NCBI GenBank assembly: GCA_963815115.1
Contig: CAWFFN010000007.1
Coordinates: 832,001-896,000 of the forward strand
Source of the DNA: an uncultured delta proteobacterium
GTDB taxonomy: Bacteria > Desulfobacterota > Binatia > DP-6
Direction: 5' to 3'
DNA length: 64,000 bases
Position 1 is the stretch's first letter. Each line of letters starts with the position of its first letter. The position numbers and the translations under genes were made by a program. The notes beneath the pieces are model-generated. The model was not told the DNA's origin. It worked only from the letters and a program-made list of their open reading frames with translations, and did no database searches. Positions 1 to 64,000 of the stretch are shown here, piece by piece.

Positions 1-75
1 ATCAACGCCATTCCGCTGCTGCGCAAGCGGCTGAAGCGCGGGGTGAGCGGCGCGCCCTCACCGCGCCGGCTGTAG
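1..75 (+). CDS. 3' end of a gene entering the window (INAIPLLRKRLKRG...stop); product unknown
   Basis: Frame is open from base 1 to TAG at 73-75 and converges on the HAD gene; too short to identify. Confidence 0.35.
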   Translation: MNAIPLLRKRLKRGVSGAPSPRRL

Positions 76-84
76 AGCGGCCGT

Positions 85-834
85 CTACTCCTCGCCCAGC
101 GCGGCGCGCAGCTCGGGCAGCGCGCGCAGCACGAAGCGTGGCGGTGGCGCGGTCCCGGGAACACCCTGCCCGTCGCGATCGATCCATGCCGCGTCGATGC
201 CCGCGGCATGCGCCGCCGCGACGTCCTCGGCAAACGTGTCCCCGACCATCACGCCCGACGCCGCGGACACGTCGAGCATGCGCAGCGCGGTGTCGAGCAT
301 GAGCGGATGCGGCTTGCGGAGACCGAGCCCCTCCGACACGACGACGGCGTCGACCCGTTGCAGGATGCCGTGCCGGTGGAGCACCTCGTACGCGCCCGCG
401 GTGTCGTCGAAGTTGCTCACCACGGCGAGGCGGTGACGGGGGCGCAGCTCGTCGAGCAAGGTCGCGTGCGCGGCGGGCAGCACGGTGGCCGACGCGAGCA
501 CCCGGTGATGGGCGCGGGCGAGCGCGGCGCCCCCTTCCTCGCACGCCCCGGGAGCGCACCCCACGCGCACCAGCGCACGCCGGAAGCGCTCCCGCGACGG
601 CTGCTCGACGTGGTCGCGCGCGCGCTGCAGGGCGATCTCCTGGCTCACCGCGGCGAGCGCGAGCCAGAAGTCGTCGAGGCTGACGCCCGGAGCGTACCGC
701 TCCAGAAGATCGCCGTGACCGGCGAGCGTCGTGCGCACCGTGTGCGAGCCCACTCGCAGGACGGGCAGCCGCGCCGGCTCGAGCAGCACGAGCGTACCGA
801 AGAGGTCGAGCAGCACGCCCTCGTAGCGCGGCAT
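85..834 (-). CDS. HAD-superfamily hydrolase
   Basis: Motif I-like LLDLFGTL, VVSNFD, GLRKP and MVGD..ED..AA..AG. Confidence 0.88.
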   Translation of the reverse strand: MPRYEGVLLDLFGTLVLLEPARLPVLRVGSHTVRTTLAGHGDLLERYAPGVSLDDFWLALAAVSQEIALQRARDHVEQPSRERFRRALVRVGCAPGACEEGGAALARAHHRVLASATVLPAAHATLLDELRPRHRLAVVSNFDDTAGAYEVLHRHGILQRVDAVVVSEGLGLRKPHPLMLDTALRMLDVSAASGVMVGDTFAEDVAAAHAAGIDAAWIDRDGQGVPGTAPPPRFVLRALPELRAALGEE

Positions 835-838
835 GCGA

Positions 839-1308
839 CTACTGGAGCGTGGGCGGGACGCCCCGTCCCGCGATCGACCGGCGCCCGGCGAAGCCCTCGC
901 CCTCGCGATGCCAGAACGCGACCTCGGGCTCCCCGAACTGCCAGCAGAGCAGCACGGCCTCGCCGTGCAGCTCGCTGGGGAAGTCGACCAGCCCGAGCGC
1001 GACGTCCTTCAGCTGCGCGCCGCCGCGCTCGATCTCGCGCACGACCGAGTCGAGCTCCTCGATGAGGGCGCGCGCCTCGGGCCGGTGGCGGACGAGCTGC
1101 TCGCTCGACAGCGTCGCCGGCTCGACGCCGCGCGACGCCGCCAGGCTGCGCCGCTCCTCGTCCAGCCGCAGGGCACCGCGCTGCAGCCGCTCGAGCAGCA
1201 TGGCGAGGCGCGGCACCTGCGCGTTGGCCTCGTCGACCGTGAAGAGCTTCGCCGTGGAGAACTCCTGCGTGAGTGCGGGCGACTCGTCTCGATTCGCCTC
1301 CCGGCCAT
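839..1308 (-). CDS. DUF2203-family protein, probable 1-bp frameshift near the start (~1300)
   Basis: LKD...GLVDFP...VLLCWQFGEPEVAFWH..EGFAGR signature. The frame extends upstream as KLFTVDEANAQVPRL with no in-frame start; ATG at 1308 is one base out of frame. Confidence 0.8.
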
Positions 1309-1430
1309 GCGGCTCGAGACCGGCCGGGCGGACGTGGCCGGGAGACTAACGGCTCGGCCCGCGGGAGTCGAGGCGATCGCGCCCAGTCGCCTTGTCCGAC
1401 CGGGGAGCGTGGGTTACAGTCCCGCCGCCG

Positions 1431-3860
<2,430 letters not shown>

Positions 3861-3899
3861 GCCCGGCGCCCCGTCCGGCCGCCGTTTCCCGCTCCCACC

Positions 3900-4889
3900 A
3901 TGCCCGAGCTTCGCAAAGATCCGCTCCTCGGCCGCTGGGTGATCATCGGCACCGAGCGGGTCCGCCGGCCCGGCGACTTCCGCAGCGAGCGGCCGGCGCG
4001 GCGGAGCGGGCCCTGCGCGCTCTGCGGCGGTCACGAGCAGGAGACGCCGCCCGAGGTGCTGATCTACCGCGACAAGCCCGACGACGGCGGGTGGCGGGTC
4101 CGGGTGGTGCCGAGACGGTTCCCGGCCCTGCGTGTGGAGGGCGACCTCGAGCGGCGCGGGCACGGACTCTACGATCTGATGAACGGCATCGGCGCGCACG
4201 AGGTCGTGATCGAATCGCCGCGCCACGAGGATGCGCTGGCGCGGCTGCCCGTGGCGGCGGTCGAGGACGTCGTCCGGGCCTGGCGCGACCGCATCGTCGA
4301 CCTCAAGCGCGACCAGCGCTTCCGCTCGATCGCGATCTTCAAGGCGTACGGCCTCGCGGGCGACGTCGCGCTCGAGCATCCGCACTCCGAGCTCCTCGCC
4401 ACGCCCATCCCGCCGCAGGGCCTGAGCGACGAGCTCCATCACGCGCGCCTGTACCACGACTACCGCGAGCGCTGTCTCTTCTGCGACATCCTGCATCAGG
4501 AGGCGGAAGAGCGGGCCCGGGTGGTGGTGGAGACCGATCACGTCCTCGCGTTCGCCCCGTTCGCCGCCCGCTTCCCGTTCGAGACCTGGCTGCTGCCGCG
4601 GCGCCACGTGCCGTCGTTCGAGCACAGCGGCGCCGTCGAGCTGCGCGAGCTGGCGCGGGCGCTGCGCACGGTCCTGCGCAAGCTCGAGGGCGCGCTCGGC
4701 GATCCCCCCTTCGACCTGCTCCTGCACAGCGCGCCCTTCGCCGAGGGCGACAGCCCGTACTACCACTGGCACCTCGAGATCACGCCGCGGCTGCTGCCGC
4801 CGGCGGGATTCGACTGGAGCAGCGGCTTCCAGGTGAACCCGATGCCCCCCGAGGACGCCGCCCGCTTCCTCCGCGACACCGCCGACTAG
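3900..4889 (+). CDS. GalT-like sugar-1-phosphate nucleotidyltransferase (HIT superfamily), variant active site
   Basis: ELRKDPL..RWVII, CxxC, GAHEVVIESPRH, HPHSE (usually HPHSQ), CLFCD, YHWHLEI. Confidence 0.85.
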   Translation: MPELRKDPLLGRWVIIGTERVRRPGDFRSERPARRSGPCALCGGHEQETPPEVLIYRDKPDDGGWRVRVVPRRFPALRVEGDLERRGHGLYDLMNGIGAHEVVIESPRHEDALARLPVAAVEDVVRAWRDRIVDLKRDQRFRSIAIFKAYGLAGDVALEHPHSELLATPIPPQGLSDELHHARLYHDYRERCLFCDILHQEAEERARVVVETDHVLAFAPFAARFPFETWLLPRRHVPSFEHSGAVELRELARALRTVLRKLEGALGDPPFDLLLHSAPFAEGDSPYYHWHLEITPRLLPPAGFDWSSGFQVNPMPPEDAARFLRDTAD

Positions 4890-4894
4890 GAGAG

Positions 4895-5178
4895 CGACCC
4901 GAGACTCCGTCTCGGGTCGGGACGGAGAGTGAGAATGAGACTCGATGAACGGTGCGGGCGTCGTGCCGCGGCCGGCAAAGCCGGCGCGGCAGACCTACCG
5001 GAGCGCTACCCAGTAGCTGAGACGGATTTGCAGGCGGCGCAGAACGGATTTGACCAGGGCCTCGGCCGTGCCACGTTTTGCCGCGCCGGCTTTGCCGGCC
5101 GCGGCACGGCGGGCGCCCGGGTCACCGAACGCCACACGCTCGCCCCCGTTTCCGACCCGAGACAAAGTCTCGGGTCGG
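4895..5178. repeat. Nested palindromic intergenic element (REP/BIME- or MITE-like)
   Basis: Outer hairpins with the same stem CGACCCGAGAC-N3-GTCTCGGGTCG at 4895-4919 and 5152-5178; perfect 30-bp inverted repeat at 4962-4991/5079-5108. Confidence 0.8.
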
Positions 5179-5187
5179 GCTAATCGC

Positions 5188-6639
5188 ATGCGGGTGTGCA
5201 TGCTCACCCCGGAGGCCTTCCCGTACGCCAAGACGGGCGGCCTGGCGGACGTGCTCGCCGCGCTGCCCGCCGCCCTCGCGCGGCTGGGGGTCGAGGTCAC
5301 GGTGATGCTCCCCGCCTATCGCGAGGCGCTGCGGGTCGCCGGCGCCGTCGAGCACCTGGGTATCGTGCGCGCGCCGGTGTCGAGCCGGCTCGAGCCGGCG
5401 ACCATCGTGCGGGTCGCCGGCGCACGCGTGCCGACGCTCATGGTGCAGGCGCCGCGCTACTTCGATCGCGAGGGGATGTACGGCGCCGACGGCCACGATC
5501 ACCCGGACAACGCCGAGCGCTTCACCTTCTTCTGTCGCGCCGCCCTCGAGTGGCTGCGCGGGCTCGGCACACCACCCGACGTCGTCCACTGCCACGACTG
5601 GCAGGCGGCGCTGGTGCCGGCCATGGTGCGCGCCACGGCGCCGCTCTACCCGGAGCTGCGCCGCGTCCGCCTCGTGCAGACGATCCACAACCTCGCCTAC
5701 CAGGGCCGCTTCTGGGCGGCCGACTGGCACCTGCTGAATCTCGACGGGCGCCACTTCACGAGCGAGGCGCTCGAGCTCTACGGCGATATCAGCTTCTTGA
5801 AGGCGGGGCTGGTGTTTGCGGACGTCATCACGACGGTGAGCCCGCGCTACGCGCGTGAGATACAGACACCGGCGCTCGGCGAGGGCCTCGACGGCATCCT
5901 GCGCGCGCGGGCCAGGCGCCTGCGCGGCATCGTCAACGGCATCGACTACGGCATGTGGAACCCGGCCACCGATCCCGTGCTCGCCGCGCGCTACGACGTC
6001 GGCGCCATGGGCGGCAAGGCGCGCTGCAAGGCAGACCTGCAGGAAGCGGTCGGCCTCCACGTCGCCGCCGAGCCGGCGCTGCTGGCGATGGTGTCGCGCC
6101 TGGCCGCCCAGAAGGGCCTCGACGTGGCGCTCGAGGCACTGCCGCAGCTGCTCGAGCACTCGGATGCTCAGGTCGTCCTCCTCGGGAGCGGCGACCCGCT
6201 CCTCGAGGCGGGCTACCACGCGCTGGCGCAGTCCTTCCCGGGCCGCGTCGCCATCCACGTCGGTTTCGACGAGCCGCTCGCCCACCGGATCGTGGCGGGG
6301 GCAGACGCCTTCCTGATGCCGTCGCGCTACGAGCCGTGCGGCCTGAGCCAGCTCTACAGCCTGCGCTACGGCACCGTGCCCGTCGTCCACGCGACCGGCG
6401 GCCTCGATGACACCGTGAGCCAATTCGACGCTGGCTCGGGTACGGGCACCGGATTCAAGTTCGCCCCCTTGACTGCCGCGGCGCTCCGGGACGCCCTCGG
6501 TCAGGCGCTGGATGCCCGGCGCGACGCGACCGCCTGGCGGCGGCTCCAGGAGCGCGGCATGCGCGAAGACTTTTCCTGGGAGCGCTCGGCGAGCGCATAC
6601 CGCAACCTCTACGCGGAGCTGCTCGCCGCGCCGTCCTGA
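5188..6639 (+). CDS. glgA: Glycogen synthase
   Basis: E..PYAKTGGLADV, DNAERF, HCHDWQ, TIHNLAYQG, PSRYEPCGLSQ. Confidence 0.96.
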   Translation: MRVCMLTPEAFPYAKTGGLADVLAALPAALARLGVEVTVMLPAYREALRVAGAVEHLGIVRAPVSSRLEPATIVRVAGARVPTLMVQAPRYFDREGMYGADGHDHPDNAERFTFFCRAALEWLRGLGTPPDVVHCHDWQAALVPAMVRATAPLYPELRRVRLVQTIHNLAYQGRFWAADWHLLNLDGRHFTSEALELYGDISFLKAGLVFADVITTVSPRYAREIQTPALGEGLDGILRARARRLRGIVNGIDYGMWNPATDPVLAARYDVGAMGGKARCKADLQEAVGLHVAAEPALLAMVSRLAAQKGLDVALEALPQLLEHSDAQVVLLGSGDPLLEAGYHALAQSFPGRVAIHVGFDEPLAHRIVAGADAFLMPSRYEPCGLSQLYSLRYGTVPVVHATGGLDDTVSQFDAGSGTGTGFKFAPLTAAALRDALGQALDARRDATAWRRLQERGMREDFSWERSASAYRNLYAELLAAPS

Positions 6640-6663
6640 GGCCGCTGGGCGGTCCGGCGGCCG

Positions 6664-7020
6664 TCAGGCCGAGAACGACGACCCGCAGCCGCAGGTGTGG
6701 GTGGCGTTCGGGTTCACGAACTTGAACCCGCCACCGTGCAGGCTGTTGACGTAGTCGATCTCGAGACCGCGCAGATAGGGCGCGCTGGCCGGATCGATGC
6801 GTACCTGGACGCCGTCGTAGTCGAGTACCTGATCGCCGTCCTGGATCTGGTCGTCGAAGTCGAGCTGGTAGCTGAATCCCGAGCAGCCGCCTCCGACCAC
6901 TGCGACACGCAGGGCATGACCGTCAGAGAGACCCTCCCGGGCGCGGACCTTTCTGACCATCTCCACGGCGTAGGGCGTCAGGGTCACGACGGGCTCGGAA
7001 CCAGCCTGGGGGGCATCCAT
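6664..7020 (-). CDS. A-type iron-sulfur cluster carrier (IscA/ErpA/HesB family)
   Basis: GGGCSGFSY and C-terminal NPNA..TCGCGSSF; ATG at 7020 lies inside the long shadow ORF 6664-8730. Confidence 0.93.
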   Translation of the reverse strand: MDAPQAGSEPVVTLTPYAVEMVRKVRAREGLSDGHALRVAVVGGGCSGFSYQLDFDDQIQDGDQVLDYDGVQVRIDPASAPYLRGLEIDYVNSLHGGGFKFVNPNATHTCGCGSSFSA

Positions 7021-7177
7021 GTCGCCAGGGTAGAGTCGGTGGTACCCGAAGTCAACGTCGAGGTAGCCCACTTGCGGACCGCCGCCCCATCGGGTCAGAT
7101 GGCCTTGCCGATCCTCCGGATCATGCGGGTCTGCGAGGACGGCGGTGAAGCGCCGGCGCGTGCGGTGTTGCGCCCCA

Positions 7178-7193
7178 TGGCATATGAGTTGCT
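7178..7193 (+). promoter_or_regulatory. Putative sigma54 (-24/-12) promoter
   Basis: TGGCATATGAGTTGCT has exact GG-N10-GC spacing and ends 35 bp before the ATG of the sensor kinase. Confidence 0.7.
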
Positions 7194-7227
7194 GACCAGC
7201 CTCGCCTAGTCGACCCCCGTGTATTCG

Positions 7228-8988
7228 ATGCAAGCTCTCGCCATTCCGCGCGCTTCCCAATCTCGAAGGCCGGCCCCTCTCGAGGCCTTCTCGCGCACCG
7301 AGAAGATCATCGCATTCTGCCGCGTGCTGCTCGCGATGGGGACCTGGGCCGTGGTCGTGGTCGATCCGAAGCAGCCGTCGTTTCACCCCGAGATCGGCCA
7401 TGCGGTCCTCGGGTCGTATCTCGTGTTCAGCCTCGCGCTCCTCTTCGTCGTTCGAGGCGAGTACGTCCGCCAGGACCGCATCGGATACTTCTCGACCGTC
7501 GCCGACATCGTCTGGGTCTCGGTGATCACGCTCTTCACCGAGCGCGGGCCGAGCCCGTTCTTCCTGCTGCACGTCTTCGTGATCTCGAGCGTGAGCGTAC
7601 GCTGGGGGCTGGCGGCGGCCGTGCCGGTGACGGTGATCCTCGCGCTGCTCTATCCGCTGACCATCTTCCTCGCGAGCCGGGTCACCGACAGCGAGGATCT
7701 CGCCTTCCATCGCGCGCATCTCTTCCGCCCGCTCTATCTCCTCGCGGCCGGCTATCTGATCGGCTACCTCGGCGAGCACGAGCGGCGCTCGAAACGCAAG
7801 CTGGGCTTCATGCTCGACCTGGTGGCCCCCGTCCGCCGCAGCCGCAGCCCGGGCCGAGCCATCACCCGGCTCGCGCGCCGGGCCATGCAGTTCTTCGGTG
7901 CCGGTCGCGGCGCACTGGTGCTGCGCGATCCCGACAGCGGGCGCTACTTCACGTGGGAGATCACGCGAACGGGTGGCAAGGTCCGGGTCGGTCTGCGCAT
8001 CACCGAGGACGATCCGTGTCCCCTGCCCTTCGCCGAGGCGACCGAGGGCTTTCTCGCCAACGACCTGCGCCCCGGACGGTCGACCGCGCTGTGCTACGAC
8101 GTCCGCTCCGGCACGATCGTGCGTCGCGCCATCACCGGCCAGCTCAAGCCGCCGCTGGCGTCCGCCCAGGCGCTGCTCGTCGCTCCCGTGCTGATCCAGC
8201 ACGAGCTGCGCGGCCGCGCCATCGTGATCCGCGACTCGCGGCGCAAGTTCACGCGCGACGACCTGGAGTTCCTGCTCGTGCTGGTCGGGCAGGCGGCCGC
8301 CAGCCTGGAGACGGTCCGCCTCCAGGCGAAGGCCGAGGAGGTGGCGGTGCTCGAGGAACGGGCGCGCATCGCCCGCGACCTGCACGATGGCTTCATCCAG
8401 GCACTCGCGGGGATCGACCTGCGGGTCGAGGCGGCGAAGCTGCTGCTCCGCCGCGATCCCGCCCGCGTCCCGAAGGCGCTCGAGGATCTGCACGTCGCGG
8501 TCGACAGTGGCTATCGCGAGGTCCGTCATTACCTGACGGTGCTCAGGCAGGCCAGCCGCCAGGACTCCGATCTGGGCTCGACGCTCGACCGCCTGGCGGC
8601 CGAATTCGCCATCCGCGAGCGCCTGAAGGTCCACATGGCGCGGCCGCAAGCCGATCCGGGGCTGCCGGTCTCGACGGCGTACGAGCTGACCCAGATCGTA
8701 CGCGAGGCACTGCACAACGCCGTGCGCCACGGGCGGGCGACCCAGGCCGTGGTCAAGCTCGGCGCACGGCCGTCACACGTCTACCTCGTCATCCGGGACA
8801 ACGGCCGGGGATTCCCGAACGGCCACGGCTCCATCGACGGCGACGGCTTCTTGAAGCCGGCCAAGGCGCCGTGGTCGATCCGCGAGCGAACCGCGGCACT
8901 GGGCGGATCGCTGCGGGTGTGGAGCAAGCCAGGGCATGGCTCCGAGGTCTCGTTGCTGATCCCCGTGGCCGGTGCACCGCACCGGTAG
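7228..8988 (+). CDS. Membrane sensor histidine kinase (HisKA_3 type, GAF-like domain)
   Basis: N-terminal TM helices, EERARIARDLHDG H-box, EALHNAVRH, DNGRGF. Confidence 0.9.
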   Translation: MQALAIPRASQSRRPAPLEAFSRTEKIIAFCRVLLAMGTWAVVVVDPKQPSFHPEIGHAVLGSYLVFSLALLFVVRGEYVRQDRIGYFSTVADIVWVSVITLFTERGPSPFFLLHVFVISSVSVRWGLAAAVPVTVILALLYPLTIFLASRVTDSEDLAFHRAHLFRPLYLLAAGYLIGYLGEHERRSKRKLGFMLDLVAPVRRSRSPGRAITRLARRAMQFFGAGRGALVLRDPDSGRYFTWEITRTGGKVRVGLRITEDDPCPLPFAEATEGFLANDLRPGRSTALCYDVRSGTIVRRAITGQLKPPLASAQALLVAPVLIQHELRGRAIVIRDSRRKFTRDDLEFLLVLVGQAAASLETVRLQAKAEEVAVLEERARIARDLHDGFIQALAGIDLRVEAAKLLLRRDPARVPKALEDLHVAVDSGYREVRHYLTVLRQASRQDSDLGSTLDRLAAEFAIRERLKVHMARPQADPGLPVSTAYELTQIVREALHNAVRHGRATQAVVKLGARPSHVYLVIRDNGRGFPNGHGSIDGDGFLKPAKAPWSIRERTAALGGSLRVWSKPGHGSEVSLLIPVAGAPHR

Positions 8989-9009
8989 ATCCTCGTGGGA
9001 GGGTTTCAG

Positions 9010-9684
9010 ATGAGCGTGGCACCGCGCAAGCGCCGTATCGTGATCGTGGACGACCACACGCTGTTCCGTGAGGGGCTGCGCACGATCCTCGAGACCGAGG
9101 ACGACATCGAGGTCGTCGCGGACGCCGAGAGCGCCGAGGACATCGTCGAGCTGGTGTGGCAAACGCGGCCCGACGTCCTCCTCCTGGACATCCGCATGCC
9201 GCAGGGCAGCGGACTCGACGCCGTCCCCGCGGTCCTGAAGATCAGCCCCAACACCCACGTCCTCGTCCTCACCGCCTGCGACGAGAAGGAGGAGCACGTC
9301 CGGGCCTTCCGGCTCGGGGCCAAGGGAGTGATCCTGAAGGACTCGGCCCGCCAGACGCTCATGCAGGCGATTCGCACCGTCTGCCAGGGCGAGGTCTGGA
9401 TGGACCCCCGCATGAGCGGCGCACTGGCGGAGGAGCTGTCGCACATCGGCACCGAGGGCGACCCGATCTCGACCCGCCAGGAGAACGGCCTCACCGAGCG
9501 CGAGCTCGAGATCGTCCGCCTGGTCGCGTCCGGGTACAAGAACAAGGAGGTGGGCGCGACGCTCGCGATCAGCGAGCGCACGGTCAAGACCCATCTCACC
9601 AACATCTTCCAGAAGCTCGGCGTCCGGGATCGTGTCGGTCTCGTCATGTACGCGCTCCGCCACAACCTCACGGCCGCCGCCTAG
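9010..9684 (+). CDS. NarL/LuxR-family response regulator
   Basis: IVDDH..DVLLLDIRMP receiver domain; LTERELEI...NKEV...SERTVKTH LuxR HTH. Confidence 0.95.
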   Translation: MSVAPRKRRIVIVDDHTLFREGLRTILETEDDIEVVADAESAEDIVELVWQTRPDVLLLDIRMPQGSGLDAVPAVLKISPNTHVLVLTACDEKEEHVRAFRLGAKGVILKDSARQTLMQAIRTVCQGEVWMDPRMSGALAEELSHIGTEGDPISTRQENGLTERELEIVRLVASGYKNKEVGATLAISERTVKTHLTNIFQKLGVRDRVGLVMYALRHNLTAAA

Positions 9685-12062
9685 GGGCACCGGCAGCCCG
9701 GGCGCACGGTCGTCACCTCGAGCCGCTGGCCGTCGCTCAGCACGGTCACCGCACCGCAGCGATCGGTGCGGAGGACGCAGACGCCCTGCGCACGGTAGCG
9801 TGCCTCCACCTCGGGGGCCGGCAGGCCGTAGCGGTTGTCCGCGCCGACGGAGATCACCGCGACGCGCGGCCGGACGGCGGCCACGAAGCCCGGCGTGCTC
9901 GAGCTGCGGCTGCCGTGGTGGGGGACCTTGAGCACGGCGGCCGGCAGCTCGCCCGCCGCCGAGTCCACCAGGCTCCTCTCCGCCTCGACCTCGACGTCCC
10001 CGGTGAGCAACACGCTCGTCGCCCCGTACGTCAGGCGGAGCGTGAGCGAGGTCTCGTTGAGCGCCGGGATTCTCCAGTCCGCCGGCGGATGCAGCACGGC
10101 CACGCGGCCGGCGAACGCCGGTACCCCGGCACCCCGGTGCAGCTCGCGCACCGGCACGCCGGTCGACACGAGCGCGCCGACGAGGCGCCCCCACTCCCTG
10201 CCGCGACCCGGCCAGCCGGTCCACCAGAACTCGCGCGGGTGCAGACGCGTCAGCAGGTGCGGCAGGCCGCCCGAGTGGTCCGGGTGCGCGTGCGTCATCA
10301 CGAGCGCATCCACGGTGCGGATCTTTCGCGTCGCGAGATAGGGCGCCACGATCGCCGCGCCCGTATCGAACCCGCTCCCGGCGAAGCCCCCCGCGTCGAC
10401 GACCAGCACGCGGCCGTCGGGCAGCTCCGCGACCGCCGCGTCACCCTGGCCGACGTCCAGGAAGACCACGCGGAGCACGCCCGGAGCCCAGCGCTCGCGC
10501 ACCCAGAGCCCGACGTCGACCAGCAGCGCGAAGCTCGCGGCGAGCGCGAGCCGCCGGGCGGCCCGCCCCCACGGCAGGATGGCGGCCACCAGGAGGAGGT
10601 ACACGAGCGCCAGCTCGCCGGTGCTCGGACGCGACACGTCGAGCGACGCCCAGGACGGCTGCCCCAGCCGCTCGACGAGGGCCACGCCGGGCCGCAACAG
10701 GAGGCCGGCGACGCGGAACAGCGCCGCCGCACCGTGGGGGCTGACCGGCTCGATGCAGGCGCCACCGAGCCCGAGCACCACGACCGCGGAGCCGAAGAGC
10801 GGGATGACCAGCGGGTTGGCGAGCAGGCCCATCACCGAGACCTGCTGGAAGTGCCGGGCAGTGAGCGGGGCGGTGCCGACCAGCGCCGAGGTGGCGACCA
10901 CCAGCGCAGTGCGCAGGCGCCCGCTCCAGCTCTTCGCGGCGGCGTGCGCCCACCGTCGGGTCCCGAGGACGATCGCCAGCACCGACACGAAGGAGAGCTG
11001 GAAGGCGATCTCGCGCGGTGCCCCCGGCCAGACGAGTGCGATGACGACCGCGGCCAGCGCGAGCGTCCTGAGCACGTCCACACGGCGGCCGCAGAGGACT
11101 GCACCGACCCCGAGCGCCACCATGAGCGCAGAGCGCAGGGTGGCGACCTCCAGGCCGGCGAGCGCGCTGTAGACGGTCACGGGGCCGAGGCTGCCCAGCG
11201 CGGCAACGCGGCGCACGTCGAGCGCGAGGAGCAGCCGCTGGCTGCGACCGACGAGCCAGCGGACCAGCGCAAAGCTCGCGAGCGCGACCAGACCGATGTG
11301 GGTCCCGGACACCGACAGCACGTGCACGACGCCGGCGCGGGTGAACGCCGATCGCAACCGGTCATCGATGCCGCTCTCGTCGCCCAGCACCAGGGCGCGC
11401 AGGACGGCGGCGTGCGGCGCCGGCACGGCGCGCGCGATGGCGCGGCCGAGGCGTGCGCGCCAGCGATTCAGCCGCATCATGACGTCCCGCGTCCGGTGCG
11501 GGACACGCTGGAGACGCCCCGGTCCCCAGATCGAGCCCACCACCCGGACGCCGCGGCGAGCGAGGTAGCCGGCGACGTCGAAGCTTCCGGGGTTGGCAAA
11601 GCCGCGGGGAGAGCGCAGCGTGGTCTCCGCACGGACCCCGTCGCCCACCCGCAGCTTCGGAAGCCGGCCGCCGACGGTCAGGCGCACCCGACCCGTCGCC
11701 CGACCGCGGCCGGCGCCGACCCCGACCGCGGTCACGCGGAGCACGATGAGCGTGCGACCTCCGCGGCCACCGCGCAGCTCCTCGATCTCGCCCTCGACGG
11801 CCGTTCGCAGCGGCAGCCCGAGGGCGGCCACGTCGGGCGCCGGCGAGGCGGCCCCGTCGATCGCCCGCACGCGCAGCGCCCCCACGCTGGCCGCGAGCAG
11901 GCCGAGCGCCAGCCACGCGAGCGGCCGGCCGCGTGGCAATCGCGACGCCGCGAGAACCGCCGCGCCGGTCACCGCGAGCCATGGCGCAGCCGGACCGAGC
12001 GGAACCAGCTGGGCGCCGACAACGCCCGCCGCCGTCACCCACAGCCCCGCCCGCACGTCCAC
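9681..12062 (-). CDS. comEC: DNA internalisation competence protein ComEC/Rec2
   Basis: NPGSFD, HVLSVSGTH, FQLSF, DVGQGD, THAHPDH, KVPHHGS, RTD..G. Confidence 0.93.
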   Translation of the reverse strand: MDVRAGLWVTAAGVVGAQLVPLGPAAPWLAVTGAAVLAASRLPRGRPLAWLALGLLAASVGALRVRAIDGAASPAPDVAALGLPLRTAVEGEIEELRGGRGGRTLIVLRVTAVGVGAGRGRATGRVRLTVGGRLPKLRVGDGVRAETTLRSPRGFANPGSFDVAGYLARRGVRVVGSIWGPGRLQRVPHRTRDVMMRLNRWRARLGRAIARAVPAPHAAVLRALVLGDESGIDDRLRSAFTRAGVVHVLSVSGTHIGLVALASFALVRWLVGRSQRLLLALDVRRVAALGSLGPVTVYSALAGLEVATLRSALMVALGVGAVLCGRRVDVLRTLALAAVVIALVWPGAPREIAFQLSFVSVLAIVLGTRRWAHAAAKSWSGRLRTALVVATSALVGTAPLTARHFQQVSVMGLLANPLVIPLFGSAVVVLGLGGACIEPVSPHGAAALFRVAGLLLRPGVALVERLGQPSWASLDVSRPSTGELALVYLLLVAAILPWGRAARRLALAASFALLVDVGLWVRERWAPGVLRVVFLDVGQGDAAVAELPDGRVLVVDAGGFAGSGFDTGAAIVAPYLATRKIRTVDALVMTHAHPDHSGGLPHLLTRLHPREFWWTGWPGRGREWGRLVGALVSTGVPVRELHRGAGVPAFAGRVAVLHPPADWRIPALNETSLTLRLTYGATSVLLTGDVEVEAERSLVDSAAGELPAAVLKVPHHGSRSSSTPGFVAAVRPRVAVISVGADNRYGLPAPEVEARYRAQGVCVLRTDRCGAVTVLSDGQRLEVTTVRPGCRCP

Positions 12063-12098
12063 CGTGCTCCTCTCCGGGCGGGCTGTCGAACGATCGCG

Positions 12099-13976
12099 TC
12101 AGGCCGTCGCGAGCTGCTCCTTGATGCGGCCCGCGAGCGCCGTGGAGATGCCGGGAACCTGCACCAGCTCGTCGAGCGACGCCTCGCGTACCCGGCGCAT
12201 GCTGCCGAAGTGCCGCAGGAGCGCTCGCCGGCGTCCGGGCCCTACCCCCTCGACGGAGTCCAGCACCGAGATGAACCGCGCGCGGCGCCGCAGGTTGCGG
12301 TGGTAGGTATTGGCGAAGCGGTGCGCCTCGTCCCGGACACGCTGGAGGAGAAACAACGCCGTCGAGTTGGATCGCAGGATCACCGGGTTCTTCCGTCCCG
12401 GCAGGAAGATGCGCTCGGGACGCCGCTGGATCTCGCGGGCGAGCGCATCCCGGGCCACCCGCTCCTTCGCCAGCCCGATCACCGGCAGCGTCTCGAGACC
12501 GAGCCGCTCCAGCACGGCTCGCGCCGCGCCGAGCTGCCCCAGGCCGCCGTCGATCACCAGGAGGTCCGGCGGCTCGACCCGACGCGGGCTCTCCCGGAAG
12601 CGCCGCTCGAGCACCTCGGCGATCGACGCGAAGTCGTCGGTACCCTCGACGGAGCGAATGCGGAACCGGCGGTAGCCGTCCTTCCACGGCCGCCCGTCGA
12701 CGAATGCCACCACCGCCCCCACCGTCTCGCCGCCCTGGAACGTCGCGACGTCGACGCACTCGACCCGCCGCGGCGGCACGCGCAGCCCGAGACGGCGCTG
12801 CAGCTCGACGACCTGCCGTGCGCCGTCCGCGGCCGCATCCCGGCGCTCGGCGAAGCTCTGCCGCGCATTGGCCTGCGCCATCTCGACCAGGCGGAGCTTG
12901 TCCCCGCGCTGCGGCACCACGATGGCCACCTTGCGGCCGCGGCGTTCGGAGAGGTACTCGGTCCGCACCGGCGCGTCGGAGATCGCGACCGGCAGGAGAA
13001 TCTCGTCCGGCACGTCGCGGGCGGCTGCCTGGTAGAACTGCGTGAGCACCGCCTCGAGCACCTCCGCGTCGGGCAGCTCCCAGTCGTCGAACGCATAGGC
13101 CTGGTTCGAGACCAGCTTCCCGTCGCGCACGAAGAGGACCTGGACCTCGATGGCGCCGCCCTCGCGGTAGAGACCGAAGACGTCCTGATCGGCGCCCCAG
13201 TGCGCCACCACCTGCTGGCGCTGCTGGGTCTTCTCGATCGCCTGGATCTGGTCGCGCAGGCGCCCCGCTTCCTCGAAGCGTTCCGCCGCGGCCGCGGCTT
13301 CCATCCGCGCCCGCAGCGTCGTCGCGACCTCGCGGCTGCGACCCTCGAGCAGGAGCATCGCCTGCCGCAGGTGTTCCTGGTAGGCGCCCCGATCGACGGG
13401 CAGCACGCACGGTCCGAGGCAGCGCTTGATGTCGTATTCGATGCAGGGGCGGCTGCGATTGCGGAAGACGGCGTCGCTGCACGTCCGCAGCGGGAAGATC
13501 TTCCGGATGGTATCGAGCGTCTCGCGCACGGCGGAGGCGCTGTGGAACGGTCCGAAGTAGCGGCTGCCGTCCTTGACGATCCGGCGGGTCACCAGGACCC
13601 GCGGCCACGGCTCCTGGATCGTGACCTTCACGCTGACGTAGCTCTTGTCGTCCTTCAGCCGGATGTTGTAGCGCGGGTGGTACTGCTTGATCAGGTTGTT
13701 CTCGAGGATGAGCGCTTCCTTCTCGGTCGCCGTCACCAGGGTCTCGAAGTCGGCGAGCTTGCCCACCAGGAAGCGTACCTGGCTGCGCTCGTCGCCTCCC
13801 CGCAGGTACGAGCGCACCCGCGCCCGCAGGCTCACCGCCTTGCCGACGTAGATCACCTTGGCCTGCGCGTCCTTGAGCAGGTACACGCCCGGGCCGTTCG
13901 GCACCGCCGCCAGACGCTCGTCGAGCGTCGGAGCGGCCCGCTCCGGTCGGGTTGGAACTCCGTCCTCGCTGGACAC
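12099..13976 (-). CDS. uvrC: Excinuclease ABC subunit C
   Basis: GIY-YIG PGVY..YVGKA, PRYNIRLKDDKSY, IDGG.GQ, RDEAHRFA, HhH tail. Confidence 0.97.
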   Translation of the reverse strand: MSSEDGVPTRPERAAPTLDERLAAVPNGPGVYLLKDAQAKVIYVGKAVSLRARVRSYLRGGDERSQVRFLVGKLADFETLVTATEKEALILENNLIKQYHPRYNIRLKDDKSYVSVKVTIQEPWPRVLVTRRIVKDGSRYFGPFHSASAVRETLDTIRKIFPLRTCSDAVFRNRSRPCIEYDIKRCLGPCVLPVDRGAYQEHLRQAMLLLEGRSREVATTLRARMEAAAAAERFEEAGRLRDQIQAIEKTQQRQQVVAHWGADQDVFGLYREGGAIEVQVLFVRDGKLVSNQAYAFDDWELPDAEVLEAVLTQFYQAAARDVPDEILLPVAISDAPVRTEYLSERRGRKVAIVVPQRGDKLRLVEMAQANARQSFAERRDAAADGARQVVELQRRLGLRVPPRRVECVDVATFQGGETVGAVVAFVDGRPWKDGYRRFRIRSVEGTDDFASIAEVLERRFRESPRRVEPPDLLVIDGGLGQLGAARAVLERLGLETLPVIGLAKERVARDALAREIQRRPERIFLPGRKNPVILRSNSTALFLLQRVRDEAHRFANTYHRNLRRRARFISVLDSVEGVGPGRRRALLRHFGSMRRVREASLDELVQVPGISTALAGRIKEQLATA

Positions 13977-14038
13977 GCGGCTCCTATCTTATCGGGACCG
14001 GGGCGGGAGCGGGAGCGTGCGGCCGGCGGCGTGCCGAG

Positions 14039-16069
14039 TCAAGCCGGCTCGCCGTCGGGGAGCTGCACCCCGAGCAGCCGCTCCTCGAGTCCGCGGATCT
14101 CGTCGCGCAGCGACGCGGCGCGCTCGAACTCGAGCTGCCGCGCCGCCTCGCGCATCTCGCCGCGCAGCGCGGCGATGCGCTTGGCGATCGCCGCGGGATC
14201 GGCCGGGGCGTCCGCCGCCAGCCCCCCGCCGTCGACGGCGACGGTCACGTAGTCGCCCTCGCACGCCACCACCAGCGGATCGCTGATCGCCTTGCGGATC
14301 GTCTGCGGCGTGATGCCGTGCTCGGTGTTGTACTCGCGCTGCGCGTCGCGCCGGCGACTCGTCTCGCCGATGGCTTTCCGCATCGATTCGGTCACGGAGT
14401 CGGCATACATGAGCACGGTCCCGCGCGCGTTCCGCGCCGCCCGTCCGATGGTCTGGATGAGCGACCGCTCGGAGCGGAGATAGCCCTCCTTGTCGGCGTC
14501 GAGGATGGCGACCAGCGAGACCTCGGGCAGATCGAGCCCCTCGCGAAGCAGGTTGATGCCGACGAGGACGTCGAAGGTGCCCTTGCGCAGCTCGCGGATG
14601 ATCTCGCTGCGCTCGATGGTATCGATATCGGCGTGGATGTAGCGCACCCGGATGCCGATGTCCTGGAGGTAGTCGGTCAGGTCCTCGGCCATCTTCTTGG
14701 TCAGGGTCGTCACCAGCACGCGTTCGGCCGCCGTCACGCGCGAGCGGATCTCTCCCACCAGGTCGTCGACCTGGTGGCGCGCCGGCCGCACGATCACCTC
14801 CGGATCCATCAACCCCGTCGGCCGGATGAGCTGCTCCACCACCCTGCTCTTCGCCATGCGGACCTCCCAGTCTCCCGGGGTGGCCGAGACGTAGAGCGCT
14901 TGCGGCACGTGGCCCAGGAACTCCTCGAAGTTCAGCGGCCGGTTGTCGAGGGCCGACGGCAGGCGGAAGCCGAACTCGACGAGCGTCTCCTTGCGCGACC
15001 GGTCGCCGCGGTACATGCCGCCGATCTGGGGCACGGTCACGTGGCTCTCGTCGATGACGAGGATGAAGTCCTTCGGGAAGTAGTCGAGCAGCGTGTACGG
15101 GGGCTGACCCGGCTCGCGGCCGTCGAGGTGGCGCGAGTAGTTCTCGATCCCCGGACAGAACCCCATCTCGGCGAGCAGCTCGAGGTCGTACAGGGTGCGC
15201 TGCTCGAGCCGCTGCGCCTCGAGCAGCTTGCGCGCGTCGCGCAGCTCGGCGAGGCGCTCCTTCAGCTCGACGCGGATGCCGTCGACGGCCTTCTTGAGCG
15301 TCGGCGCGGTGGCGACGTAGTGGCTGGCCGGGTAGACCGCCACCCGCTCGACCCGCCGCAGCACCTTGCCGCGCAGGGGATCGATCTCGGCGATCGACTC
15401 GACGGTGTCGCCGAACAGCTCGACCCGGATCGCACGCCCTTCCTCGTATGCCGGGTAGATCTCGACGACGTCGCCGCGCACCCGGAACGTGCCGCGGTGG
15501 AAGTCGTAGTCGTTGCGCTGGTACTGCATGTCGACGAGCTTGCGCAGGAGCACGTCGCGCTCCACGGTGTCTTCGTGCTCGAGGACGACCAGCATGTCGA
15601 AGTACGACGCCGGCGAGCCGAGGCCGTAGATGCAGGACACGCTCGCCACCACCAGGACGTCGTTGCGCTCGAGCAGCGCCTTGGTGGCCGCATGGCGCAT
15701 CTTGTCGATCTCGTCGTTGATCGAGGCGTCCTTGGCGATGTAGGTGTCGGTCGAGGGGACGTACGCCTCGGGCTGGTAGTAGTCGTAGTAGCTCACGAAG
15801 TACCGCACGGCGTTGTCGGGGAAGAAGGTGCGGAACTCGTGGAAGAGCTGGGCGGCGAGGGTCTTGTTGGGCGCGATGACGAGGGTCGGCATGTTCACCT
15901 GCGCCACGACCTGCGAGACCGTGAAGGTCTTGCCGCTTCCCGTCACGCCGAGCAGGACCTGGTGGCGCTCGCCCGCGCGCAGCCCCTCGGCCAGGGCCGC
16001 GATGGCCTGGGGCTGATCTCCCTGCGGGACAAAGTCGGCGCGGAGCCGGAACGATCCGTCGCGGCGCAT
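14039..16069 (-). CDS. uvrB: Excinuclease ABC subunit B
   Basis: [42 protein letters not shown] tail. Confidence 0.98.
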
Positions 16070-16166
16070 GGTGCGCGATGATACCAGCGCTGGGAGATCG
16101 CTCAACGCGTTGCGCGCCAGCGTGCCGTGTGGTTCACGGGCGAGATTCCGGCTTGAGGAGGGACTC

Positions 16167-16532
16167 ATGCGGCGATTCGTGACCTGCTTCGTAGCGGCGC
16201 TCTGCCTCGTCCTCGCGGCGCACGCGCTTCCGGCCCATGCCGAGGACATGAGCTTCACCGTGGTCAACGTGGAGTTCGAGGGTACCAAGATATGGGTTCC
16301 CGGAACGCTGGTCGTCCGCAAGGGCACAAAGGTGAAGCTCAAGCTCATCAACAACGTGCCGGCCGACCCCAATCAGCACGGCTTCGCCATCCCGGCCTAC
16401 AACATCGCCGAGGTCGTCACCCGTGGCGAGCCGAAGCAGCTCGAGTTCACCGCCGACAAGGAAGGCGTGTTTCCGATCATCTGCCAGCTTCACCCTGCGC
16501 ACGTCGGGGGCGAGCTGGTCGTCTTGCCCTGA
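16167..16532 (+). CDS. Secreted cupredoxin-domain protein (nitrosocyanin-like)
   Basis: Signal peptide, HGFAI and C-terminal CQLHPAH; GAGG RBS. Confidence 0.8.
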
Positions 16533-16597
16533 GGCTGGTCGGGGGGTGAGGCGCGCTCCGGCGACCTCGCCCGTTCCTCGCCGGTCCGAGCCGCAGC

Positions 16598-16909
16598 TCA
16601 GTGCTTGCCAGATCGCCAGCGCCGGTACTGCTCGTTGAACTGCTGGCGCTGGCTGGGATTCTGGTTGCGGTAGGCGTCGTAGTTCTGGCGCAAGCGCTTC
16701 TGCTCCTCGGGGGGCATCCCCTGGAAGCGCTGGAAGCTGTTCTCGAGCGAGTTGCGCCGCTGCTGGGGCATCTGCTGGTACCGCCGGTAGTTGTCCCAGG
16801 CCCGCTGCTGCTCCTCGGGAGAGAGCTGCTGCCAGTCACGCACGAACCGCTGCGCGTCGCTGGGCGCGGCCGTCGCCATGAGCAGCATCACGGCGATGAA
16901 GCCCCTCAT
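16598..16909 (-). CDS. DUF3106-like periplasmic helical-repeat protein
   Basis: Signal peptide, then WQQLSPEEQ / FQGMPPEEQ repeats; third gene of the ECF operon. Confidence 0.75.
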   Translation of the reverse strand: MRGFIAVMLLMATAAPSDAQRFVRDWQQLSPEEQQRAWDNYRRYQQMPQQRRNSLENSFQRFQGMPPEEQKRLRQNYDAYRNQNPSQRQQFNEQYRRWRSGKH

Positions 16910-17520
16910 CCGCTCGAATGCCCTCCGTTGCCGCCATCCACGGAGATGGTCTGGATGGCCTCGTAGTGCTGGAGCTTGTCGAGGTTGCGCAGGAGCGGCA
17001 GGTTGACGAACAGATCGGGTCGTGCCGTCAGCTCCGGCGGCGGCTCCCCGGGCAGCACGCGGGCGGCACGGCGCCGCTCGCGGGACGGCGGCGCGACAGT
17101 CGGCGCCGGTGTGCCGGCACGCTCCGCGATCCGCTGCGGCGCCGCGGTCAGCGCGCCCCCGGGTGCCACCGGGGCGGACACCGGACCGCTGTCCCGGAGC
17201 GACAGCCGGGCGGCGACCACCAGGATCGCCGTCGCGGCGAGTGCCGGAACCGCGATGCCGAGCCAGCGCCCGCGACGTTCCGGTGCCTCCGCGCCGTCGG
17301 CGAGACGCACCCGGCGCAGCGTGACCTGCTCGAGCCGCGCCGGAAGCGCAGCTTCGAGAGGGAGCGTGCCGAGCGCTCGATCGAGCGCGGCGTAGGCCTC
17401 CCATTCGCGCCGGCACGCCGAGCAGCGCTCCAGGTGCTGCCCGAGCCGGTCGGGCCGGCGTCCCGAGAGCTCACCCGCCAGGGCGACCGTCATCCATCGT
17501 TCAGCGCGTCGGCATCGCAT
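16906..17520 (-). CDS. Zinc-finger (ZAS) anti-sigma factor
   Basis: HLERCSAC (HxxxCxxC), single TM helix, directly downstream of the ECF sigma gene. Confidence 0.85.
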   Translation of the reverse strand: MRCRRAERWMTVALAGELSGRRPDRLGQHLERCSACRREWEAYAALDRALGTLPLEAALPARLEQVTLRRVRLADGAEAPERRGRWLGIAVPALAATAILVVAARLSLRDSGPVSAPVAPGGALTAAPQRIAERAGTPAPTVAPPSRERRRAARVLPGEPPPELTARPDLFVNLPLLRNLDKLQHYEAIQTISVDGGNGGHSSG

Positions 17521-17544
17521 GAGAAACCATTCCTCCTCAATCGA

Positions 17545-18183
17545 CTACAGGAAATCGCGCAGCCTGTCCCGCAGGCCGTGCGTGGCCCGGAACAGGAGCG
17601 CCTTCACCGCTCCCTCGGTGGTGCCGAGAGCTTCCGCGACGTCGCGGTAGGCCATGCCGTCGAGCCGGGAGAGCAGCAGCGCCGCACGCTGCTTCGGCGG
17701 CAGCGCCGCCACCGCGGCCTCGAGCGCCCTGGCCAGCTCGAGGCTGGCCGCGCCGGCCTCGGGATCGATGGCCTCCGGATCGGGAAGCGGCGGCCCCTCC
17801 CGGGCCTCGGGCTCGTCCTTGCGCGGCTCCCAGAGGTCGACCCGGAGCTGGCGCTCCGGGCGGCGCAATTCGTTCAGGCAGAGGTTGGTCGCGATCGTGA
17901 ACACCCAGGTGGAGAGCCTGCTCTCCGGGCGATAGCGCTGGCGGAAGCGAAACACCTGCACGAAGACGTCCTGGGTGATCTCCTCCGCCCGGGCGTCGTG
18001 TCCCAGCAGCCGACGGACGTATTGCAGCACGCGGGGCCCGAGACGCCGAAACAGCTCGGGGAAGGCGTGCTCCTCCCCTCGCTGCACCTGCAGCATGAGC
18101 TGGACGTCGGGGTCGGCCTCGGCCGCGCCGGCGGAAGAGTCCGGGCGCGCCTGGCCGCCCCCCGGGAGGCCGGCCCGCGTCAT
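17545..18183 (-). CDS. ECF RNA polymerase sigma factor
   Basis: AEEITQDVF, STWVFTIATNLCLN, LPPKQR, YRDVAEALG....VKALLFRA. Confidence 0.93.
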   Translation of the reverse strand: MTRAGLPGGGQARPDSSAGAAEADPDVQLMLQVQRGEEHAFPELFRRLGPRVLQYVRRLLGHDARAEEITQDVFVQVFRFRQRYRPESRLSTWVFTIATNLCLNELRRPERQLRVDLWEPRKDEPEAREGPPLPDPEAIDPEAGAASLELARALEAAVAALPPKQRAALLLSRLDGMAYRDVAEALGTTEGAVKALLFRATHGLRDRLRDFL

Positions 18184-18313
18184 CGGTAGAGGAATTGTAA
18201 GCCAGGGGGCCGGGAGGGGATAGGCAGCCGCAAGCACCGTCCGTGGAACACCGCGACCGGCCCGAGGTTGCGGACGCTGGCCTGGGTGCCATGAAGCTGC
18301 TAACGCCTGACGA

Positions 18314-19918
18314 GTGACCGGCCAGCACCCCGATCCGTCCCTGGCGAGCCACCTGCGACGCGTGTCCTCCTATGTCGAGGGCACCGGTCTGACCGACGAT
18401 CGCCTCGATCGCCCCGACCTGCGACGCGCCCTGGCGGCCTTCATCACGCTCAGGACCCCGGTGCTCCTCGATCGCTGGGTGTCGGACATCGGATCGGCGT
18501 TGCAGATTCCCGAGCACGATCGCCCCGCCGTCAAGGCGGATCAGGAGGCCGCTCTCGTCCGCTGGGCCCGGCACGTCGCCGACCCACACAACCTGGAGAC
18601 GTATCTTTTTCTACGCAGCCATACGCGTCGCGGCTTCATCGCGCAGTTCACGGCGTCGCGCTTCCTGGTCGCGCAGATGCGTTTCGTGCAGCTCCTGGCG
18701 GAGGACCTGGAGCGCGAGTACGCCAACGACCGGCCTCGCGCCCGGGCGCTGGCCGGGCTCCTCGAGCAGGAGTTCGCCATCCGCATCCTCCACATCACCG
18801 ACTTCTTCGTCGAGGGCCGCGAGGACCTGCTGCTCGAGCAGGAGGCGAGCTACCGGCGCACCATCGATCACACGCCGGCCTGCATCTTCATGGCGGATGC
18901 GGCCGACGGGCGCATCTTCTCGGCCAATGCCGCCGCCGAGGACCTGCTCGGGTACGAGCGCGCCGCGTTCGAGGGACGGGCCGTGGTCGACCTCCACCCG
19001 CCCGCCGAACAGGGGCGTGCCGAAGCCCTGCTGCGCAGCGCGCAGGACCAGGGTCACGCGAGCCGCGACGACCTCCACCTGCGCACGCGCTCGGGCCAGC
19101 TGGTGCCGGTCTTCGTCAGCGCCGGCTTCATCGACTACGGCGACCGCCACTGGCACCAGCTCATGTACGTCGACGTCTCGGATCGAAAGCGCCTCGAGGG
19201 CCAGCTCATCCAGTCCGAGAAGATGGCGGCGATCGGGCAGCTGGCCGCCGGCATCGCGCACGAGCTGCGCAACCCGCTCGCCATCGTGATGAACGCGCTC
19301 TACGATCTGCGCCAGGTGCTCGGTCCCGCGCCGCCCGAGGTCCTGGAGGATCTGCACATCGCCGAGGAGGAGATCAGCCGCGCCCAGGCGATCATCAAGA
19401 ACCTGCTCGAGTTCTCCCGCGAATCGGGAGCGGAGATGGAGCGCGTCGACGTGAACGACCTGCTCACGCGCACCGTCCAGCTCATGCAGAAGTACCTGCA
19501 GAACGCCGGGGTCCGCGTCACCGCCGATCTGGGGGAGGTGCCGCCCTGCGTGGCGAACGCCAACGCCATGCGGCAGATCCTGCTCAACCTGATCACGAAC
19601 GCCGTGCAGGCGATGCCGAACGGCGGCGACCTCTTCCTGCGCACCGCGCGCTCCGTCGGTGATCGCGTGCACCTCGAGGTCCGGGACACCGGGACGGGCA
19701 TCGCGGCCGCGCACCTGCGCGACATCTTCAACCCCTTCTACACCACCAAGGCTCCCGGCCAGGGGACGGGCCTCGGCCTGTCCGTGGTGCATTCCATCCT
19801 CCAGCGCTATCGAGGCGACATTCGCGTCGCGAGCGAGGTCGGCGTAGGAACCACGTTCACCATCGAGCTACCCTGTCCCTGCCACGACGATGCCGGAGGC
19901 GAGCCCGCGCAGCCCTGA
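18314..19918 (+). CDS. Cytoplasmic PAS sensor histidine kinase with helical N-terminal sensor
   Basis: PAS domain, QSEKMAAIGQLAAGIAHELRNPL, NLITNA, DTGTGI, GTGLGLS. Confidence 0.92.
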   Translation: MTGQHPDPSLASHLRRVSSYVEGTGLTDDRLDRPDLRRALAAFITLRTPVLLDRWVSDIGSALQIPEHDRPAVKADQEAALVRWARHVADPHNLETYLFLRSHTRRGFIAQFTASRFLVAQMRFVQLLAEDLEREYANDRPRARALAGLLEQEFAIRILHITDFFVEGREDLLLEQEASYRRTIDHTPACIFMADAADGRIFSANAAAEDLLGYERAAFEGRAVVDLHPPAEQGRAEALLRSAQDQGHASRDDLHLRTRSGQLVPVFVSAGFIDYGDRHWHQLMYVDVSDRKRLEGQLIQSEKMAAIGQLAAGIAHELRNPLAIVMNALYDLRQVLGPAPPEVLEDLHIAEEEISRAQAIIKNLLEFSRESGAEMERVDVNDLLTRTVQLMQKYLQNAGVRVTADLGEVPPCVANANAMRQILLNLITNAVQAMPNGGDLFLRTARSVGDRVHLEVRDTGTGIAAAHLRDIFNPFYTTKAPGQGTGLGLSVVHSILQRYRGDIRVASEVGVGTTFTIELPCPCHDDAGGEPAQP

Positions 19919-19925
19919 CGCCGCG

Positions 19926-21275
19926 ATGCCGGCGCGCATTCTGCTCGTCGAGGACGAGCTGAACATGGCCCGCACGCTGGCGAAGAACCTCGAGCGGGCG
20001 GGCTACGAGGTCGAGCACGCCCCGCATGGCGAGGCGGCGCTCGCCCGGCTGCAGAGCGTCACCTTCGACATCGTGCTCACCGATCTGAAGATGCCCGTCA
20101 TGGACGGCATGGACCTGCTGCGGGCGATGCACGAGCGGCACCTCGGCGCCGCCGCGATCGTGCTCACGGGCTACGGCACGATCGAATCGGCGGTGGAAGC
20201 GATGAAGCTCGGCGCCGCCGACTACATCATCAAGGACGCGCGTCCGCAGGAGATCCTCCTCACCGTCGAACGGGTGCTTCGTCTCACCTCGCTCAAGAGC
20301 GAGAACGCGCGGCTGCGGCGGGAGATTCGCCGCCTGCACGGCTTCGGCGAGCTCATCGGGCACAGCGCGAGCATGGAGACGGTCTACCTGCTGATGGACG
20401 CCGTCAGCCACAACAAGAGCACCGTGCTGCTGAGCGGCGAGAGCGGGACCGGGAAGGAGCTGGTCGCGCGCACGGTGCACCAGCGCGGCGTGCTGCGCGA
20501 CGCGCCCTTCGTCGCGATCAACTGCGCGGGGTTGTCCGAGACGCTGCTCGACAGCCAGCTCTTCGGGCACCGTCGCGGCGCCTTCACGGGCGCGGTCGCC
20601 GACCACGACGGCGTCTTCCGCGCCGCCACTGGCGGCACGCTGCTTCTCGACGAGGTCGCGGAGATCCCGATCGCCCTGCAGGCCAAGTTCCTGCGCGCGA
20701 TCCAGGAGCGCGAGGTCACCCCGCTCGGATCGAGCCGGCCGGTCCCGGTCGACGTCCGCCTGATCGCGGCGACCAACCGCGACCTCGAGGCGGAGGTGCG
20801 CGACGGGCGCTTTCGCGCCGACCTCTTCTATCGCCTGAACGTCGTCCACATCGAGCTGCCGCCGCTGCGCGCCCGGCGCGAGGACATTCCGCCGCTCGTC
20901 GAGCACTTCCTCGCCCGCTACTCCGAGCAGTACCAGGTGGCGCCCAAGCGCATCGCGCCCGACGCCCTCCAGGCCCTGGTCGCCTTCGATTGGCCGGGCA
21001 ACATCCGCCAGCTCCAGAACTCCATCGAGCGCGCCTTCGCGCTCTCGGCGGCCGACGTCGTGTCGCTGGAGGATCTCCCACCCGCGCTGCGCGGCGCCTC
21101 CGTGGCCGAGCCGGCCCGGGCCGCGACCGGCTCCCTGCCGACGCTCGCCGACGCGGAGCGCCAGCTGATCGCGGCCGCGCTCGAGAAGAGTGCCGGCAAC
21201 AAGAACGAGGCGGCTCGCCTGCTCGGGATCGACCGCCAGCGGCTCTACCGGAAGATCGAGAAGTACCACCTGTAG
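19926..21275 (+). CDS. Sigma54-dependent (NtrC-family) response regulator
   Basis: Receiver domain, GESGTGKE, GAFTGA, RADLFYRLNV, WPGNIRQL, Fis HTH. Confidence 0.95.
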   Translation: MPARILLVEDELNMARTLAKNLERAGYEVEHAPHGEAALARLQSVTFDIVLTDLKMPVMDGMDLLRAMHERHLGAAAIVLTGYGTIESAVEAMKLGAADYIIKDARPQEILLTVERVLRLTSLKSENARLRREIRRLHGFGELIGHSASMETVYLLMDAVSHNKSTVLLSGESGTGKELVARTVHQRGVLRDAPFVAINCAGLSETLLDSQLFGHRRGAFTGAVADHDGVFRAATGGTLLLDEVAEIPIALQAKFLRAIQEREVTPLGSSRPVPVDVRLIAATNRDLEAEVRDGRFRADLFYRLNVVHIELPPLRARREDIPPLVEHFLARYSEQYQVAPKRIAPDALQALVAFDWPGNIRQLQNSIERAFALSAADVVSLEDLPPALRGASVAEPARAATGSLPTLADAERQLIAAALEKSAGNKNEAARLLGIDRQRLYRKIEKYHL

Positions 21276-21287
21276 GCGCGGTCCGTT

Positions 21288-21941
21288 CTACGATTCGCAC
21301 CAGGTGATGGCGGAGAGTGCGACGGTCTCGACCACGCCCTCCTCGATCACCTGGTGGCGCGTCGTCCGGGCGAGCAGACCGAGGGCGGACAGCTCGGGGT
21401 AGAAGGCGCGGGTGTCGATGCGGGCACCGTCGGCGAGCAGCGCGAGCCCGTCCGGGGCGAGGTGGTCGGCGACGGCGCGCGCCACGGCGGGAAACGCAGC
21501 GCGGTCGTACAGCACCTCGGCGAGCAGCACGAGGTCGAACCGGCGGCGCACGGCGCCGCCGGTCAGGTCGGCGGCCACCACGTCGACCGCGACGCCGTTC
21601 GCGCGCGCGCTCGCACGGACGAAGGAGAGCGCGGCGGCCGCGCGATCGACGAAGGTCACCTTGGCACCGCGGCGCGCCGCGACCAGCCCCGGAAGGCCGA
21701 GCCCGCAGCCGAGCTCGATCGCATGGAGGTGACCGCGCGGCACGGCGGCGGCGAGCACGCGCGCGCCGCTCCACAGATGCGCCCAGTACGGTGGCTCCGG
21801 CGCATCGCCCTCGGCGAGGAGAGCACGGCGGTCGACGTAGCGCTCGAGGTCGTCCACCTGCCAGAGCGCGACGTGCTCCGACCCGACGCGGACGCGCGCG
21901 AGTCTGGCGACGAAACCGGCGATCTCTCTATTGTCACTCAT
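21288..21941 (-). CDS. Class I SAM-dependent methyltransferase (family 16-like)
   Basis: PPYWAHLW, IELGCGLGLPG, AEVLYD. Confidence 0.85.
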   Translation of the reverse strand: MSDNREIAGFVARLARVRVGSEHVALWQVDDLERYVDRRALLAEGDAPEPPYWAHLWSGARVLAAAVPRGHLHAIELGCGLGLPGLVAARRGAKVTFVDRAAAALSFVRASARANGVAVDVVAADLTGGAVRRRFDLVLLAEVLYDRAAFPAVARAVADHLAPDGLALLADGARIDTRAFYPELSALGLLARTTRHQVIEEGVVETVALSAITWCES

Positions 21942-22012
21942 CCGGTCTGGTGGTATGGACGCGCCGCAGTCGACACCGGCTGGGAGGAGTCGATGGAGGA
22001 GATGGTCGCCCG

Positions 22013-22558
22013 GTGGGGACCCGATCGCAACCGCCGCTGAGCACCCGGCATCGCGGACGCGCGCTCCGGCGTTCCCGGCGTCGTTTTGCCCGCGTCACGG
22101 CCGCGGCCCTCATCTGCGTGCTGGCCGGATGCGCGGGAAGCGGGACTGGCGGAGGTGGAGGCGGGGGCGGCGGCGGCGGCAACAACTGCAAGACACCGCC
22201 GCCGGCGACGGTCTCCTTCTCGATGAACATCCAGCCGATCTACAACCGCTCGTGCGCCACCTCGTCCGCCTGCCACGTCGGCCCGACGGCAGGGCAAGGC
22301 CTCCAGCTGCAGGAGGGCGTGTCGTACGGCGCCACCGTCAACGTCCCGTCGACCGAGATGCCGAAGTTCCTGCTGGTCAAGCCGGGCGACCCGGACGCCA
22401 GCTACCTGGTGCGGAAGATCGAGGGCGGCCCGAACATCTCCGGTCTGCAGATGCCGCAGGGCTGTCCGGGCACGCCGCTCGGAGGCGCGGTGTGCCTGAG
22501 CGCCGACGACATCGCCGCCATCCGCACCTGGGTGACGGAATGCGCGCAAAACAACTGA
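22013..22558 (+). CDS. Lipoprotein with Planctomycete-type cytochrome c-like domain (atypical CX5CH); start uncertain
   Basis: Lipobox LAGC, poly-Gly linker, VSF...IQPIY..SCATSSACH, PGDPDASYL, MP, IRTWV. Confidence 0.7.
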   Translation: MGTRSQPPLSTRHRGRALRRSRRRFARVTAAALICVLAGCAGSGTGGGGGGGGGGGNNCKTPPPATVSFSMNIQPIYNRSCATSSACHVGPTAGQGLQLQEGVSYGATVNVPSTEMPKFLLVKPGDPDASYLVRKIEGGPNISGLQMPQGCPGTPLGGAVCLSADDIAAIRTWVTECAQNN

Positions 22559-23679
22559 CCGCCGCACTCGTCGCCGCGGCGCTGCTCGCGCTCGGCGCCG
22601 GCCTCGCCCGGGCGGAGCCCTACCTCGCCGTCCGCACCGGGGCCAAGTGCGCCGACTGTCACACCAACCTCGACGGCGGCGGGAAGCGCACCTCGTTCGC
22701 CACCATCCACGCCCACGACATCCTGCACGATCTGCAGATCTTGCCGCTGCCCAAGGGCGTGCGGAGCTTCAACGGCGAGCTGAACCAGTGGGTCTCGATC
22801 GGCAGCGACCTGCGGGTTCGCAGCACCACGACCTTTGCGGACACGCCCGATGCGGAGGGGCGGGTCCCGATGAACCGCGCCTTCCGCGATCACGTCGACA
22901 ACGAGAGCCTGAACGTCCCGGAGGCGCTCGGCTACCTCCAGGTCGACCTCTGGCCCGAGGTCCTGACGCTGTACGGCGACTTCAACGCCGCCGGCGGCGG
23001 GGTCACGGCGCGCGAGGCGATGGCGATCGTCCACCTGCCCTTCAGCACCTTCCTCAAGGCGGGACGCTTCTTCCCGCCCTTCGGGCTGAGAGTGTACGAG
23101 GATGCGTCCTTCATCCGGACCAACACGGGGTTCACGTTCCAGAACCCCGACGAGGGCGGGGAGGTCGGGATCATCCAAGGACCGTTCTATCTCGCGACCT
23201 CGGTCACCAACGGCACGCCCGGCGACAAGGACGTCCTCACGAGCGTGAACGGCTACGGCATGTTCGACGACATCCCCGTCCTCCGGAACATCCTCGCGGG
23301 GGCGTCCTTCGCGCGCCAGTCCAATCAGCGCAACGTCGCGGCGTTCTACGGCGGCTCGAACGTCTGGCAGTTCACCTACCTCGGCGAGTTCGACATCATC
23401 GACGACCGCACGACGCTGCCGGCGAACACCGGGCGCAACCAGTTCGCCTCCTATGCCGAGGTCGACTGGCTTCTCTTCGACTGGCTCAACATCCGGGGCA
23501 CCTTCGACTTCCTCAAGGTGTCCGGCGATCGCAACCAGGTGCGCTACCAGATCGGTGCCGAGCCCTTCATCGACAAGTTCATCCAGCCGCGCCTGTACTA
23601 CGTCATCAACAACGGCCCCGGGAACCAGCCGCAGCAGAACACGACTCAGCTCGTGTTCGAGCTGCACTTCTTCTTCTAG
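22540..23679 (+). CDS. Outer-membrane beta-barrel protein with N-terminal CxxCH (cytochrome-porin fusion)
   Basis: Signal peptide, AEPYLAVRTGAKCADCH, amphipathic beta-strands, C-terminal Phe. Confidence 0.75.
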   Translation: MRAKQLTAALVAAALLALGAGLARAEPYLAVRTGAKCADCHTNLDGGGKRTSFATIHAHDILHDLQILPLPKGVRSFNGELNQWVSIGSDLRVRSTTTFADTPDAEGRVPMNRAFRDHVDNESLNVPEALGYLQVDLWPEVLTLYGDFNAAGGGVTAREAMAIVHLPFSTFLKAGRFFPPFGLRVYEDASFIRTNTGFTFQNPDEGGEVGIIQGPFYLATSVTNGTPGDKDVLTSVNGYGMFDDIPVLRNILAGASFARQSNQRNVAAFYGGSNVWQFTYLGEFDIIDDRTTLPANTGRNQFASYAEVDWLLFDWLNIRGTFDFLKVSGDRNQVRYQIGAEPFIDKFIQPRLYYVINNGPGNQPQQNTTQLVFELHFFF

Positions 23680-23689
23680 CCGCCCCTCC

Positions 23690-24058
23690 CTACTTCACCG
23701 ATTCCACGACGATCCCGTTCAGGCCACCCTGGGCGACCTTGCGGCCCTCGACGGTGATCGTCTTCGCCGCCGAGTCGATGGCCGCGGCGTAGCCCTTCGG
23801 ATTGTCGTGGTCCTCCACCAGAACGTAGACCTGGCTGTCCTCGGTCAGCAGGCCCATCGGAAGTCCCTTCTTGGCGCAGGTCTCGGCACACTTCTTGTGG
23901 GACGCGCCCTTGGACGTCTCGGGATGACCCAGGTAGCAGGAGAGGTCCACGACCTCGCCGGTGACGGTGTCGTCGGCGCGGGCCGCCGGCACCGCTCGCA
24001 TCGCCAGCATCCCCCCCATGGCCGCTACCGCAAGGATTGTCGCTCGTCGTCGTCGCAT
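23690..24058 (-). CDS. Secreted small protein with Cys/His cluster
   Basis: Signal peptide; GEVVDLSCY..H...HKKCAETC..KGLPMGL. Confidence 0.75.
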   Translation of the reverse strand: MRRRRATILAVAAMGGMLAMRAVPAARADDTVTGEVVDLSCYLGHPETSKGASHKKCAETCAKKGLPMGLLTEDSQVYVLVEDHDNPKGYAAAIDSAAKTITVEGRKVAQGGLNGIVVESVK

Positions 24059-24092
24059 GCTTCCTCCCGTGCTCATGAAACCTGCGCCGAGC

Positions 24093-24563
24093 CTACTGGC
24101 GCCCGGGATTGGGGTCAACGGACTCCGGAACGCTGTCCGGCGCATCCAGCGCAGGTGTGAACACCGCCAGCGTCACCGCCGTGGCCTCGCCACGCCGCGC
24201 GAACCAGTGCACGCGCCCGCGAGAAATCACGGCGGCATCACCGGGGTGCAACGGCGTCTGGGTCCCGTCCAGCGTCAGCACACCCTCGCCGCGCAGCACG
24301 AAGGCGGTCAGGTCGTGGCTGCGGTGCCGGTGGGGCGACTCGGCGCCACGCACCTGGACGATGTGGTAGCTGGCTGCCGGGGTCCGCGCCACCTCGTCGG
24401 CGCGCAGGGCCTGCCCCGCGCCCAGGGGATGCGTCGCGAGAAAGGCCTCGAGGCCACCGGGCACGGCGCCCGCCACCACCGGAGGTCTGCGGATCGCACA
24501 CCCCGAGGCGATAAGCCACACCAGGAGGAAGGCCCGGGCGACGGGTTCCGTGCAAGCGCGCAT
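24093..24563 (-). CDS. Cupin-domain protein, possibly a lipoprotein
   Basis: PHRHRSHD..FVLRGEG, PGD...I..G..HWF; ASGC lipobox-like. Confidence 0.8.
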   Translation of the reverse strand: MRACTEPVARAFLLVWLIASGCAIRRPPVVAGAVPGGLEAFLATHPLGAGQALRADEVARTPAASYHIVQVRGAESPHRHRSHDLTAFVLRGEGVLTLDGTQTPLHPGDAAVISRGRVHWFARRGEATAVTLAVFTPALDAPDSVPESVDPNPGRQ

Positions 24564-24705
24564 GGTCGAGTCCAACGTCGAACCAAACCAGGGGCGGGCC
24601 TCGGGTGCAACCCGGCGGCGGGCGGGTTGCTCGGACCAGATTTCAGTTGACGACTGCAACCGAGCTGGGCGAGACTTCGCGCCACCACCGTTCTGGGGGT
24701 GACTC

Positions 24706-24879
24706 GTGTTGACCGGCCTCGACGCGGTAGTGATCGAAAGATTGGTGACCGGCGGACTTCTCGCGGCACTTGCAGTTGCCATAGCGTTCGGTCCCGAGCT
24801 CCGACAAGCGCTCACACGTCTCCGGCACCGCGACGCTCCCGATCGCCGACCGATCGGCGTCGAGTCCCGTCTGTCGTGA
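24706..24879 (+). CDS. Small single-TM protein (57 aa), absent from the ORF track
   Basis: GTG..TGA frame MLTGLDAVVIERLVTGGLLAALAVAIAFGPELRQ..., upstream GGGGGTG; fills an otherwise empty gap. Confidence 0.5.
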   Translation: MLTGLDAVVIERLVTGGLLAALAVAIAFGPELRQALTRLRHRDAPDRRPIGVESRLS

Positions 24880-24944
24880 TGCCGCGCGGCGCCAGCCGCG
24901 CACGCACGGTTTCCACCGGGTAGGGGCGCTGCTACAGTCGCGCC

Positions 24945-27332
24945 GTGGTGACGTCCGGCATCGCCGCGATGCGCGGCCGCCGTCGGGTCGCCGCGGTCCT
25001 GCTGCTCGCGCTGGCCGCCTGTGCCTGCCGCTCCACCCGGCCCGCGGCCCCCGCCGCGCGCCGCCCGGCCAGCGCCCGCGCGGACGTCTCGCATCTCCAT
25101 GTGCTGATGGTGAATGGGGGGGGCTCGCGAGAGCACAACTACCAGTCCCACCTGCTCCACCTGCGCGCCCTCTACGATCTGCTCGAGCGCGCCGGGGTAC
25201 CGCCGCAGCACATGACGCTCTACGTGAGCGACGGCGCGGACCCCGCTCCGGACGTCGCGCTCCGCGAGGCCCAGCCGGAGCCCGACTTCTGGCTGCTCGA
25301 GGGCAGCCCGCTGGCCGACAAGCTGCGCACGCCCGTCACCTTCGAGAGCTCCGTGGTCCCCGACGCTGCCCTGGCTCCCGCCACGCGCTCCGACATCGCG
25401 CGCTGGTTCGAGACGACGGGCCGCAAGCTCCGCCGGGACGACACCTTGCTCCTCTACGTCACCGACCACGGCTCGCGGAACGCGGACGATCCCACGAACA
25501 ACGCCATCACGCTCTGGGGGCGCGGCGAGCGCTTGCCGGTCGGCGACCTCGCCGGGATGCTGCGCACCCTCGATCCGGGAGTCCGTGTCGTCGCGCTGAT
25601 GTCGCAGTGCTTCTCCGGCGGCTTCGCCGAGCTCGCACGGGCGCGCAGCAGCCAGGCGGTGCCGGACGGCTCGACCTGCGGCTACTTCTCCTCCACCGCC
25701 GATCGGCCGGCATACGGCTGCTATGCCGAGAATCGCGGCCGCGACAACGTCGGCCACTCCTTCCACTTCATCGAGGCGCTGGCCGAGCGCGGGGAGTTCC
25801 CCGCGGCACACACCGACGTCCTCGTCGGCGACGACACGCCCGACGTTCCCCTGCGCACCTCGGACCTCTTCCTCGACGACGTCCTCCAGCGTGCCGCCCA
25901 GGCGGACGGCGTGAAGCCCGCAGACCTGATCGACCCCCTCCTGCGCCAGGCCTGGGGACATCCCGAGTCCTGGGAGCCCGAGCTGCGCCTTCTCGATCGC
26001 GTCGGACACGCCTACGGCTTCGCCAGCCCCCGCTCGATGCGGGAGCTCGAGGAGCAGCTCACGCGCATGCCGGAGCTGGCCGCGCAGCTGCGTACCCAGC
26101 ACGCCGCGTGGCAGGGAGCGCTGGAGTCCGCCACCGGTGCGAACGTCGGCCGATTCCTCGTGAGCCATCCCGCCTGGCAGGCCCGCCTGCAGCCGCTGGA
26201 GGCCAAGGGCGCCGCGCCGGACGAGCCGCGCCCGCTGACGACCGCCCTGCTGCGCGATCTTGCCCCGGCGACACGGTCGAATCCCGAAGCCCACCGCCGG
26301 CTCGGCGTGCTGCACCAGCGCGCCGAGGACTCCGAGTCCGTCGCCTACCGCATGGACGTGCGCGCGGGCGTGCTGCTGCGCATGCGGGCCGTCCTCGTCA
26401 CCATCGCCGGCCGCACGTTTCTGGAGTCGCGCGGCTCGGACGAGGAGCGCAAGGGATACGACGCGTTGCGGCGGTGCGAGGCTCTCGCGATTCCAGCAGT
26501 CCCGCTCCCTCCGGAAGCGCATCTCGCGCCTTCCGAGCCGTTCCCGTCCCTGGAGGACGATCTGGCGATCGCGGCCCGGGTGACGCCCGCCTGGATGGGC
26601 ATCCAGTTCCGGCCGGCCGCGCAGGACACACGCGCATCCGGCAAGCTCTCCGACGGCGCCGCCTCCGTGCTGGCGGTCTACGAGGGTTCGCCGGCGCGCC
26701 AGGCTGGTCTGGAGCCGGGCGACATCGTGATCGGCCCGCGCGGGAAGCCCTTCCAGGAAAAGGAGCAGATTCGCGAGTGGACGATGCTGTCGCGTGTCGA
26801 CGAGCCGGCGGCGCTCGACGTCCGGCGCGGCGATCGACAGCTCACCGTGAGCCTGGTGCCGAAGCCGTTCCCGCAGAAATGGCCGTCGTTGCCCGGCCCG
26901 CCCAAGGTGGGGAGCGCGGCGCCTCCGTTGCACCTCGGAGCGTACCGGGGAACACCGCCGACGTCCCTCGCCAAGGGGACGCCGCACCTGCTCTTCTTCT
27001 GGGCGACGTGGTGCGCGATCTGCAAGTCGGCGTTGCCCGAGATCGCGGCCTTCGAGCACGAGCGCGGCATCCCGGTGATCGCCATCAGCGACGAGGACCG
27101 CAGCCGCCTCGATCCCTTCTTCGCCTCCCACATCGGGCCTTTCCCGCCCCTGGTGGCCATCGACGAGAACCGGCAGGCCTTCCTGGCCTACGCCGTGAGC
27201 GGCATGCCCACCTTCGTCCTCGTCGACGGCAGCGGGACGGTGCGCAGCTACGCCACCGGCTACTCGCCCGCAAAGGGCCTCGCGATCGACGGCTGGACGT
27301 GGAGCGCGCGTCCGCAGCCGCCCGCCGGCTGA
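24945..27332 (+). CDS. Clan-CD (C13/caspase-fold) peptidase - PDZ - TlpA thioredoxin fusion lipoprotein
   Basis: Lipobox LAAC; LLYVTDHG and MSQCFSGGF dyad; WMGI..GSPARQAGLEPGDIV PDZ; FWATWCAIC..MPTFVLVD. Confidence 0.8.
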   Translation: MVTSGIAAMRGRRRVAAVLLLALAACACRSTRPAAPAARRPASARADVSHLHVLMVNGGGSREHNYQSHLLHLRALYDLLERAGVPPQHMTLYVSDGADPAPDVALREAQPEPDFWLLEGSPLADKLRTPVTFESSVVPDAALAPATRSDIARWFETTGRKLRRDDTLLLYVTDHGSRNADDPTNNAITLWGRGERLPVGDLAGMLRTLDPGVRVVALMSQCFSGGFAELARARSSQAVPDGSTCGYFSSTADRPAYGCYAENRGRDNVGHSFHFIEALAERGEFPAAHTDVLVGDDTPDVPLRTSDLFLDDVLQRAAQADGVKPADLIDPLLRQAWGHPESWEPELRLLDRVGHAYGFASPRSMRELEEQLTRMPELAAQLRTQHAAWQGALESATGANVGRFLVSHPAWQARLQPLEAKGAAPDEPRPLTTALLRDLAPATRSNPEAHRRLGVLHQRAEDSESVAYRMDVRAGVLLRMRAVLVTIAGRTFLESRGSDEERKGYDALRRCEALAIPAVPLPPEAHLAPSEPFPSLEDDLAIAARVTPAWMGIQFRPAAQDTRASGKLSDGAASVLAVYEGSPARQAGLEPGDIVIGPRGKPFQEKEQIREWTMLSRVDEPAALDVRRGDRQLTVSLVPKPFPQKWPSLPGPPKVGSAAPPLHLGAYRGTPPTSLAKGTPHLLFFWATWCAICKSALPEIAAFEHERGIPVIAISDEDRSRLDPFFASHIGPFPPLVAIDENRQAFLAYAVSGMPTFVLVDGSGTVRSYATGYSPAKGLAIDGWTWSARPQPPAG

Positions 27333-27460
27333 CGCGGCGTCCCCGGCGCGGATTCCGTTGACTCCGAAGCGCCCGGGATGGTAACCGCGCGTGGCCTGCC
27401 GTCGGCTGGCCTCCTCCCTGATTCGCCTCGAGGTCTCGAAGAGCCTCCAAAGGAGTCTCG

Positions 27461-28390
27461 ATGATCGCCGCGCCTCGCTTCCTCCTCCTCACCCTCACCC
27501 TCGCCGTCCTGAGCGCCGGCGCGGCGCCCGCGCGCGCCCAGACGTCCTCCTGCGGCGATGCCCTCGTCGATGCAGGCATCGGCGAGGAGTGCGACGAGGG
27601 CGCGGCCAACGGGAGCCCCGCGTCGTGTTGCACGGAGAGCTGCACGCTCCGCGCCGCAGGCGAGACCTGCCGCCCGGCCGCGGGCCCGTGCGACGTCGCC
27701 GAATCCTGCACGGGCGCGAGCGCGGCCTGCCCTGCGGATATCACGCTGCCGGACGGCGACGGCGATGGCACCTGCGATGCGCACGACGTCTGTCCCCTCG
27801 TGCCCGACCCGGATCAGCAGGACGACGACGGCGACGGTCTCGGAAACGCCTGCGATCCGTGCACCAGCATCGCTTCCGTGACTGCACAGAAGGCCGTCCT
27901 CAAGATCACCAAGCTGCAGACGCCTCCCGGCGACGATCGGTTCAAGGTGAAGGCCACCATCGCCGGCGTTCCCACCCAACCCACCATCGACCCGATCGCC
28001 AACGGCCTGCGCATCCTGCTGACGGACGCGCTCGGCGACGTGGTGGTCGACGCCTTCCTGCCCGGCGGCGCGTATTCGACCGACGCCAAGGCGGGATGGA
28101 AGGGCAGCGGGCTCGGGTGGAACTATACCAACGGGGGGCAGAACCTCCCGCTGATCCAGGGGATCAGCAAGGTGTCGCTGCACGGGCGCACCTCGCAGCC
28201 CGGCCTCTTCTCGGTCGCCATCACCGGCAAGAACGGCAGCTTCGCCGTTCCCGCGGATGGGCTTCCACTCCTGGTCACCGTCGTGATCGATCCGCCCCTG
28301 GCGACCACGGGCCAGTGCGGTGAGATCGACTTCGGCGCTCCCGGGCGATGCGTCGCCGTGGCCGCCAAGGGCACCGTCAGCTGCAAGTGA
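27461..28390 (+). CDS. Secreted Cys-rich protein with disintegrin-like domain and TSP3-type Ca-binding repeats
   Basis: CGD...GEECDEG..CC..CTL..CRPAAGPCDVAESCTGASAACP.D; DGDGDG.CD..D.CP..PDPDQ.D.DGDG.GNACD. Confidence 0.8.
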   Translation: MIAAPRFLLLTLTLAVLSAGAAPARAQTSSCGDALVDAGIGEECDEGAANGSPASCCTESCTLRAAGETCRPAAGPCDVAESCTGASAACPADITLPDGDGDGTCDAHDVCPLVPDPDQQDDDGDGLGNACDPCTSIASVTAQKAVLKITKLQTPPGDDRFKVKATIAGVPTQPTIDPIANGLRILLTDALGDVVVDAFLPGGAYSTDAKAGWKGSGLGWNYTNGGQNLPLIQGISKVSLHGRTSQPGLFSVAITGKNGSFAVPADGLPLLVTVVIDPPLATTGQCGEIDFGAPGRCVAVAAKGTVSCK

Positions 28391-28414
28391 GGCGCCACGC
28401 CGGGGGGCGCCGCC

Positions 28415-28996
28415 CTACCGAGCGTACTTGACGGAGCAGCCGTACGGCTTGGTCTCGGCGACCTTCACCGGCTTTCCGGACGTGACGTCGTCGAGCGCCT
28501 CGGCGACGTAGTTGCGCGCCTCCTTGCCCTTGTCACCCGCCGCGTCGTCGTCGATCGCGCCCTCGTAGACCACCGTGCCCGTGCCGTCGATCACGAACAT
28601 GTGCGGCGTCGTCTTGGCGCCGTACGCGGTGCCGACCTTGCCCGCATGATCGTCGAGCACCGGATATGGCAGCTTGTGCTCGCTTCGCCACGCCTGGTCG
28701 CGCGCCGAGTCCAGGTAGCTCGTGCTGTCGACGCCGAGCCAGATCACGCCACGGTCACGATACCGGTCGGCCAGCGTCCGCATCGTATTCGCGTTGGCAT
28801 GCCGTTGCGCGAAGGGGCAGTCGGGGTTGGTCCACTCGAGGACCACGATCTTGCCGCGCAGCTTGGCGAGATCGACCTCGGCACCGTCCTGGTCCTTCAG
28901 GCTGAAGCCCGGGGCCGCCTGCCCCACCACGGCGCTGGCATGCGCCACCGCCGCCGTGGCGAGCACGACCGCCGCCAGCGTGGTTCCGAATCGCAT
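28415..28996 (-). CDS. Periplasmic thioredoxin-fold/peroxiredoxin-like protein
   Basis: Signal peptide, VVLEWTNPDCPF, YGAKTTPHMFVID, YEGAIDD, PYGCSVKY. Confidence 0.88.
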   Translation of the reverse strand: MRFGTTLAAVVLATAAVAHASAVVGQAAPGFSLKDQDGAEVDLAKLRGKIVVLEWTNPDCPFAQRHANANTMRTLADRYRDRGVIWLGVDSTSYLDSARDQAWRSEHKLPYPVLDDHAGKVGTAYGAKTTPHMFVIDGTGTVVYEGAIDDDAAGDKGKEARNYVAEALDDVTSGKPVKVAETKPYGCSVKYAR

Positions 28997-28999
28997 CGT

Positions 29000-29845
29000 C
29001 TAGGTCTCCTTTCCGTCCAGTGAGATCGGCACGCGGATGCCGCGCCGCATGCCCCCGGCATCCGTGTACGCAACCACGCTGTCGAGCGGCGCGCTCTCGG
29101 TCTCCTCGCCCGCGAGTCGCTTCGCACGGAACGTGAGCTGCGTACGGCTCCCGTCGGTCCGGCTCCGTGCCTCTTCGACGTCCAGGGCCGGATCGCTCGG
29201 CGGAAACCACTCCACCGCGCGGGGCGCTTCCTTCCAGTCGAGGGTCACCGTGACGGTCCCGATCCCTCCGTCACGCGGCACGCCCCCGCGCGCCGCCAGC
29301 GCGACCGGAGCGGACCCGGCCTCGGCGTCGACCGGCAGCTTCTTCGCCCAGTCCTCGAACAGGGCCGCGTCCGCGGCACCATCCTTCCCGCCCGCAGGGG
29401 GGCCGACGCTGAGCTCGAGCGTCTTCTTGCCGCGGAGACAGAGCTTCTCGCAGGCGAGCCAGCCGGCATCGGCACGCAGCGCGACGGGCGCGCCCTGCGC
29501 CAGCGTCGCGGGCGGCGTCACCGTGGCCGAGAGCAGCAGCGTGTCGTCGTAGCCGTATCCCACGACCCCACCGGGCTGATCGAACCGCTCGGGCACCGGC
29601 CAGCGCAGCGGACCGGAGGTGAATCCTTCGGGAAGGATCCAGCGAACCGACGTCGGCAGGCCGGCATCGCCGGGGTTGTGCCAGTAGACGTGCCAGCCGC
29701 GCTGAATGTGGAAGAGCACGCCGAGCAGGAAGGGCTTCCCCGCTTCGACGTGCGCGGTGCTCACGACCAGCCGGGGTTCGACCGGCTGGAAGTACTGTGC
29801 GTGCGCCGTCCGCGAGACGATCAGGGCCAGCAGCAACCACCTCAT
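29000..29845 (-). CDS. Stand-alone DsbD/ScsB N-terminal (alpha) domain protein
   Basis: GWHVYWHNPGDAGLP, WPVPERF, WLACEKLC. Confidence 0.85.
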   Translation of the reverse strand: MRWLLLALIVSRTAHAQYFQPVEPRLVVSTAHVEAGKPFLLGVLFHIQRGWHVYWHNPGDAGLPTSVRWILPEGFTSGPLRWPVPERFDQPGGVVGYGYDDTLLLSATVTPPATLAQGAPVALRADAGWLACEKLCLRGKKTLELSVGPPAGGKDGAADAALFEDWAKKLPVDAEAGSAPVALAARGGVPRDGGIGTVTVTLDWKEAPRAVEWFPPSDPALDVEEARSRTDGSRTQLTFRAKRLAGEETESAPLDSVVAYTDAGGMRRGIRVPISLDGKET

Positions 29846-29909
29846 CCGCTCTTCTTCTGCTGCCGCATGCCACCCGACTCAACCCCGCCCGGCGACCGCG
29901 GGTGTCCCG

Positions 29910-30272
29910 TCATTCGTCCCGGTGCACGGTGCCGAGCGAGAAGGCCGGCAGGCAGACGGCCACGTATTCGGCGCCTTCGGGCTCGGGCGAGGTGTAGCGC
30001 ACCCACTCGCCGGCGCGAGCGACCACGGCCTGGCCGGCGCGAACGTCGAGCGCGCCGCCCTTGTGAATGACGCGCAGCATCCCGCGCAACACCAGCGTGT
30101 ACTCGTCGAACTCCGGCGTCTGTCCGGGCTCTTCCCATCCTGCGGGACTCCGCATGTGCGCGATGCTCACCGTCGAGCTGCGGGAGTTCACGCGGCCGAC
30201 GTACTCGTCGATCGCCTTCGGCTTGTTGCCGGCGGCGACGATACGGGTGGGACTCGCAATCAGCTCCGGCAT
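29910..30272 (-). CDS. Cupin-domain protein
   Basis: IDEYVGRVNS, GWEEPGQTPEFDEYTLVLRG, VCLPAFS. Confidence 0.88.
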   Translation of the reverse strand: MPELIASPTRIVAAGNKPKAIDEYVGRVNSRSSTVSIAHMRSPAGWEEPGQTPEFDEYTLVLRGMLRVIHKGGALDVRAGQAVVARAGEWVRYTSPEPEGAEYVAVCLPAFSLGTVHRDE

Positions 30273-30324
30273 GTGCCGATTTTGAGCCTTGACTCACTCG
30301 CATTCAACCGGAAGTGTCTCACGC

Positions 30325-30825
30325 ATGCGACCGGGCGCGCACGATCCCATCGGTGGATCGTCATGGGTGGAGTGGATGCGCGCTCTCGGGCGCCGCGTCC
30401 GACACGTGCGAGAGTTCCTCGGGCTGACCCAGGACGAGCTGGGTCGGACGGCGGGGGTGAGTCAGGGTGCGATCAGCCGTCTCGAGTCCGGTCGCGGCCT
30501 CGCGACGCCGTTGCTGGTGGTGATGAAGATCGGCGGCGCCCTGCAGCAGTCGCTCGCGAAGGTCGATCCGGCCATGCTCTCGGCCGAGGCGCTCCGCATG
30601 CTCGACGAGGGCCTGTTTCCGGCGCCGCCGGGCCCCGCGTCAGAATCGCCCGACTCTCCGCTGACCAGCGATCCCGCCCTGGAGGAGTACGTGCAGCTCT
30701 TCCATCGCGTCCCGGACAAGCAGCGCGCCACCTTCCTGGCCGTCGTGCGAGCGACGGCAAAAGCCGTCCGCATGCAGGACCCGCCCGAGCGCCGCGCCGA
30801 GTCGGACGAGGCCAACGGCTGCTGA
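30325..30825 (+). CDS. XRE-family HTH transcriptional regulator
   Basis: VREFLGLTQDELGRTAGVSQGAISRLESG. Confidence 0.85.
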   Translation: MRPGAHDPIGGSSWVEWMRALGRRVRHVREFLGLTQDELGRTAGVSQGAISRLESGRGLATPLLVVMKIGGALQQSLAKVDPAMLSAEALRMLDEGLFPAPPGPASESPDSPLTSDPALEEYVQLFHRVPDKQRATFLAVVRATAKAVRMQDPPERRAESDEANGC

Positions 30826-30895
30826 CCGGTCCCGGCGCTACCCTGCGAGCGGCGGAATACGCTATGGGCGCTGCTCCGGACGGGAGGTGTGAGCC

Positions 30896-31087
30896 ATGCG
30901 TGTGATCGTCGATGCGGCCCTGTGTGAGGGCAACGCCGTCTGCCAGCGGCTCGCTCCCGAGGTGTTTCGGGTGGGCGACGACGACCTCGCCCGCGTGCTC
31001 ACCGAGCATCCCGCCGAGAGCCTGCGCGCCAAGGTCGAGCTCGCGGTCCGGCGTTGCCCGCGACAGGCCATCCGGCTCGAGGAGTGA
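30896..31087 (+). CDS. Ferredoxin (3Fe-4S type)
   Basis: CEGNAVC...APEVF...CPRQAI. Confidence 0.9.
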   Translation: MRVIVDAALCEGNAVCQRLAPEVFRVGDDDLARVLTEHPAESLRAKVELAVRRCPRQAIRLEE

Positions 31088-31116
31088 TCCACGGGCTGGG
31101 CCGGCGAGCCGCGTCG

Positions 31117-31941
31117 CTAGACGCGCGCGGGCGGGACCACCAACCCCGGAATCGCGGATCGTGTCCGAAAGACGGTCGCCCGGCGCGCCGGATCGCCGGT
31201 ATTGTCCGTCGTCACCACGAAGAGATCGCGCCGATCCCTGGCGCCGAAGCAGAGGCTGGTCACGAACGTCGCCGGAACCGCGACGGTCCGCTCGAGCGTG
31301 CCGTCGGGCGTGAAACGCGCGATGGCGGCGCCGTCGCCGAGGGCGACCCACACGGCCCCCTCCTCGTCGACCGCCAACCCGTCGGGGTGGCCGTGCGGGA
31401 CGCGAGCGAAGACCCGTCGGTTCACGGCGCTGCCGTCGCCGGCGAGGTCGTGAGCCAGCACCGTGCCCGCACTGTAGTTCGAGTGATAGAGCGTGCGCCC
31501 GCCGGGCGCGAAGCCGACTCCGTTCGGAAACTCGACTCCACCGTACAACTCGACGCCCCGACCTTCCCCGTCGATGCGCCACAGCTCGCTCGGGACGCGG
31601 CCCTCGAGCTGCATGGCGGCCGAGCGCATCGACCCCACGTAGACCCTGCCTTCGGTATCCGTCGTGAGATCGTTGAAGCCGAGCGCTCCATCGACCGTGA
31701 GCAGGACGCGCGACCGGCCGTCCCGCACGTGGCAGACGTCTCGTCCGGAGACCACCACTCCTCCGTCTGCGTGCAGCACGAGCCCGCCGACGCCGCGGCG
31801 TTTCGGGATCATCGTTTCGACCGTACCGTCCGGGGACCAGCGATAGACGCCGCCGGCGATGATGTCGCTGAAGTAGAGCCGCCCCTCGCCGTCCGCGCGC
31901 GGAGCTTCGAGGAACGTGTATCCCCAGGCGATCGCCTCCAT
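31117..31941 (-). CDS. SMP-30/gluconolactonase/LRE family protein
   Basis: LEAPR, FNDL..D..GR, FPNGVGF, PDGLAVD.EG.VWVA, TSLCFG. Confidence 0.9.
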   Translation of the reverse strand: MEAIAWGYTFLEAPRADGEGRLYFSDIIAGGVYRWSPDGTVETMIPKRRGVGGLVLHADGGVVVSGRDVCHVRDGRSRVLLTVDGALGFNDLTTDTEGRVYVGSMRSAAMQLEGRVPSELWRIDGEGRGVELYGGVEFPNGVGFAPGGRTLYHSNYSAGTVLAHDLAGDGSAVNRRVFARVPHGHPDGLAVDEEGAVWVALGDGAAIARFTPDGTLERTVAVPATFVTSLCFGARDRRDLFVVTTDNTGDPARRATVFRTRSAIPGLVVPPARV

Positions 31942-31949
31942 GGCCGATC

Positions 31950-32963
31950 TCAACGGTTCGTGCCCGGCGCGACCAGGGCGTCGACGATCGCGTGGTGGGC
32001 CTCCGGGATGCGGACGTCGAGCGCGCGCAGGCTCTCCTCGAGATGCCGCATCTCACGCACCCCGATGATGGCCGACGTCACTGCAGGGTGGCGCAGCGTC
32101 CACGCGGTGGCATAGCGTGCGAGCGGTACGCCGAGCTCGTCGGCCAGCCGCACCAGCTCCTCGACGATCTCGAGGCGGCGCAGGGCCTGGGGCGTCTCCA
32201 TGTCGAACCGGGGTGCCACGAAGGCTCCGAACTCGGTCTGGTTGCGCGCGCGCGAATCCTGCGGGACCGGCTTTCCCTTGCGATAGCGCCCTCCGAGCCA
32301 GCCGCCCTCCAGCGGGCTCCACACGATCGCGCCGAACCCGTGGGCCTCACAGACCGGGAATATCTCCCGCTCGGCCTCGCGCGTGAAGATCGAGTACGGC
32401 GGCTGGGTCGAGACGAAACGCTCGAGGTTGCGCCGCTCGCTGATCCAGAGCGACTCGACCATCTTCCACCCTCCGAAGTGCATCGAGCGCGATTCGGCGA
32501 GCGTTCCCGTCGATACGCCCAGGTAGCGGACCTTTCCCTGGCGCACGAGGTCGGTGAGCGCGCCGAGCGTCTCCTCGAGCGGCGTGTCCTTGTCGTTGCG
32601 GTGAATCTGGTAGACATCGATCCAGTCGGTGCGCAGGCGCCGCAGGCTCTCCTCGACCTGGAGGAAGACGTGACGGCGTGAGGTGCCGCGATCGAGCATG
32701 CCGCCAGGTCCCGGCATGAACACCTTGGTCGCGATCACCGCCTCCTCGCGCCGACCCTCGAGCGCCTTGCCGACGATCTCCTCCGACTCGCCCATGCCGT
32801 AGCGGTTGGCGGTGTCGATGAAGGTGACGCCTTCGTCCAGGGCGCGATGGATGATCCGTGCGCAGTCGGCGGGATCGTCGTTGCCCCAGCGTCCGAGCGT
32901 CATGGTGCCGAGGCAGAGGCGCGAGACCTTGAGCCCACTGTGACCGAGCCGCGCATAGTCCAT
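31950..32963 (-). CDS. Aldo/keto reductase
   Basis: LG.SGLKVSRLCLGTM, DTANRYG.G.SE, ATK, QIH, WSPLEGG. Confidence 0.93.
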   Translation of the reverse strand: MDYARLGHSGLKVSRLCLGTMTLGRWGNDDPADCARIIHRALDEGVTFIDTANRYGMGESEEIVGKALEGRREEAVIATKVFMPGPGGMLDRGTSRRHVFLQVEESLRRLRTDWIDVYQIHRNDKDTPLEETLGALTDLVRQGKVRYLGVSTGTLAESRSMHFGGWKMVESLWISERRNLERFVSTQPPYSIFTREAEREIFPVCEAHGFGAIVWSPLEGGWLGGRYRKGKPVPQDSRARNQTEFGAFVAPRFDMETPQALRRLEIVEELVRLADELGVPLARYATAWTLRHPAVTSAIIGVREMRHLEESLRALDVRIPEAHHAIVDALVAPGTNR

Positions 32964-33150
32964 GGCGGACCACACTCGATCGAACGGGCGGCTTGCTGCA
33001 ATACCCCGAGCGTCTCCGGCCCGGACGTTTCGATGGCCCGGACGGGGACCGGTCCCCGTGTCCGATGGCCCTCCCGGAGACGCTCCGCGACTCGGGAGGG
33101 CACGCATCTCTTGACATCAATACCCGCCGGAGCGCAGTACTGGGGGGCAG

Positions 33151-33164
33151 ACTGACATGTCAGT
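33151..33164. promoter_or_regulatory. Perfect 14-bp palindrome, candidate TetR operator
   Basis: ACTGACATGTCAGT just upstream of the TetR ATG in the divergent AKR/TetR spacer; TTGACA at 33111-33116. Confidence 0.65.
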
Positions 33165-33178
33165 ATCGTCGAGATGGC

Positions 33179-33871
33179 ATGGAAGAGGTTACCGATAAGA
33201 AGCTCTCCAATCGGGCGGAAGCCCGCCGCGACAAGATCTTCGCGGCCGCCCTCGAGGTCATCTCACGCAAGGGGTTTCACCAGACCTCGATCGCCGACAT
33301 CGCGGGCAGGGCACGCGTGTCGCGTGCCACCGTCTACCAGTATTTCTGTGACAAACGCGATATTCTCGCGTCACTCACCGACCGGGTCGCGCAGCGCCTG
33401 ATCGACGCGATGAACGCCTGGGCTCCGCTCCCGAGCGGGCCAGGCGACACGATCGGCACGAGCTTGCCCTTCGCCACCGGCGAGGGGTTGCGCCACATGA
33501 TCGACGCCCGCATCTCCCAGATCCTCGACGCGATCGCGGAGAACGCCGACGCGTTTCGTCTCATGATGCGGCTGAAACGAGGGGATGAGGGTCTGGCCGA
33601 CGACGCGCCCGCCCGGATCGACGATCATGTCGTGGCGCTGCTGACCCGTGACATCCAGGCGGCGGCCGGCTTCGGCTGGGCCCGGACGTGCGACGCACAG
33701 ATGATCGCGCGCTTCCTCCTGGGCGGCATCCAGAAACTGCTCGAGGATGCCTTCGACCGCCCCGATCCGGTTCGGCTCGACACCGATGCGATCGCCGGGG
33801 AGATCGGGGCGCTGGTCTTCTTCGGCCTCGCGCACGGGGACCTGATCACCACGGTCCTCCGGTCCCGCTAG
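33179..33871 (+). CDS. TetR/AcrR-family regulator
   Basis: IFAAALEVISRKGFHQTSIADIAGRARVSRATVYQYF. Confidence 0.92.
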   Translation: MEEVTDKKLSNRAEARRDKIFAAALEVISRKGFHQTSIADIAGRARVSRATVYQYFCDKRDILASLTDRVAQRLIDAMNAWAPLPSGPGDTIGTSLPFATGEGLRHMIDARISQILDAIAENADAFRLMMRLKRGDEGLADDAPARIDDHVVALLTRDIQAAAGFGWARTCDAQMIARFLLGGIQKLLEDAFDRPDPVRLDTDAIAGEIGALVFFGLAHGDLITTVLRSR

Positions 33872-33881
33872 CTTCCAGCGC

Positions 33882-34063
33882 ATGCGGCTCGGCGTGATCG
33901 TGGTCCTCGCCGCGTTGGTCGGGATCGCACGCGCAACGAGGCCGCGCGGGTGACGCGTCACGGCGCCGCGACGTTCGCCGGCGTCTGGTACGATTCCCCA
34001 CGCTCGGCCGGCGAGCGCCGCGGAACCAGCGATCGCTTCGTGCTCGCGTTCGTGAAGCCCTGA
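33882..34063 (+). pseudogene. Internally deleted remnant, probably of a secreted methyltransferase
   Basis: Signal-like MRLGVIVVLAALVGIA ends at an early stop; the C-terminal RGTSDRFVLAFVKP* resembles COG4798-type ends. Confidence 0.45.
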
Positions 34064-34087
34064 TCGAGCCGCCGAGCACCCCCGCCG

Positions 34088-34801
34088 TCAGCCCATCGCC
34101 TCGCGCCAGCGGCTCGGCGGTACCCCGAAGCGCCGGGCAAAGACCCGGCTGAAGTACGCCGGCTCGGAGAAGCCCGCCGCCAGCGCGGCTTCCTTCACGG
34201 ACGTCCCGCTGCGCAGCAGGCCGATGGCGCGTTCGAGCTGCATCCGCCGCCGCAAGGCGGTGAACCGCTCGCCCGTCGTGCGCCGCACGAGCGTCGAGCA
34301 GTGGCTCGGGCTGTAGCCGAGGCGCCGCGCCAGATCTGCCAGCCGCACGCCCTCGTGCAGGTGCTCGGCGACGTACACCGGCACCTCCGGCAGTGCCGGG
34401 CGTTCTGTTCCGCGACGCTTGCCGGCGGCGACTTCGCGAAGCACGTCGCGGAGCCGTGCGGAGACGTCTGCGGGAGTCCGGAACGGAGCGTGGAGCAAGT
34501 CGGCGGCGGCGCGTTCCAGCAGCGTGCGCACGTCCGGGGCGAGCCCCGGCCCGGGCGCGATGTGTGCGACGTCGAGCAGGATCGCCCCTCGCCGTGCCGC
34601 GCTGGTCCCGTCGCCCTCCTGCTCGACCATGGCCGCCGCGAGTGCCGCGGCGGCGAGGACGTCCTCCGCAGACGACCCGCGCACCGCCTCCGCCAGCCGG
34701 CGCGCGACGACACGGCACCAGTGGCGGCGAGGGTCGCCGGCCACACGCGCCGCTGCGGGCGAAGAAAGTCCATGCGAACCAAGGGCCGGTGCATTGCGCA
34801 T
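34088..34801 (-). CDS. AraC-family transcriptional regulator
   Basis: LADLARRLGYSPSH..., SVKEAALAAGFSEPAYFSRVF.RRFGVPP. Confidence 0.88.
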   Translation of the reverse strand: MRNAPALGSHGLSSPAAARVAGDPRRHWCRVVARRLAEAVRGSSAEDVLAAAALAAAMVEQEGDGTSAARRGAILLDVAHIAPGPGLAPDVRTLLERAAADLLHAPFRTPADVSARLRDVLREVAAGKRRGTERPALPEVPVYVAEHLHEGVRLADLARRLGYSPSHCSTLVRRTTGERFTALRRRMQLERAIGLLRSGTSVKEAALAAGFSEPAYFSRVFARRFGVPPSRWREAMG

Positions 34802-34814
34802 CCCGGTCCAATAA

Positions 34815-34829
34815 TGAAAATGACTTTCA
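34815..34829. promoter_or_regulatory. Putative Fur box
   Basis: TGAAAAT-G-ACTTTCA matches the 7-1-7 consensus TGATAAT-N-ATTATCA at 11 of 14 positions; AT-rich patch heading an iron/heme uptake operon. Confidence 0.75.
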
Positions 34830-34851
34830 CTTTCAAGGAGGAGATCAAGGG

Positions 34852-35283
34852 ATGGACGTGATGGCTGCCGACGACGGGACCCGCGCCGCGGCGTTGATGC
34901 GCGACGCGGCCGGCCTGGGGCAGGTGCGAGTGCTGCTGCGCACCTGCAGCAGCTTCATGGAGCTCTTCTGCGACGCCGGCTCCCTCGAGGTCGTCGACGG
35001 CTGGCTGACGATCCGGCGTCCGGCCGCTCATCTGCACGTGGAGCTACGGGCGCTGCGCGGCGCCTGCCTGCTCGAGGCGGGCGGCGATGCCTACCCGCAC
35101 GCGCCCTCGCTCTGGCTGGTCGGCCGCTGCGGAAGCCCCTCGGTGATCGTCATTCTCGACGCGACTCTCGGCGACGAACGCCAGCAGCAGGCGGCCGCGT
35201 TCCGGCTACTGCGCGACCGCTGGGGCGAGCGCGTCGGCTTCGAGACGCTGGCCGTGAGCTCCGATGAGCGGGTTCTCCACTGA
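34852..35283 (+). CDS. ChuX/HutX/HemS-fold heme-utilisation protein
   Basis: AGGAGG RBS; GQVRVLL...ME, GWLTI...HLH, SLWLV..G, Q...F..L..RW pattern. Confidence 0.65.
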   Translation: MDVMAADDGTRAAALMRDAAGLGQVRVLLRTCSSFMELFCDAGSLEVVDGWLTIRRPAAHLHVELRALRGACLLEAGGDAYPHAPSLWLVGRCGSPSVIVILDATLGDERQQQAAAFRLLRDRWGERVGFETLAVSSDERVLH

Positions 35284-35446
35284 CGCCCACCGCGCCCCCG
35301 TCGGAGGCCGCGAGTCCGGCCGACGGCGTCCGTGGCCCACCGGCCGTCGAATGGAACCCCATCCTGCACCGAGGCCCGAGACGTCAGTCCAGAGCCTGTC
35401 CCACCAGTCCGCCGCTCCGAGCGGCCCCATCCCAAGGAGGGCTCTG

Positions 35447-36583
35447 ATGAGACGACACATGCGACTCGGCCGCACCCTCGGCATCGGTCTCGTTCTCGCG
35501 TCTGCCATGGCGGTCCACGCCGAGACCATCGTTCTCGACGGCAGCACGGGCGCCGCCTACGATTCGGTCGGCGACGGCTGGTTCTTCGCCGGCACCACGC
35601 CGCCCCTCCCGGCGCCCGATGGCATCGGAGACGCGGGCGGCCAGGCTCTCGCCGTCGGCCTCATCACCGGCGTGCTCGAGCTCCGTGCCATGGCCGAGTT
35701 TCCGCTCGCCCCGCTCGGCGGCCTGAGCGCGGGACAGATCCAGAGCGCCACGCTGCGCTTCACGATCGACGACGTGATCAGCACCTTCGGCCCTGGTGCC
35801 ACGTTCGACAGCACCGCCTCCGACCCGATCGCCGTGTACCACTACCCGGCCGACGGCATCGTCACGGTCGGCGACTTCTCGCCCGCGGGCGCCACCCAGG
35901 TGGGCGTCGTCCATCCCGGTGCGGTCACCGATGCGACGCTCGCCGGCACGGGCGCCCTGCCCTTCGACGTCGACGTGACGGCCGCGCTCCGGGATGCCCT
36001 CACCGACGGCGATACCGCGTTCGGCGCGCTCTTCGGGACCACCGACTCGCCGACGGGAACGTCGCTCGACAACCTCGCCCCGCCGGGCGTGCCGGGCGGG
36101 GCCCTGCCCATCCTCACCGTCGTCACTGAGCCGCTCCAGCCTCCCGTCCTCACGAGCGCGGCGCAGGCGTGTCAGACCACGATCGCCAAGGCCGGCCAGA
36201 AGCTGGTCGGAACGGCGCTCAAGTCGTTCAGCACGTGCTTCGCGCTCGTCCTGAAGGACTTCGCCCCCGACTCGACCCTGGCGCCGACCACGGCGCCGAA
36301 GTGTGCCGGCGCGCTCGACCCGGGCAGCGCGGACTCGAAGCTCGGCAAGGCGCTCGCGAAGCTCGTGGCCGACATCGAGAAGAAGTGCGAGGGCGTGACG
36401 CCTGCGGACATCGGCAGCCCGTGCGATCCCTCCGCGCCGACGATCGCGCAGACCGCCACGTGCGTGCGTGATGGCCAGCTCGCCCTGAGCGAGGCGCTGG
36501 TCGCGCAACAGTATGCTTCCGGCTGCACGTTGCTGTCCGCCGTGGGCCTGGATGCGGCGTTCCCGGGCATCTGCACGCCCTGA
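35447..36583 (+). CDS. Secreted protein A of the heme operon (unrecognised N-domain plus Cys-rich helical C-domain)
   Basis: AAGGAGG RBS, signal peptide, N-domain paralogous to the next gene. Confidence 0.8.
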   Translation: MRRHMRLGRTLGIGLVLASAMAVHAETIVLDGSTGAAYDSVGDGWFFAGTTPPLPAPDGIGDAGGQALAVGLITGVLELRAMAEFPLAPLGGLSAGQIQSATLRFTIDDVISTFGPGATFDSTASDPIAVYHYPADGIVTVGDFSPAGATQVGVVHPGAVTDATLAGTGALPFDVDVTAALRDALTDGDTAFGALFGTTDSPTGTSLDNLAPPGVPGGALPILTVVTEPLQPPVLTSAAQACQTTIAKAGQKLVGTALKSFSTCFALVLKDFAPDSTLAPTTAPKCAGALDPGSADSKLGKALAKLVADIEKKCEGVTPADIGSPCDPSAPTIAQTATCVRDGQLALSEALVAQQYASGCTLLSAVGLDAAFPGICTP

Positions 36584-36684
36584 GGCCGGCTCGGCCGGCG
36601 GCTCCGACCCGGAGTTCTCCCCCGAATGTCTCTCGCGAGGGGCCGCCGGCCGACCACCACGTGCTTCGATTGCAGGAGATTCCG

Positions 36685-38424
36685 ATGCGTCGCCTCGCCA
36701 CCGCGCTCGTCCTCGCGACCGCCCTTCCGGCGGCCGCGCTCGCATCCACCGTCACCATCGACAACACCACTCCTGGCGCGGTCTGGGACGGCATCGTCGA
36801 GGGCTTCCCCGGCCTGTCCGGCCGAATCGGCGGCAATCCCCTGTCGGTGGTGCGGCGCGGCGAGACGCTCCAGCTCCGCTCGGTGATGGAGTTCCCACTC
36901 GTCTCGCTGGCGGGGATCACCCCGGAGTCGATCGTATCGGCGACGCTCACGTTCAACATCGACGACGTGCTGTCGACCCTCGGCCCGGGCACCGAGCTCA
37001 GCGGCGAAGGCGCGGACACCATCCTGGTCCACTTCTACCCCGGGGATGGCGAGGCGCTGCTGGCCGACTTCGGACGCACCGAGGAGCCTGCGGTATCCGT
37101 CGACACGGGTCCGGGCACCATCACCGATGCCACCCTGACGGCTTCGGGACCGGTCGTGCTGACGGTCGACGCCCGCCCGCGTCTGCTCCAGGCGCTCGCC
37201 GCGGGCACGCCCTTTCTCGGCGTCCTCTGGCGTACCAACGACAACCAGACGGGCACCTCACTCGATGACGGACGCGGCGGCTCCGCCTCCGGCACGCCGA
37301 GCAACACCGTGCCCGGCTCCCGCATGCCCTTCCTCACCATCGAGGTGGGCGACACGGCGCCGTCCAGCTGCGGCAACGGCCGGCTCGATACCGGCGAGCA
37401 GTGCGACGACGGCAACCGCGCCGACGGCGACTGCTGCAGCCGGCTGTGTGCATTCGAGCCGCCGGGCGCCACGTGCAACGATGCGAATGCCTGTACGACA
37501 GGCGACGCGTGCAACGGCGCCGGTGCCTGCATCGCCGCGCGGCCGCTGGCCTGCGACGACGGCAACGATTGCACCGCCGACTCGTGCGACCCGGCCACCG
37601 GCTGCGTTCACGGCGTCACCAACGAAGGCGCGCGCTGCGACGACCGGAATCCGTGCACCACCGACGAGATGTGCACGGCCGGACGGTGTGTCGGGGTCGC
37701 CGTCGAGGGATCGTGCGACGACGGCAACCCGTGCACGGGTGGCGATGTCTGCGCGGCCGGCGCCTGCCAGGGCGCGCCGGTCGACGGCACCCCGTGCGAC
37801 GACGGCAAGGCGTGCACTGGGCACGACACGTGCCGGGCCGGAGGCTGTCTCGGGACACCGCTGTGCGGCGACGGTCACCTCGATGCGAGCTGCGGCGAGG
37901 AGTGCGACGACGGCAACACGACCGGAACCGACGGCTGCTCGTCCGAGTGCCGCTACGACACCCTGGTGGGCGGCACGGCGCCGACCGAATGTCTCGTCCG
38001 GATCGCGTTCGGAGCACCGCAGCGCGACCCCGGGGGCGCGATCGCCGCGGAGCAGGCCTGCACCGACGGCGACCCGACGTGCGACACCGATCCCGCCGAT
38101 GGCGTCTGCGGATTCGTCGTCGCGGGTTGCTTCGGCGTGCCCGATCCACGCCTGCCAGGGTGTGGCCCCGCCCCCAACGTCAAGGCGCGCATCATGCAGC
38201 CGGCCGGCGGGGCCGCCGCCCGCTCCACCCGGCGGCTGCTCGTGTCCGCGTTGCGGGCCAGCACCATGCCGGGTTGCACGCAGCCCACCACCGCCACGGT
38301 GGCGGTGCGGCGCCGGGGTAGCAAGCTCCAGCCCGGGAAGACCGCACTCGTCCTCGGCGCCCGGGCGGCCGGCGTGGGCCGGGATCGCGACACGATCCGG
38401 CTCGTCTGCCGGCCGGGGCCGTGA
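36685..38424 (+). CDS. Secreted protein B (same N-domain plus Myxococcus/DUF4215-type Cys-rich repeats)
   Basis: Signal peptide; CGNG.LD.GEQCDDGN and CDDGNxCTxDxC repeats. Confidence 0.8.
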   Translation: MRRLATALVLATALPAAALASTVTIDNTTPGAVWDGIVEGFPGLSGRIGGNPLSVVRRGETLQLRSVMEFPLVSLAGITPESIVSATLTFNIDDVLSTLGPGTELSGEGADTILVHFYPGDGEALLADFGRTEEPAVSVDTGPGTITDATLTASGPVVLTVDARPRLLQALAAGTPFLGVLWRTNDNQTGTSLDDGRGGSASGTPSNTVPGSRMPFLTIEVGDTAPSSCGNGRLDTGEQCDDGNRADGDCCSRLCAFEPPGATCNDANACTTGDACNGAGACIAARPLACDDGNDCTADSCDPATGCVHGVTNEGARCDDRNPCTTDEMCTAGRCVGVAVEGSCDDGNPCTGGDVCAAGACQGAPVDGTPCDDGKACTGHDTCRAGGCLGTPLCGDGHLDASCGEECDDGNTTGTDGCSSECRYDTLVGGTAPTECLVRIAFGAPQRDPGGAIAAEQACTDGDPTCDTDPADGVCGFVVAGCFGVPDPRLPGCGPAPNVKARIMQPAGGAAARSTRRLLVSALRASTMPGCTQPTTATVAVRRRGSKLQPGKTALVLGARAAGVGRDRDTIRLVCRPGP

Positions 38425-40532
38425 GGAGAGGTGTCACCACCCTGCTCGCCGTGCTGGCACTCATCGGAAGCCCCGCGAGGGCCGAGGACCATGCGGCCGT
38501 CGCCCAGGATCGCACCGGCCCCGTGGCCCCGACGCTCGCGGCGGCCGAGGCCGTTCCGCTCGACGAGATCGTGGTGACCGGCAGCAAGTCCGAGTCGCGC
38601 GCCTGGGACTCGACCGTACCCACCCAGGTGATCCCCGAGGAGGTGATCCGCGAGACCACGACCATCGACGTGCAGAACGTGCTGGGAGAGGTCCCCGGCC
38701 TCTATGTCCGCCGCAACGAGCAGTTCGCCCTCGGCGCCAGCACCGTCGCATGCAGGGGCTGGACGCCAACAAGGTGGCCATCCTGATCGACGGGCGGCGG
38801 TTTCGCGGCGGGATCGACGGCGTGGTCGACCTGCGTGACATCCCGGCCAACAACATCGAGCGCGTCGAGATCATCCGCGGACCCGCGTCGAGCCTCTATG
38901 GCAGCGACGCGATGGCAGGCGTGATCAACTTCATCACCAAGCAGGGAACACCCGAGCCGCGTGGCGAGCTGGCGATCGCGGGAGGCGACTTCGCGCGCCG
39001 CTTCATCGCCGGCAGCCAGGGGTGGCAGGTGGGACCGGTGCGCTACTTCCTCTCCGGCATCCACGACGAGTTCCGGCCCTTCGAGCAGTTCGGCGCCATC
39101 AGCGAGCAGTTCACCGGACCGCGACGGACCGAGACCCAGGCTCGCAACCAGGTGAACCTCCGGCTCGACTGGGACGTCGGCCAGCGCCACGCCTTCACGC
39201 TCTTTCCATCGTACCAGGAGCAGGACAATCCCGACAGCCAGAACCGCAATATCGTGTTCGGCGGCGAGTGGCGCTGGAGGACGACGCAGAGCTCGGAGCT
39301 CGTCACCTGGCTCAATCGCTACAACTTCACCCGCTCGAACGACCTCCCCGGATTCGAGGAGTCCTCCGACTACGTCGACTGGGAGACCGAGTCGCGCTGG
39401 AGCACGGAGCTCGGCCCGTGGCTCGCCTGGCCGAGCCACCGCCTGACGATCGGGATGCGCGGCCGCGAGCAGGTCCTGGACCAGGGCTCCGTCGAGCTCC
39501 AGGGCAACGAGGGTCCGATCAGGACCCCGGCCGTGAACGCGTCCATCTGGCAGGTGAGCCCGTTCCTCCAGACGGACATCCTCTTCGACGAGCACTGGAG
39601 CCTGCTGGTCGGCTCGAGCTTCGACGTCCACCAGGTCTACGGTCTCGACGTGAATCCCCGTGCCACGCTGACCTGGCGGCCGAGCGATCTGCTGCGCGTC
39701 TCCGCCACGGTGGGCCGCGGCTTCCGCGCGCCCGACCTCGTGCAGCTCTTCGGGGTCGACGTCAACTTCGGCGGGCTCTACGCGCTGCTCGGCAATCCCG
39801 ACCTGCGGCCCGAGACGGATCTCGCCTTCCAGCTCGAAACCCAGTTCCGCTACCGTGGCGTCGACGCCTTCCTGGTGCTCTTCCGCCACCAGTTCGACGA
39901 TCTCATCGCGTTTCAGCAGCTTCGCCTGTGCAACCGACCGGGCGTGCCGCCCGGGTGCGTGCAGGATCCCCTGCCCCAGCTTCCCGGGCCGCCTCCGCTT
40001 CCAGACCCAGAACGTCTCCAAGGCGTTGACCCAGGGAGTGGAGCTCGGCATCGACGTCGCACCGCTCGATCTCCTCGGGTTCGACACCCCGCACCAGCCC
40101 TCGATCGGGATCGGGTACGTCTATCTCGACAGCCGGGACGAGAGCGGCATCCCGGGCGAGGATGGCAACGAGCTGCCCTTCCGGCCGCGCAACCGGGTCC
40201 TGCCGACGTTCGGCTACCGCCACAAGGGAACGGGCTTCACGCTGCGCGTCTGGGGCGAGTACGAGTCCGACACGTTCACGACGATCGCGAACGATCCCAT
40301 CGACGTGGCGCGCAAGCACTGGCTGTGGAACTTCAAGATCCAGTTCGCGCCGCTGCGGATGCTGCCGGAGGACTTCGGCGGACGGCTGGCGACCGCGATC
40401 GACGTCGGCCGCCACCTCGAGTTCTTCATCGAGGGCGACAACGTGTTCGACCAGGAGTTCGGCCCGCTCACCGCCGCCGGACGGCTCGCGGGACCCGCGG
40501 CATACGTGTTCGGCGTGTCCGCCAGGTTCTGA
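38421..40532 (+). CDS. TonB-dependent receptor (likely heme) with two compensating frameshifts (~38747, ~39975-39988)
   Basis: DEIVVTG TonB box, IERVEIIRGPASSLYGSDAMAGVIN plug, FRAP and GNPDLRPE motifs, C-terminal Phe; three segments across two frames. Confidence 0.88.
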
Positions 40533-40554
40533 TCACCGCCCACGAGGAGAACGT

Positions 40555-41484
40555 ATGACGCACCGAGAGTTCACGCCCGAGGCCCGGCATCGCCGACCTC
40601 CTCACCCGGCTGCCGGGGGGTGCGGAGGTGTGCCCGTGATGGCGTTGCTCCTGCTGGTGGTCCCCCTGGTCGCCGGCACGGGGTTGGCCGCCGAGCCGGT
40701 GCGGGTCGCGACGCTGCTGCCCTACGTCGAGGATGCACTCGTCCAAACCGGGGGTGTCGAGATCGTCGCCACCGTGCGCCGCGATCTCGCGACCGCGCCG
40801 GCGCCTCCGATCGTCGATCTCGGCAGCCCGCACGCACCGAGCTTCGAGAAGCTGGCCGAGGCGCGACCGCAGGTGATCGTGGGCGATCGGCAGCTGCACG
40901 GCGCCCTGCGCGACAAGCTCGCACGCAGCGGCGCGGAGGTGGTGCTGGTCGGGTCGGATACGGTGGATGCCACCTTCGACGGTCTGGTCGAGGTCGGGCG
41001 CCGCTGTGGCATCGAGGCGCCGATGGCGGCGCAGGTGGACAGGGCACGACGCGCTCTCGCCGGCCTGACGCTCCCCCAGCGCACGCCGGCCCTGGTCATC
41101 TTCGGCACGCCGGGGTCGTTCCTGATCGTGTCGAGCCGGACGTGGCTCGGCGACCTGGTGTCCCGGCTCAACTTCGACAACGTCGGCGCTGCCGCCAGCG
41201 GCGAGGAGCGTCACCCGGGCTTCGTCCAGCTGAGCGACGAAGTGCTCGCCGGCCTGCGCCCCGAGCTGGTGCTCATGGTCGCGCACGGCGACCCGGAGGC
41301 CATCCGGGCAGCTTTCACCAAGCGCCTCGACGCCGGCGGTCCGTGGGCCGGCATGCGCGCCGCCGCCGTGCATGGCGTGCACGTCCTCGCGCCGGCGCTC
41401 TTCAGTCAGAATCCGGGGCTCGCCCTGCCGGAGGCGGCGAGGCACCTGCACGACCTCGGTATCGCCCGCGCGAGCGCCCGGTGA
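40555..41484 (+). CDS. Heme ABC transporter substrate-binding protein, IsdE-like
   Basis: LGSPHAPSFEKL, FGTPGSFL...WLGDLV, P.LVLMVAHGDPE pattern. Confidence 0.8.
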   Translation: MTHREFTPEARHRRPPHPAAGGCGGVPVMALLLLVVPLVAGTGLAAEPVRVATLLPYVEDALVQTGGVEIVATVRRDLATAPAPPIVDLGSPHAPSFEKLAEARPQVIVGDRQLHGALRDKLARSGAEVVLVGSDTVDATFDGLVEVGRRCGIEAPMAAQVDRARRALAGLTLPQRTPALVIFGTPGSFLIVSSRTWLGDLVSRLNFDNVGAAASGEERHPGFVQLSDEVLAGLRPELVLMVAHGDPEAIRAAFTKRLDAGGPWAGMRAAAVHGVHVLAPALFSQNPGLALPEAARHLHDLGIARASAR

Positions 41485-42503
41485 CGCGATCCCTCGCCAC
41501 GGGCCGACTCCTCTTCGAACGCCTGCGCGCCCGACCGGGATTCTGGGCCGGCGTCCTGACCCTGCTGCTCGCCGCCGCGGCGGTCCTCGGCAGCGTGCTC
41601 GGTGCGGCGCGAATCCCTCTCGCCGAGATTCCACGCGCGCTGACCGACCCGGCGCATCCTGTACATACCGTCCTCTGGAGCGTCCGGCTGCCGCGCGTGG
41701 CGGCCGGGATCCTCGTCGGAGGCGCGCTCGGCGTCGCGGGCGCGCTCCTGCAGGCCGTCGTGCGTAATCCGATCGCCGATCCCGGCATCCTGGGCGTGAC
41801 CGCGGGAGCCGGACTCGGCGGTCTGCTCGCCATCTGCCTCTGGCCCGAGCACCCCTTCCTCGTGCCGGCGCTCGCGTTCCTCGGCGGGCTCGGCGCGGTG
41901 GCGGCGCTGCTGACCGCCGCCTGGGGCGGCGGCCGGATCGCCGGGCCACTGCGCATCGTCCTGTCCGGCGTCGCCATCCAGACGATTCTCTTCTCGCTGA
42001 TCGCCCTCGTCACCTTCTTCTTCGCCGATCGCGCCCCGGCGTTCGTGTCGTTCACGATCGGCTCGCTCAACGGTCTCGGCTGGCGGGACGCCGCGCTGAT
42101 CCTCGGTCCCGTGGTCGCCGGCACCGCCCTCGCGCTCGCCTCCACGCGCGCGCTGAACCTCCTGCTCCTCGACGACGACAGCGCCGCGGGCGTCGGCCTC
42201 TCCGTGCGTCGCTCGCGCATCGCCGCATCCTGTCTGGCCGTGTTGCTCGCCGCGGCGGCGGCGAGCGTCGCCGGGCTGGTGGGCTTCGTCGGCCTCGTCG
42301 TCCCGAACTGGGTGCGCGTCCTCGTGGGTCCCGACCACCGCGTCCTCCTGCCGCTCTGCCTGCTGGCAGGGGCCGCGCTCCTCGTGCTGGCCGACACCGC
42401 GGCGCGCACCGTCGCAGCGCCGCTCGAGCTGCCCGTGGGCGCGCTGCTCGCCCTCGTCGGCGGACCGTACTTCCTCTTCGTCCTGTGGCGAACGCTCGCA
42501 TGA
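41481..42503 (+). CDS. FecCD/HmuU-family ABC permease
   Basis: VRLPRV, RNPIADPGILGV, GFVGLVVP, ADT.ART..P.ELPVG. Confidence 0.93.
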   Translation: MTRSLATGRLLFERLRARPGFWAGVLTLLLAAAAVLGSVLGAARIPLAEIPRALTDPAHPVHTVLWSVRLPRVAAGILVGGALGVAGALLQAVVRNPIADPGILGVTAGAGLGGLLAICLWPEHPFLVPALAFLGGLGAVAALLTAAWGGGRIAGPLRIVLSGVAIQTILFSLIALVTFFFADRAPAFVSFTIGSLNGLGWRDAALILGPVVAGTALALASTRALNLLLLDDDSAAGVGLSVRRSRIAASCLAVLLAAAAASVAGLVGFVGLVVPNWVRVLVGPDHRVLLPLCLLAGAALLVLADTAARTVAAPLELPVGALLALVGGPYFLFVLWRTLA

Positions 42504-43309
42504 CGACGACCCCGGCGCTGCGCCTGCGCGCCGTGCACGTGCGCCATCCCACCGCCGACCGCGACGCATTGCGCGACCTCGCGCTCGGGGTGCGCCGGGG
42601 GGAGATCCTCGCGCTGGTGGGTCCCAACGGCTCCGGCAAGTCGACGGCGCTGGCCACCATGGGACGCTCGCTGCTCCCCAGGCTCGGATGCGTCGATCTC
42701 GACGAGAGCGCCGCCGCCGCGCTCTCCGCCCGCGCCTTCGCCCGCCGGGTCGCACGGCTGCCACAGACTCCGATCTGTCCCGAGGGCATCACCGTCAGCG
42801 AGCTGGTCCGGGGAGGCCGGCATGCGTATCGCCGGTTCCTCGAGCCACTCGGGGACACCGATCTTGCCGCCGTCCGCGAGGCGATGCGCGCGGTGGACAT
42901 GATCGACCTGCGCCATCGTCGCATGGAGACGCTCTCGGGCGGCGAGCGCCGGCGCGCGTGGCTCGCCATGGTCCTCTGCCAGGAGGCGCCGATCCTCCTG
43001 CTGGACGAGCCCACGAGCGCACTCGATCTGCGCCACCAGAGCGAGCTGCTCGCGCTGCTCCGGCGCCTGGGTGACGAGCGTCGCGTCACCATCGTGGCCG
43101 TGCTCCACGACCTCGAGCAGGCGGCCTGGCTCGCCGACCGCGTCGCCGTGCTGCACCGCGGTCGGCTCTACGCCGCCGGGGCCCCCGCCGACGCCATCCG
43201 GGAGGACACGCTGCGTGACGTCTTCGGCGTCGAGGCGCGCATCACGCCCGACGCCGACGGCCTGGCCATCCGCATCCTCGGGCCGCGTGACCCGCTGCGC
43301 TTTCTCTAG
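42500..43309 (+). CDS. Iron-chelate ABC transporter ATPase
   Basis: GPNGSGKS, LSGGERRR, LLDEPT, VLHDL. Confidence 0.93.
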   Translation: MTTTPALRLRAVHVRHPTADRDALRDLALGVRRGEILALVGPNGSGKSTALATMGRSLLPRLGCVDLDESAAAALSARAFARRVARLPQTPICPEGITVSELVRGGRHAYRRFLEPLGDTDLAAVREAMRAVDMIDLRHRRMETLSGGERRRAWLAMVLCQEAPILLLDEPTSALDLRHQSELLALLRRLGDERRVTIVAVLHDLEQAAWLADRVAVLHRGRLYAAGAPADAIREDTLRDVFGVEARITPDADGLAIRILGPRDPLRFL

Positions 43310-43318
43310 GAGGACCAC

Positions 43319-43957
43319 ATGTTCGGGAAGACGATTCTCTCGGGCGACCGCCCCCTGCCCGCCGAGTTCCTCGAATGGCAGGTGAAGCTCCGGCACTGGA
43401 CCATGCTTGCACGCCATGGATCGCCGCACGCCGGCGTCGCTCCGCTCTGCTGCGTGCGGCAGCCCGGGCTCGGTCCCGGCGTCAGCATGCACTCGATCAT
43501 CTGTGGGCTCCTGCCACGCGCCGACGGTCTCTCCACCAAGACGCGCGACTTCCGCGCGCTCTACGAGGACAACGCCGAGAACGGTGCGCGCGCGGTCTAC
43601 GACGCGGGGATCGAGTACCTGAAGGGCTACTACGCGACGGCCGCCGAGTTCGACCCCAGCACCATCACGTCCCTGCTGCCTCGCGACGCCATGGTGGTGC
43701 GGGCGCTGCGCGCGAATCCGTCGTGCGCGCTCCTGTTCTACGTCTTCGACCTCGACGACCGTTCCGAGGAGGGCCGCTTCCGCTGCCTCCAGCTGAACTG
43801 CCGGACCGAGCTCCACGAGGACGGGCCGCTGTTCGACAACGTGTGGTGGCACAACGCCGTCTTCCACGGCAAGCTGGACGACCAGGTGATGGTTCGCTTC
43901 GTCCACCAGAGCACGTACGACACGGGCTTCGGCGGACTCGACGCGATCGACGCGTGA
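43319..43957 (+). CDS. Hypothetical protein, possible FMN-binding split-barrel fold
   Basis: AGGAGG RBS overlapping the ATPase stop; LRANPSCALLF...LQLNCRTEL resembles PNPOx-like proteins. Confidence 0.65.
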   Translation: MFGKTILSGDRPLPAEFLEWQVKLRHWTMLARHGSPHAGVAPLCCVRQPGLGPGVSMHSIICGLLPRADGLSTKTRDFRALYEDNAENGARAVYDAGIEYLKGYYATAAEFDPSTITSLLPRDAMVVRALRANPSCALLFYVFDLDDRSEEGRFRCLQLNCRTELHEDGPLFDNVWWHNAVFHGKLDDQVMVRFVHQSTYDTGFGGLDAIDA

Positions 43958-43996
43958 TGACGGAGGTTCGCGGCGGCCCGGCGGAGTCGCGAGGAC

Positions 43997-44470
43997 CTAC
44001 GCCGCCAGGGCTTCGTTGACCGCCTGCCGCAGCTTGCGGTCGTCGGGTGCGACGTTGCTCGGGAAGAACCCCCGCACCTCGCCGTCCTTGCCGACGAGGT
44101 ACTTGCAGAAGTTCCAGTTCGGTACGTCGCCCGACCGTGTGAGGAAGGCGTAGACCGGCGACTGTCCGGGGCCGGGCTTCGTCTCGCCCTTGGCGAACAT
44201 CGGGAAGCTCACGCCGTAGTTGCGCTGGCAGAAGGTCTGTATCTGCTCCGCGGAGCCCGGCTCCTGGCCGCCGAACTCGTTGCTCGGGAAGCCGAGGACG
44301 GCGAAGCCCTCGCCGTCCAGCTCGTCCTGCAGCTTCTGCAGGCCGGTGTACTGCGGCGTGAACCCGCACTCGCTGGCGACGTTCACCACCAGCGTGACCT
44401 TGCCGCGGAACTCCCCCAGGTCGGCCGGGCGCCCGTCCAGTCGCTGCGTCTTCAGATCGTAGAGGCCCAT
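43997..44470 (-). CDS. Glutathione peroxidase family protein
   Basis: VVNVASECGFTPQY, LGFPSNEFGGQEPG, PNWNFCKYLV. Confidence 0.94.
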   Translation of the reverse strand: MGLYDLKTQRLDGRPADLGEFRGKVTLVVNVASECGFTPQYTGLQKLQDELDGEGFAVLGFPSNEFGGQEPGSAEQIQTFCQRNYGVSFPMFAKGETKPGPGQSPVYAFLTRSGDVPNWNFCKYLVGKDGEVRGFFPSNVAPDDRKLRQAVNEALAA

Positions 44471-44694
44471 GCCGCCTCTATCGCCCGCTTCCTCGACCCG
44501 CGGCAAGCCCCCACGGACCGTGCGGCCGACGCCACGTAGTCGCGACTCGTCAACGATTTTCGCGGATTGACACGTTGGCGGTGGTTGGTGGCGTCTCTCA
44601 AAAGAGCACGACCTGCCCCTCGTCTCCACGCCAAGGCACCACGCATCCCCCCGAGAGAATCATGAATGAAGACTGTCCCGACACCACCCCGGTC

Positions 44695-46404
44695 ATGAAA
44701 CCCGCCCTTCCGCGCCTGACCATGTGCGCCCTCGCAGTCGCCATGGGACTGGCTGCTTCGTGCCCCGCATGGGCCGATCCGGCCGTCTCCCTCCTCCCGC
44801 GGCTGCCGGTCTGCGGAGACCAGGACCAGTCGTCGACCCAGCTCGAGTGCACCGACTTCGTACCGATTCCGGACATCGAGGTCTTCCGGGTCCCGGGCCA
44901 GGGCCCTACGGATCTGACCTTCGACTTCGTCTTCTCCGAAGCCAGCGTTCCCAATGAGCTCGGCGTCTTCCGGCTCGACGACCTGAACGGCAGGGTGGGA
45001 GACCTGAGCCCTGCCGAGCCGGGCTACCTCTCCGCCGCGCTCGCGCGTGCGCAGACCCTGTTTCCCTCCGGGTCCGATGCTTTCGTCGCCGACAAGACGA
45101 TCCGCGTGAGCGGAGGCGATCTGCTGGTGTTCTTCATCGTCCACGGCGGCACGCTCGCGAGCCTGCAGGCCACGAACCCGACGAACGACGTCACCAAGCT
45201 CCCGGTCGCCTACTTCTCGCTCACTCGTCTCAATCCCGATCCGGGCTCGCTCTACGGCGGCGATCATCTCATCGGCTTCCGGAGTCTGTCGCCTCAGCTC
45301 ACGGAGTTCGCCTTCGAGGACCTCAGCCAGTTCAGCGACTGGGACTTCGACGACGTCGTCTATACCGTCTCGGCGCGCCTCGAGCGTCCCGCCTGCGACG
45401 GACCGGACGGTGACGCCGACGGCGTCCCCGACGCCTGCGACGACTGCCCGTCGGTCGTGAATCCGGACCAGCGAGACGGCGATGGCGATCTCGTCGGTGA
45501 TGCGTGCGACGATTGCGCGGGCGTCCCCAACCTCGCACAGGGCGACTCCGACGGCGACGGGCGCGGCGACGCCTGCAGCTTCGAGGTCTGCGGCGACGGG
45601 CGCGACAACGACGGCAACGGGCTCACCGACGCGGCCGATCCGGGTTGCCCCTCCCTTCGCATCGAGAAGCTCTCCCAGCCGGCTCGCGGAGCGAGGATCG
45701 GCGGGATGGTCAAGGTGAAGGGACGCGGGTTCGGCGACGTGCAAGGGACCCTCGAGCTCGGCACCCAGGACGTCTCCGTCGAGCGATGGCGCGACAAGCG
45801 GGTCACCTTCGCCGTGCCCCCGCTCGGCGGCGGGCTCTACCTCGTTCGCGTGCTTCGCGGCCAGGACCGCAGCGAGCGCGAAGCGCTCTTCGTTCCGGGC
45901 GTGCCCATCGGAACCAAGAAGCAGACCCTCAAGGCGCTGGGCGACGTCTACGGCGGAACCTCGTGGTGGACCTACTACGACAGCGTGGCGCGGCACAGCA
46001 TCAAGCTCGCGAACCCCTTCTGGCTGCAAGCGGCGCTGCTGGGGTCCACGCCGGACGAGCGGGATCTCATCGTCGCCACCGCCACCTCGATCGACGCGAC
46101 CACCTACGGGCCCTCGAACCGCGCGCGCCGCGACACGGCACGCGCACTCGACGTCTGCGAGGAGCAGTACCTGAGGCAGATGCCCGACGCCGTCCTCGAC
46201 CAGTACCTCGCCTGTGCGGGGTATCCCGGTCCCAAGAAGCGGTTCCGCGCACTGCCCGCGGACGTGCAGCTCGCGATGCTCAACCGGGGCCGCCCCGGGC
46301 CCGGGAAATCGTGCTTCGTCGGGTCGGCGCACCAGGATGCGTGTCGTGACGCGCTCCGGACCGGCGCCGTCGGCGACGCAACGCTCGCCACGCTGGGCTT
46401 CTAA
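44695..46404 (+). CDS. Secreted multidomain protein (DUF4114-like, TSP3 repeats, IPT/TIG-like, unknown C-terminus)
   Basis: NELGVF, LNPD..DH, FAFEDL..DWDFDDVV; DGDADGVPDACDDCP repeats; VKVKGRGFG. Confidence 0.75.
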   Translation: MKPALPRLTMCALAVAMGLAASCPAWADPAVSLLPRLPVCGDQDQSSTQLECTDFVPIPDIEVFRVPGQGPTDLTFDFVFSEASVPNELGVFRLDDLNGRVGDLSPAEPGYLSAALARAQTLFPSGSDAFVADKTIRVSGGDLLVFFIVHGGTLASLQATNPTNDVTKLPVAYFSLTRLNPDPGSLYGGDHLIGFRSLSPQLTEFAFEDLSQFSDWDFDDVVYTVSARLERPACDGPDGDADGVPDACDDCPSVVNPDQRDGDGDLVGDACDDCAGVPNLAQGDSDGDGRGDACSFEVCGDGRDNDGNGLTDAADPGCPSLRIEKLSQPARGARIGGMVKVKGRGFGDVQGTLELGTQDVSVERWRDKRVTFAVPPLGGGLYLVRVLRGQDRSEREALFVPGVPIGTKKQTLKALGDVYGGTSWWTYYDSVARHSIKLANPFWLQAALLGSTPDERDLIVATATSIDATTYGPSNRARRDTARALDVCEEQYLRQMPDAVLDQYLACAGYPGPKKRFRALPADVQLAMLNRGRPGPGKSCFVGSAHQDACRDALRTGAVGDATLATLGF

Positions 46405-46476
46405 GCGGTCTGCCGTTCCCAGCCGGCGACACCGGGACGTTCCGGAAACTGCGGTCGGGGCATAGAATGCGGCAGC

Positions 46477-47058
46477 ATGCTGACGCTCTACTTCGCGCCC
46501 GGGTCCAGCTCGATGGCGCCGCACGTCGCGCTGCATGAGATCGGCGTGCCGTTCGACGCCCGGCCGCTGTCGTTCGCCCGGATGGAGCACCGCGCCCCCG
46601 CGTTCCTCGCACTCAATCCCGAGGGCAAGGTCCCGACGCTGGTGATCGACGGCCGGCCTCTCACCGAGGTGGCCGGCATCCTGTTCTACCTCGCGCGACG
46701 CTATCCCGACGCCGATCTGCTGCCGCGCGACGATCCGGAGGCGGAGGCTCGCGTCGTCTCGTGGATGTCCTTCATCGCCTCGACCGTCCACCCCGCACGG
46801 CGCCAGGGCCTCGAGTATGCCAGCCGGATCTACGCCATGGCCGACCGCCGTCTCGGCCGCAACGAATGGGCAGTGGAGCGCTACTCGATCGCCGACATCC
46901 ACCTGTTCCGGCTCTTCTGGCGCTTCCGCGGCGCGTTCAAGCCCGAGGCCGATGCGTTTCCGAACCTCGAGGCGCACCACCGGCGCATGATGGCACGGGC
47001 TGCGGTCAAGCGAACGTGCGACATCGAGGCCGCGATCGGCTACGAGCTGCCCGCGTAG
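46477..47058 (+). CDS. Glutathione S-transferase family protein
   Basis: LYFAPGSSS, LNPEGKVPTL, LTEVAGIL.YL, YSIADIHL. Confidence 0.92.
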   Translation: MLTLYFAPGSSSMAPHVALHEIGVPFDARPLSFARMEHRAPAFLALNPEGKVPTLVIDGRPLTEVAGILFYLARRYPDADLLPRDDPEAEARVVSWMSFIASTVHPARRQGLEYASRIYAMADRRLGRNEWAVERYSIADIHLFRLFWRFRGAFKPEADAFPNLEAHHRRMMARAAVKRTCDIEAAIGYELPA

Positions 47059-47061
47059 GCG

Positions 47062-48141
47062 TCACGGCGCAGCGCTGACGGCGCGGGCCCTCGCGTCGGG
47101 CGACCCCGCAGGTCGGTCATGTGCACGCGCCCGCAACGTCGGCAGCACCGCGGGCAGCAGGTTGTGTACGAAGCGCCGCGCGCCACGCAAGCTCAGGTGA
47201 CACGGATCGTTGAACCAGTGCGCGTCGCCCCCGAGCCGGGCAGCCTGATCGACGAAGCGCGCCGACGGGTGCTCGCGCGCCACACCGCGGATCACGGCGT
47301 TGTGCACCTCTACCGCGTGCCGGACCTGCCGCGGATCGCCCCACATCTCGAGCGGCGCCAGGTGCAGGCCGTAGCCGAGTCCCGCTTCCTTGAAGCGAGC
47401 AAGGGAGTAGTCGTCCGGGATCCACATGGCGAAGGTCATGAGCAGCACGGGCTCTCCACGGCTGGTCGCGCGCTCGAGGATCGCGCGCAGATTGGCCTCG
47501 AGCGGGCCGGCGGTACGGACCGTGTCCCCGTAGTGGAGCCAGTCGGCACGTGGTCCGTTGCGGGGAACGTAGCGCGACGAGAGCAGGACCTGACGTAGCC
47601 GCAGGGCCACGTACTCCAGCGTGTAGGGCAACGCGAACCGTGCCCGACCCTGATGTGCCGCCAGCGCGTTCACGATCTCGTACCATCCGTAGTGTCCGTA
47701 GTCGTCACGGAACAGCTCCGGAGGCACGTTGTTCGCGCGCGCCTCGTTGATGCCGTCGTACACCACCACCAGGTCGAAGCGCTCCGCCCCGATGGCCTCG
47801 TAGGCGAGGCGGCTGTCGCGCGACGTCAGGCCCGGAGCGGCGAGATTGAAGATGCGCACGTCACGGTGGCCGGCGTATGCGAGCTGCTCGCGCAGCTCCG
47901 CCTGCACCGTGCCCCAGTGCGGATGGAGGGTCGACCCCCCGAGCAGGAGCACGTGCATTCGCCCGGCCGCCCATTTGGGATAGTGCGCGTCGATCCTGGC
48001 GAGCCCGGGATAGAACGCCTGGAGCACGCGCTCGGGATGAGTGAACGGGACGCCACGCGCTCGCCAGAACAGGCGGGCGCCGACCTCGAGCGACGCCAGG
48101 CAGAGAAGGACGAATGCCAGCGATCGGATGGCCCGCGACAC
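47062..48141 (-). CDS. Membrane-anchored SGNH/GDSL hydrolase-like protein
   Basis: N-terminal TM LEVGARL, LLGGST, YDGINE, FNDPCHL. Confidence 0.75.
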   Translation of the reverse strand: MSRAIRSLAFVLLCLASLEVGARLFWRARGVPFTHPERVLQAFYPGLARIDAHYPKWAAGRMHVLLLGGSTLHPHWGTVQAELREQLAYAGHRDVRIFNLAAPGLTSRDSRLAYEAIGAERFDLVVVYDGINEARANNVPPELFRDDYGHYGWYEIVNALAAHQGRARFALPYTLEYVALRLRQVLLSSRYVPRNGPRADWLHYGDTVRTAGPLEANLRAILERATSRGEPVLLMTFAMWIPDDYSLARFKEAGLGYGLHLAPLEMWGDPRQVRHAVEVHNAVIRGVAREHPSARFVDQAARLGGDAHWFNDPCHLSLRGARRFVHNLLPAVLPTLRARAHDRPAGSPDARARAVSAAP

Positions 48142-48227
48142 GAGTCCGGGATACGTAGCCGACCCCGTCGCGGCGGCGCAATGGCACGCTGCGACACCGG
48201 GGTCCCCGGCCCGCCACGCCGGGGATG

Positions 48228-49802
48228 CTACTTGCCCAGCCCTGCGCGCACGTCGTCGTCGGCGCGTCGGATGTCGGTGGCGCAACCCGAGGTCAGCTTG
48301 GGCTTCTTTCCCCTGCTCGCATTCCGGACGCTCTTGTCCGCCAACCCGAGCGTGGCCCTGGCGTGCCGGAGGAGGCGCTTCGCCTTTCTTGCGACGCTGG
48401 CGTCCGCTTCGTCGATGAGGTGCACCGCCTGGTCGAACTTCCTCGTGACGCTCGGCGGGACCCTCTCGCCGGCGCACGACGGGCTCCGGAGGCCGGCGTC
48501 CAGGATGCAGCGCGCGCTCAGGCAGGGAACCGTCGTGCTGGTCGTTGCCGTACCGGCAGCCGTCGTGGTCGTGGTGGCGCCGGCGATGGTGCTGGTGGTG
48601 GCCGGTGCGGTGCTCGTGGTCGTCGCGATCGCGCACTGCGAGAGATCGACCTGGCAGCCGGCGCAGCGCGCACAGTCGGGGGCCAGCGGCGGCGTGGAGG
48701 TCGCGGCGTCGCACACGGCCACGGCCTGCCCGCCGGCCAGCGGACACTCGCAGGTCTCGGCGCAGTCGGCCTGAACGACGCCGTCGCCGCAGTAGCCCGA
48801 GCCGCAACTCGGTAGCGTGGCCGGAGGCACGAACGTCGAGGTGGTGGTGGTCGTGGTCGTCGTCGTGATCGTGGGACCGCCATTCAGCGTGGTGTAGTCG
48901 TGGCCGGTACTTCCGGTGGCGCCCTTGCCCTCGGAGTTGATGAGAAGGACCTCGCCGGTGTTGAGCAGGTCGATCGACGCATGGTCCGACTCCCAGTCGC
49001 CCCCGTGGACGAACCCCTGGAGAGCCAGCCCGGTCATGACCGAGACCTGGACGCCGAGGCTGAATTGGAGAGCGATCGGGGTGAGCACCGGGATGTTCTG
49101 GAGCATCCGGCTCGCGCCGAACGGACAGCCAGGGGTATGGCTGAATCCGGGCGGCATCGTGGTTGCGACCCCGCCGAGATCGGTACCATCGGCACGCGAG
49201 AGCGAGACCCCTACATTTCCGCGCAGATCGCTGTCGTCGTCGAAGGTCGCCGGATGGGCGCAGTCGGCGAGCGCCTCTATGGTGACGGTCGTCAGGTCAC
49301 CCTGGTGGGGCGCGTCCTGGGTAGCGGGCACGGTGACGATGTCGACGAAGCCCGCGCCGATGGTCACCACTGCCCTGGCATAGAACGGATTGTCGGCGAG
49401 CGCACCGGGGAACCCTGCCCCGTAGCGCAGCGGCGCCGACTGGGCGCCGGCGCTCGCCGCCAGGTGGATCGAGCCGATCTCGGCTCGCATGAAGGCGTCG
49501 ATGCTCGCGACGCCCGAGAACAGCTGGCTCAGCCCGGCGCCGAAGTGGACGGCGTCGAGGATGCCGCCGTCGACCTGCACGTCCGTCGAGCCGCCCGGGC
49601 CGGCGGTCGTCGTCACGGTCACCGGAGCCAGGTCGATTGGCGGCAACGCACTGAAGGGAACCACCGTGGGATTCAGCGTGCCGACGTACGCGAACCCGCT
49701 GCCAGCGGGACTGATGACTCCGGGGGTCGGGAGGGCCGCCAGCCCTGCGCGCGGGCGTAAGCCGCAGGCCGCGACGAGCAAGGCCGCAAAGGCCGCACGC
49801 AT
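48228..49802 (-). CDS. Secreted protein with Thr-rich linkers and a Cys-rich module
   Basis: Signal peptide, poly-Thr stretches, CGDGVVQADCAETCEC. Confidence 0.75.
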   Translation of the reverse strand: MRAAFAALLVAACGLRPRAGLAALPTPGVISPAGSGFAYVGTLNPTVVPFSALPPIDLAPVTVTTTAGPGGSTDVQVDGGILDAVHFGAGLSQLFSGVASIDAFMRAEIGSIHLAASAGAQSAPLRYGAGFPGALADNPFYARAVVTIGAGFVDIVTVPATQDAPHQGDLTTVTIEALADCAHPATFDDDSDLRGNVGVSLSRADGTDLGGVATTMPPGFSHTPGCPFGASRMLQNIPVLTPIALQFSLGVQVSVMTGLALQGFVHGGDWESDHASIDLLNTGEVLLINSEGKGATGSTGHDYTTLNGGPTITTTTTTTTTSTFVPPATLPSCGSGYCGDGVVQADCAETCECPLAGGQAVAVCDAATSTPPLAPDCARCAGCQVDLSQCAIATTTSTAPATTSTIAGATTTTTAAGTATTSTTVPCLSARCILDAGLRSPSCAGERVPPSVTRKFDQAVHLIDEADASVARKAKRLLRHARATLGLADKSVRNASRGKKPKLTSGCATDIRRADDDVRAGLGK

Positions 49803-49912
49803 CCTGTGGCACGTCTACCACCACGCTGCTCTCGGCGACAAATGTGTTCAGCAGGCTCGCGGCCGGGAGCGGTTGCTTCCGAAACGCGGGCAACTATGAA
49901 TAGTCGGGCAGG

Positions 49913-50554
49913 ATGTTGCGCCTCCCGGGCCTGATGGGACCAATCCGCCGGCGCTCTGCGATCCTCACCCTCGCGACGGTCGCAGCGCTCGTCGTTCTCG
50001 GGCTCGCGCGCGACCCGCCGGCCACTGTCGCGGCGGACGCAGCCAAGGAACCGGGCGCCCAGGCGACCACGGAGACCGCGATCCTCGCCGGTGGATGCTT
50101 CTGGGGCATGGAGGAGATTCTGCGCAAGATCCCGGGCGTGATCTCCACCCAGGCCGGCTACACCGGCGGCTCGACGGCGAATCCGACCTACCAGGACGTC
50201 CACACGGGCAGCACCGGTCATGCCGAGGCGGTACGCGTCGTGTTTGATCCCGCCACACTGTCGTACGAGGATCTGCTCGAGAAGTGGTACTTCCGCATGC
50301 ACGATCCAACCACGAAGAATCGACAGGGCAACGACATCGGCACGCAGTACCGCTCGGCGATCTTCGTCACCTCCGAGAGGCAGCGCGAGATCGCCGAGCA
50401 GGTGAAGAAGCGTGTGGACGCTGGCGGGAAGTGGCACGCACCGGTCGTGACCGAGATCGTCGCGGCCGGCACGTTCACACCGGCGGAGGAGTATCACCAG
50501 AAGTACCTGCAGAAGAATCCCGGCGGGTACACGTGTCACTACATGCGGGACTAG
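49913..50554 (+). CDS. msrA: Peptide methionine sulfoxide reductase A (exported)
   Basis: AGGCFWGME, GYTGG, GHAEAV, RQGND.G.QYRS, AEEYHQKYL; hydrophobic N-terminus. Confidence 0.95.
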   Translation: MLRLPGLMGPIRRRSAILTLATVAALVVLGLARDPPATVAADAAKEPGAQATTETAILAGGCFWGMEEILRKIPGVISTQAGYTGGSTANPTYQDVHTGSTGHAEAVRVVFDPATLSYEDLLEKWYFRMHDPTTKNRQGNDIGTQYRSAIFVTSERQREIAEQVKKRVDAGGKWHAPVVTEIVAAGTFTPAEEYHQKYLQKNPGGYTCHYMRD

Positions 50555-50746
50555 GATCGCCGCTCCGGTCGGGCGGGTAGGAGCGTCTTCGCATCGTGAC
50601 GGGGCGCTCACGGCGAAGGGTTCGCAGGACGCCCGTTCCCGGAGAGCCTCCTGGGTCGCGAGGAACGGCGGCAGCCCCCGGCTGGCGCCCCCCGGCTCGA
50701 GGCCTCGCTCCGGCACGGACTGCTGGCCCGGCCTGCGCCGCGACGA

Positions 50747-50783
50747 GGTAGCAACCCGCTACCCCGAAAGTAGCGCCTCTCTG
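50747..50783 (+). promoter_or_regulatory. 37-bp upstream motif, copy 1
   Basis: GGTAGCAACCCGCTACCCCGAAAGTAGCGCCTCTCTG; 33/37 identical to 61927-61963. Confidence 0.7.
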
Positions 50784-50830
50784 GAGCACGACCCGCTCGA
50801 CACGGGCGGGAACATGAAAGGAGAGACCCG

Positions 50831-51289
50831 ATGGGCTTCAGAGGACCGAAGATCGTCGCGGACGCGCCGCGAACTGGCCACATGCTGAAGGCGGCCCTGC
50901 TCGCGCTCGCACTGACGGTCGGTGCCACCGCGGCACACGCGGCCGACGCCTGCTACCGGGGTGCGTCCGGCAACATCCTGGTATTCAAGAAGTTCAAGCT
51001 GCCCCGAGCAAACGAGTGCTCGCCGATCACCGGCTACCAGCACAACTCGGATTGCACGCTGGCCGGCACGGCGTGCGGCACGTCCGACGGCATCACCGTA
51101 CACTTCAACTTCAACTACATCTGCCACTTCGAGGGATTCGGCACGTACTTCTTCTTCACGGACCGCTCCATCGGCCAGGGCGACGGCCAGTTCTGTCAGG
51201 AGAACCTGAGCACCGGCCAGTTCAGCTGCCCGACCTTCATCGCCTCCAGGGTCGGCTGTCCGACGACCCCGAGCTTCACCGAATTCTGA
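50831..51289 (+). CDS. Small secreted Cys-rich hypothetical protein
   Basis: AAAGGAG RBS, AHA signal cleavage site, 8 Cys. Confidence 0.75.
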   Translation: MGFRGPKIVADAPRTGHMLKAALLALALTVGATAAHAADACYRGASGNILVFKKFKLPRANECSPITGYQHNSDCTLAGTACGTSDGITVHFNFNYICHFEGFGTYFFFTDRSIGQGDGQFCQENLSTGQFSCPTFIASRVGCPTTPSFTEF

Positions 51290-51312
51290 GCCGACGACAG
51301 CGACGGCGTGTT

Positions 51313-51373
51313 CCGCGGAAGGAGCTGTCCCCTCCCAGCGCGGCCTCGGGGCCGCAGGCAGCTCCTTCCGCGG
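51313..51373. terminator. Stable stem-loop downstream of 50831-51289
   Basis: Perfect 15-bp inverted repeat CCGCGGAAGGAGCTG/CAGCTCCTTCCGCGG with an inner GCGGCC hairpin; no U-tract. Confidence 0.5.
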
Positions 51374-51706
51374 GCCGACACGGCGAAAGCGTCCCCTGCG
51401 TCCGCGGCTGACTCCTCCCCGCCCGCCCGGTCCCCCTGCGCACTACCCTGGATGCTCGGAGGGCAAGGCGTCCGCGCCGGCAGGGCGTCCCGAATGGTGG
51501 CGGCAACGGCCCCGCCCCGCTGCACGGGAGTCTGAGAAGCCCACGCGGGGGGCATCGGTACCAACCCCGCTTCCCGAGCCACCGGCGCCATCGGGGTGGT
51601 ACGGGATGGCAAGACACCGGCCCCAGGGATGTGCACAATGGACCGCTCTCTCGGAGGGCTCCTCGCTGACCGCCCTCCCCCTCACACAACCACGTCGAGG
51701 AGAGCG

Positions 51707-52648
51707 ATGGCGAAACGAGCGGTGAAGAGGATCGACAAGAAGGGGCCCGGGGTGAAGCGGATTCCCGACCTGAAGCCTGGCAGATACGCCGATGGGCTAC
51801 CCTTCAACGACATCCAGTACCTCGAGTGCAAGCTCATCCTGAGGCCGAACCACTTCACGTCGCGCAGGAGCCTGTTCGACTTCGCCAAGCTCCTGCGACG
51901 GCCGGCAGCGGAAGCCAGGGTCGACTGGTCGAGCGCGGAATTCGTCGATGCGCCGCTGCAGATTCGCGAGGTCCTGTTCCTGGATACGACGGACTTCCGG
52001 TTCTACAACAACGCCTTCATCCTGCGACGCCGCATCCCCTACGAAGACGGCTTTCCCGCGGGCGACCCGGAGATCGTGTTCAAGTTCCGCCACCCGGACA
52101 TGCAGACCACCGCCGAACAGGATGTCCGACCCGATATCTTCGGGGACTACCGGATCAAGTTCAAGGCCGAAGCCCTGCCGCTCAAGGACCGGCTCGGCGG
52201 GATCCGCATGCTCTTCTCACACAACGTGGAGTTCCCGTTGAGTCACGTGCACGAGGGTGATCCCACCGCACTCGACACCGTGATGCGCGTGTTCCCGGCC
52301 CTCAAGCGCTTGAAGAAGTCCCCCGGGGAGAAGGTCGAGCTGGTCGGTGCAACGATCGTCGAGGAGGTACTCCAGGACATCGGCATCCTCGACTTCGGAG
52401 GAGGAATGTCCGCCAAGGCGAACGTCGCGCTCTGGCGTGCCCGGGGCGACCACCGGCCGCTCATCGGCGAGTTCGCCTTCGAGCTCAAGTTCAAGCGGCG
52501 GGAGGATCTGGGCGCGAAGGCTTTCAAACGCACCGAGGCGTTCTTCCTGGCCCTCCAGTACGCCGCGAAGGACTGGCTCGCTCTCGGTGCAACCAAGACG
52601 GGCGTGGTCTACCGATTGAAGGGCGCCCCCCCGCACGCCCACGAGTGA
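51707..52648 (+). CDS. Conserved hypothetical protein, possibly CYTH/TTM-like
   Basis: GAGGAG RBS; YLECKLIL, FLDT.DF, ILRRR, FKFR, EFAFELK pattern. Confidence 0.7.
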   Translation: MAKRAVKRIDKKGPGVKRIPDLKPGRYADGLPFNDIQYLECKLILRPNHFTSRRSLFDFAKLLRRPAAEARVDWSSAEFVDAPLQIREVLFLDTTDFRFYNNAFILRRRIPYEDGFPAGDPEIVFKFRHPDMQTTAEQDVRPDIFGDYRIKFKAEALPLKDRLGGIRMLFSHNVEFPLSHVHEGDPTALDTVMRVFPALKRLKKSPGEKVELVGATIVEEVLQDIGILDFGGGMSAKANVALWRARGDHRPLIGEFAFELKFKRREDLGAKAFKRTEAFFLALQYAAKDWLALGATKTGVVYRLKGAPPHAHE

Positions 52649-52704
52649 CTTCGCCCGGCCGTGCCGAGCGACCTGAGCCTGGCGCCAGCGGTCGCCGAAC
52701 GACC

Positions 52705-53250
52705 ATGACGTGGCGCCGTCTTCTACCGGCCGATCTGCTCGGCGTTCGCTTCGCCGTCAACGTGTTCGTCGCGTCCGCAATCCTGTGGTTCCTGCTCCGC
52801 CGCGTCGCGGAGACCAATCCGATCTGGGCCATCGCGTCGATGATCGCGGCGTCCGAGCCGCAGGTACGGGAGGCGGTGCGGATGTTTCGCAGTCGCACCG
52901 TCAACGTGCTCGTCGGATGCGGAGTCGGCCTGCTCTTTCTAGTCGTCGGGGGGGCGAGCGACTGGAAGCTCCCGCTCGCCCTGGCGGTGACCGTGCTCGT
53001 CTCGTCCTACGTGGTCCACATACCGACGATGTGGCGGCAAGCGCCGATCACGGCGGCCATCGTCATCGCCGCGGGCCTGACGCACCATTCCAAGCTGAGC
53101 GGAATCGAGCATGGGCTGCACAAGGTCGCCGAGGTTCTCATCGGTTGCGTCATGGGCCTCGTGGTCAGCTTCCTGATGTCGAAGCTGTGGCCTCTACCGG
53201 ATACCGAGAAGACCACCCCGGCATCGGCGGCCGTGGCAACCCGTCGATGA
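52705..53250 (+). CDS. FUSC/aromatic-acid-exporter-like membrane protein
   Basis: PIWAIASMIA, R..NVLVGC.VGL, EVLIGC; several TM helices. Confidence 0.8.
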   Translation: MTWRRLLPADLLGVRFAVNVFVASAILWFLLRRVAETNPIWAIASMIAASEPQVREAVRMFRSRTVNVLVGCGVGLLFLVVGGASDWKLPLALAVTVLVSSYVVHIPTMWRQAPITAAIVIAAGLTHHSKLSGIEHGLHKVAEVLIGCVMGLVVSFLMSKLWPLPDTEKTTPASAAVATRR

Positions 53251-53294
53251 ACCTGCGTCCCGGAACCCGCCGCGATGCAGCGTGCGGCGGCGGG

Positions 53295-53321
53295 TGTAAC
53301 CACCGACGGCCCTCCGTCGTA
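53295..53321 (+). promoter_or_regulatory. Putative ECF sigma promoter
   Basis: TGTAACC-N16-CGTA followed by ATG at 53330. Confidence 0.45.
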
Positions 53322-53469
53322 TCCCTCCAATGACGTGGCGGGCCAGGCAACACGCGACGGTCGGAGACCGGCAGCGACGGTGGGGGCCGCCCGCCTGGTC
53401 GGCGGGCGGCCCGCAGACGGTGCTCCGGTGCCCCCTCACACCAGCGTCGTCGTCCGGCAGGAGGCTGGA

Positions 53470-54924
53470 TCAGCGATTGTCGGCATCCTGGGGCATGGAC
53501 GCATCGACCGACGGCGAGACGAGCGTGAACGGACCGCTCTGCACCCAGGCCCGCTGACTCGGGGCGAAGCGCGGAGCCAGGAGCCCGTCGTTGATCTCGC
53601 GCGTCACGGCGAACCGGTTGAATTGCGTCGCGGGGATGAAGAGACGGTCGTTCGAGAGCCCGCCGTCGGAGAAGTCCTCGAGATCGACCTCGACCGCCGT
53701 GAGAATGCCGTCGCCGTCGAGGCCGCCGGTGTCGACGCGTGCGACCTCCGCCCGGTAGGCGTCGAACAGGCGGGTGGGCAGCGGTACGCCCGGCTCGAAG
53801 GAAGCCACGCGCACGAAGGTATCGAGCATGATCTCGTTGGCGAGCCCGCTCGGGATGAAGCGCAGCCGCTTTTCCTTGTGCTCGTCGTTGAGCACCATGC
53901 CGCGGTCGGGGTCGCTGGGACTCGTGTCGAGGAGACGGTCGGGATCGCGGGGGTTGTTCGGGTTGTCACCGACCAGCAGCGGGTCGTGCGTGCCGCCCGT
54001 GAAGCCGGGGCCGGTCGGTCCGGTCCCGGAGGGCCCGGAGCCGGGGACCACCGAGGAGAGGAAGGCGAGCCGACCCTGCGCGAACTCGTCGGCGAAGCCC
54101 CCCGTGAACGGCAGCTCGTAGAGCGGGAAGACCCAGTCCGTGTACTGATTGAACTCCCAGTACGAGTGGCAATCGCTCTGCTGGAGACAGTTGTACGCGC
54201 CCATCGAGAGCATGATGGGTACGACGTTCGCCTGCACGTCGGGGAAGTGATCGCTGGCGCTCGGCAGGCGTGGCGGATTGCCGTCGCGTGTGAAGACGTG
54301 GGTCGGGACGTTGTTGCCGCCGCCGATGGCCTGGAGCGCCATCGCGTCGTCCTGCGTGATCATCCCGAACTGCGGAGTCCCGTCACTGCGCAGTGGCCCG
54401 ACGTCGGGCACGACGACGTCGTGGATCATCCAGCCCTCGTACCAGCCCGACTCGTTGTTGATGACGAAGAGCGGGGAGATGTCCGTGAAGATGTCGATGA
54501 ACGCGCCCGGGTCATTCGGGTCGGTGGGCAATCCCGGCTTTGGCTCGAGCAGGAGGCGCACGGAGCCCAGCGTGGGGGTATCGTGATTGGCGCCCGTCGC
54601 CGTGGGGGCGACACCGTCGTTGATGCCCGGGATCGTGACGGTGAAGACGTTGGGCTGGAATCCGGTCGTGTCGAGCAGGAAGTAACCGAAGAGCTGACTC
54701 GGCGTCGCCGCCTCCGAGAACACCGTGAGCGGGGGAAAGCTGTGCGGCCGCTGCGCGAGCTCGACGAGGCGTGCCTTCAAGGGGTCGGGCAGGTGGCGAA
54801 CGTCGTCCCGGCGGTCGATTCCCCGGCTGCCCCGTGGCGGCGGCGCGGCGCTGGCGGGACGGGCGCCCACCGTGGCGACCAGGCACGTCGCGACGACCAG
54901 TGACTGCAGTACGGAGGGTTTCAT
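53470..54924 (-). CDS. Secreted hypothetical protein (about 484 aa)
   Basis: AAAGGAG RBS, signal peptide, coding-like composition, no family recognised. Confidence 0.8.
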   Translation of the reverse strand: MKPSVLQSLVVATCLVATVGARPASAAPPPRGSRGIDRRDDVRHLPDPLKARLVELAQRPHSFPPLTVFSEAATPSQLFGYFLLDTTGFQPNVFTVTIPGINDGVAPTATGANHDTPTLGSVRLLLEPKPGLPTDPNDPGAFIDIFTDISPLFVINNESGWYEGWMIHDVVVPDVGPLRSDGTPQFGMITQDDAMALQAIGGGNNVPTHVFTRDGNPPRLPSASDHFPDVQANVVPIMLSMGAYNCLQQSDCHSYWEFNQYTDWVFPLYELPFTGGFADEFAQGRLAFLSSVVPGSGPSGTGPTGPGFTGGTHDPLLVGDNPNNPRDPDRLLDTSPSDPDRGMVLNDEHKEKRLRFIPSGLANEIMLDTFVRVASFEPGVPLPTRLFDAYRAEVARVDTGGLDGDGILTAVEVDLEDFSDGGLSNDRLFIPATQFNRFAVTREINDGLLAPRFAPSQRAWVQSGPFTLVSPSVDASMPQDADNR

Positions 54925-55078
54925 TGCGGTCTCCTTTCGACGCGCGCGGATGCGCGCGCGTGCTGACCTGTCATCGACATACTTGTCCCGCAGCACCGCG
55001 CTCGTTACCGCGCAAACATTTCTTGCACGGCGTGGCGTTTTGCCCCGCGCGCGAGTCGATGCCGACTCGGAGCCTCGG

Positions 55079-55630
55079 ATGACACCGCGGAATCCGTTCA
55101 CGGGTGAAGGCCGCGGGCCGCGCCGCGCATGCTGGATGGCGCTGGTCCAGGCGGGCGACCGCGAGGCGTATCGCTCGCTGCTCGATGACCTCGGACCGGA
55201 GGTCAAGACGTACCTCCGGCGACGGCTCGCCAACTCGCAGGAGCTCGAGGATGTGTACCAGGAGGTGGTGCTCGCGATCCACGTCTCGCGACACACCTAC
55301 GAGCCCGCGCGACCCGTCGAGCCGTGGGTGTTCGCGATTGCCGCCCACGTGCTCGCGCGTCAACTCAGGCGCTCGCGGCGACGGGTCACGCGGGAGGTGC
55401 TGATGGACGACGTGCCGGCGGAGCCCCTGAGAGCCGGCGGACCGTCAGCCGCCGAGGTCTGGCAGGCGCTCGAGCGGCTGCCGCGGCAGCAGCGCGAGGC
55501 GCTGGAGCTGCTGCGCCTCGCGGGCCTCTCGACCGACATGGCGGCCACGGTAGCCGGCACGACGGTGGGCGCGCTCCGGGTGCGCGCCCACCGCGCCCAC
55601 AAGACCCTGCGCGCGATCCTCTTCGGATGA
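55079..55630 (+). CDS. ECF sigma factor (SigF/ECF16-like)
   Basis: QAGDREAYR.LL, EDVYQEVVLAIH.SRHTYEP.RP..PW, LP..QREA, RVRAHRA. Confidence 0.88.
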   Translation: MTPRNPFTGEGRGPRRACWMALVQAGDREAYRSLLDDLGPEVKTYLRRRLANSQELEDVYQEVVLAIHVSRHTYEPARPVEPWVFAIAAHVLARQLRRSRRRVTREVLMDDVPAEPLRAGGPSAAEVWQALERLPRQQREALELLRLAGLSTDMAATVAGTTVGALRVRAHRAHKTLRAILFG

Positions 55631-55805
55631 CCTACCGAACCGCCGATTGAAGCAGGCGTTCCCGGCGAGGAGAGATCGCTTGCCTGGCACGTACCACCCA
55701 CGCTACCAGCCGAGGGGCTGGGAGCTTCGACCCGGTCGCCGGTGAAAGTCGCAGGCGCCCGCGCAGCCGACGACTTCCGCCTGAAGTTTCTCGAGAGGAG
55801 ATCGC

Positions 55806-57293
55806 ATGGGCGACGAAACCACAGTGCTCGACGGCGCCGCGGCTCGCCACCTCCTGCGCCGCACGGGCTTCGGCGCGATGCCCCTCGATCTGGCGCAGTT
55901 CGTGGGGCTCACCCGGGGCGAGGCAGCCGACCGTCTGCTCGCCTTCGCCCCGAAGGGCTTCCTGCCCTCGGGCCCGGATTTCCCGACCGCCGTGTCGAAG
56001 TGGATCAAGTACATGCTCAAGACGCGCGCCCCATTGCAGGAGAAGCTCGTCCTCTTCTGGCACGATCACTTCGCCACCGGGTTCTCCAAGGTCCAGAGCG
56101 TGCGACTGATGGGCACGCAGAACAGGACGATTCGCCTGAGCTGTCTCGGCGACATGCGCGTGCTCGTGAAGGCCCTGAGCAGAGATGCGGCCATGATCGA
56201 ATGGCTCGACACGGTCCGCAACCACAAGGACCTGCCGAACGAGAACTACGCCCGCGAGCTGCAGGAGCTGTTCACGCTCGGAGTGCTCGATCTGCGGGGC
56301 AACCCGAACTACACGCAGACCGACGTCGAACAGATCGCGCGCGCGTTCACGGGGTGGACCTACGACCACGGCCACGGCACCGTCTCCTTCGACGACGGCG
56401 ACCACGATTACATCGCCGACTTCCCGAGCCGCGGGGGCGGGACGAAGCGCATCTTCGCCTCCACGGGCGCCTTCGCCACGCCGCCGCACTTCGATCAGCC
56501 CGAGGGCGACAGCGAGATCGATCAGGTCGTCGACATCATCTTCCAGCACCGCGACACCGACCTGAAGAACACCGTGGCCCGGCGGACGACCCGGCGACTT
56601 CTCGAGTACTTCTGTCACGGCGGCTGGGCGACGCCCGACGCGGTGATGATCCAGACGATGGACGACGAGATCGTTGTGCCGTCGGGGTTCGATCGGACGT
56701 TCATCATCCGCGACGTGCTGCGCGCCATCTTCGTCCACGACGTCTTCTACGCCACGATGGAGGCGGCGCCCTTCAGCGTCGGCACGGCAAAGTCGGTGAA
56801 GTGGCCGGTCGACTATGCGCTCAGCACCATGCGCCTGCTCGGCGCGAACCCGAAGGGCAAGCATCTCGGCGTTCAGGGCGGCAGCTACACCCCCATCGCC
56901 GATCATCTGCGCGACATGGGTCAGACGCTCCTGGACCCGCCAAGCGTGTTCGGCTGGGATTGGGAGACCGCCTGGATCAGTAGCGCGACGCTACTCGCGC
57001 GTTGCAACTTCGCGCGCGACATCATCGGCTCGCGACACGGCGGAGGCCGGTTCCGGCCGGAGAAGCTGATCGATCTCAACCTGACGCAGCCCGGCGAGAT
57101 CGTCGATGCGGTCACCGACGTCCTCGGGGTCACCGATCAGCTCGTCTCCGAGGAGCGCCAGGTGCTGATCGACTACCTGACCGACAGCGGCACCAGCTCG
57201 ACCATCAACCTGCACGACCCCACCCTGCGCAACATCAAGCTCAATGGACTCTTCGGGCTGGTGGTGCAGGCACCGGTCTGTCAGCTCCACTAG
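55806..57293 (+). CDS. DUF1800-family protein
   Basis: ARHLLRRTGFG, LQEKL.LFWHDHF, PNENYARELQELFTLG, ARAFTGW, PPSVFGW. Confidence 0.92.
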   Translation: MGDETTVLDGAAARHLLRRTGFGAMPLDLAQFVGLTRGEAADRLLAFAPKGFLPSGPDFPTAVSKWIKYMLKTRAPLQEKLVLFWHDHFATGFSKVQSVRLMGTQNRTIRLSCLGDMRVLVKALSRDAAMIEWLDTVRNHKDLPNENYARELQELFTLGVLDLRGNPNYTQTDVEQIARAFTGWTYDHGHGTVSFDDGDHDYIADFPSRGGGTKRIFASTGAFATPPHFDQPEGDSEIDQVVDIIFQHRDTDLKNTVARRTTRRLLEYFCHGGWATPDAVMIQTMDDEIVVPSGFDRTFIIRDVLRAIFVHDVFYATMEAAPFSVGTAKSVKWPVDYALSTMRLLGANPKGKHLGVQGGSYTPIADHLRDMGQTLLDPPSVFGWDWETAWISSATLLARCNFARDIIGSRHGGGRFRPEKLIDLNLTQPGEIVDAVTDVLGVTDQLVSEERQVLIDYLTDSGTSSTINLHDPTLRNIKLNGLFGLVVQAPVCQLH

Positions 57294-57313
57294 ACGGCGG
57301 CGGGAGCTCTCGA

Positions 57314-58729
57314 ATGGCGATCACGCGACGACAGTTCATCCAGCGCACCGGCCTGGTCACCGCGGGCACGCTCCTCGGGCCGCGCCTGTTCGACAATCCG
57401 TTCGTCCGCGAGGCGCTCGCGTCGACGATCGGCGATCGTTACTTCGTCATCATCTATCTCGACGGCGGCAACGACGGGCTCAACACCGTCGTCCCGTTCG
57501 CGAGCGGCGCGCTCCGCGCGGCTTACGACGGCTACCGGCAGACGGGGGGCGGTGGTCTGAACATCTCGCAGGCGTCGCTCGCTGCCACCCCGATCGGGAA
57601 CGACCCCGGCAGTGGCAGCCAGCTGGCGCTGCACCCCGCCCTCGCCGGGTTGAAGCAGCTCTACGATCTCGGCCAGGTCGCCGTCGTCCAGGGCTGTGGG
57701 TACCCCGGCTATAGCATGTCGCACGATCAGGCGCGGAGCATCTGGCGGTCTGCGAACCCGGGGGTGGCGGGAGCATACACCGGCACCGGGTGGGTCGGCC
57801 GGCACCTGGCCTACCCGGGCAACTATACGGGGATCGACGTGCCGGCAGTGACCATCGGCAGCTCGATCGCCCCGGAGCTCCGCCAGACGGCCACGGGCGA
57901 GCTCGCCATCACCCGCCTCCGCGACTTCAGCTTTCCGTACGACGAGTTCAACCCGGACGACGTGAGCGCGAAACGGACTGCCTTCGACGCCCTCTACGAC
58001 GCCCTGGCGAGCAGCGATCCTCAGCCGGCGAAGCGGTATCTCGGTAGCAGCGGTGCAGCGATGCTGGTCAGCACCGAGAGCTATCCCGGGCTCGACCAAG
58101 ACTACGAGCGGGATCGCGCTCCGTTCAACGGCCGGTACGACGCCATCGGCAGCGGTGCGGCGCGCGACATGCGCGAGATCGCCAAGATCATCTACGGCGT
58201 GGAGCGGGGCGTCGCGGGCGTGAGCGGGCGCTTCTTCCAGGTGAGCCACGGCGGCTTCGATACCCATGCCGATCAGGGCGGCGCGGAGCCCGACGGCCTG
58301 CACTACGACCTCCTCCGGGGCATCGGAGACTCCCTCAAGGTGTTCTGCGACGATCTCACCGACATGGGGGCGATCGACCGGGTCACCGTACTCGTGTGGA
58401 GCGAGTTCGGGCGGCGGATTCCCCAGAACAACAGCGGCACCGACCACGGCTCGCAGTGCCCCTTGTTCGTCATCGGCGGCTCGGTGGTCGGCGGCGTCTA
58501 CGGCTGCCACCCCGACATCCTGCACATCGACGTCAATGAGAACACGGCCTACACGCAAGGCGCAGGCCCTCATCGCTCCACCGACCTTCGCGACGTCTAC
58601 GGCACCGTGTTGAAGCACTGGCTGAACGTGCCGCCGGCGCAGATCCTGAGCGGCATTTTGCAGCTGGACCCTGGCGATCCCGCCTTCAACTGGACGACGG
58701 CGAATTTCGATCTGGGGTTCCTTGCATAG
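57314..58729 (+). CDS. DUF1501-family Tat-exported protein
   Basis: TRRQFI Tat motif, GGNDGLNTVVP, GGFDTHA.Q, SEFGRR, GTDHG. Confidence 0.92.
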   Translation: MAITRRQFIQRTGLVTAGTLLGPRLFDNPFVREALASTIGDRYFVIIYLDGGNDGLNTVVPFASGALRAAYDGYRQTGGGGLNISQASLAATPIGNDPGSGSQLALHPALAGLKQLYDLGQVAVVQGCGYPGYSMSHDQARSIWRSANPGVAGAYTGTGWVGRHLAYPGNYTGIDVPAVTIGSSIAPELRQTATGELAITRLRDFSFPYDEFNPDDVSAKRTAFDALYDALASSDPQPAKRYLGSSGAAMLVSTESYPGLDQDYERDRAPFNGRYDAIGSGAARDMREIAKIIYGVERGVAGVSGRFFQVSHGGFDTHADQGGAEPDGLHYDLLRGIGDSLKVFCDDLTDMGAIDRVTVLVWSEFGRRIPQNNSGTDHGSQCPLFVIGGSVVGGVYGCHPDILHIDVNENTAYTQGAGPHRSTDLRDVYGTVLKHWLNVPPAQILSGILQLDPGDPAFNWTTANFDLGFLA

Positions 58730-58807
58730 CGCGGGAGCGAGCCGGTGAGCGCCGAAAGATGTCGCCGTCGACGCTGATCGCACTGCAGGTGCTCGCCACC
58801 GCCTCGG

Positions 58808-59758
58808 TCAGCGTTCACCGTGAGGGCCGCGGACCGGCGCAGGGAGCTGGAACCCGGCCGTCCGACCAGCGTTGAAGGACGTCGTGCGCCACCCGCCGCC
58901 AGGCAGGGCGCGCCGGCGGACCTTCCCGGCCACGCTGTCGGAATCGACCAGACGCATCCCCTCCTGGTGGCCGATCACCTTCCACGCAAAGTCCTCGACC
59001 TTGCCCTCGAAGAAGAACCCATCGTCCTGGCTGGAATCGGATCCGAGGTAGCCGTCGGAGCGGTTCGCCGGCGAGACCGACCGCACCCGTCGGAGTGACG
59101 GGACGTAGACCCAGCTCGCGTCGCGCTTGCCGGGGTCCTTGTAGCGGTAGCCCAGCGTCGCCGTTCCATTCACGTCCACGGGACTCTTCGAGACCGCGAG
59201 GAACTGGACGAGCAGGTTCTCGGGATTGGTCGCGGGCGAGTACTGCCGGGGCTGCCCGTCGTAGTACAGCGCGTAGACGTCCTCTGCCACCGAGCGCTCG
59301 ACCCCCGTGCGGTTCACCCAGTTGAGCGTCGTCCAGTTCCGGCTGTTGCCGCCGATGTAGTAGGCGTAGCTGAGATTCCAGATCACCTTGTACCCGGCGT
59401 CCGGGTCGTTCATCTGGATGTCGGGGAACGGCAGACCCGAGATGTAGTCCGGCCGGGTGTCCGTGCTCCGGTCGACGGGCTCGCGCTTCGGGCTGAGGAC
59501 CAGGCGTTCCCCGTTCTGCCGTGTCGTCTCGTCGGCGCCGTCGTCCCAGCGGCAGCTGGAGTCGGGGAACTCGACCACCTGGTTGTAGTACTCGCCCTTC
59601 TTGTAGTGCTGGTATATCTCGGGCGGCAGCAGGTCCTTCGCGTCGTCGGCCGTGGATGCGTCCAGCATCATCCCCGGCTTCACCTCCGAGTTCGCGGGCG
59701 ATCCCGACCCCAGGGCGAGCCAGATTCCGAGCGCGATTGCCGCACCAGGATTCTTCAT
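58808..59758 (-). pseudogene. DUF1329-family protein, C-terminally truncated
   Basis: GLPFP, W.YVPSLRRVR....NRSD..LGSD...DD; ends after about 316 aa with no C-terminal part visible. Confidence 0.7.
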
Positions 59759-60348
59759 CAGATGATCACCGCCTTCGGCCTGGTTCATCGGTTCACACCG
59801 CGCAATTCGGCTGCCTAGCGCGGGCGACACCGTCGTCGGCCTGGAACACCTGGTGTACGCTTCAGCCAGCTCGAGCCACGGGCCAGCGTGGTGCAGCCTT
59901 CACAGCGTTGGCCGTCCGGTCTCGCGCTACGCGGCGGTCGCACCGGGCGCACACGTCAGGTCAACGAGGAGCACGACAGATAGCCTGTTCATCAATGACC
60001 GCTCTTCTCGTCTCTGGGTGGCTTACTGTAGCACAGGGTAGAACTCCAGTAAGCAGTGCGCAAGCGCAGATCGCCATCCTCGAGCCGCGGAACCCCCCCG
60101 CCCCACCTCGGCCATCCGCGGGAATTCCGGCAAGCTCCCCGTTCGCGCTAGATGCATCGGAATAGTCTCGGCGCGCACGAGCCGTCTCATCACATCAGCC
60201 TGCTGCGCGCTCATGGACAGCCGATTGATCCCGACCGAGATCATCGAATCCGTCTACGCGCGGAATGACACGATCCACGTCGGACTCCTGGGACGCCGTG
60301 ACGAGGCGCAACGGTAGCGCCCACGCCGAGACGGCCTGGCGGTCGTCC

Positions 60349-60768
60349 TCACGCCCCGCCGCATCTATGCTCCGAGTCCGCTAGCCGCCAGGTGTCGTGT
60401 GTGCGCAGATTGGTGGTCTTGTAAATGCGGCCACGGTTGTCGCCCTTGGGACAATTGCGCGGGATGGAGACAAGGCAGATCCGGACCGGATCGCCCGCCC
60501 GCGACTGCTCGATCGCTGGAACGGTGTCGTACGAGAGCTGAACGCCGCCATTCGCGAAGCGCACCGCGCTGCCGGAGCCCCGCATGGGCTGGTTGGTGAC
60601 GCCGTCGACCAGACGCGTCTCGACCGACTTGATCGTCGTCTCTGCGCAGGCGCCGACCTTCTTCGGCAATTCACCCGCGAGAGCCGGCGCCGCCAGCGTG
60701 GCGGCGAGGCCGCCCAACAAAAGCATCCGACGTCGTACACCGATCATCGAAGCCTCCTTTCCTACCAT
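60349..60768 (-). CDS. Small secreted 4-Cys hypothetical protein
   Basis: Signal peptide; GSAV.FANGG.Q.SYD, CLVSIP.NCPKGD.RG, HRCGGA. Confidence 0.75.
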   Translation of the reverse strand: MVGKEASMIGVRRRMLLLGGLAATLAAPALAGELPKKVGACAETTIKSVETRLVDGVTNQPMRGSGSAVRFANGGVQLSYDTVPAIEQSRAGDPVRICLVSIPRNCPKGDNRGRIYKTTNLRTHDTWRLADSEHRCGGA

Positions 60769-60877
60769 GAAGTGGAGAGGATGGCGGAGCGAGCGTTTCC
60801 TCGAGGCCGCGGCCGCCGCCCGGCCGCCGGAGACAGGCGGCCAGCAACTACGCTAGGATGGACGCGTGGCTGCTGCA

Positions 60878-61846
60878 ATGAATCGCGACGTCGTCCTCAT
60901 CACCGGCGGCAATTCCGGCATCGGCTTCGAGTGCGCCCGCGAGCTCGCACGCGCGGGCTGGCACGTTGTCATCGCGAGCCGCGACCGACGGGCATCGGCG
61001 AAGGCCGTGCGCCGGATCGCCGGCGAGAGCGGCGACGGCGCCGCTTCGGAGATGGGTCTCGACCTCGGCTCGACGGCGTCGGTACGTGCGCTCGCCCGGG
61101 AGATACAGGGACATGCCGGCCTCCGCGCGCTCGTCTGCAACGCCGGGCTCCAGATGACGACGGGCCCGCGGCTCTCGGCCGACGGTTACGAGGTCACGTT
61201 CGCCGTCAATCACCTCGGGCACTTCCTGCTCACGAACCTGCTCTTCCGGCAGCTCGTCGCGAACGGGCCGGCCCGCATCGTCGTGGTCGCCTCCGGCGTC
61301 CATGATCCGACACGCTGGACGGGCATGCCGAAGGCGAGCATCACCGACATCCCGACGCTCGCGGCGACCGGCGGCCCGCGCGCCGGCGAGTTCAACGGCC
61401 GGCTCGCCTACGTGAACAGCAAGCTCTGCAACCTCTGGTTCGTCTACGAGCTCGCACGGCGGATCGAGGGCGCGGGCCTCGGGCGGGACGGCCGTGGCGT
61501 CACGGTGAACGGCTTCGATCCCGGCCTGGTCCCGGGCTCCGGGCTCGGACGCGACTATGCGGCGCCACTCCGGTTCGTCTGGAACACGATCCTGCCCGGC
61601 GTGGCCCGCGTGCTCACCCCGGTCGTGCCGACGATCAACCCGGCGCCGAAGTCGGGCCGCGCGCTCGCACGATTGGTCGTCGATCCCGCGCTCGCGGGGG
61701 TCACGGGCAGGTACTTCCCGTCGCATGCACGCTGGCGGGAGGCTCCGTCGTCCGACGCCTCCTACGACGTCGAGCGGGCGCGTGCCCTCTGGACCGAGAG
61801 CGTCCGGATGAGCGGCCTCGCGCCGGTCGAGTCCCCGCTCGCCTGA
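60878..61846 (+). CDS. SDR oxidoreductase (retinol dehydrogenase/protochlorophyllide reductase-like)
   Basis: ITGGNSGIG, CNAG, FAVNHLGHF, YVNSKLCN. Confidence 0.92.
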   Translation: MNRDVVLITGGNSGIGFECARELARAGWHVVIASRDRRASAKAVRRIAGESGDGAASEMGLDLGSTASVRALAREIQGHAGLRALVCNAGLQMTTGPRLSADGYEVTFAVNHLGHFLLTNLLFRQLVANGPARIVVVASGVHDPTRWTGMPKASITDIPTLAATGGPRAGEFNGRLAYVNSKLCNLWFVYELARRIEGAGLGRDGRGVTVNGFDPGLVPGSGLGRDYAAPLRFVWNTILPGVARVLTPVVPTINPAPKSGRALARLVVDPALAGVTGRYFPSHARWREAPSSDASYDVERARALWTESVRMSGLAPVESPLA

Positions 61847-61926
61847 GGGGGCAGCGCCTGCGACGATCGGGGTGACCGAACGCCCAGTTCTCCTCGTCGG
61901 GAGCGATATCCGTCTCGACGCCTCGG

Positions 61927-61963
61927 GGTAGCACGCCGCTACCTCGAAAGTAGCGGCTCTCTG
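61927..61963 (+). promoter_or_regulatory. 37-bp upstream motif, copy 2
   Basis: GGTAGCACGCCGCTACCTCGAAAGTAGCGGCTCTCTG; 33/37 identical to 50747-50783. Confidence 0.7.
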
Positions 61964-62027
61964 TTGCGTACAGCTCGAAGCGCACCCCGATTCACTTCAG
62001 TTTCAGATCGCGAAGGAGGGAGACGCA

Positions 62028-63014
62028 ATGGAACACCACGCCGCAAGGCAGACCACTCGCATCCGGACATGGGTCCGCGTTGGCAGAGGGGCCGGCATAG
62101 CATGTGCGGCCGCGTTTCTCGGGGGCGCGCTTCCCATCGCCGAGGTCACATCGTCCGCGCTGGCGCAGGCCCCCGCCACCACGCAGCTGACCGGGGACGT
62201 CTCGAGCGATGACCCCGGCATCTTCCTGGTCGATGGCGTACGCATCGCGGTCGCAGACACGGCGATCGCGACCGAGACGTCATTGGGAGGCTACAGGCTC
62301 GACGTGCCCTCGGGTCCGCACACCCTCGAGATCTCCGGAACGTGCGTTCAGCCCGGATCCATCGCGGTCGACGCCGAAGGAGCGACCCAGTTCTTCCCAC
62401 TCACGGTCACTGGTATCGTTCCGATGGACCCTGCCGTCCACTACCGGTGTGATCCGTTCCGTGCGACCTCCGCCGCCCGTTTCTCTTCGCCGCTTCACCA
62501 CAAGGCAGCAGTGTCGCCGACTCATGCGGCAACGATCTCGCTGAAGTCGCCGGTGACGTTCGACGGGCTCCCGTATCGAAAGTTCTACGTGACGGCGAAC
62601 GGATGGCTCAGCTTCAAGCCGGTGGCGCTCTCGAAGTTGCCTCCCTGCGATCGGCTCTCTCCGGGGAACGCGCCCGCGAATGCCCTGTTCGCGTACGCCG
62701 GGTGCGCGACGACGAAGTCCGTCACCTATGACGTCGTCGCCGGCGCACTCGTCGTACGGTGGCACCTCGTGGACCCGATCACCGCGGAGCCGACGGACGT
62801 CGAGGTGAACTTCGGGCCCGGGTCCTTGACGGTGCAGAGCAACGTGATCGAGGTTGCCTACGGCAGTCTCGGTGATGCCGGACACGACGGCAGCGGTGCG
62901 TTCGTCGGGCTGACCACCGCTGCTGGCGCGGCGTTCCCGATCGGGGTGCGCCAGGCCGTCCTTCGTCCATTCCACACGATCCAGCTCACACCGACGCCGA
63001 CCATCCACTTCTGA
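62028..63014 (+). CDS. Secreted beta-rich protein (carboxypeptidase-regulatory-like plus nidogen-like segment)
   Basis: AAGGAGG RBS, signal region, GGYRLDVPSGPHTL, FDG..Y.KFYVTANGWLSF. Confidence 0.7.
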   Translation: MEHHAARQTTRIRTWVRVGRGAGIACAAAFLGGALPIAEVTSSALAQAPATTQLTGDVSSDDPGIFLVDGVRIAVADTAIATETSLGGYRLDVPSGPHTLEISGTCVQPGSIAVDAEGATQFFPLTVTGIVPMDPAVHYRCDPFRATSAARFSSPLHHKAAVSPTHAATISLKSPVTFDGLPYRKFYVTANGWLSFKPVALSKLPPCDRLSPGNAPANALFAYAGCATTKSVTYDVVAGALVVRWHLVDPITAEPTDVEVNFGPGSLTVQSNVIEVAYGSLGDAGHDGSGAFVGLTTAAGAAFPIGVRQAVLRPFHTIQLTPTPTIHF

Positions 63015-63452
63015 GCCCTGCATTCCGACCAGAACGCGATCCTGAAGTTCCCGCGGCGATGGCGCCGCCGCTTTCAGAGCGGTCTCCGGTCCGAAGCGGA
63101 GCTGCCAGCCGGGCCGAAGCTCGGAGCCGCGGCATCGTACGCTTGCCATCGTGACCGGAGACCGGTAGTGGCGGGAACGCGTGACGGAACGAGTTCATCC
63201 GGTGAATCCCGGGATCGCATCGACCTCCGGCGACCGATAGATGACCGCAAGGAGGAGCGCCATGGCAGGTAGGGTGATGAACCCGATCGCTCTGGCGACG
63301 GCGCTTCTCGTGACGGTCGGCGCCGAGCGCGCCGCCGTGGGCGCCCGGCGACGGCGTCTCTCCTGATGAGATCACCGGTGTGACGCCCGAGGCCGGGACG
63401 CTTCCGCTCAAGGCCAAGGTCCAGGTCAAGGCCATTCGATCCATGCGCTGCG

Positions 63453-64000
63453 ATGATGACGCGGGCTGAGGATTCCTGGACGGGCGGCCCGCGCGCGGAG
63501 AATGCGCCGTGGACCGACCGTGACATCGAGCTGCCGGGCCGCGGTCGGACGTCGATCCGCGAAGTCCACGGCCCGGAAGGCGCACCGACCCTGGTGCTGC
63601 TGCACGGGCTCGCCGCGACCGGGCGGCTCAACTGGTTTGCCGCTCTCCGCGCCCTGTCCGAACGCTTTCGTGTGATCGTCGTCGATCACCGTGGCCATGG
63701 CCGGGGGATTCGCACGCACCACTTCCGCCTGGTCGACTGCGCGGACGACGCCGTCGCCGTCGCCGACCACCTCGGCATCGAGTCGCTCATCGCGGTCGGC
63801 TACTCGATGGGAGGACCGATCGCCAAGCTGTGCTGGAGCCGGCACCGGGATCGCGTTCGCGGGCTCGTCCTGTGCGCAACGGCGAATCACTTCATGCGAC
63901 CCGAGGCGCGTGGAGTCGCCAGCGCCGTCTTCCCCGGCATGATCGTCACCGCCAGGCTCATCCCCGGCTTCTTCCGGGACCGGATCATCGATGGGATGAC
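63453..64000 (+). CDS. Alpha/beta hydrolase, running off the window end
   Basis: PTLVLLHG, DHRGHGRG, nucleophile elbow GYSMGG; no stop before 64000. Confidence 0.85.
   Translation, partial: MMTRAEDSWTGGPRAENAPWTDRDIELPGRGRTSIREVHGPEGAPTLVLLHGLAATGRLNWFAALRALSERFRVIVVDHRGHGRGIRTHHFRLVDCADDAVAVADHLGIESLIAVGYSMGGPIAKLCWSRHRDRVRGLVLCATANHFMRPEARGVASAVFPGMIVTARLIPGFFRDRIIDGM

Follow-up and report, generated by a model that had tools for sequence, protein, structure and literature searches.

A putative heme-acquisition operon of an uncultured Binatia-related bacterium encodes two secreted proteins from a previously undescribed family

Organisation of the locus and its candidate operator

The cluster at 34088..43957 of the window, which here denotes the whole 64,000-nucleotide stretch analysed, consists of a divergent AraC-type gene, a Fur-type box and eight co-oriented genes on the + strand (Table 1). 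Both the divergent regulator and the order of the eight genes downstream of the box are as described in the initial annotation, and an orthologue of the regulator gene occupies the same position in related loci L001, L002 and L006. The later genes are tightly packed: the GTG start of the TonB-dependent receptor (TBDR) gene overlaps the stop codon of the gene for secreted protein B (4-nt overlap), a 22-nt gap separates the receptor gene from that of the substrate-binding protein (SBP), the SBP and permease genes overlap by 4 nt, the permease and ATPase genes overlap by 19 nt, and a 9-nt gap precedes the split-barrel gene. The limits first assigned to protein B and the receptor were wrong and are replaced by those in Table 1, which follow from the GC phase at third codon positions (GC3) and from orthologues; residues 6–577 of B align in a single frame with the orthologues in L001 and L002. 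Two open reading frames were rejected as genes, one at 36513–37268 that is non-coding by GC3 phase, and one of 1097 aa at 37265–40558, considered as the receptor, that is a high-GC read-through. In agreement with the initial annotation, no Pfam domain of TonB, ExbB/D or heme oxygenase occurs among the 53 other window ORFs scanned.

Table 1. Features of the cluster and the evidence for each
Feature	Position	Strand	Evidence
AraC-family transcription regulator, 237 aa	34088..34801	-	Pfam HTH_18 E=1.5e-21 and HTH_AraC E=1.5e-13, C-terminus
15-bp 7-1-7 palindrome TGAAAATGACTTTCA, Fur-family operator candidate	34815..34829	.	Sequence search
HutX/ChuX-like small cytoplasmic protein, 143 aa	34852..35283	+	PF06228 below cut-off
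Secreted protein A, 378 aa	35447..36583	+	Signal peptide by inspection; fold from AF2 model
Secreted protein B, 579 aa	36685..38424	+	GC3 phase, orthologue alignment
TBDR gene, two frameshifts, ~703 aa if contiguous	38421..40532	+	Pfam pieces, tblastn
Frameshift 1, single-base deletion by comparison with orthologues	38747..38748	+	Context ..S T V / R M Q G..
Frameshift 2, single-base insertion within gggc by the same comparison	39986..39989	+	Context ..L P G / R L R F Q..
IsdE/Lmo2184-like periplasmic SBP, 309 aa	40555..41484	+	Peripla_BP_2 E=3.4e-14
FecCD-family ABC permease, 340 aa	41481..42503	+	PF01032 E=3.7e-81
ABC ATPase, 274 aa	42485..43309	+	ABC_tran E=2.7e-26
PNPOx-like split-barrel protein, 212 aa	43319..43957	+	PNPOx_N E=9e-4, below cut-off; AF2 fold

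The closest relatives of the region are Candidatus Binatia genomes, and relatives of the locus are labelled Binatia, Deltaproteobacteria or Thermodesulfobacteriota. The assignment of the cluster as a real metal-regulated TonB/ABC uptake locus in an uncultured soil-type bacterium is supported.

The palindrome lies 23 nt before the start codon of the HutX-like gene, inside the 50-bp divergent intergenic region, and is the sole match in the window to TGAAAATNATTTTCA at ≤3 mismatches (0.03 expected from 100 shuffles). The box is AT-rich and of Fur type; scored against the 19-mer Fur consensus, the top two sites of the window lie here, at 34810 and 34816 (14/19 each), and no site elsewhere exceeds 12/19. 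In 16 of 19 loci a related palindrome precedes the first A/B paralogue or the hutX-like gene; the consensus of these sites is TGAAAATGATTTTCA, found exactly in L005 and L014. It is the same consensus as the Fur box WTGAAAATNATTTTCAW predicted in delta-proteobacteria from sites preceding feoAB and fur (PMC545781). The promoter thus carries a candidate Fur-type operator, as initially proposed, although the consensus fits Zur equally well: it is letter for letter the footprinted 7-1-7 consensus of Streptomyces coelicolor Zur (PMC2823685) and resembles predicted mycobacterial Zur sites (PMC4298942). A Zur operator governing a zinc-starvation response, in which the receptor might take up a zinc chelate or a zinc-loaded protein, could also accommodate the abundance of invariant Asp in proteins A and B. 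We consider this very unlikely, given that WTGAAAATNATTTTCAW was derived for Fur in delta-proteobacteria, a group represented among the relatives of the locus and one whose predicted Zur sites differ from it (PMC545781), that the importer, with its heme-type SBPs, belongs among the FecCD/Peripla_BP_2 chelate importers and not to the ZnuABC type, and that FeoB is adjacent to the cluster in L018. The iron context of related loci also includes TonB_C genes in L003 and L010 and imelysin in L017.

Receptor, importer and the likely substrate

Homology to TonB-dependent receptors starts in frame a at 38421, passes into frame b at ~38747 and reverts to frame a from ~39989 to 40532, from which it follows that the receptor gene carries two frameshifts. 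After the first, frame a reaches a stop at 38784–38786; the second returns the reading to frame a. A search by tblastn with five intact orthologues likewise returns three pieces in frames 3, 2 and 3, and Pfam places a Plug match at 4–55 (frame a), Plug at 49–107 with barrel at 50–271 (frame b) and barrel at 314–421 (frame a). Two single-nucleotide indels therefore distribute between two frames the plug and 22-strand barrel that a generic TBDR holds in one ORF, and the orthologues are single-frame in 14/14 complete loci. Either the gene has recently become a pseudogene and the locus been inactivated, or the assembly is wrong at two bases; since the receptor is broken in this sequence, the cluster may be non-functional in this organism.

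By its scores, the receptor does not fall among heme receptors. Its values against PDB entries are 143 bits for CirA and 112 for BtuB vs 62 for PhuR and 50 for ShuA, and for the intact orthologue of L001 the top NCBIfam model is TonB-B12 (144.6 bits), whereas the TonB-hemin model TIGR01785 reaches 123.5 bits against a cut-off of 316.85, and TIGR01786 reaches 105.9 bits against one of 323.75. Because the NCBIfam scores are all far below the family cut-offs, the assignment is weak either way. A conserved His lying between FRAP and NPNL boxes is characteristic of heme receptors; by inspection, neither the window receptor nor the 14-orthologue consensus has a His between its FRAP and NPDL motifs.

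The SBP, by comparison, is IsdE-like, as the initial annotation had proposed. Its profile retrieves Listeria Lmo2184 (1.8e-27) and Staphylococcus aureus IsdE (1.3e-19) first from the PDB, at 73.6–99.5 bits vs 23.2 for PhuT, and BtuF only at ~6e-4; the strong similarity to solved hemin-binding proteins that marks the HmuT/ShuT/PhuT group is absent. The best NCBIfam model is also IsdE (TIGR03659), at 70.3 bits against an equivalog cut-off of 298.65. IsdE is bound to its heme by Met78 and His229, to judge from the title of a paper on IsdE M78A;H229A, and the corresponding ligands of the homologous streptococcal HtsA are reported as Met79 and His229. Both aligned positions hold an invariant His in 8/8 family members, Met78 being replaced and His229 kept. 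Potential metal ligands would thus occupy both axial positions, as in IsdE–IsdF and Lmo2184, but the window SBP differs in having His at the Met78 position and in its Gram-negative setting, with an outer-membrane receptor and without NEAT proteins or sortase.

Nineteen related loci were compared, of which 15 are evaluable for receptor linkage, the other four being cut by contig ends ≤1 kb from the last A-like gene. In 7 of the 15, the more distant ones, the A and TBDR module is followed by an SBP of the HmuT/ShuT/BhuT type in place of the IsdE-like protein; that of L007 matches the structurally solved hemin-binding proteins BhuT (5.5e-55), HmuT (1.5e-52), ShuT (3e-42), HutB (1.1e-38) and PhuT (1.4e-37), and BtuF only at ~1e-9. 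The description of the locus as a hybrid design was therefore overstated, as the ABC module that accompanies this receptor is IsdE-like in some related loci and HmuT-like in others. With HmuRSTUV, ShuA–ShuTUV and PhuR–PhuTUV the window shares a TBDR, a Peripla_BP_2 SBP, a FecCD permease and an ATPase under a Fur-type operator, yet a true HmuT-type SBP is found in the seven related loci and not in the window, whose receptor lies outside the heme-receptor family and whose SBP is IsdE-like. It also lacks a protein of HemS/ChuS size and a canonical heme oxygenase, and the present cluster type adds two or three secreted jelly-roll proteins.

The first and last co-oriented genes had been read as encoding a HutX-like and a split-barrel protein, which holds at the level of remote matches and fold, the profile matches being below threshold. 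The HutX-like protein matches PF06228 (ChuX_HutX) at E=1.1e-4 and 22.5 bits, under the gathering cut-off of 25, and the same model matches 4/4 orthologues (best 2.6e-5). A 40-sequence profile reaches PDB 3fm2, annotated as 'distantly related to heme binding/degrading HemS', over nearly its full length (E=0.0015). Sequence comparison thus suggests a protein distantly related to ChuX_HutX but outside it, in a family whose 56 members all lack names, which is weak but consistent with heme. The split-barrel protein scores 20 bits against PNPOx_N (E=9e-4, cut-off 28.1), a profile that matches 5/8 orthologues, and its AF2 model (pLDDT 91.9) confirms the fold of the PNPOx-like FMN-binding superfamily (Atlas score for PNPOx-like 0.91). 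Foldseek returns 55 PDB matches at E≤0.001, those listed being split-barrel proteins; heme or haem is named in 8 of the 39 listed, most of which bind flavin or F420, and HugZ appears only at rank 35. The PDB sequence search gave no match, HutZ and HugZ included, and none of the 256 family members is named. The gene is present in 7/8 IsdE-type loci, the eighth ending at the contig end. On the modelled fold, the protein is a candidate heme-binding or heme-degrading protein. The arrangement recalls that of Vibrio cholerae, where HutX is reported to pass heme to the split-barrel enzyme HutZ within the Fur-regulated hutWXZ operon (PMC12670364); the window similarly combines ChuX/HutX-like and split-barrel proteins in one Fur-type operon, but the matches are remote and there is no HutW-type radical SAM gene.

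The IsdE-type SBP with its invariant His, the HmuT-type SBPs in 7/15 loci, the HutX-like match and the PNPOx-like split barrel make heme the best-supported substrate. As originally proposed, the region is probably an operon for acquisition and utilisation of heme (iron-porphyrin) under a Fur-family repressor. Import of another metal chelate, such as a catecholate-type siderophore, a corrinoid or another tetrapyrrole, with unrelated roles for the HutX-like and split-barrel proteins, would fit the proximity of the receptor to CirA, BtuB and the TonB-B12 model, the flavin or F420 ligands of most listed split-barrel neighbours and the best models of the permease and ATPase, which are FhuB/BtuC/FecD and FecE (for the ATPase, FecE 236.7 vs heme ABC ATPase 215.4 bits, both under their cut-offs). 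It would also fit the third PDB match of the SBP, S. aureus HtsA (6.8e-14), which is named as a ferrichrome ABC transporter lipoprotein. Such a chelate is nevertheless unlikely: two unrelated SBP families accompany the same receptor family and both are heme-type, BtuF is a distant match to either, the receptor scores are equivocal, and neither a cobalamin riboswitch nor any other riboswitch or Rfam family was found in the window.

Secreted proteins A and B

Proteins A and B, both secreted, belong to a family not described before and share a CBM96-like jelly roll. Protein A has a signal peptide, a jelly-roll domain at ~27–227 and a helical bundle with 8 invariant Cys at ~237–376; it has no match in Pfam or NCBIfam, and none of its 133 relatives is named by source. 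Its AF2 model (pLDDT 92) is closest to carbohydrate-binding modules (CBMs), namely the chondroitinase CBM 8wab (E=1.6e-7, TM 0.65 on target) and the alginate CBM 7vbo, with an Atlas score of 0.94 for CBM96. Protein B combines a signal peptide and a jelly-roll domain paralogous to that of A (37–38% identical) with cysteine-rich repeats, and matches TIGR02232 (E=1.4e-13), DUF4215 and Dicty_CTDC. Neither protein matches Pfam CBM96 (PF24517) at E≤0.01, so that the likeness consists of fold and feature similarity and remote profile links, and they differ from CBM96 in the fusion to a disulfide-rich helical bundle or cysteine-rich repeats and in a context of metal uptake rather than of a polysaccharide lyase.

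In hemophore–receptor pairs such as HasA–HasR, HmuY–HmuR and HphA–HphR, the gene of the secreted protein lies directly upstream of, and is co-transcribed with, the receptor gene. The likeness of A and B to these is a positional analogy. No hemophore (HasA, HmuY, HphA, NEAT) is among the Foldseek PDB matches listed for the jelly roll, no His, Tyr, Met or Cys of that shared domain that could serve as a conserved axial ligand is invariant across the paralogues, and A and B are several paralogues with differing C-terminal modules. The fold, the lack of a metal-ligand residue common to the paralogues, and remote sequence relatives that carry CBM96, dockerin, PEP-CTERM, cadherin and MAM modules would all suit extracellular polysaccharide-binding or adhesion proteins that merely share a promoter with the transporter. 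We regard this as rather unlikely, in view of how closely the family follows the receptor. It is small (109 representatives at E≤0.001 among 1.84 billion sequences, in Binatia-type genomes), and one to three paralogues lie directly beside an orthologous TBDR in 15/15 evaluable loci (15/19 overall), whichever ABC module follows; linkage of the secreted genes to such operons elsewhere had been set beforehand as a refutation test and held. The Fur-type box, moreover, lies upstream of the first paralogue or the hutX-like gene in most loci. We infer from this conserved gene order that A and B are receptor-linked accessory proteins capturing a heme source or presenting it to the receptor.

A proposed model for heme uptake

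Under metal limitation, the repressor would leave the palindrome and the hutX-like, A, B, receptor, ABC importer and split-barrel genes would be transcribed as one unit. Proteins A and B may then trap the heme source or deliver it to the receptor, which would move the ligand through the outer membrane with the help of a TonB system presumably encoded elsewhere. In the periplasm, the IsdE-like SBP, whose homology is established, would hold the putative heme ligand between two His and hand it to the FecCD/ATPase importer. Once in the cytoplasm, heme may be handled or degraded by the HutX-like and split-barrel proteins, freeing the iron, as their weak homology and fold suggest. In this cluster, ordinary transport components are combined with a pair of secreted proteins whose family is new to description.

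Gene layout and a split receptor gene

The initial annotation proposed a Fur-regulated heme-acquisition operon at 34088-43957, and its gene count and order, with eight plus-strand genes after an AraC gene, are correct (Table). The two gene models that apparently underlay it are wrong: an ORF at 36513-37268 was rejected as being without coding phase signal, and a 1097-aa ORF at 37265-40558 as open merely through base composition. With a GC content of about 70% across the whole window, long ORFs occur in many frames; real genes were found from the GC of the three codon phases, stop-to-stop translations, and Pfam and NCBIfam scans. In this DNA of 70% GC the longest ORF was a misleading guide to the gene model, the receptor gene is frameshifted as well, and automated annotation would get this locus wrong. 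The operon end is bounded by a convergent glutathione peroxidase gene. A promoter and terminator scan of 34000-44600 was uninformative (no promoter-like sites; 3 terminator-like sites vs 2.3 expected), and Rfam gave no match in the whole window, cobalamin riboswitch included.

Table. Coordinates of the operon genes and the AraC-type regulator
Feature	Position	Strand
AraC-type regulator	34088-34801	-
HutX-like gene	34852-35283	+
Secreted A	35447-36583	+
Secreted B	36685-38424	+
TonB-dependent receptor (TBDR), frameshifted	38421-40532	+
Substrate-binding protein (SBP)	40555-41484	+
FecCD permease	41481-42503	+
ATPase	42485-43309	+
Split-barrel protein	43319-43957	+

Pfam matches of the receptor fall in pieces, with Plug (4-55) in one frame, Plug (49-107) and barrel (50-271) in a second and barrel (314-421) in the first again, and five intact orthologous receptors, used as tblastn queries, each align here as three collinear pieces (frames 3/2/3). 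Relative to the orthologues, a base is missing at 38747/38748 and, 1.24 kb beyond, there is an extra base within 39986-39989; frame a, one of the two frames across which the gene is split, meets a stop at 38784-38786. The three pieces lie in a single frame in every related locus with a complete receptor (14/14). A strong third-codon-position GC (GC3) signal is kept in all three segments, and the two large pieces share 58-66% identity with the nearest orthologue, about as much as the neighbouring genes do; any inactivation of the receptor is therefore recent, or both indels are assembly errors. The remaining seven operon genes align with their orthologues in a single frame, and in the window's large housekeeping genes, Lon, UvrB, UvrC and ComEC among them, the Pfam domains are covered over their full length. 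The occurrence of two indels within one gene is suggestive, not proof, of real decay of the receptor.

Many thiol and oxidative-stress genes lie around the operon (24924-29878 and 43997-50554), among them genes for a PDZ and thioredoxin-like protein, AhpC/TSA, DsbD_N, glutathione peroxidase, glutathione S-transferase and MsrA. Elsewhere the window holds an ECF sigma factor with an adjoining zf-HC2 anti-sigma gene (16906-18369, minus strand), a second sigma-70 region 2/4 ORF (54698-55630) and a DUF1800/DUF1501 gene pair (55785-58729, plus strand). The Pfam match of the DUF1501 gene is limited to profile positions 239-339; a further frameshift there (57300-58729) was rejected, since the GC3 phase is constant throughout.

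Related loci and the evidence for heme

A scan with one genome per species, after which the window proteins were searched by tblastn, gave 19 loci (L001-L019) holding genes similar to that of secreted protein A; the crude GC3-based gene caller used for these took some shadow ORFs, and only ORFs with Pfam matches were used. The orthologous receptor is directly adjoined by one to three A-like genes in 15/19 loci, and in L005, L011, L014 and L019 the contig ends less than 1 kb from the last A-like gene. The closest loci (L001, L002 and L006), to which the HutX-like and AraC genes are limited, share the full gene order of the window and carry, after the split-barrel gene, a third A-like paralogue that is absent from the window. 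An IsdE-like SBP is found in eight loci, seven of which have the split-barrel gene, the eighth being truncated by a contig end. In seven more distant loci (L007-L010, L012, L016 and L017), the A and receptor module is followed by a different, HmuT-like SBP. Genes missing from the window include a TonB_C gene in L003 (16513-17379), located between those of the receptor and the SBP, another TonB_C gene in L010 (19187-19915) and an HTTM and imelysin pair in L017 (16252-18555).

The HmuT-like SBP beside A and receptor in these seven loci is the strongest evidence for heme and is independent of the His residues of the IsdE-like protein. The L007 SBP matches solved hemin-binding proteins (BhuT 5.5e-55, HmuT 1.5e-52, ShuT 3e-42, HutB 1.1e-38 and PhuT 1.4e-37), and BtuF at only about 1e-9. 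For the window SBP family, the first PDB matches are Lmo2184 (1.8e-27) and IsdE (1.3e-19), with S. aureus HtsA next (6.8e-14) and PhuT and BtuF near 1e-3; IsdE is likewise the top NCBIfam model (70.3 bits; cut-off 298.65). The HMMER alignment places SBP His residues, invariant in 8/8 family members, opposite both positions 49 and 200 of the IsdE chain, which given one common offset of 29 are Met78 and His229. These we take to be the heme ligands of IsdE, as suggested by a title in a reference list and by the equivalent pair Met79/His229 of streptococcal HtsA, described in an excerpt; our literature search found no paper on the IsdE pair itself. One receptor family is, as judged from sequence, served by two unrelated importer modules, both of predicted heme type, and the operon is unusual in its IsdE-like binding protein with two candidate His ligands, in whose place an HmuT-like protein stands in related genomes.

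Two properties of the receptor count against heme, namely that it is closer by score to CirA and BtuB than to PhuR or ShuA, and that it falls under every NCBIfam cut-off. The operon is also unusual in having a receptor that lies outside the classical heme-receptor clade; the family of this receptor has invariant His391 and His477 (L001 numbering). A complex prediction for L001 receptor 42-690 with L001 A 23-373 scored 0.00 against a mark of 0.32, which has no bearing either way.

The HutX-like protein matches PF06228 just under the gathering score, as do 4/4 orthologues, and its 56 relatives are all unnamed. Single-sequence and 4-sequence searches against the PDB gave nothing meaningful; a 40-sequence profile was needed, and this matched PDB 3fm2 (E=0.0015) over almost the whole length, an entry whose annotation makes it a distant relative of heme-binding/degrading HemS. 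The last operon gene encodes a predicted PNPOx-like split barrel (pLDDT 91.9), the fold neighbours of which are mixed flavin, F420 and heme binders, heme or haem being named in 8 of the 39 listed rows; its 256 relatives are likewise unnamed, and single-sequence and 8-sequence profile searches against PDB sequences gave chance-level matches only. In an excerpt of PMC12670364, a Fur-regulated hutWXZ operon is described in which the carrier HutX feeds the split-barrel HutZ. The pairing of HutX-like and split-barrel genes in one operon here is suggestive of a similar arrangement, the two proteins being at most candidate members of these families.

A candidate Fur operator

Between the AraC and HutX-like genes, a gap of 50 bp contains the window's two best matches to a 19-base Fur consensus (14/19; next elsewhere 12/19). 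Its core, the 7-1-7 palindrome TGAAAATGACTTTCA (34815-34829), is the sole match in 64 kb where 0.03 are expected. A palindrome with at least 11/14 matches to TGAAAATNATTTTCA is present in 16/19 related loci. In 13 of these 16 it precedes the first cluster gene by about 500 nt or less, and in three (L016 201, L017 6654 and L019 4107) it precedes the first A-like gene by ~800 nt; across the loci the search gave one stray match elsewhere.

The operator consensus is identical to a 17-bp Fur box that part of PMC545781 gives as predicted for delta-proteobacteria, where it lies upstream of feoAB and fur. It is also identical to the footprinted 7-1-7 consensus of Streptomyces coelicolor Zur in an excerpt of PMC2823685, and predicted sites resembling the latter appear in a table of PMC4298942, so that the palindrome could instead be a Zur operator. 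We favour a candidate Fur operator over Zur because the related loci carry the labels Binatia, Deltaproteobacteria or Thermodesulfobacteriota and because FeoB adjoins the cluster in L018 (9506-11620, beside the third A-like gene; missing from the window). On balance, the cluster is probably an operon for heme uptake and utilisation, recognisable in its logic and under Fur-family control.

The secreted A/B family

By inspection, A and B have cleavable signal peptides and no lipobox, and they share a domain of ~200 residues (37-38% identical) with many invariant Asp and no invariant His, Tyr, Met or Cys. The model of A (pLDDT 92) consists of a beta jelly roll (27-227) and a helical bundle (237-376) in which eight Cys are invariant. 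In the PDB its fold comes closest to two CBMs, one that binds chondroitin sulfate (8wab, E=1.6e-7) and one that binds alginate (7vbo); TGF-beta prodomains, Eph ligand-binding domains and MAM domains come next, and no hemophore is among the matches listed. A language-model atlas assigns CBM96 (0.94), and Pfam CBM96 matches neither A nor B. A 24-copy profile of the shared domain found 109 representatives among 1.84 billion at E<=0.001, 41 of them at 1e-30, the weak tail including CBM96, PEP-CTERM, dockerin and cadherin proteins.

Of 8000 candidates scored, 133 are relatives of A (E<=0.001); the sources name none of them, and the 120 listed have no precomputed Pfam domain. Those with a named source come from Candidatus Binatia and unclassified MAGs; P0002 and P0003, from metagenome contigs only, are 82-87% identical to A. 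The jelly roll carries a dockerin C-terminal module in L010 (13253-14260), and a Thr-rich linker and helical tail in the third paralogue (L001 14778-15398, L002 18117-18740 and L006 10001-10624); such varied C-terminal modules point to a modular family. A and B are therefore exported proteins tightly linked to the receptor, which may capture heme, a heme-bearing polymer or something different, and the operon is unusual in that a lineage-restricted CBM96-like secreted family occupies the hemophore position.

Two further plus-strand ORFs lie nearby. That at 27422-28390 is cysteine-rich and secreted-looking, with a Disintegrin-like match below cut-off (E=1.5e-7) and repeats similar to those in the cysteine-rich region of B (tblastn E=2e-4). 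Just beyond the operon, a 668-aa ORF (44398-46404) carries DUF4114 together with a weak thrombospondin type 3 repeat; it is not similar to A or B.

It is conceivable, if rather doubtful, that A, B and the third paralogue form a new receptor-coupled class of extracellular heme-capture proteins, each combining a CBM96-like jelly roll with one of several exchangeable C-terminal modules. They would supply a CirA/BtuB-like receptor whose heme specificity evolved separately from that of the classical heme receptors, and the resulting hemophore system would be particular to Binatia-type soil bacteria. Our literature searches found nothing joining a hemophore to CBM96 and nothing on a Binatia heme/TonB system, the Binatota TonB-dependent iron items concerning biosynthetic clusters.

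Heme piracy has been worked out mostly in pathogens, and through this locus an uncultured, soil-dominant lineage (Binatia and kin) would gain a recognisable heme-uptake pathway. The locus also defines a small secreted family, named by no source, that keeps with one receptor family across inner-membrane importer types. If this family captures heme, it would represent a new hemophore architecture, and the receptor a heme specificity that arose outside the classical receptor clade.
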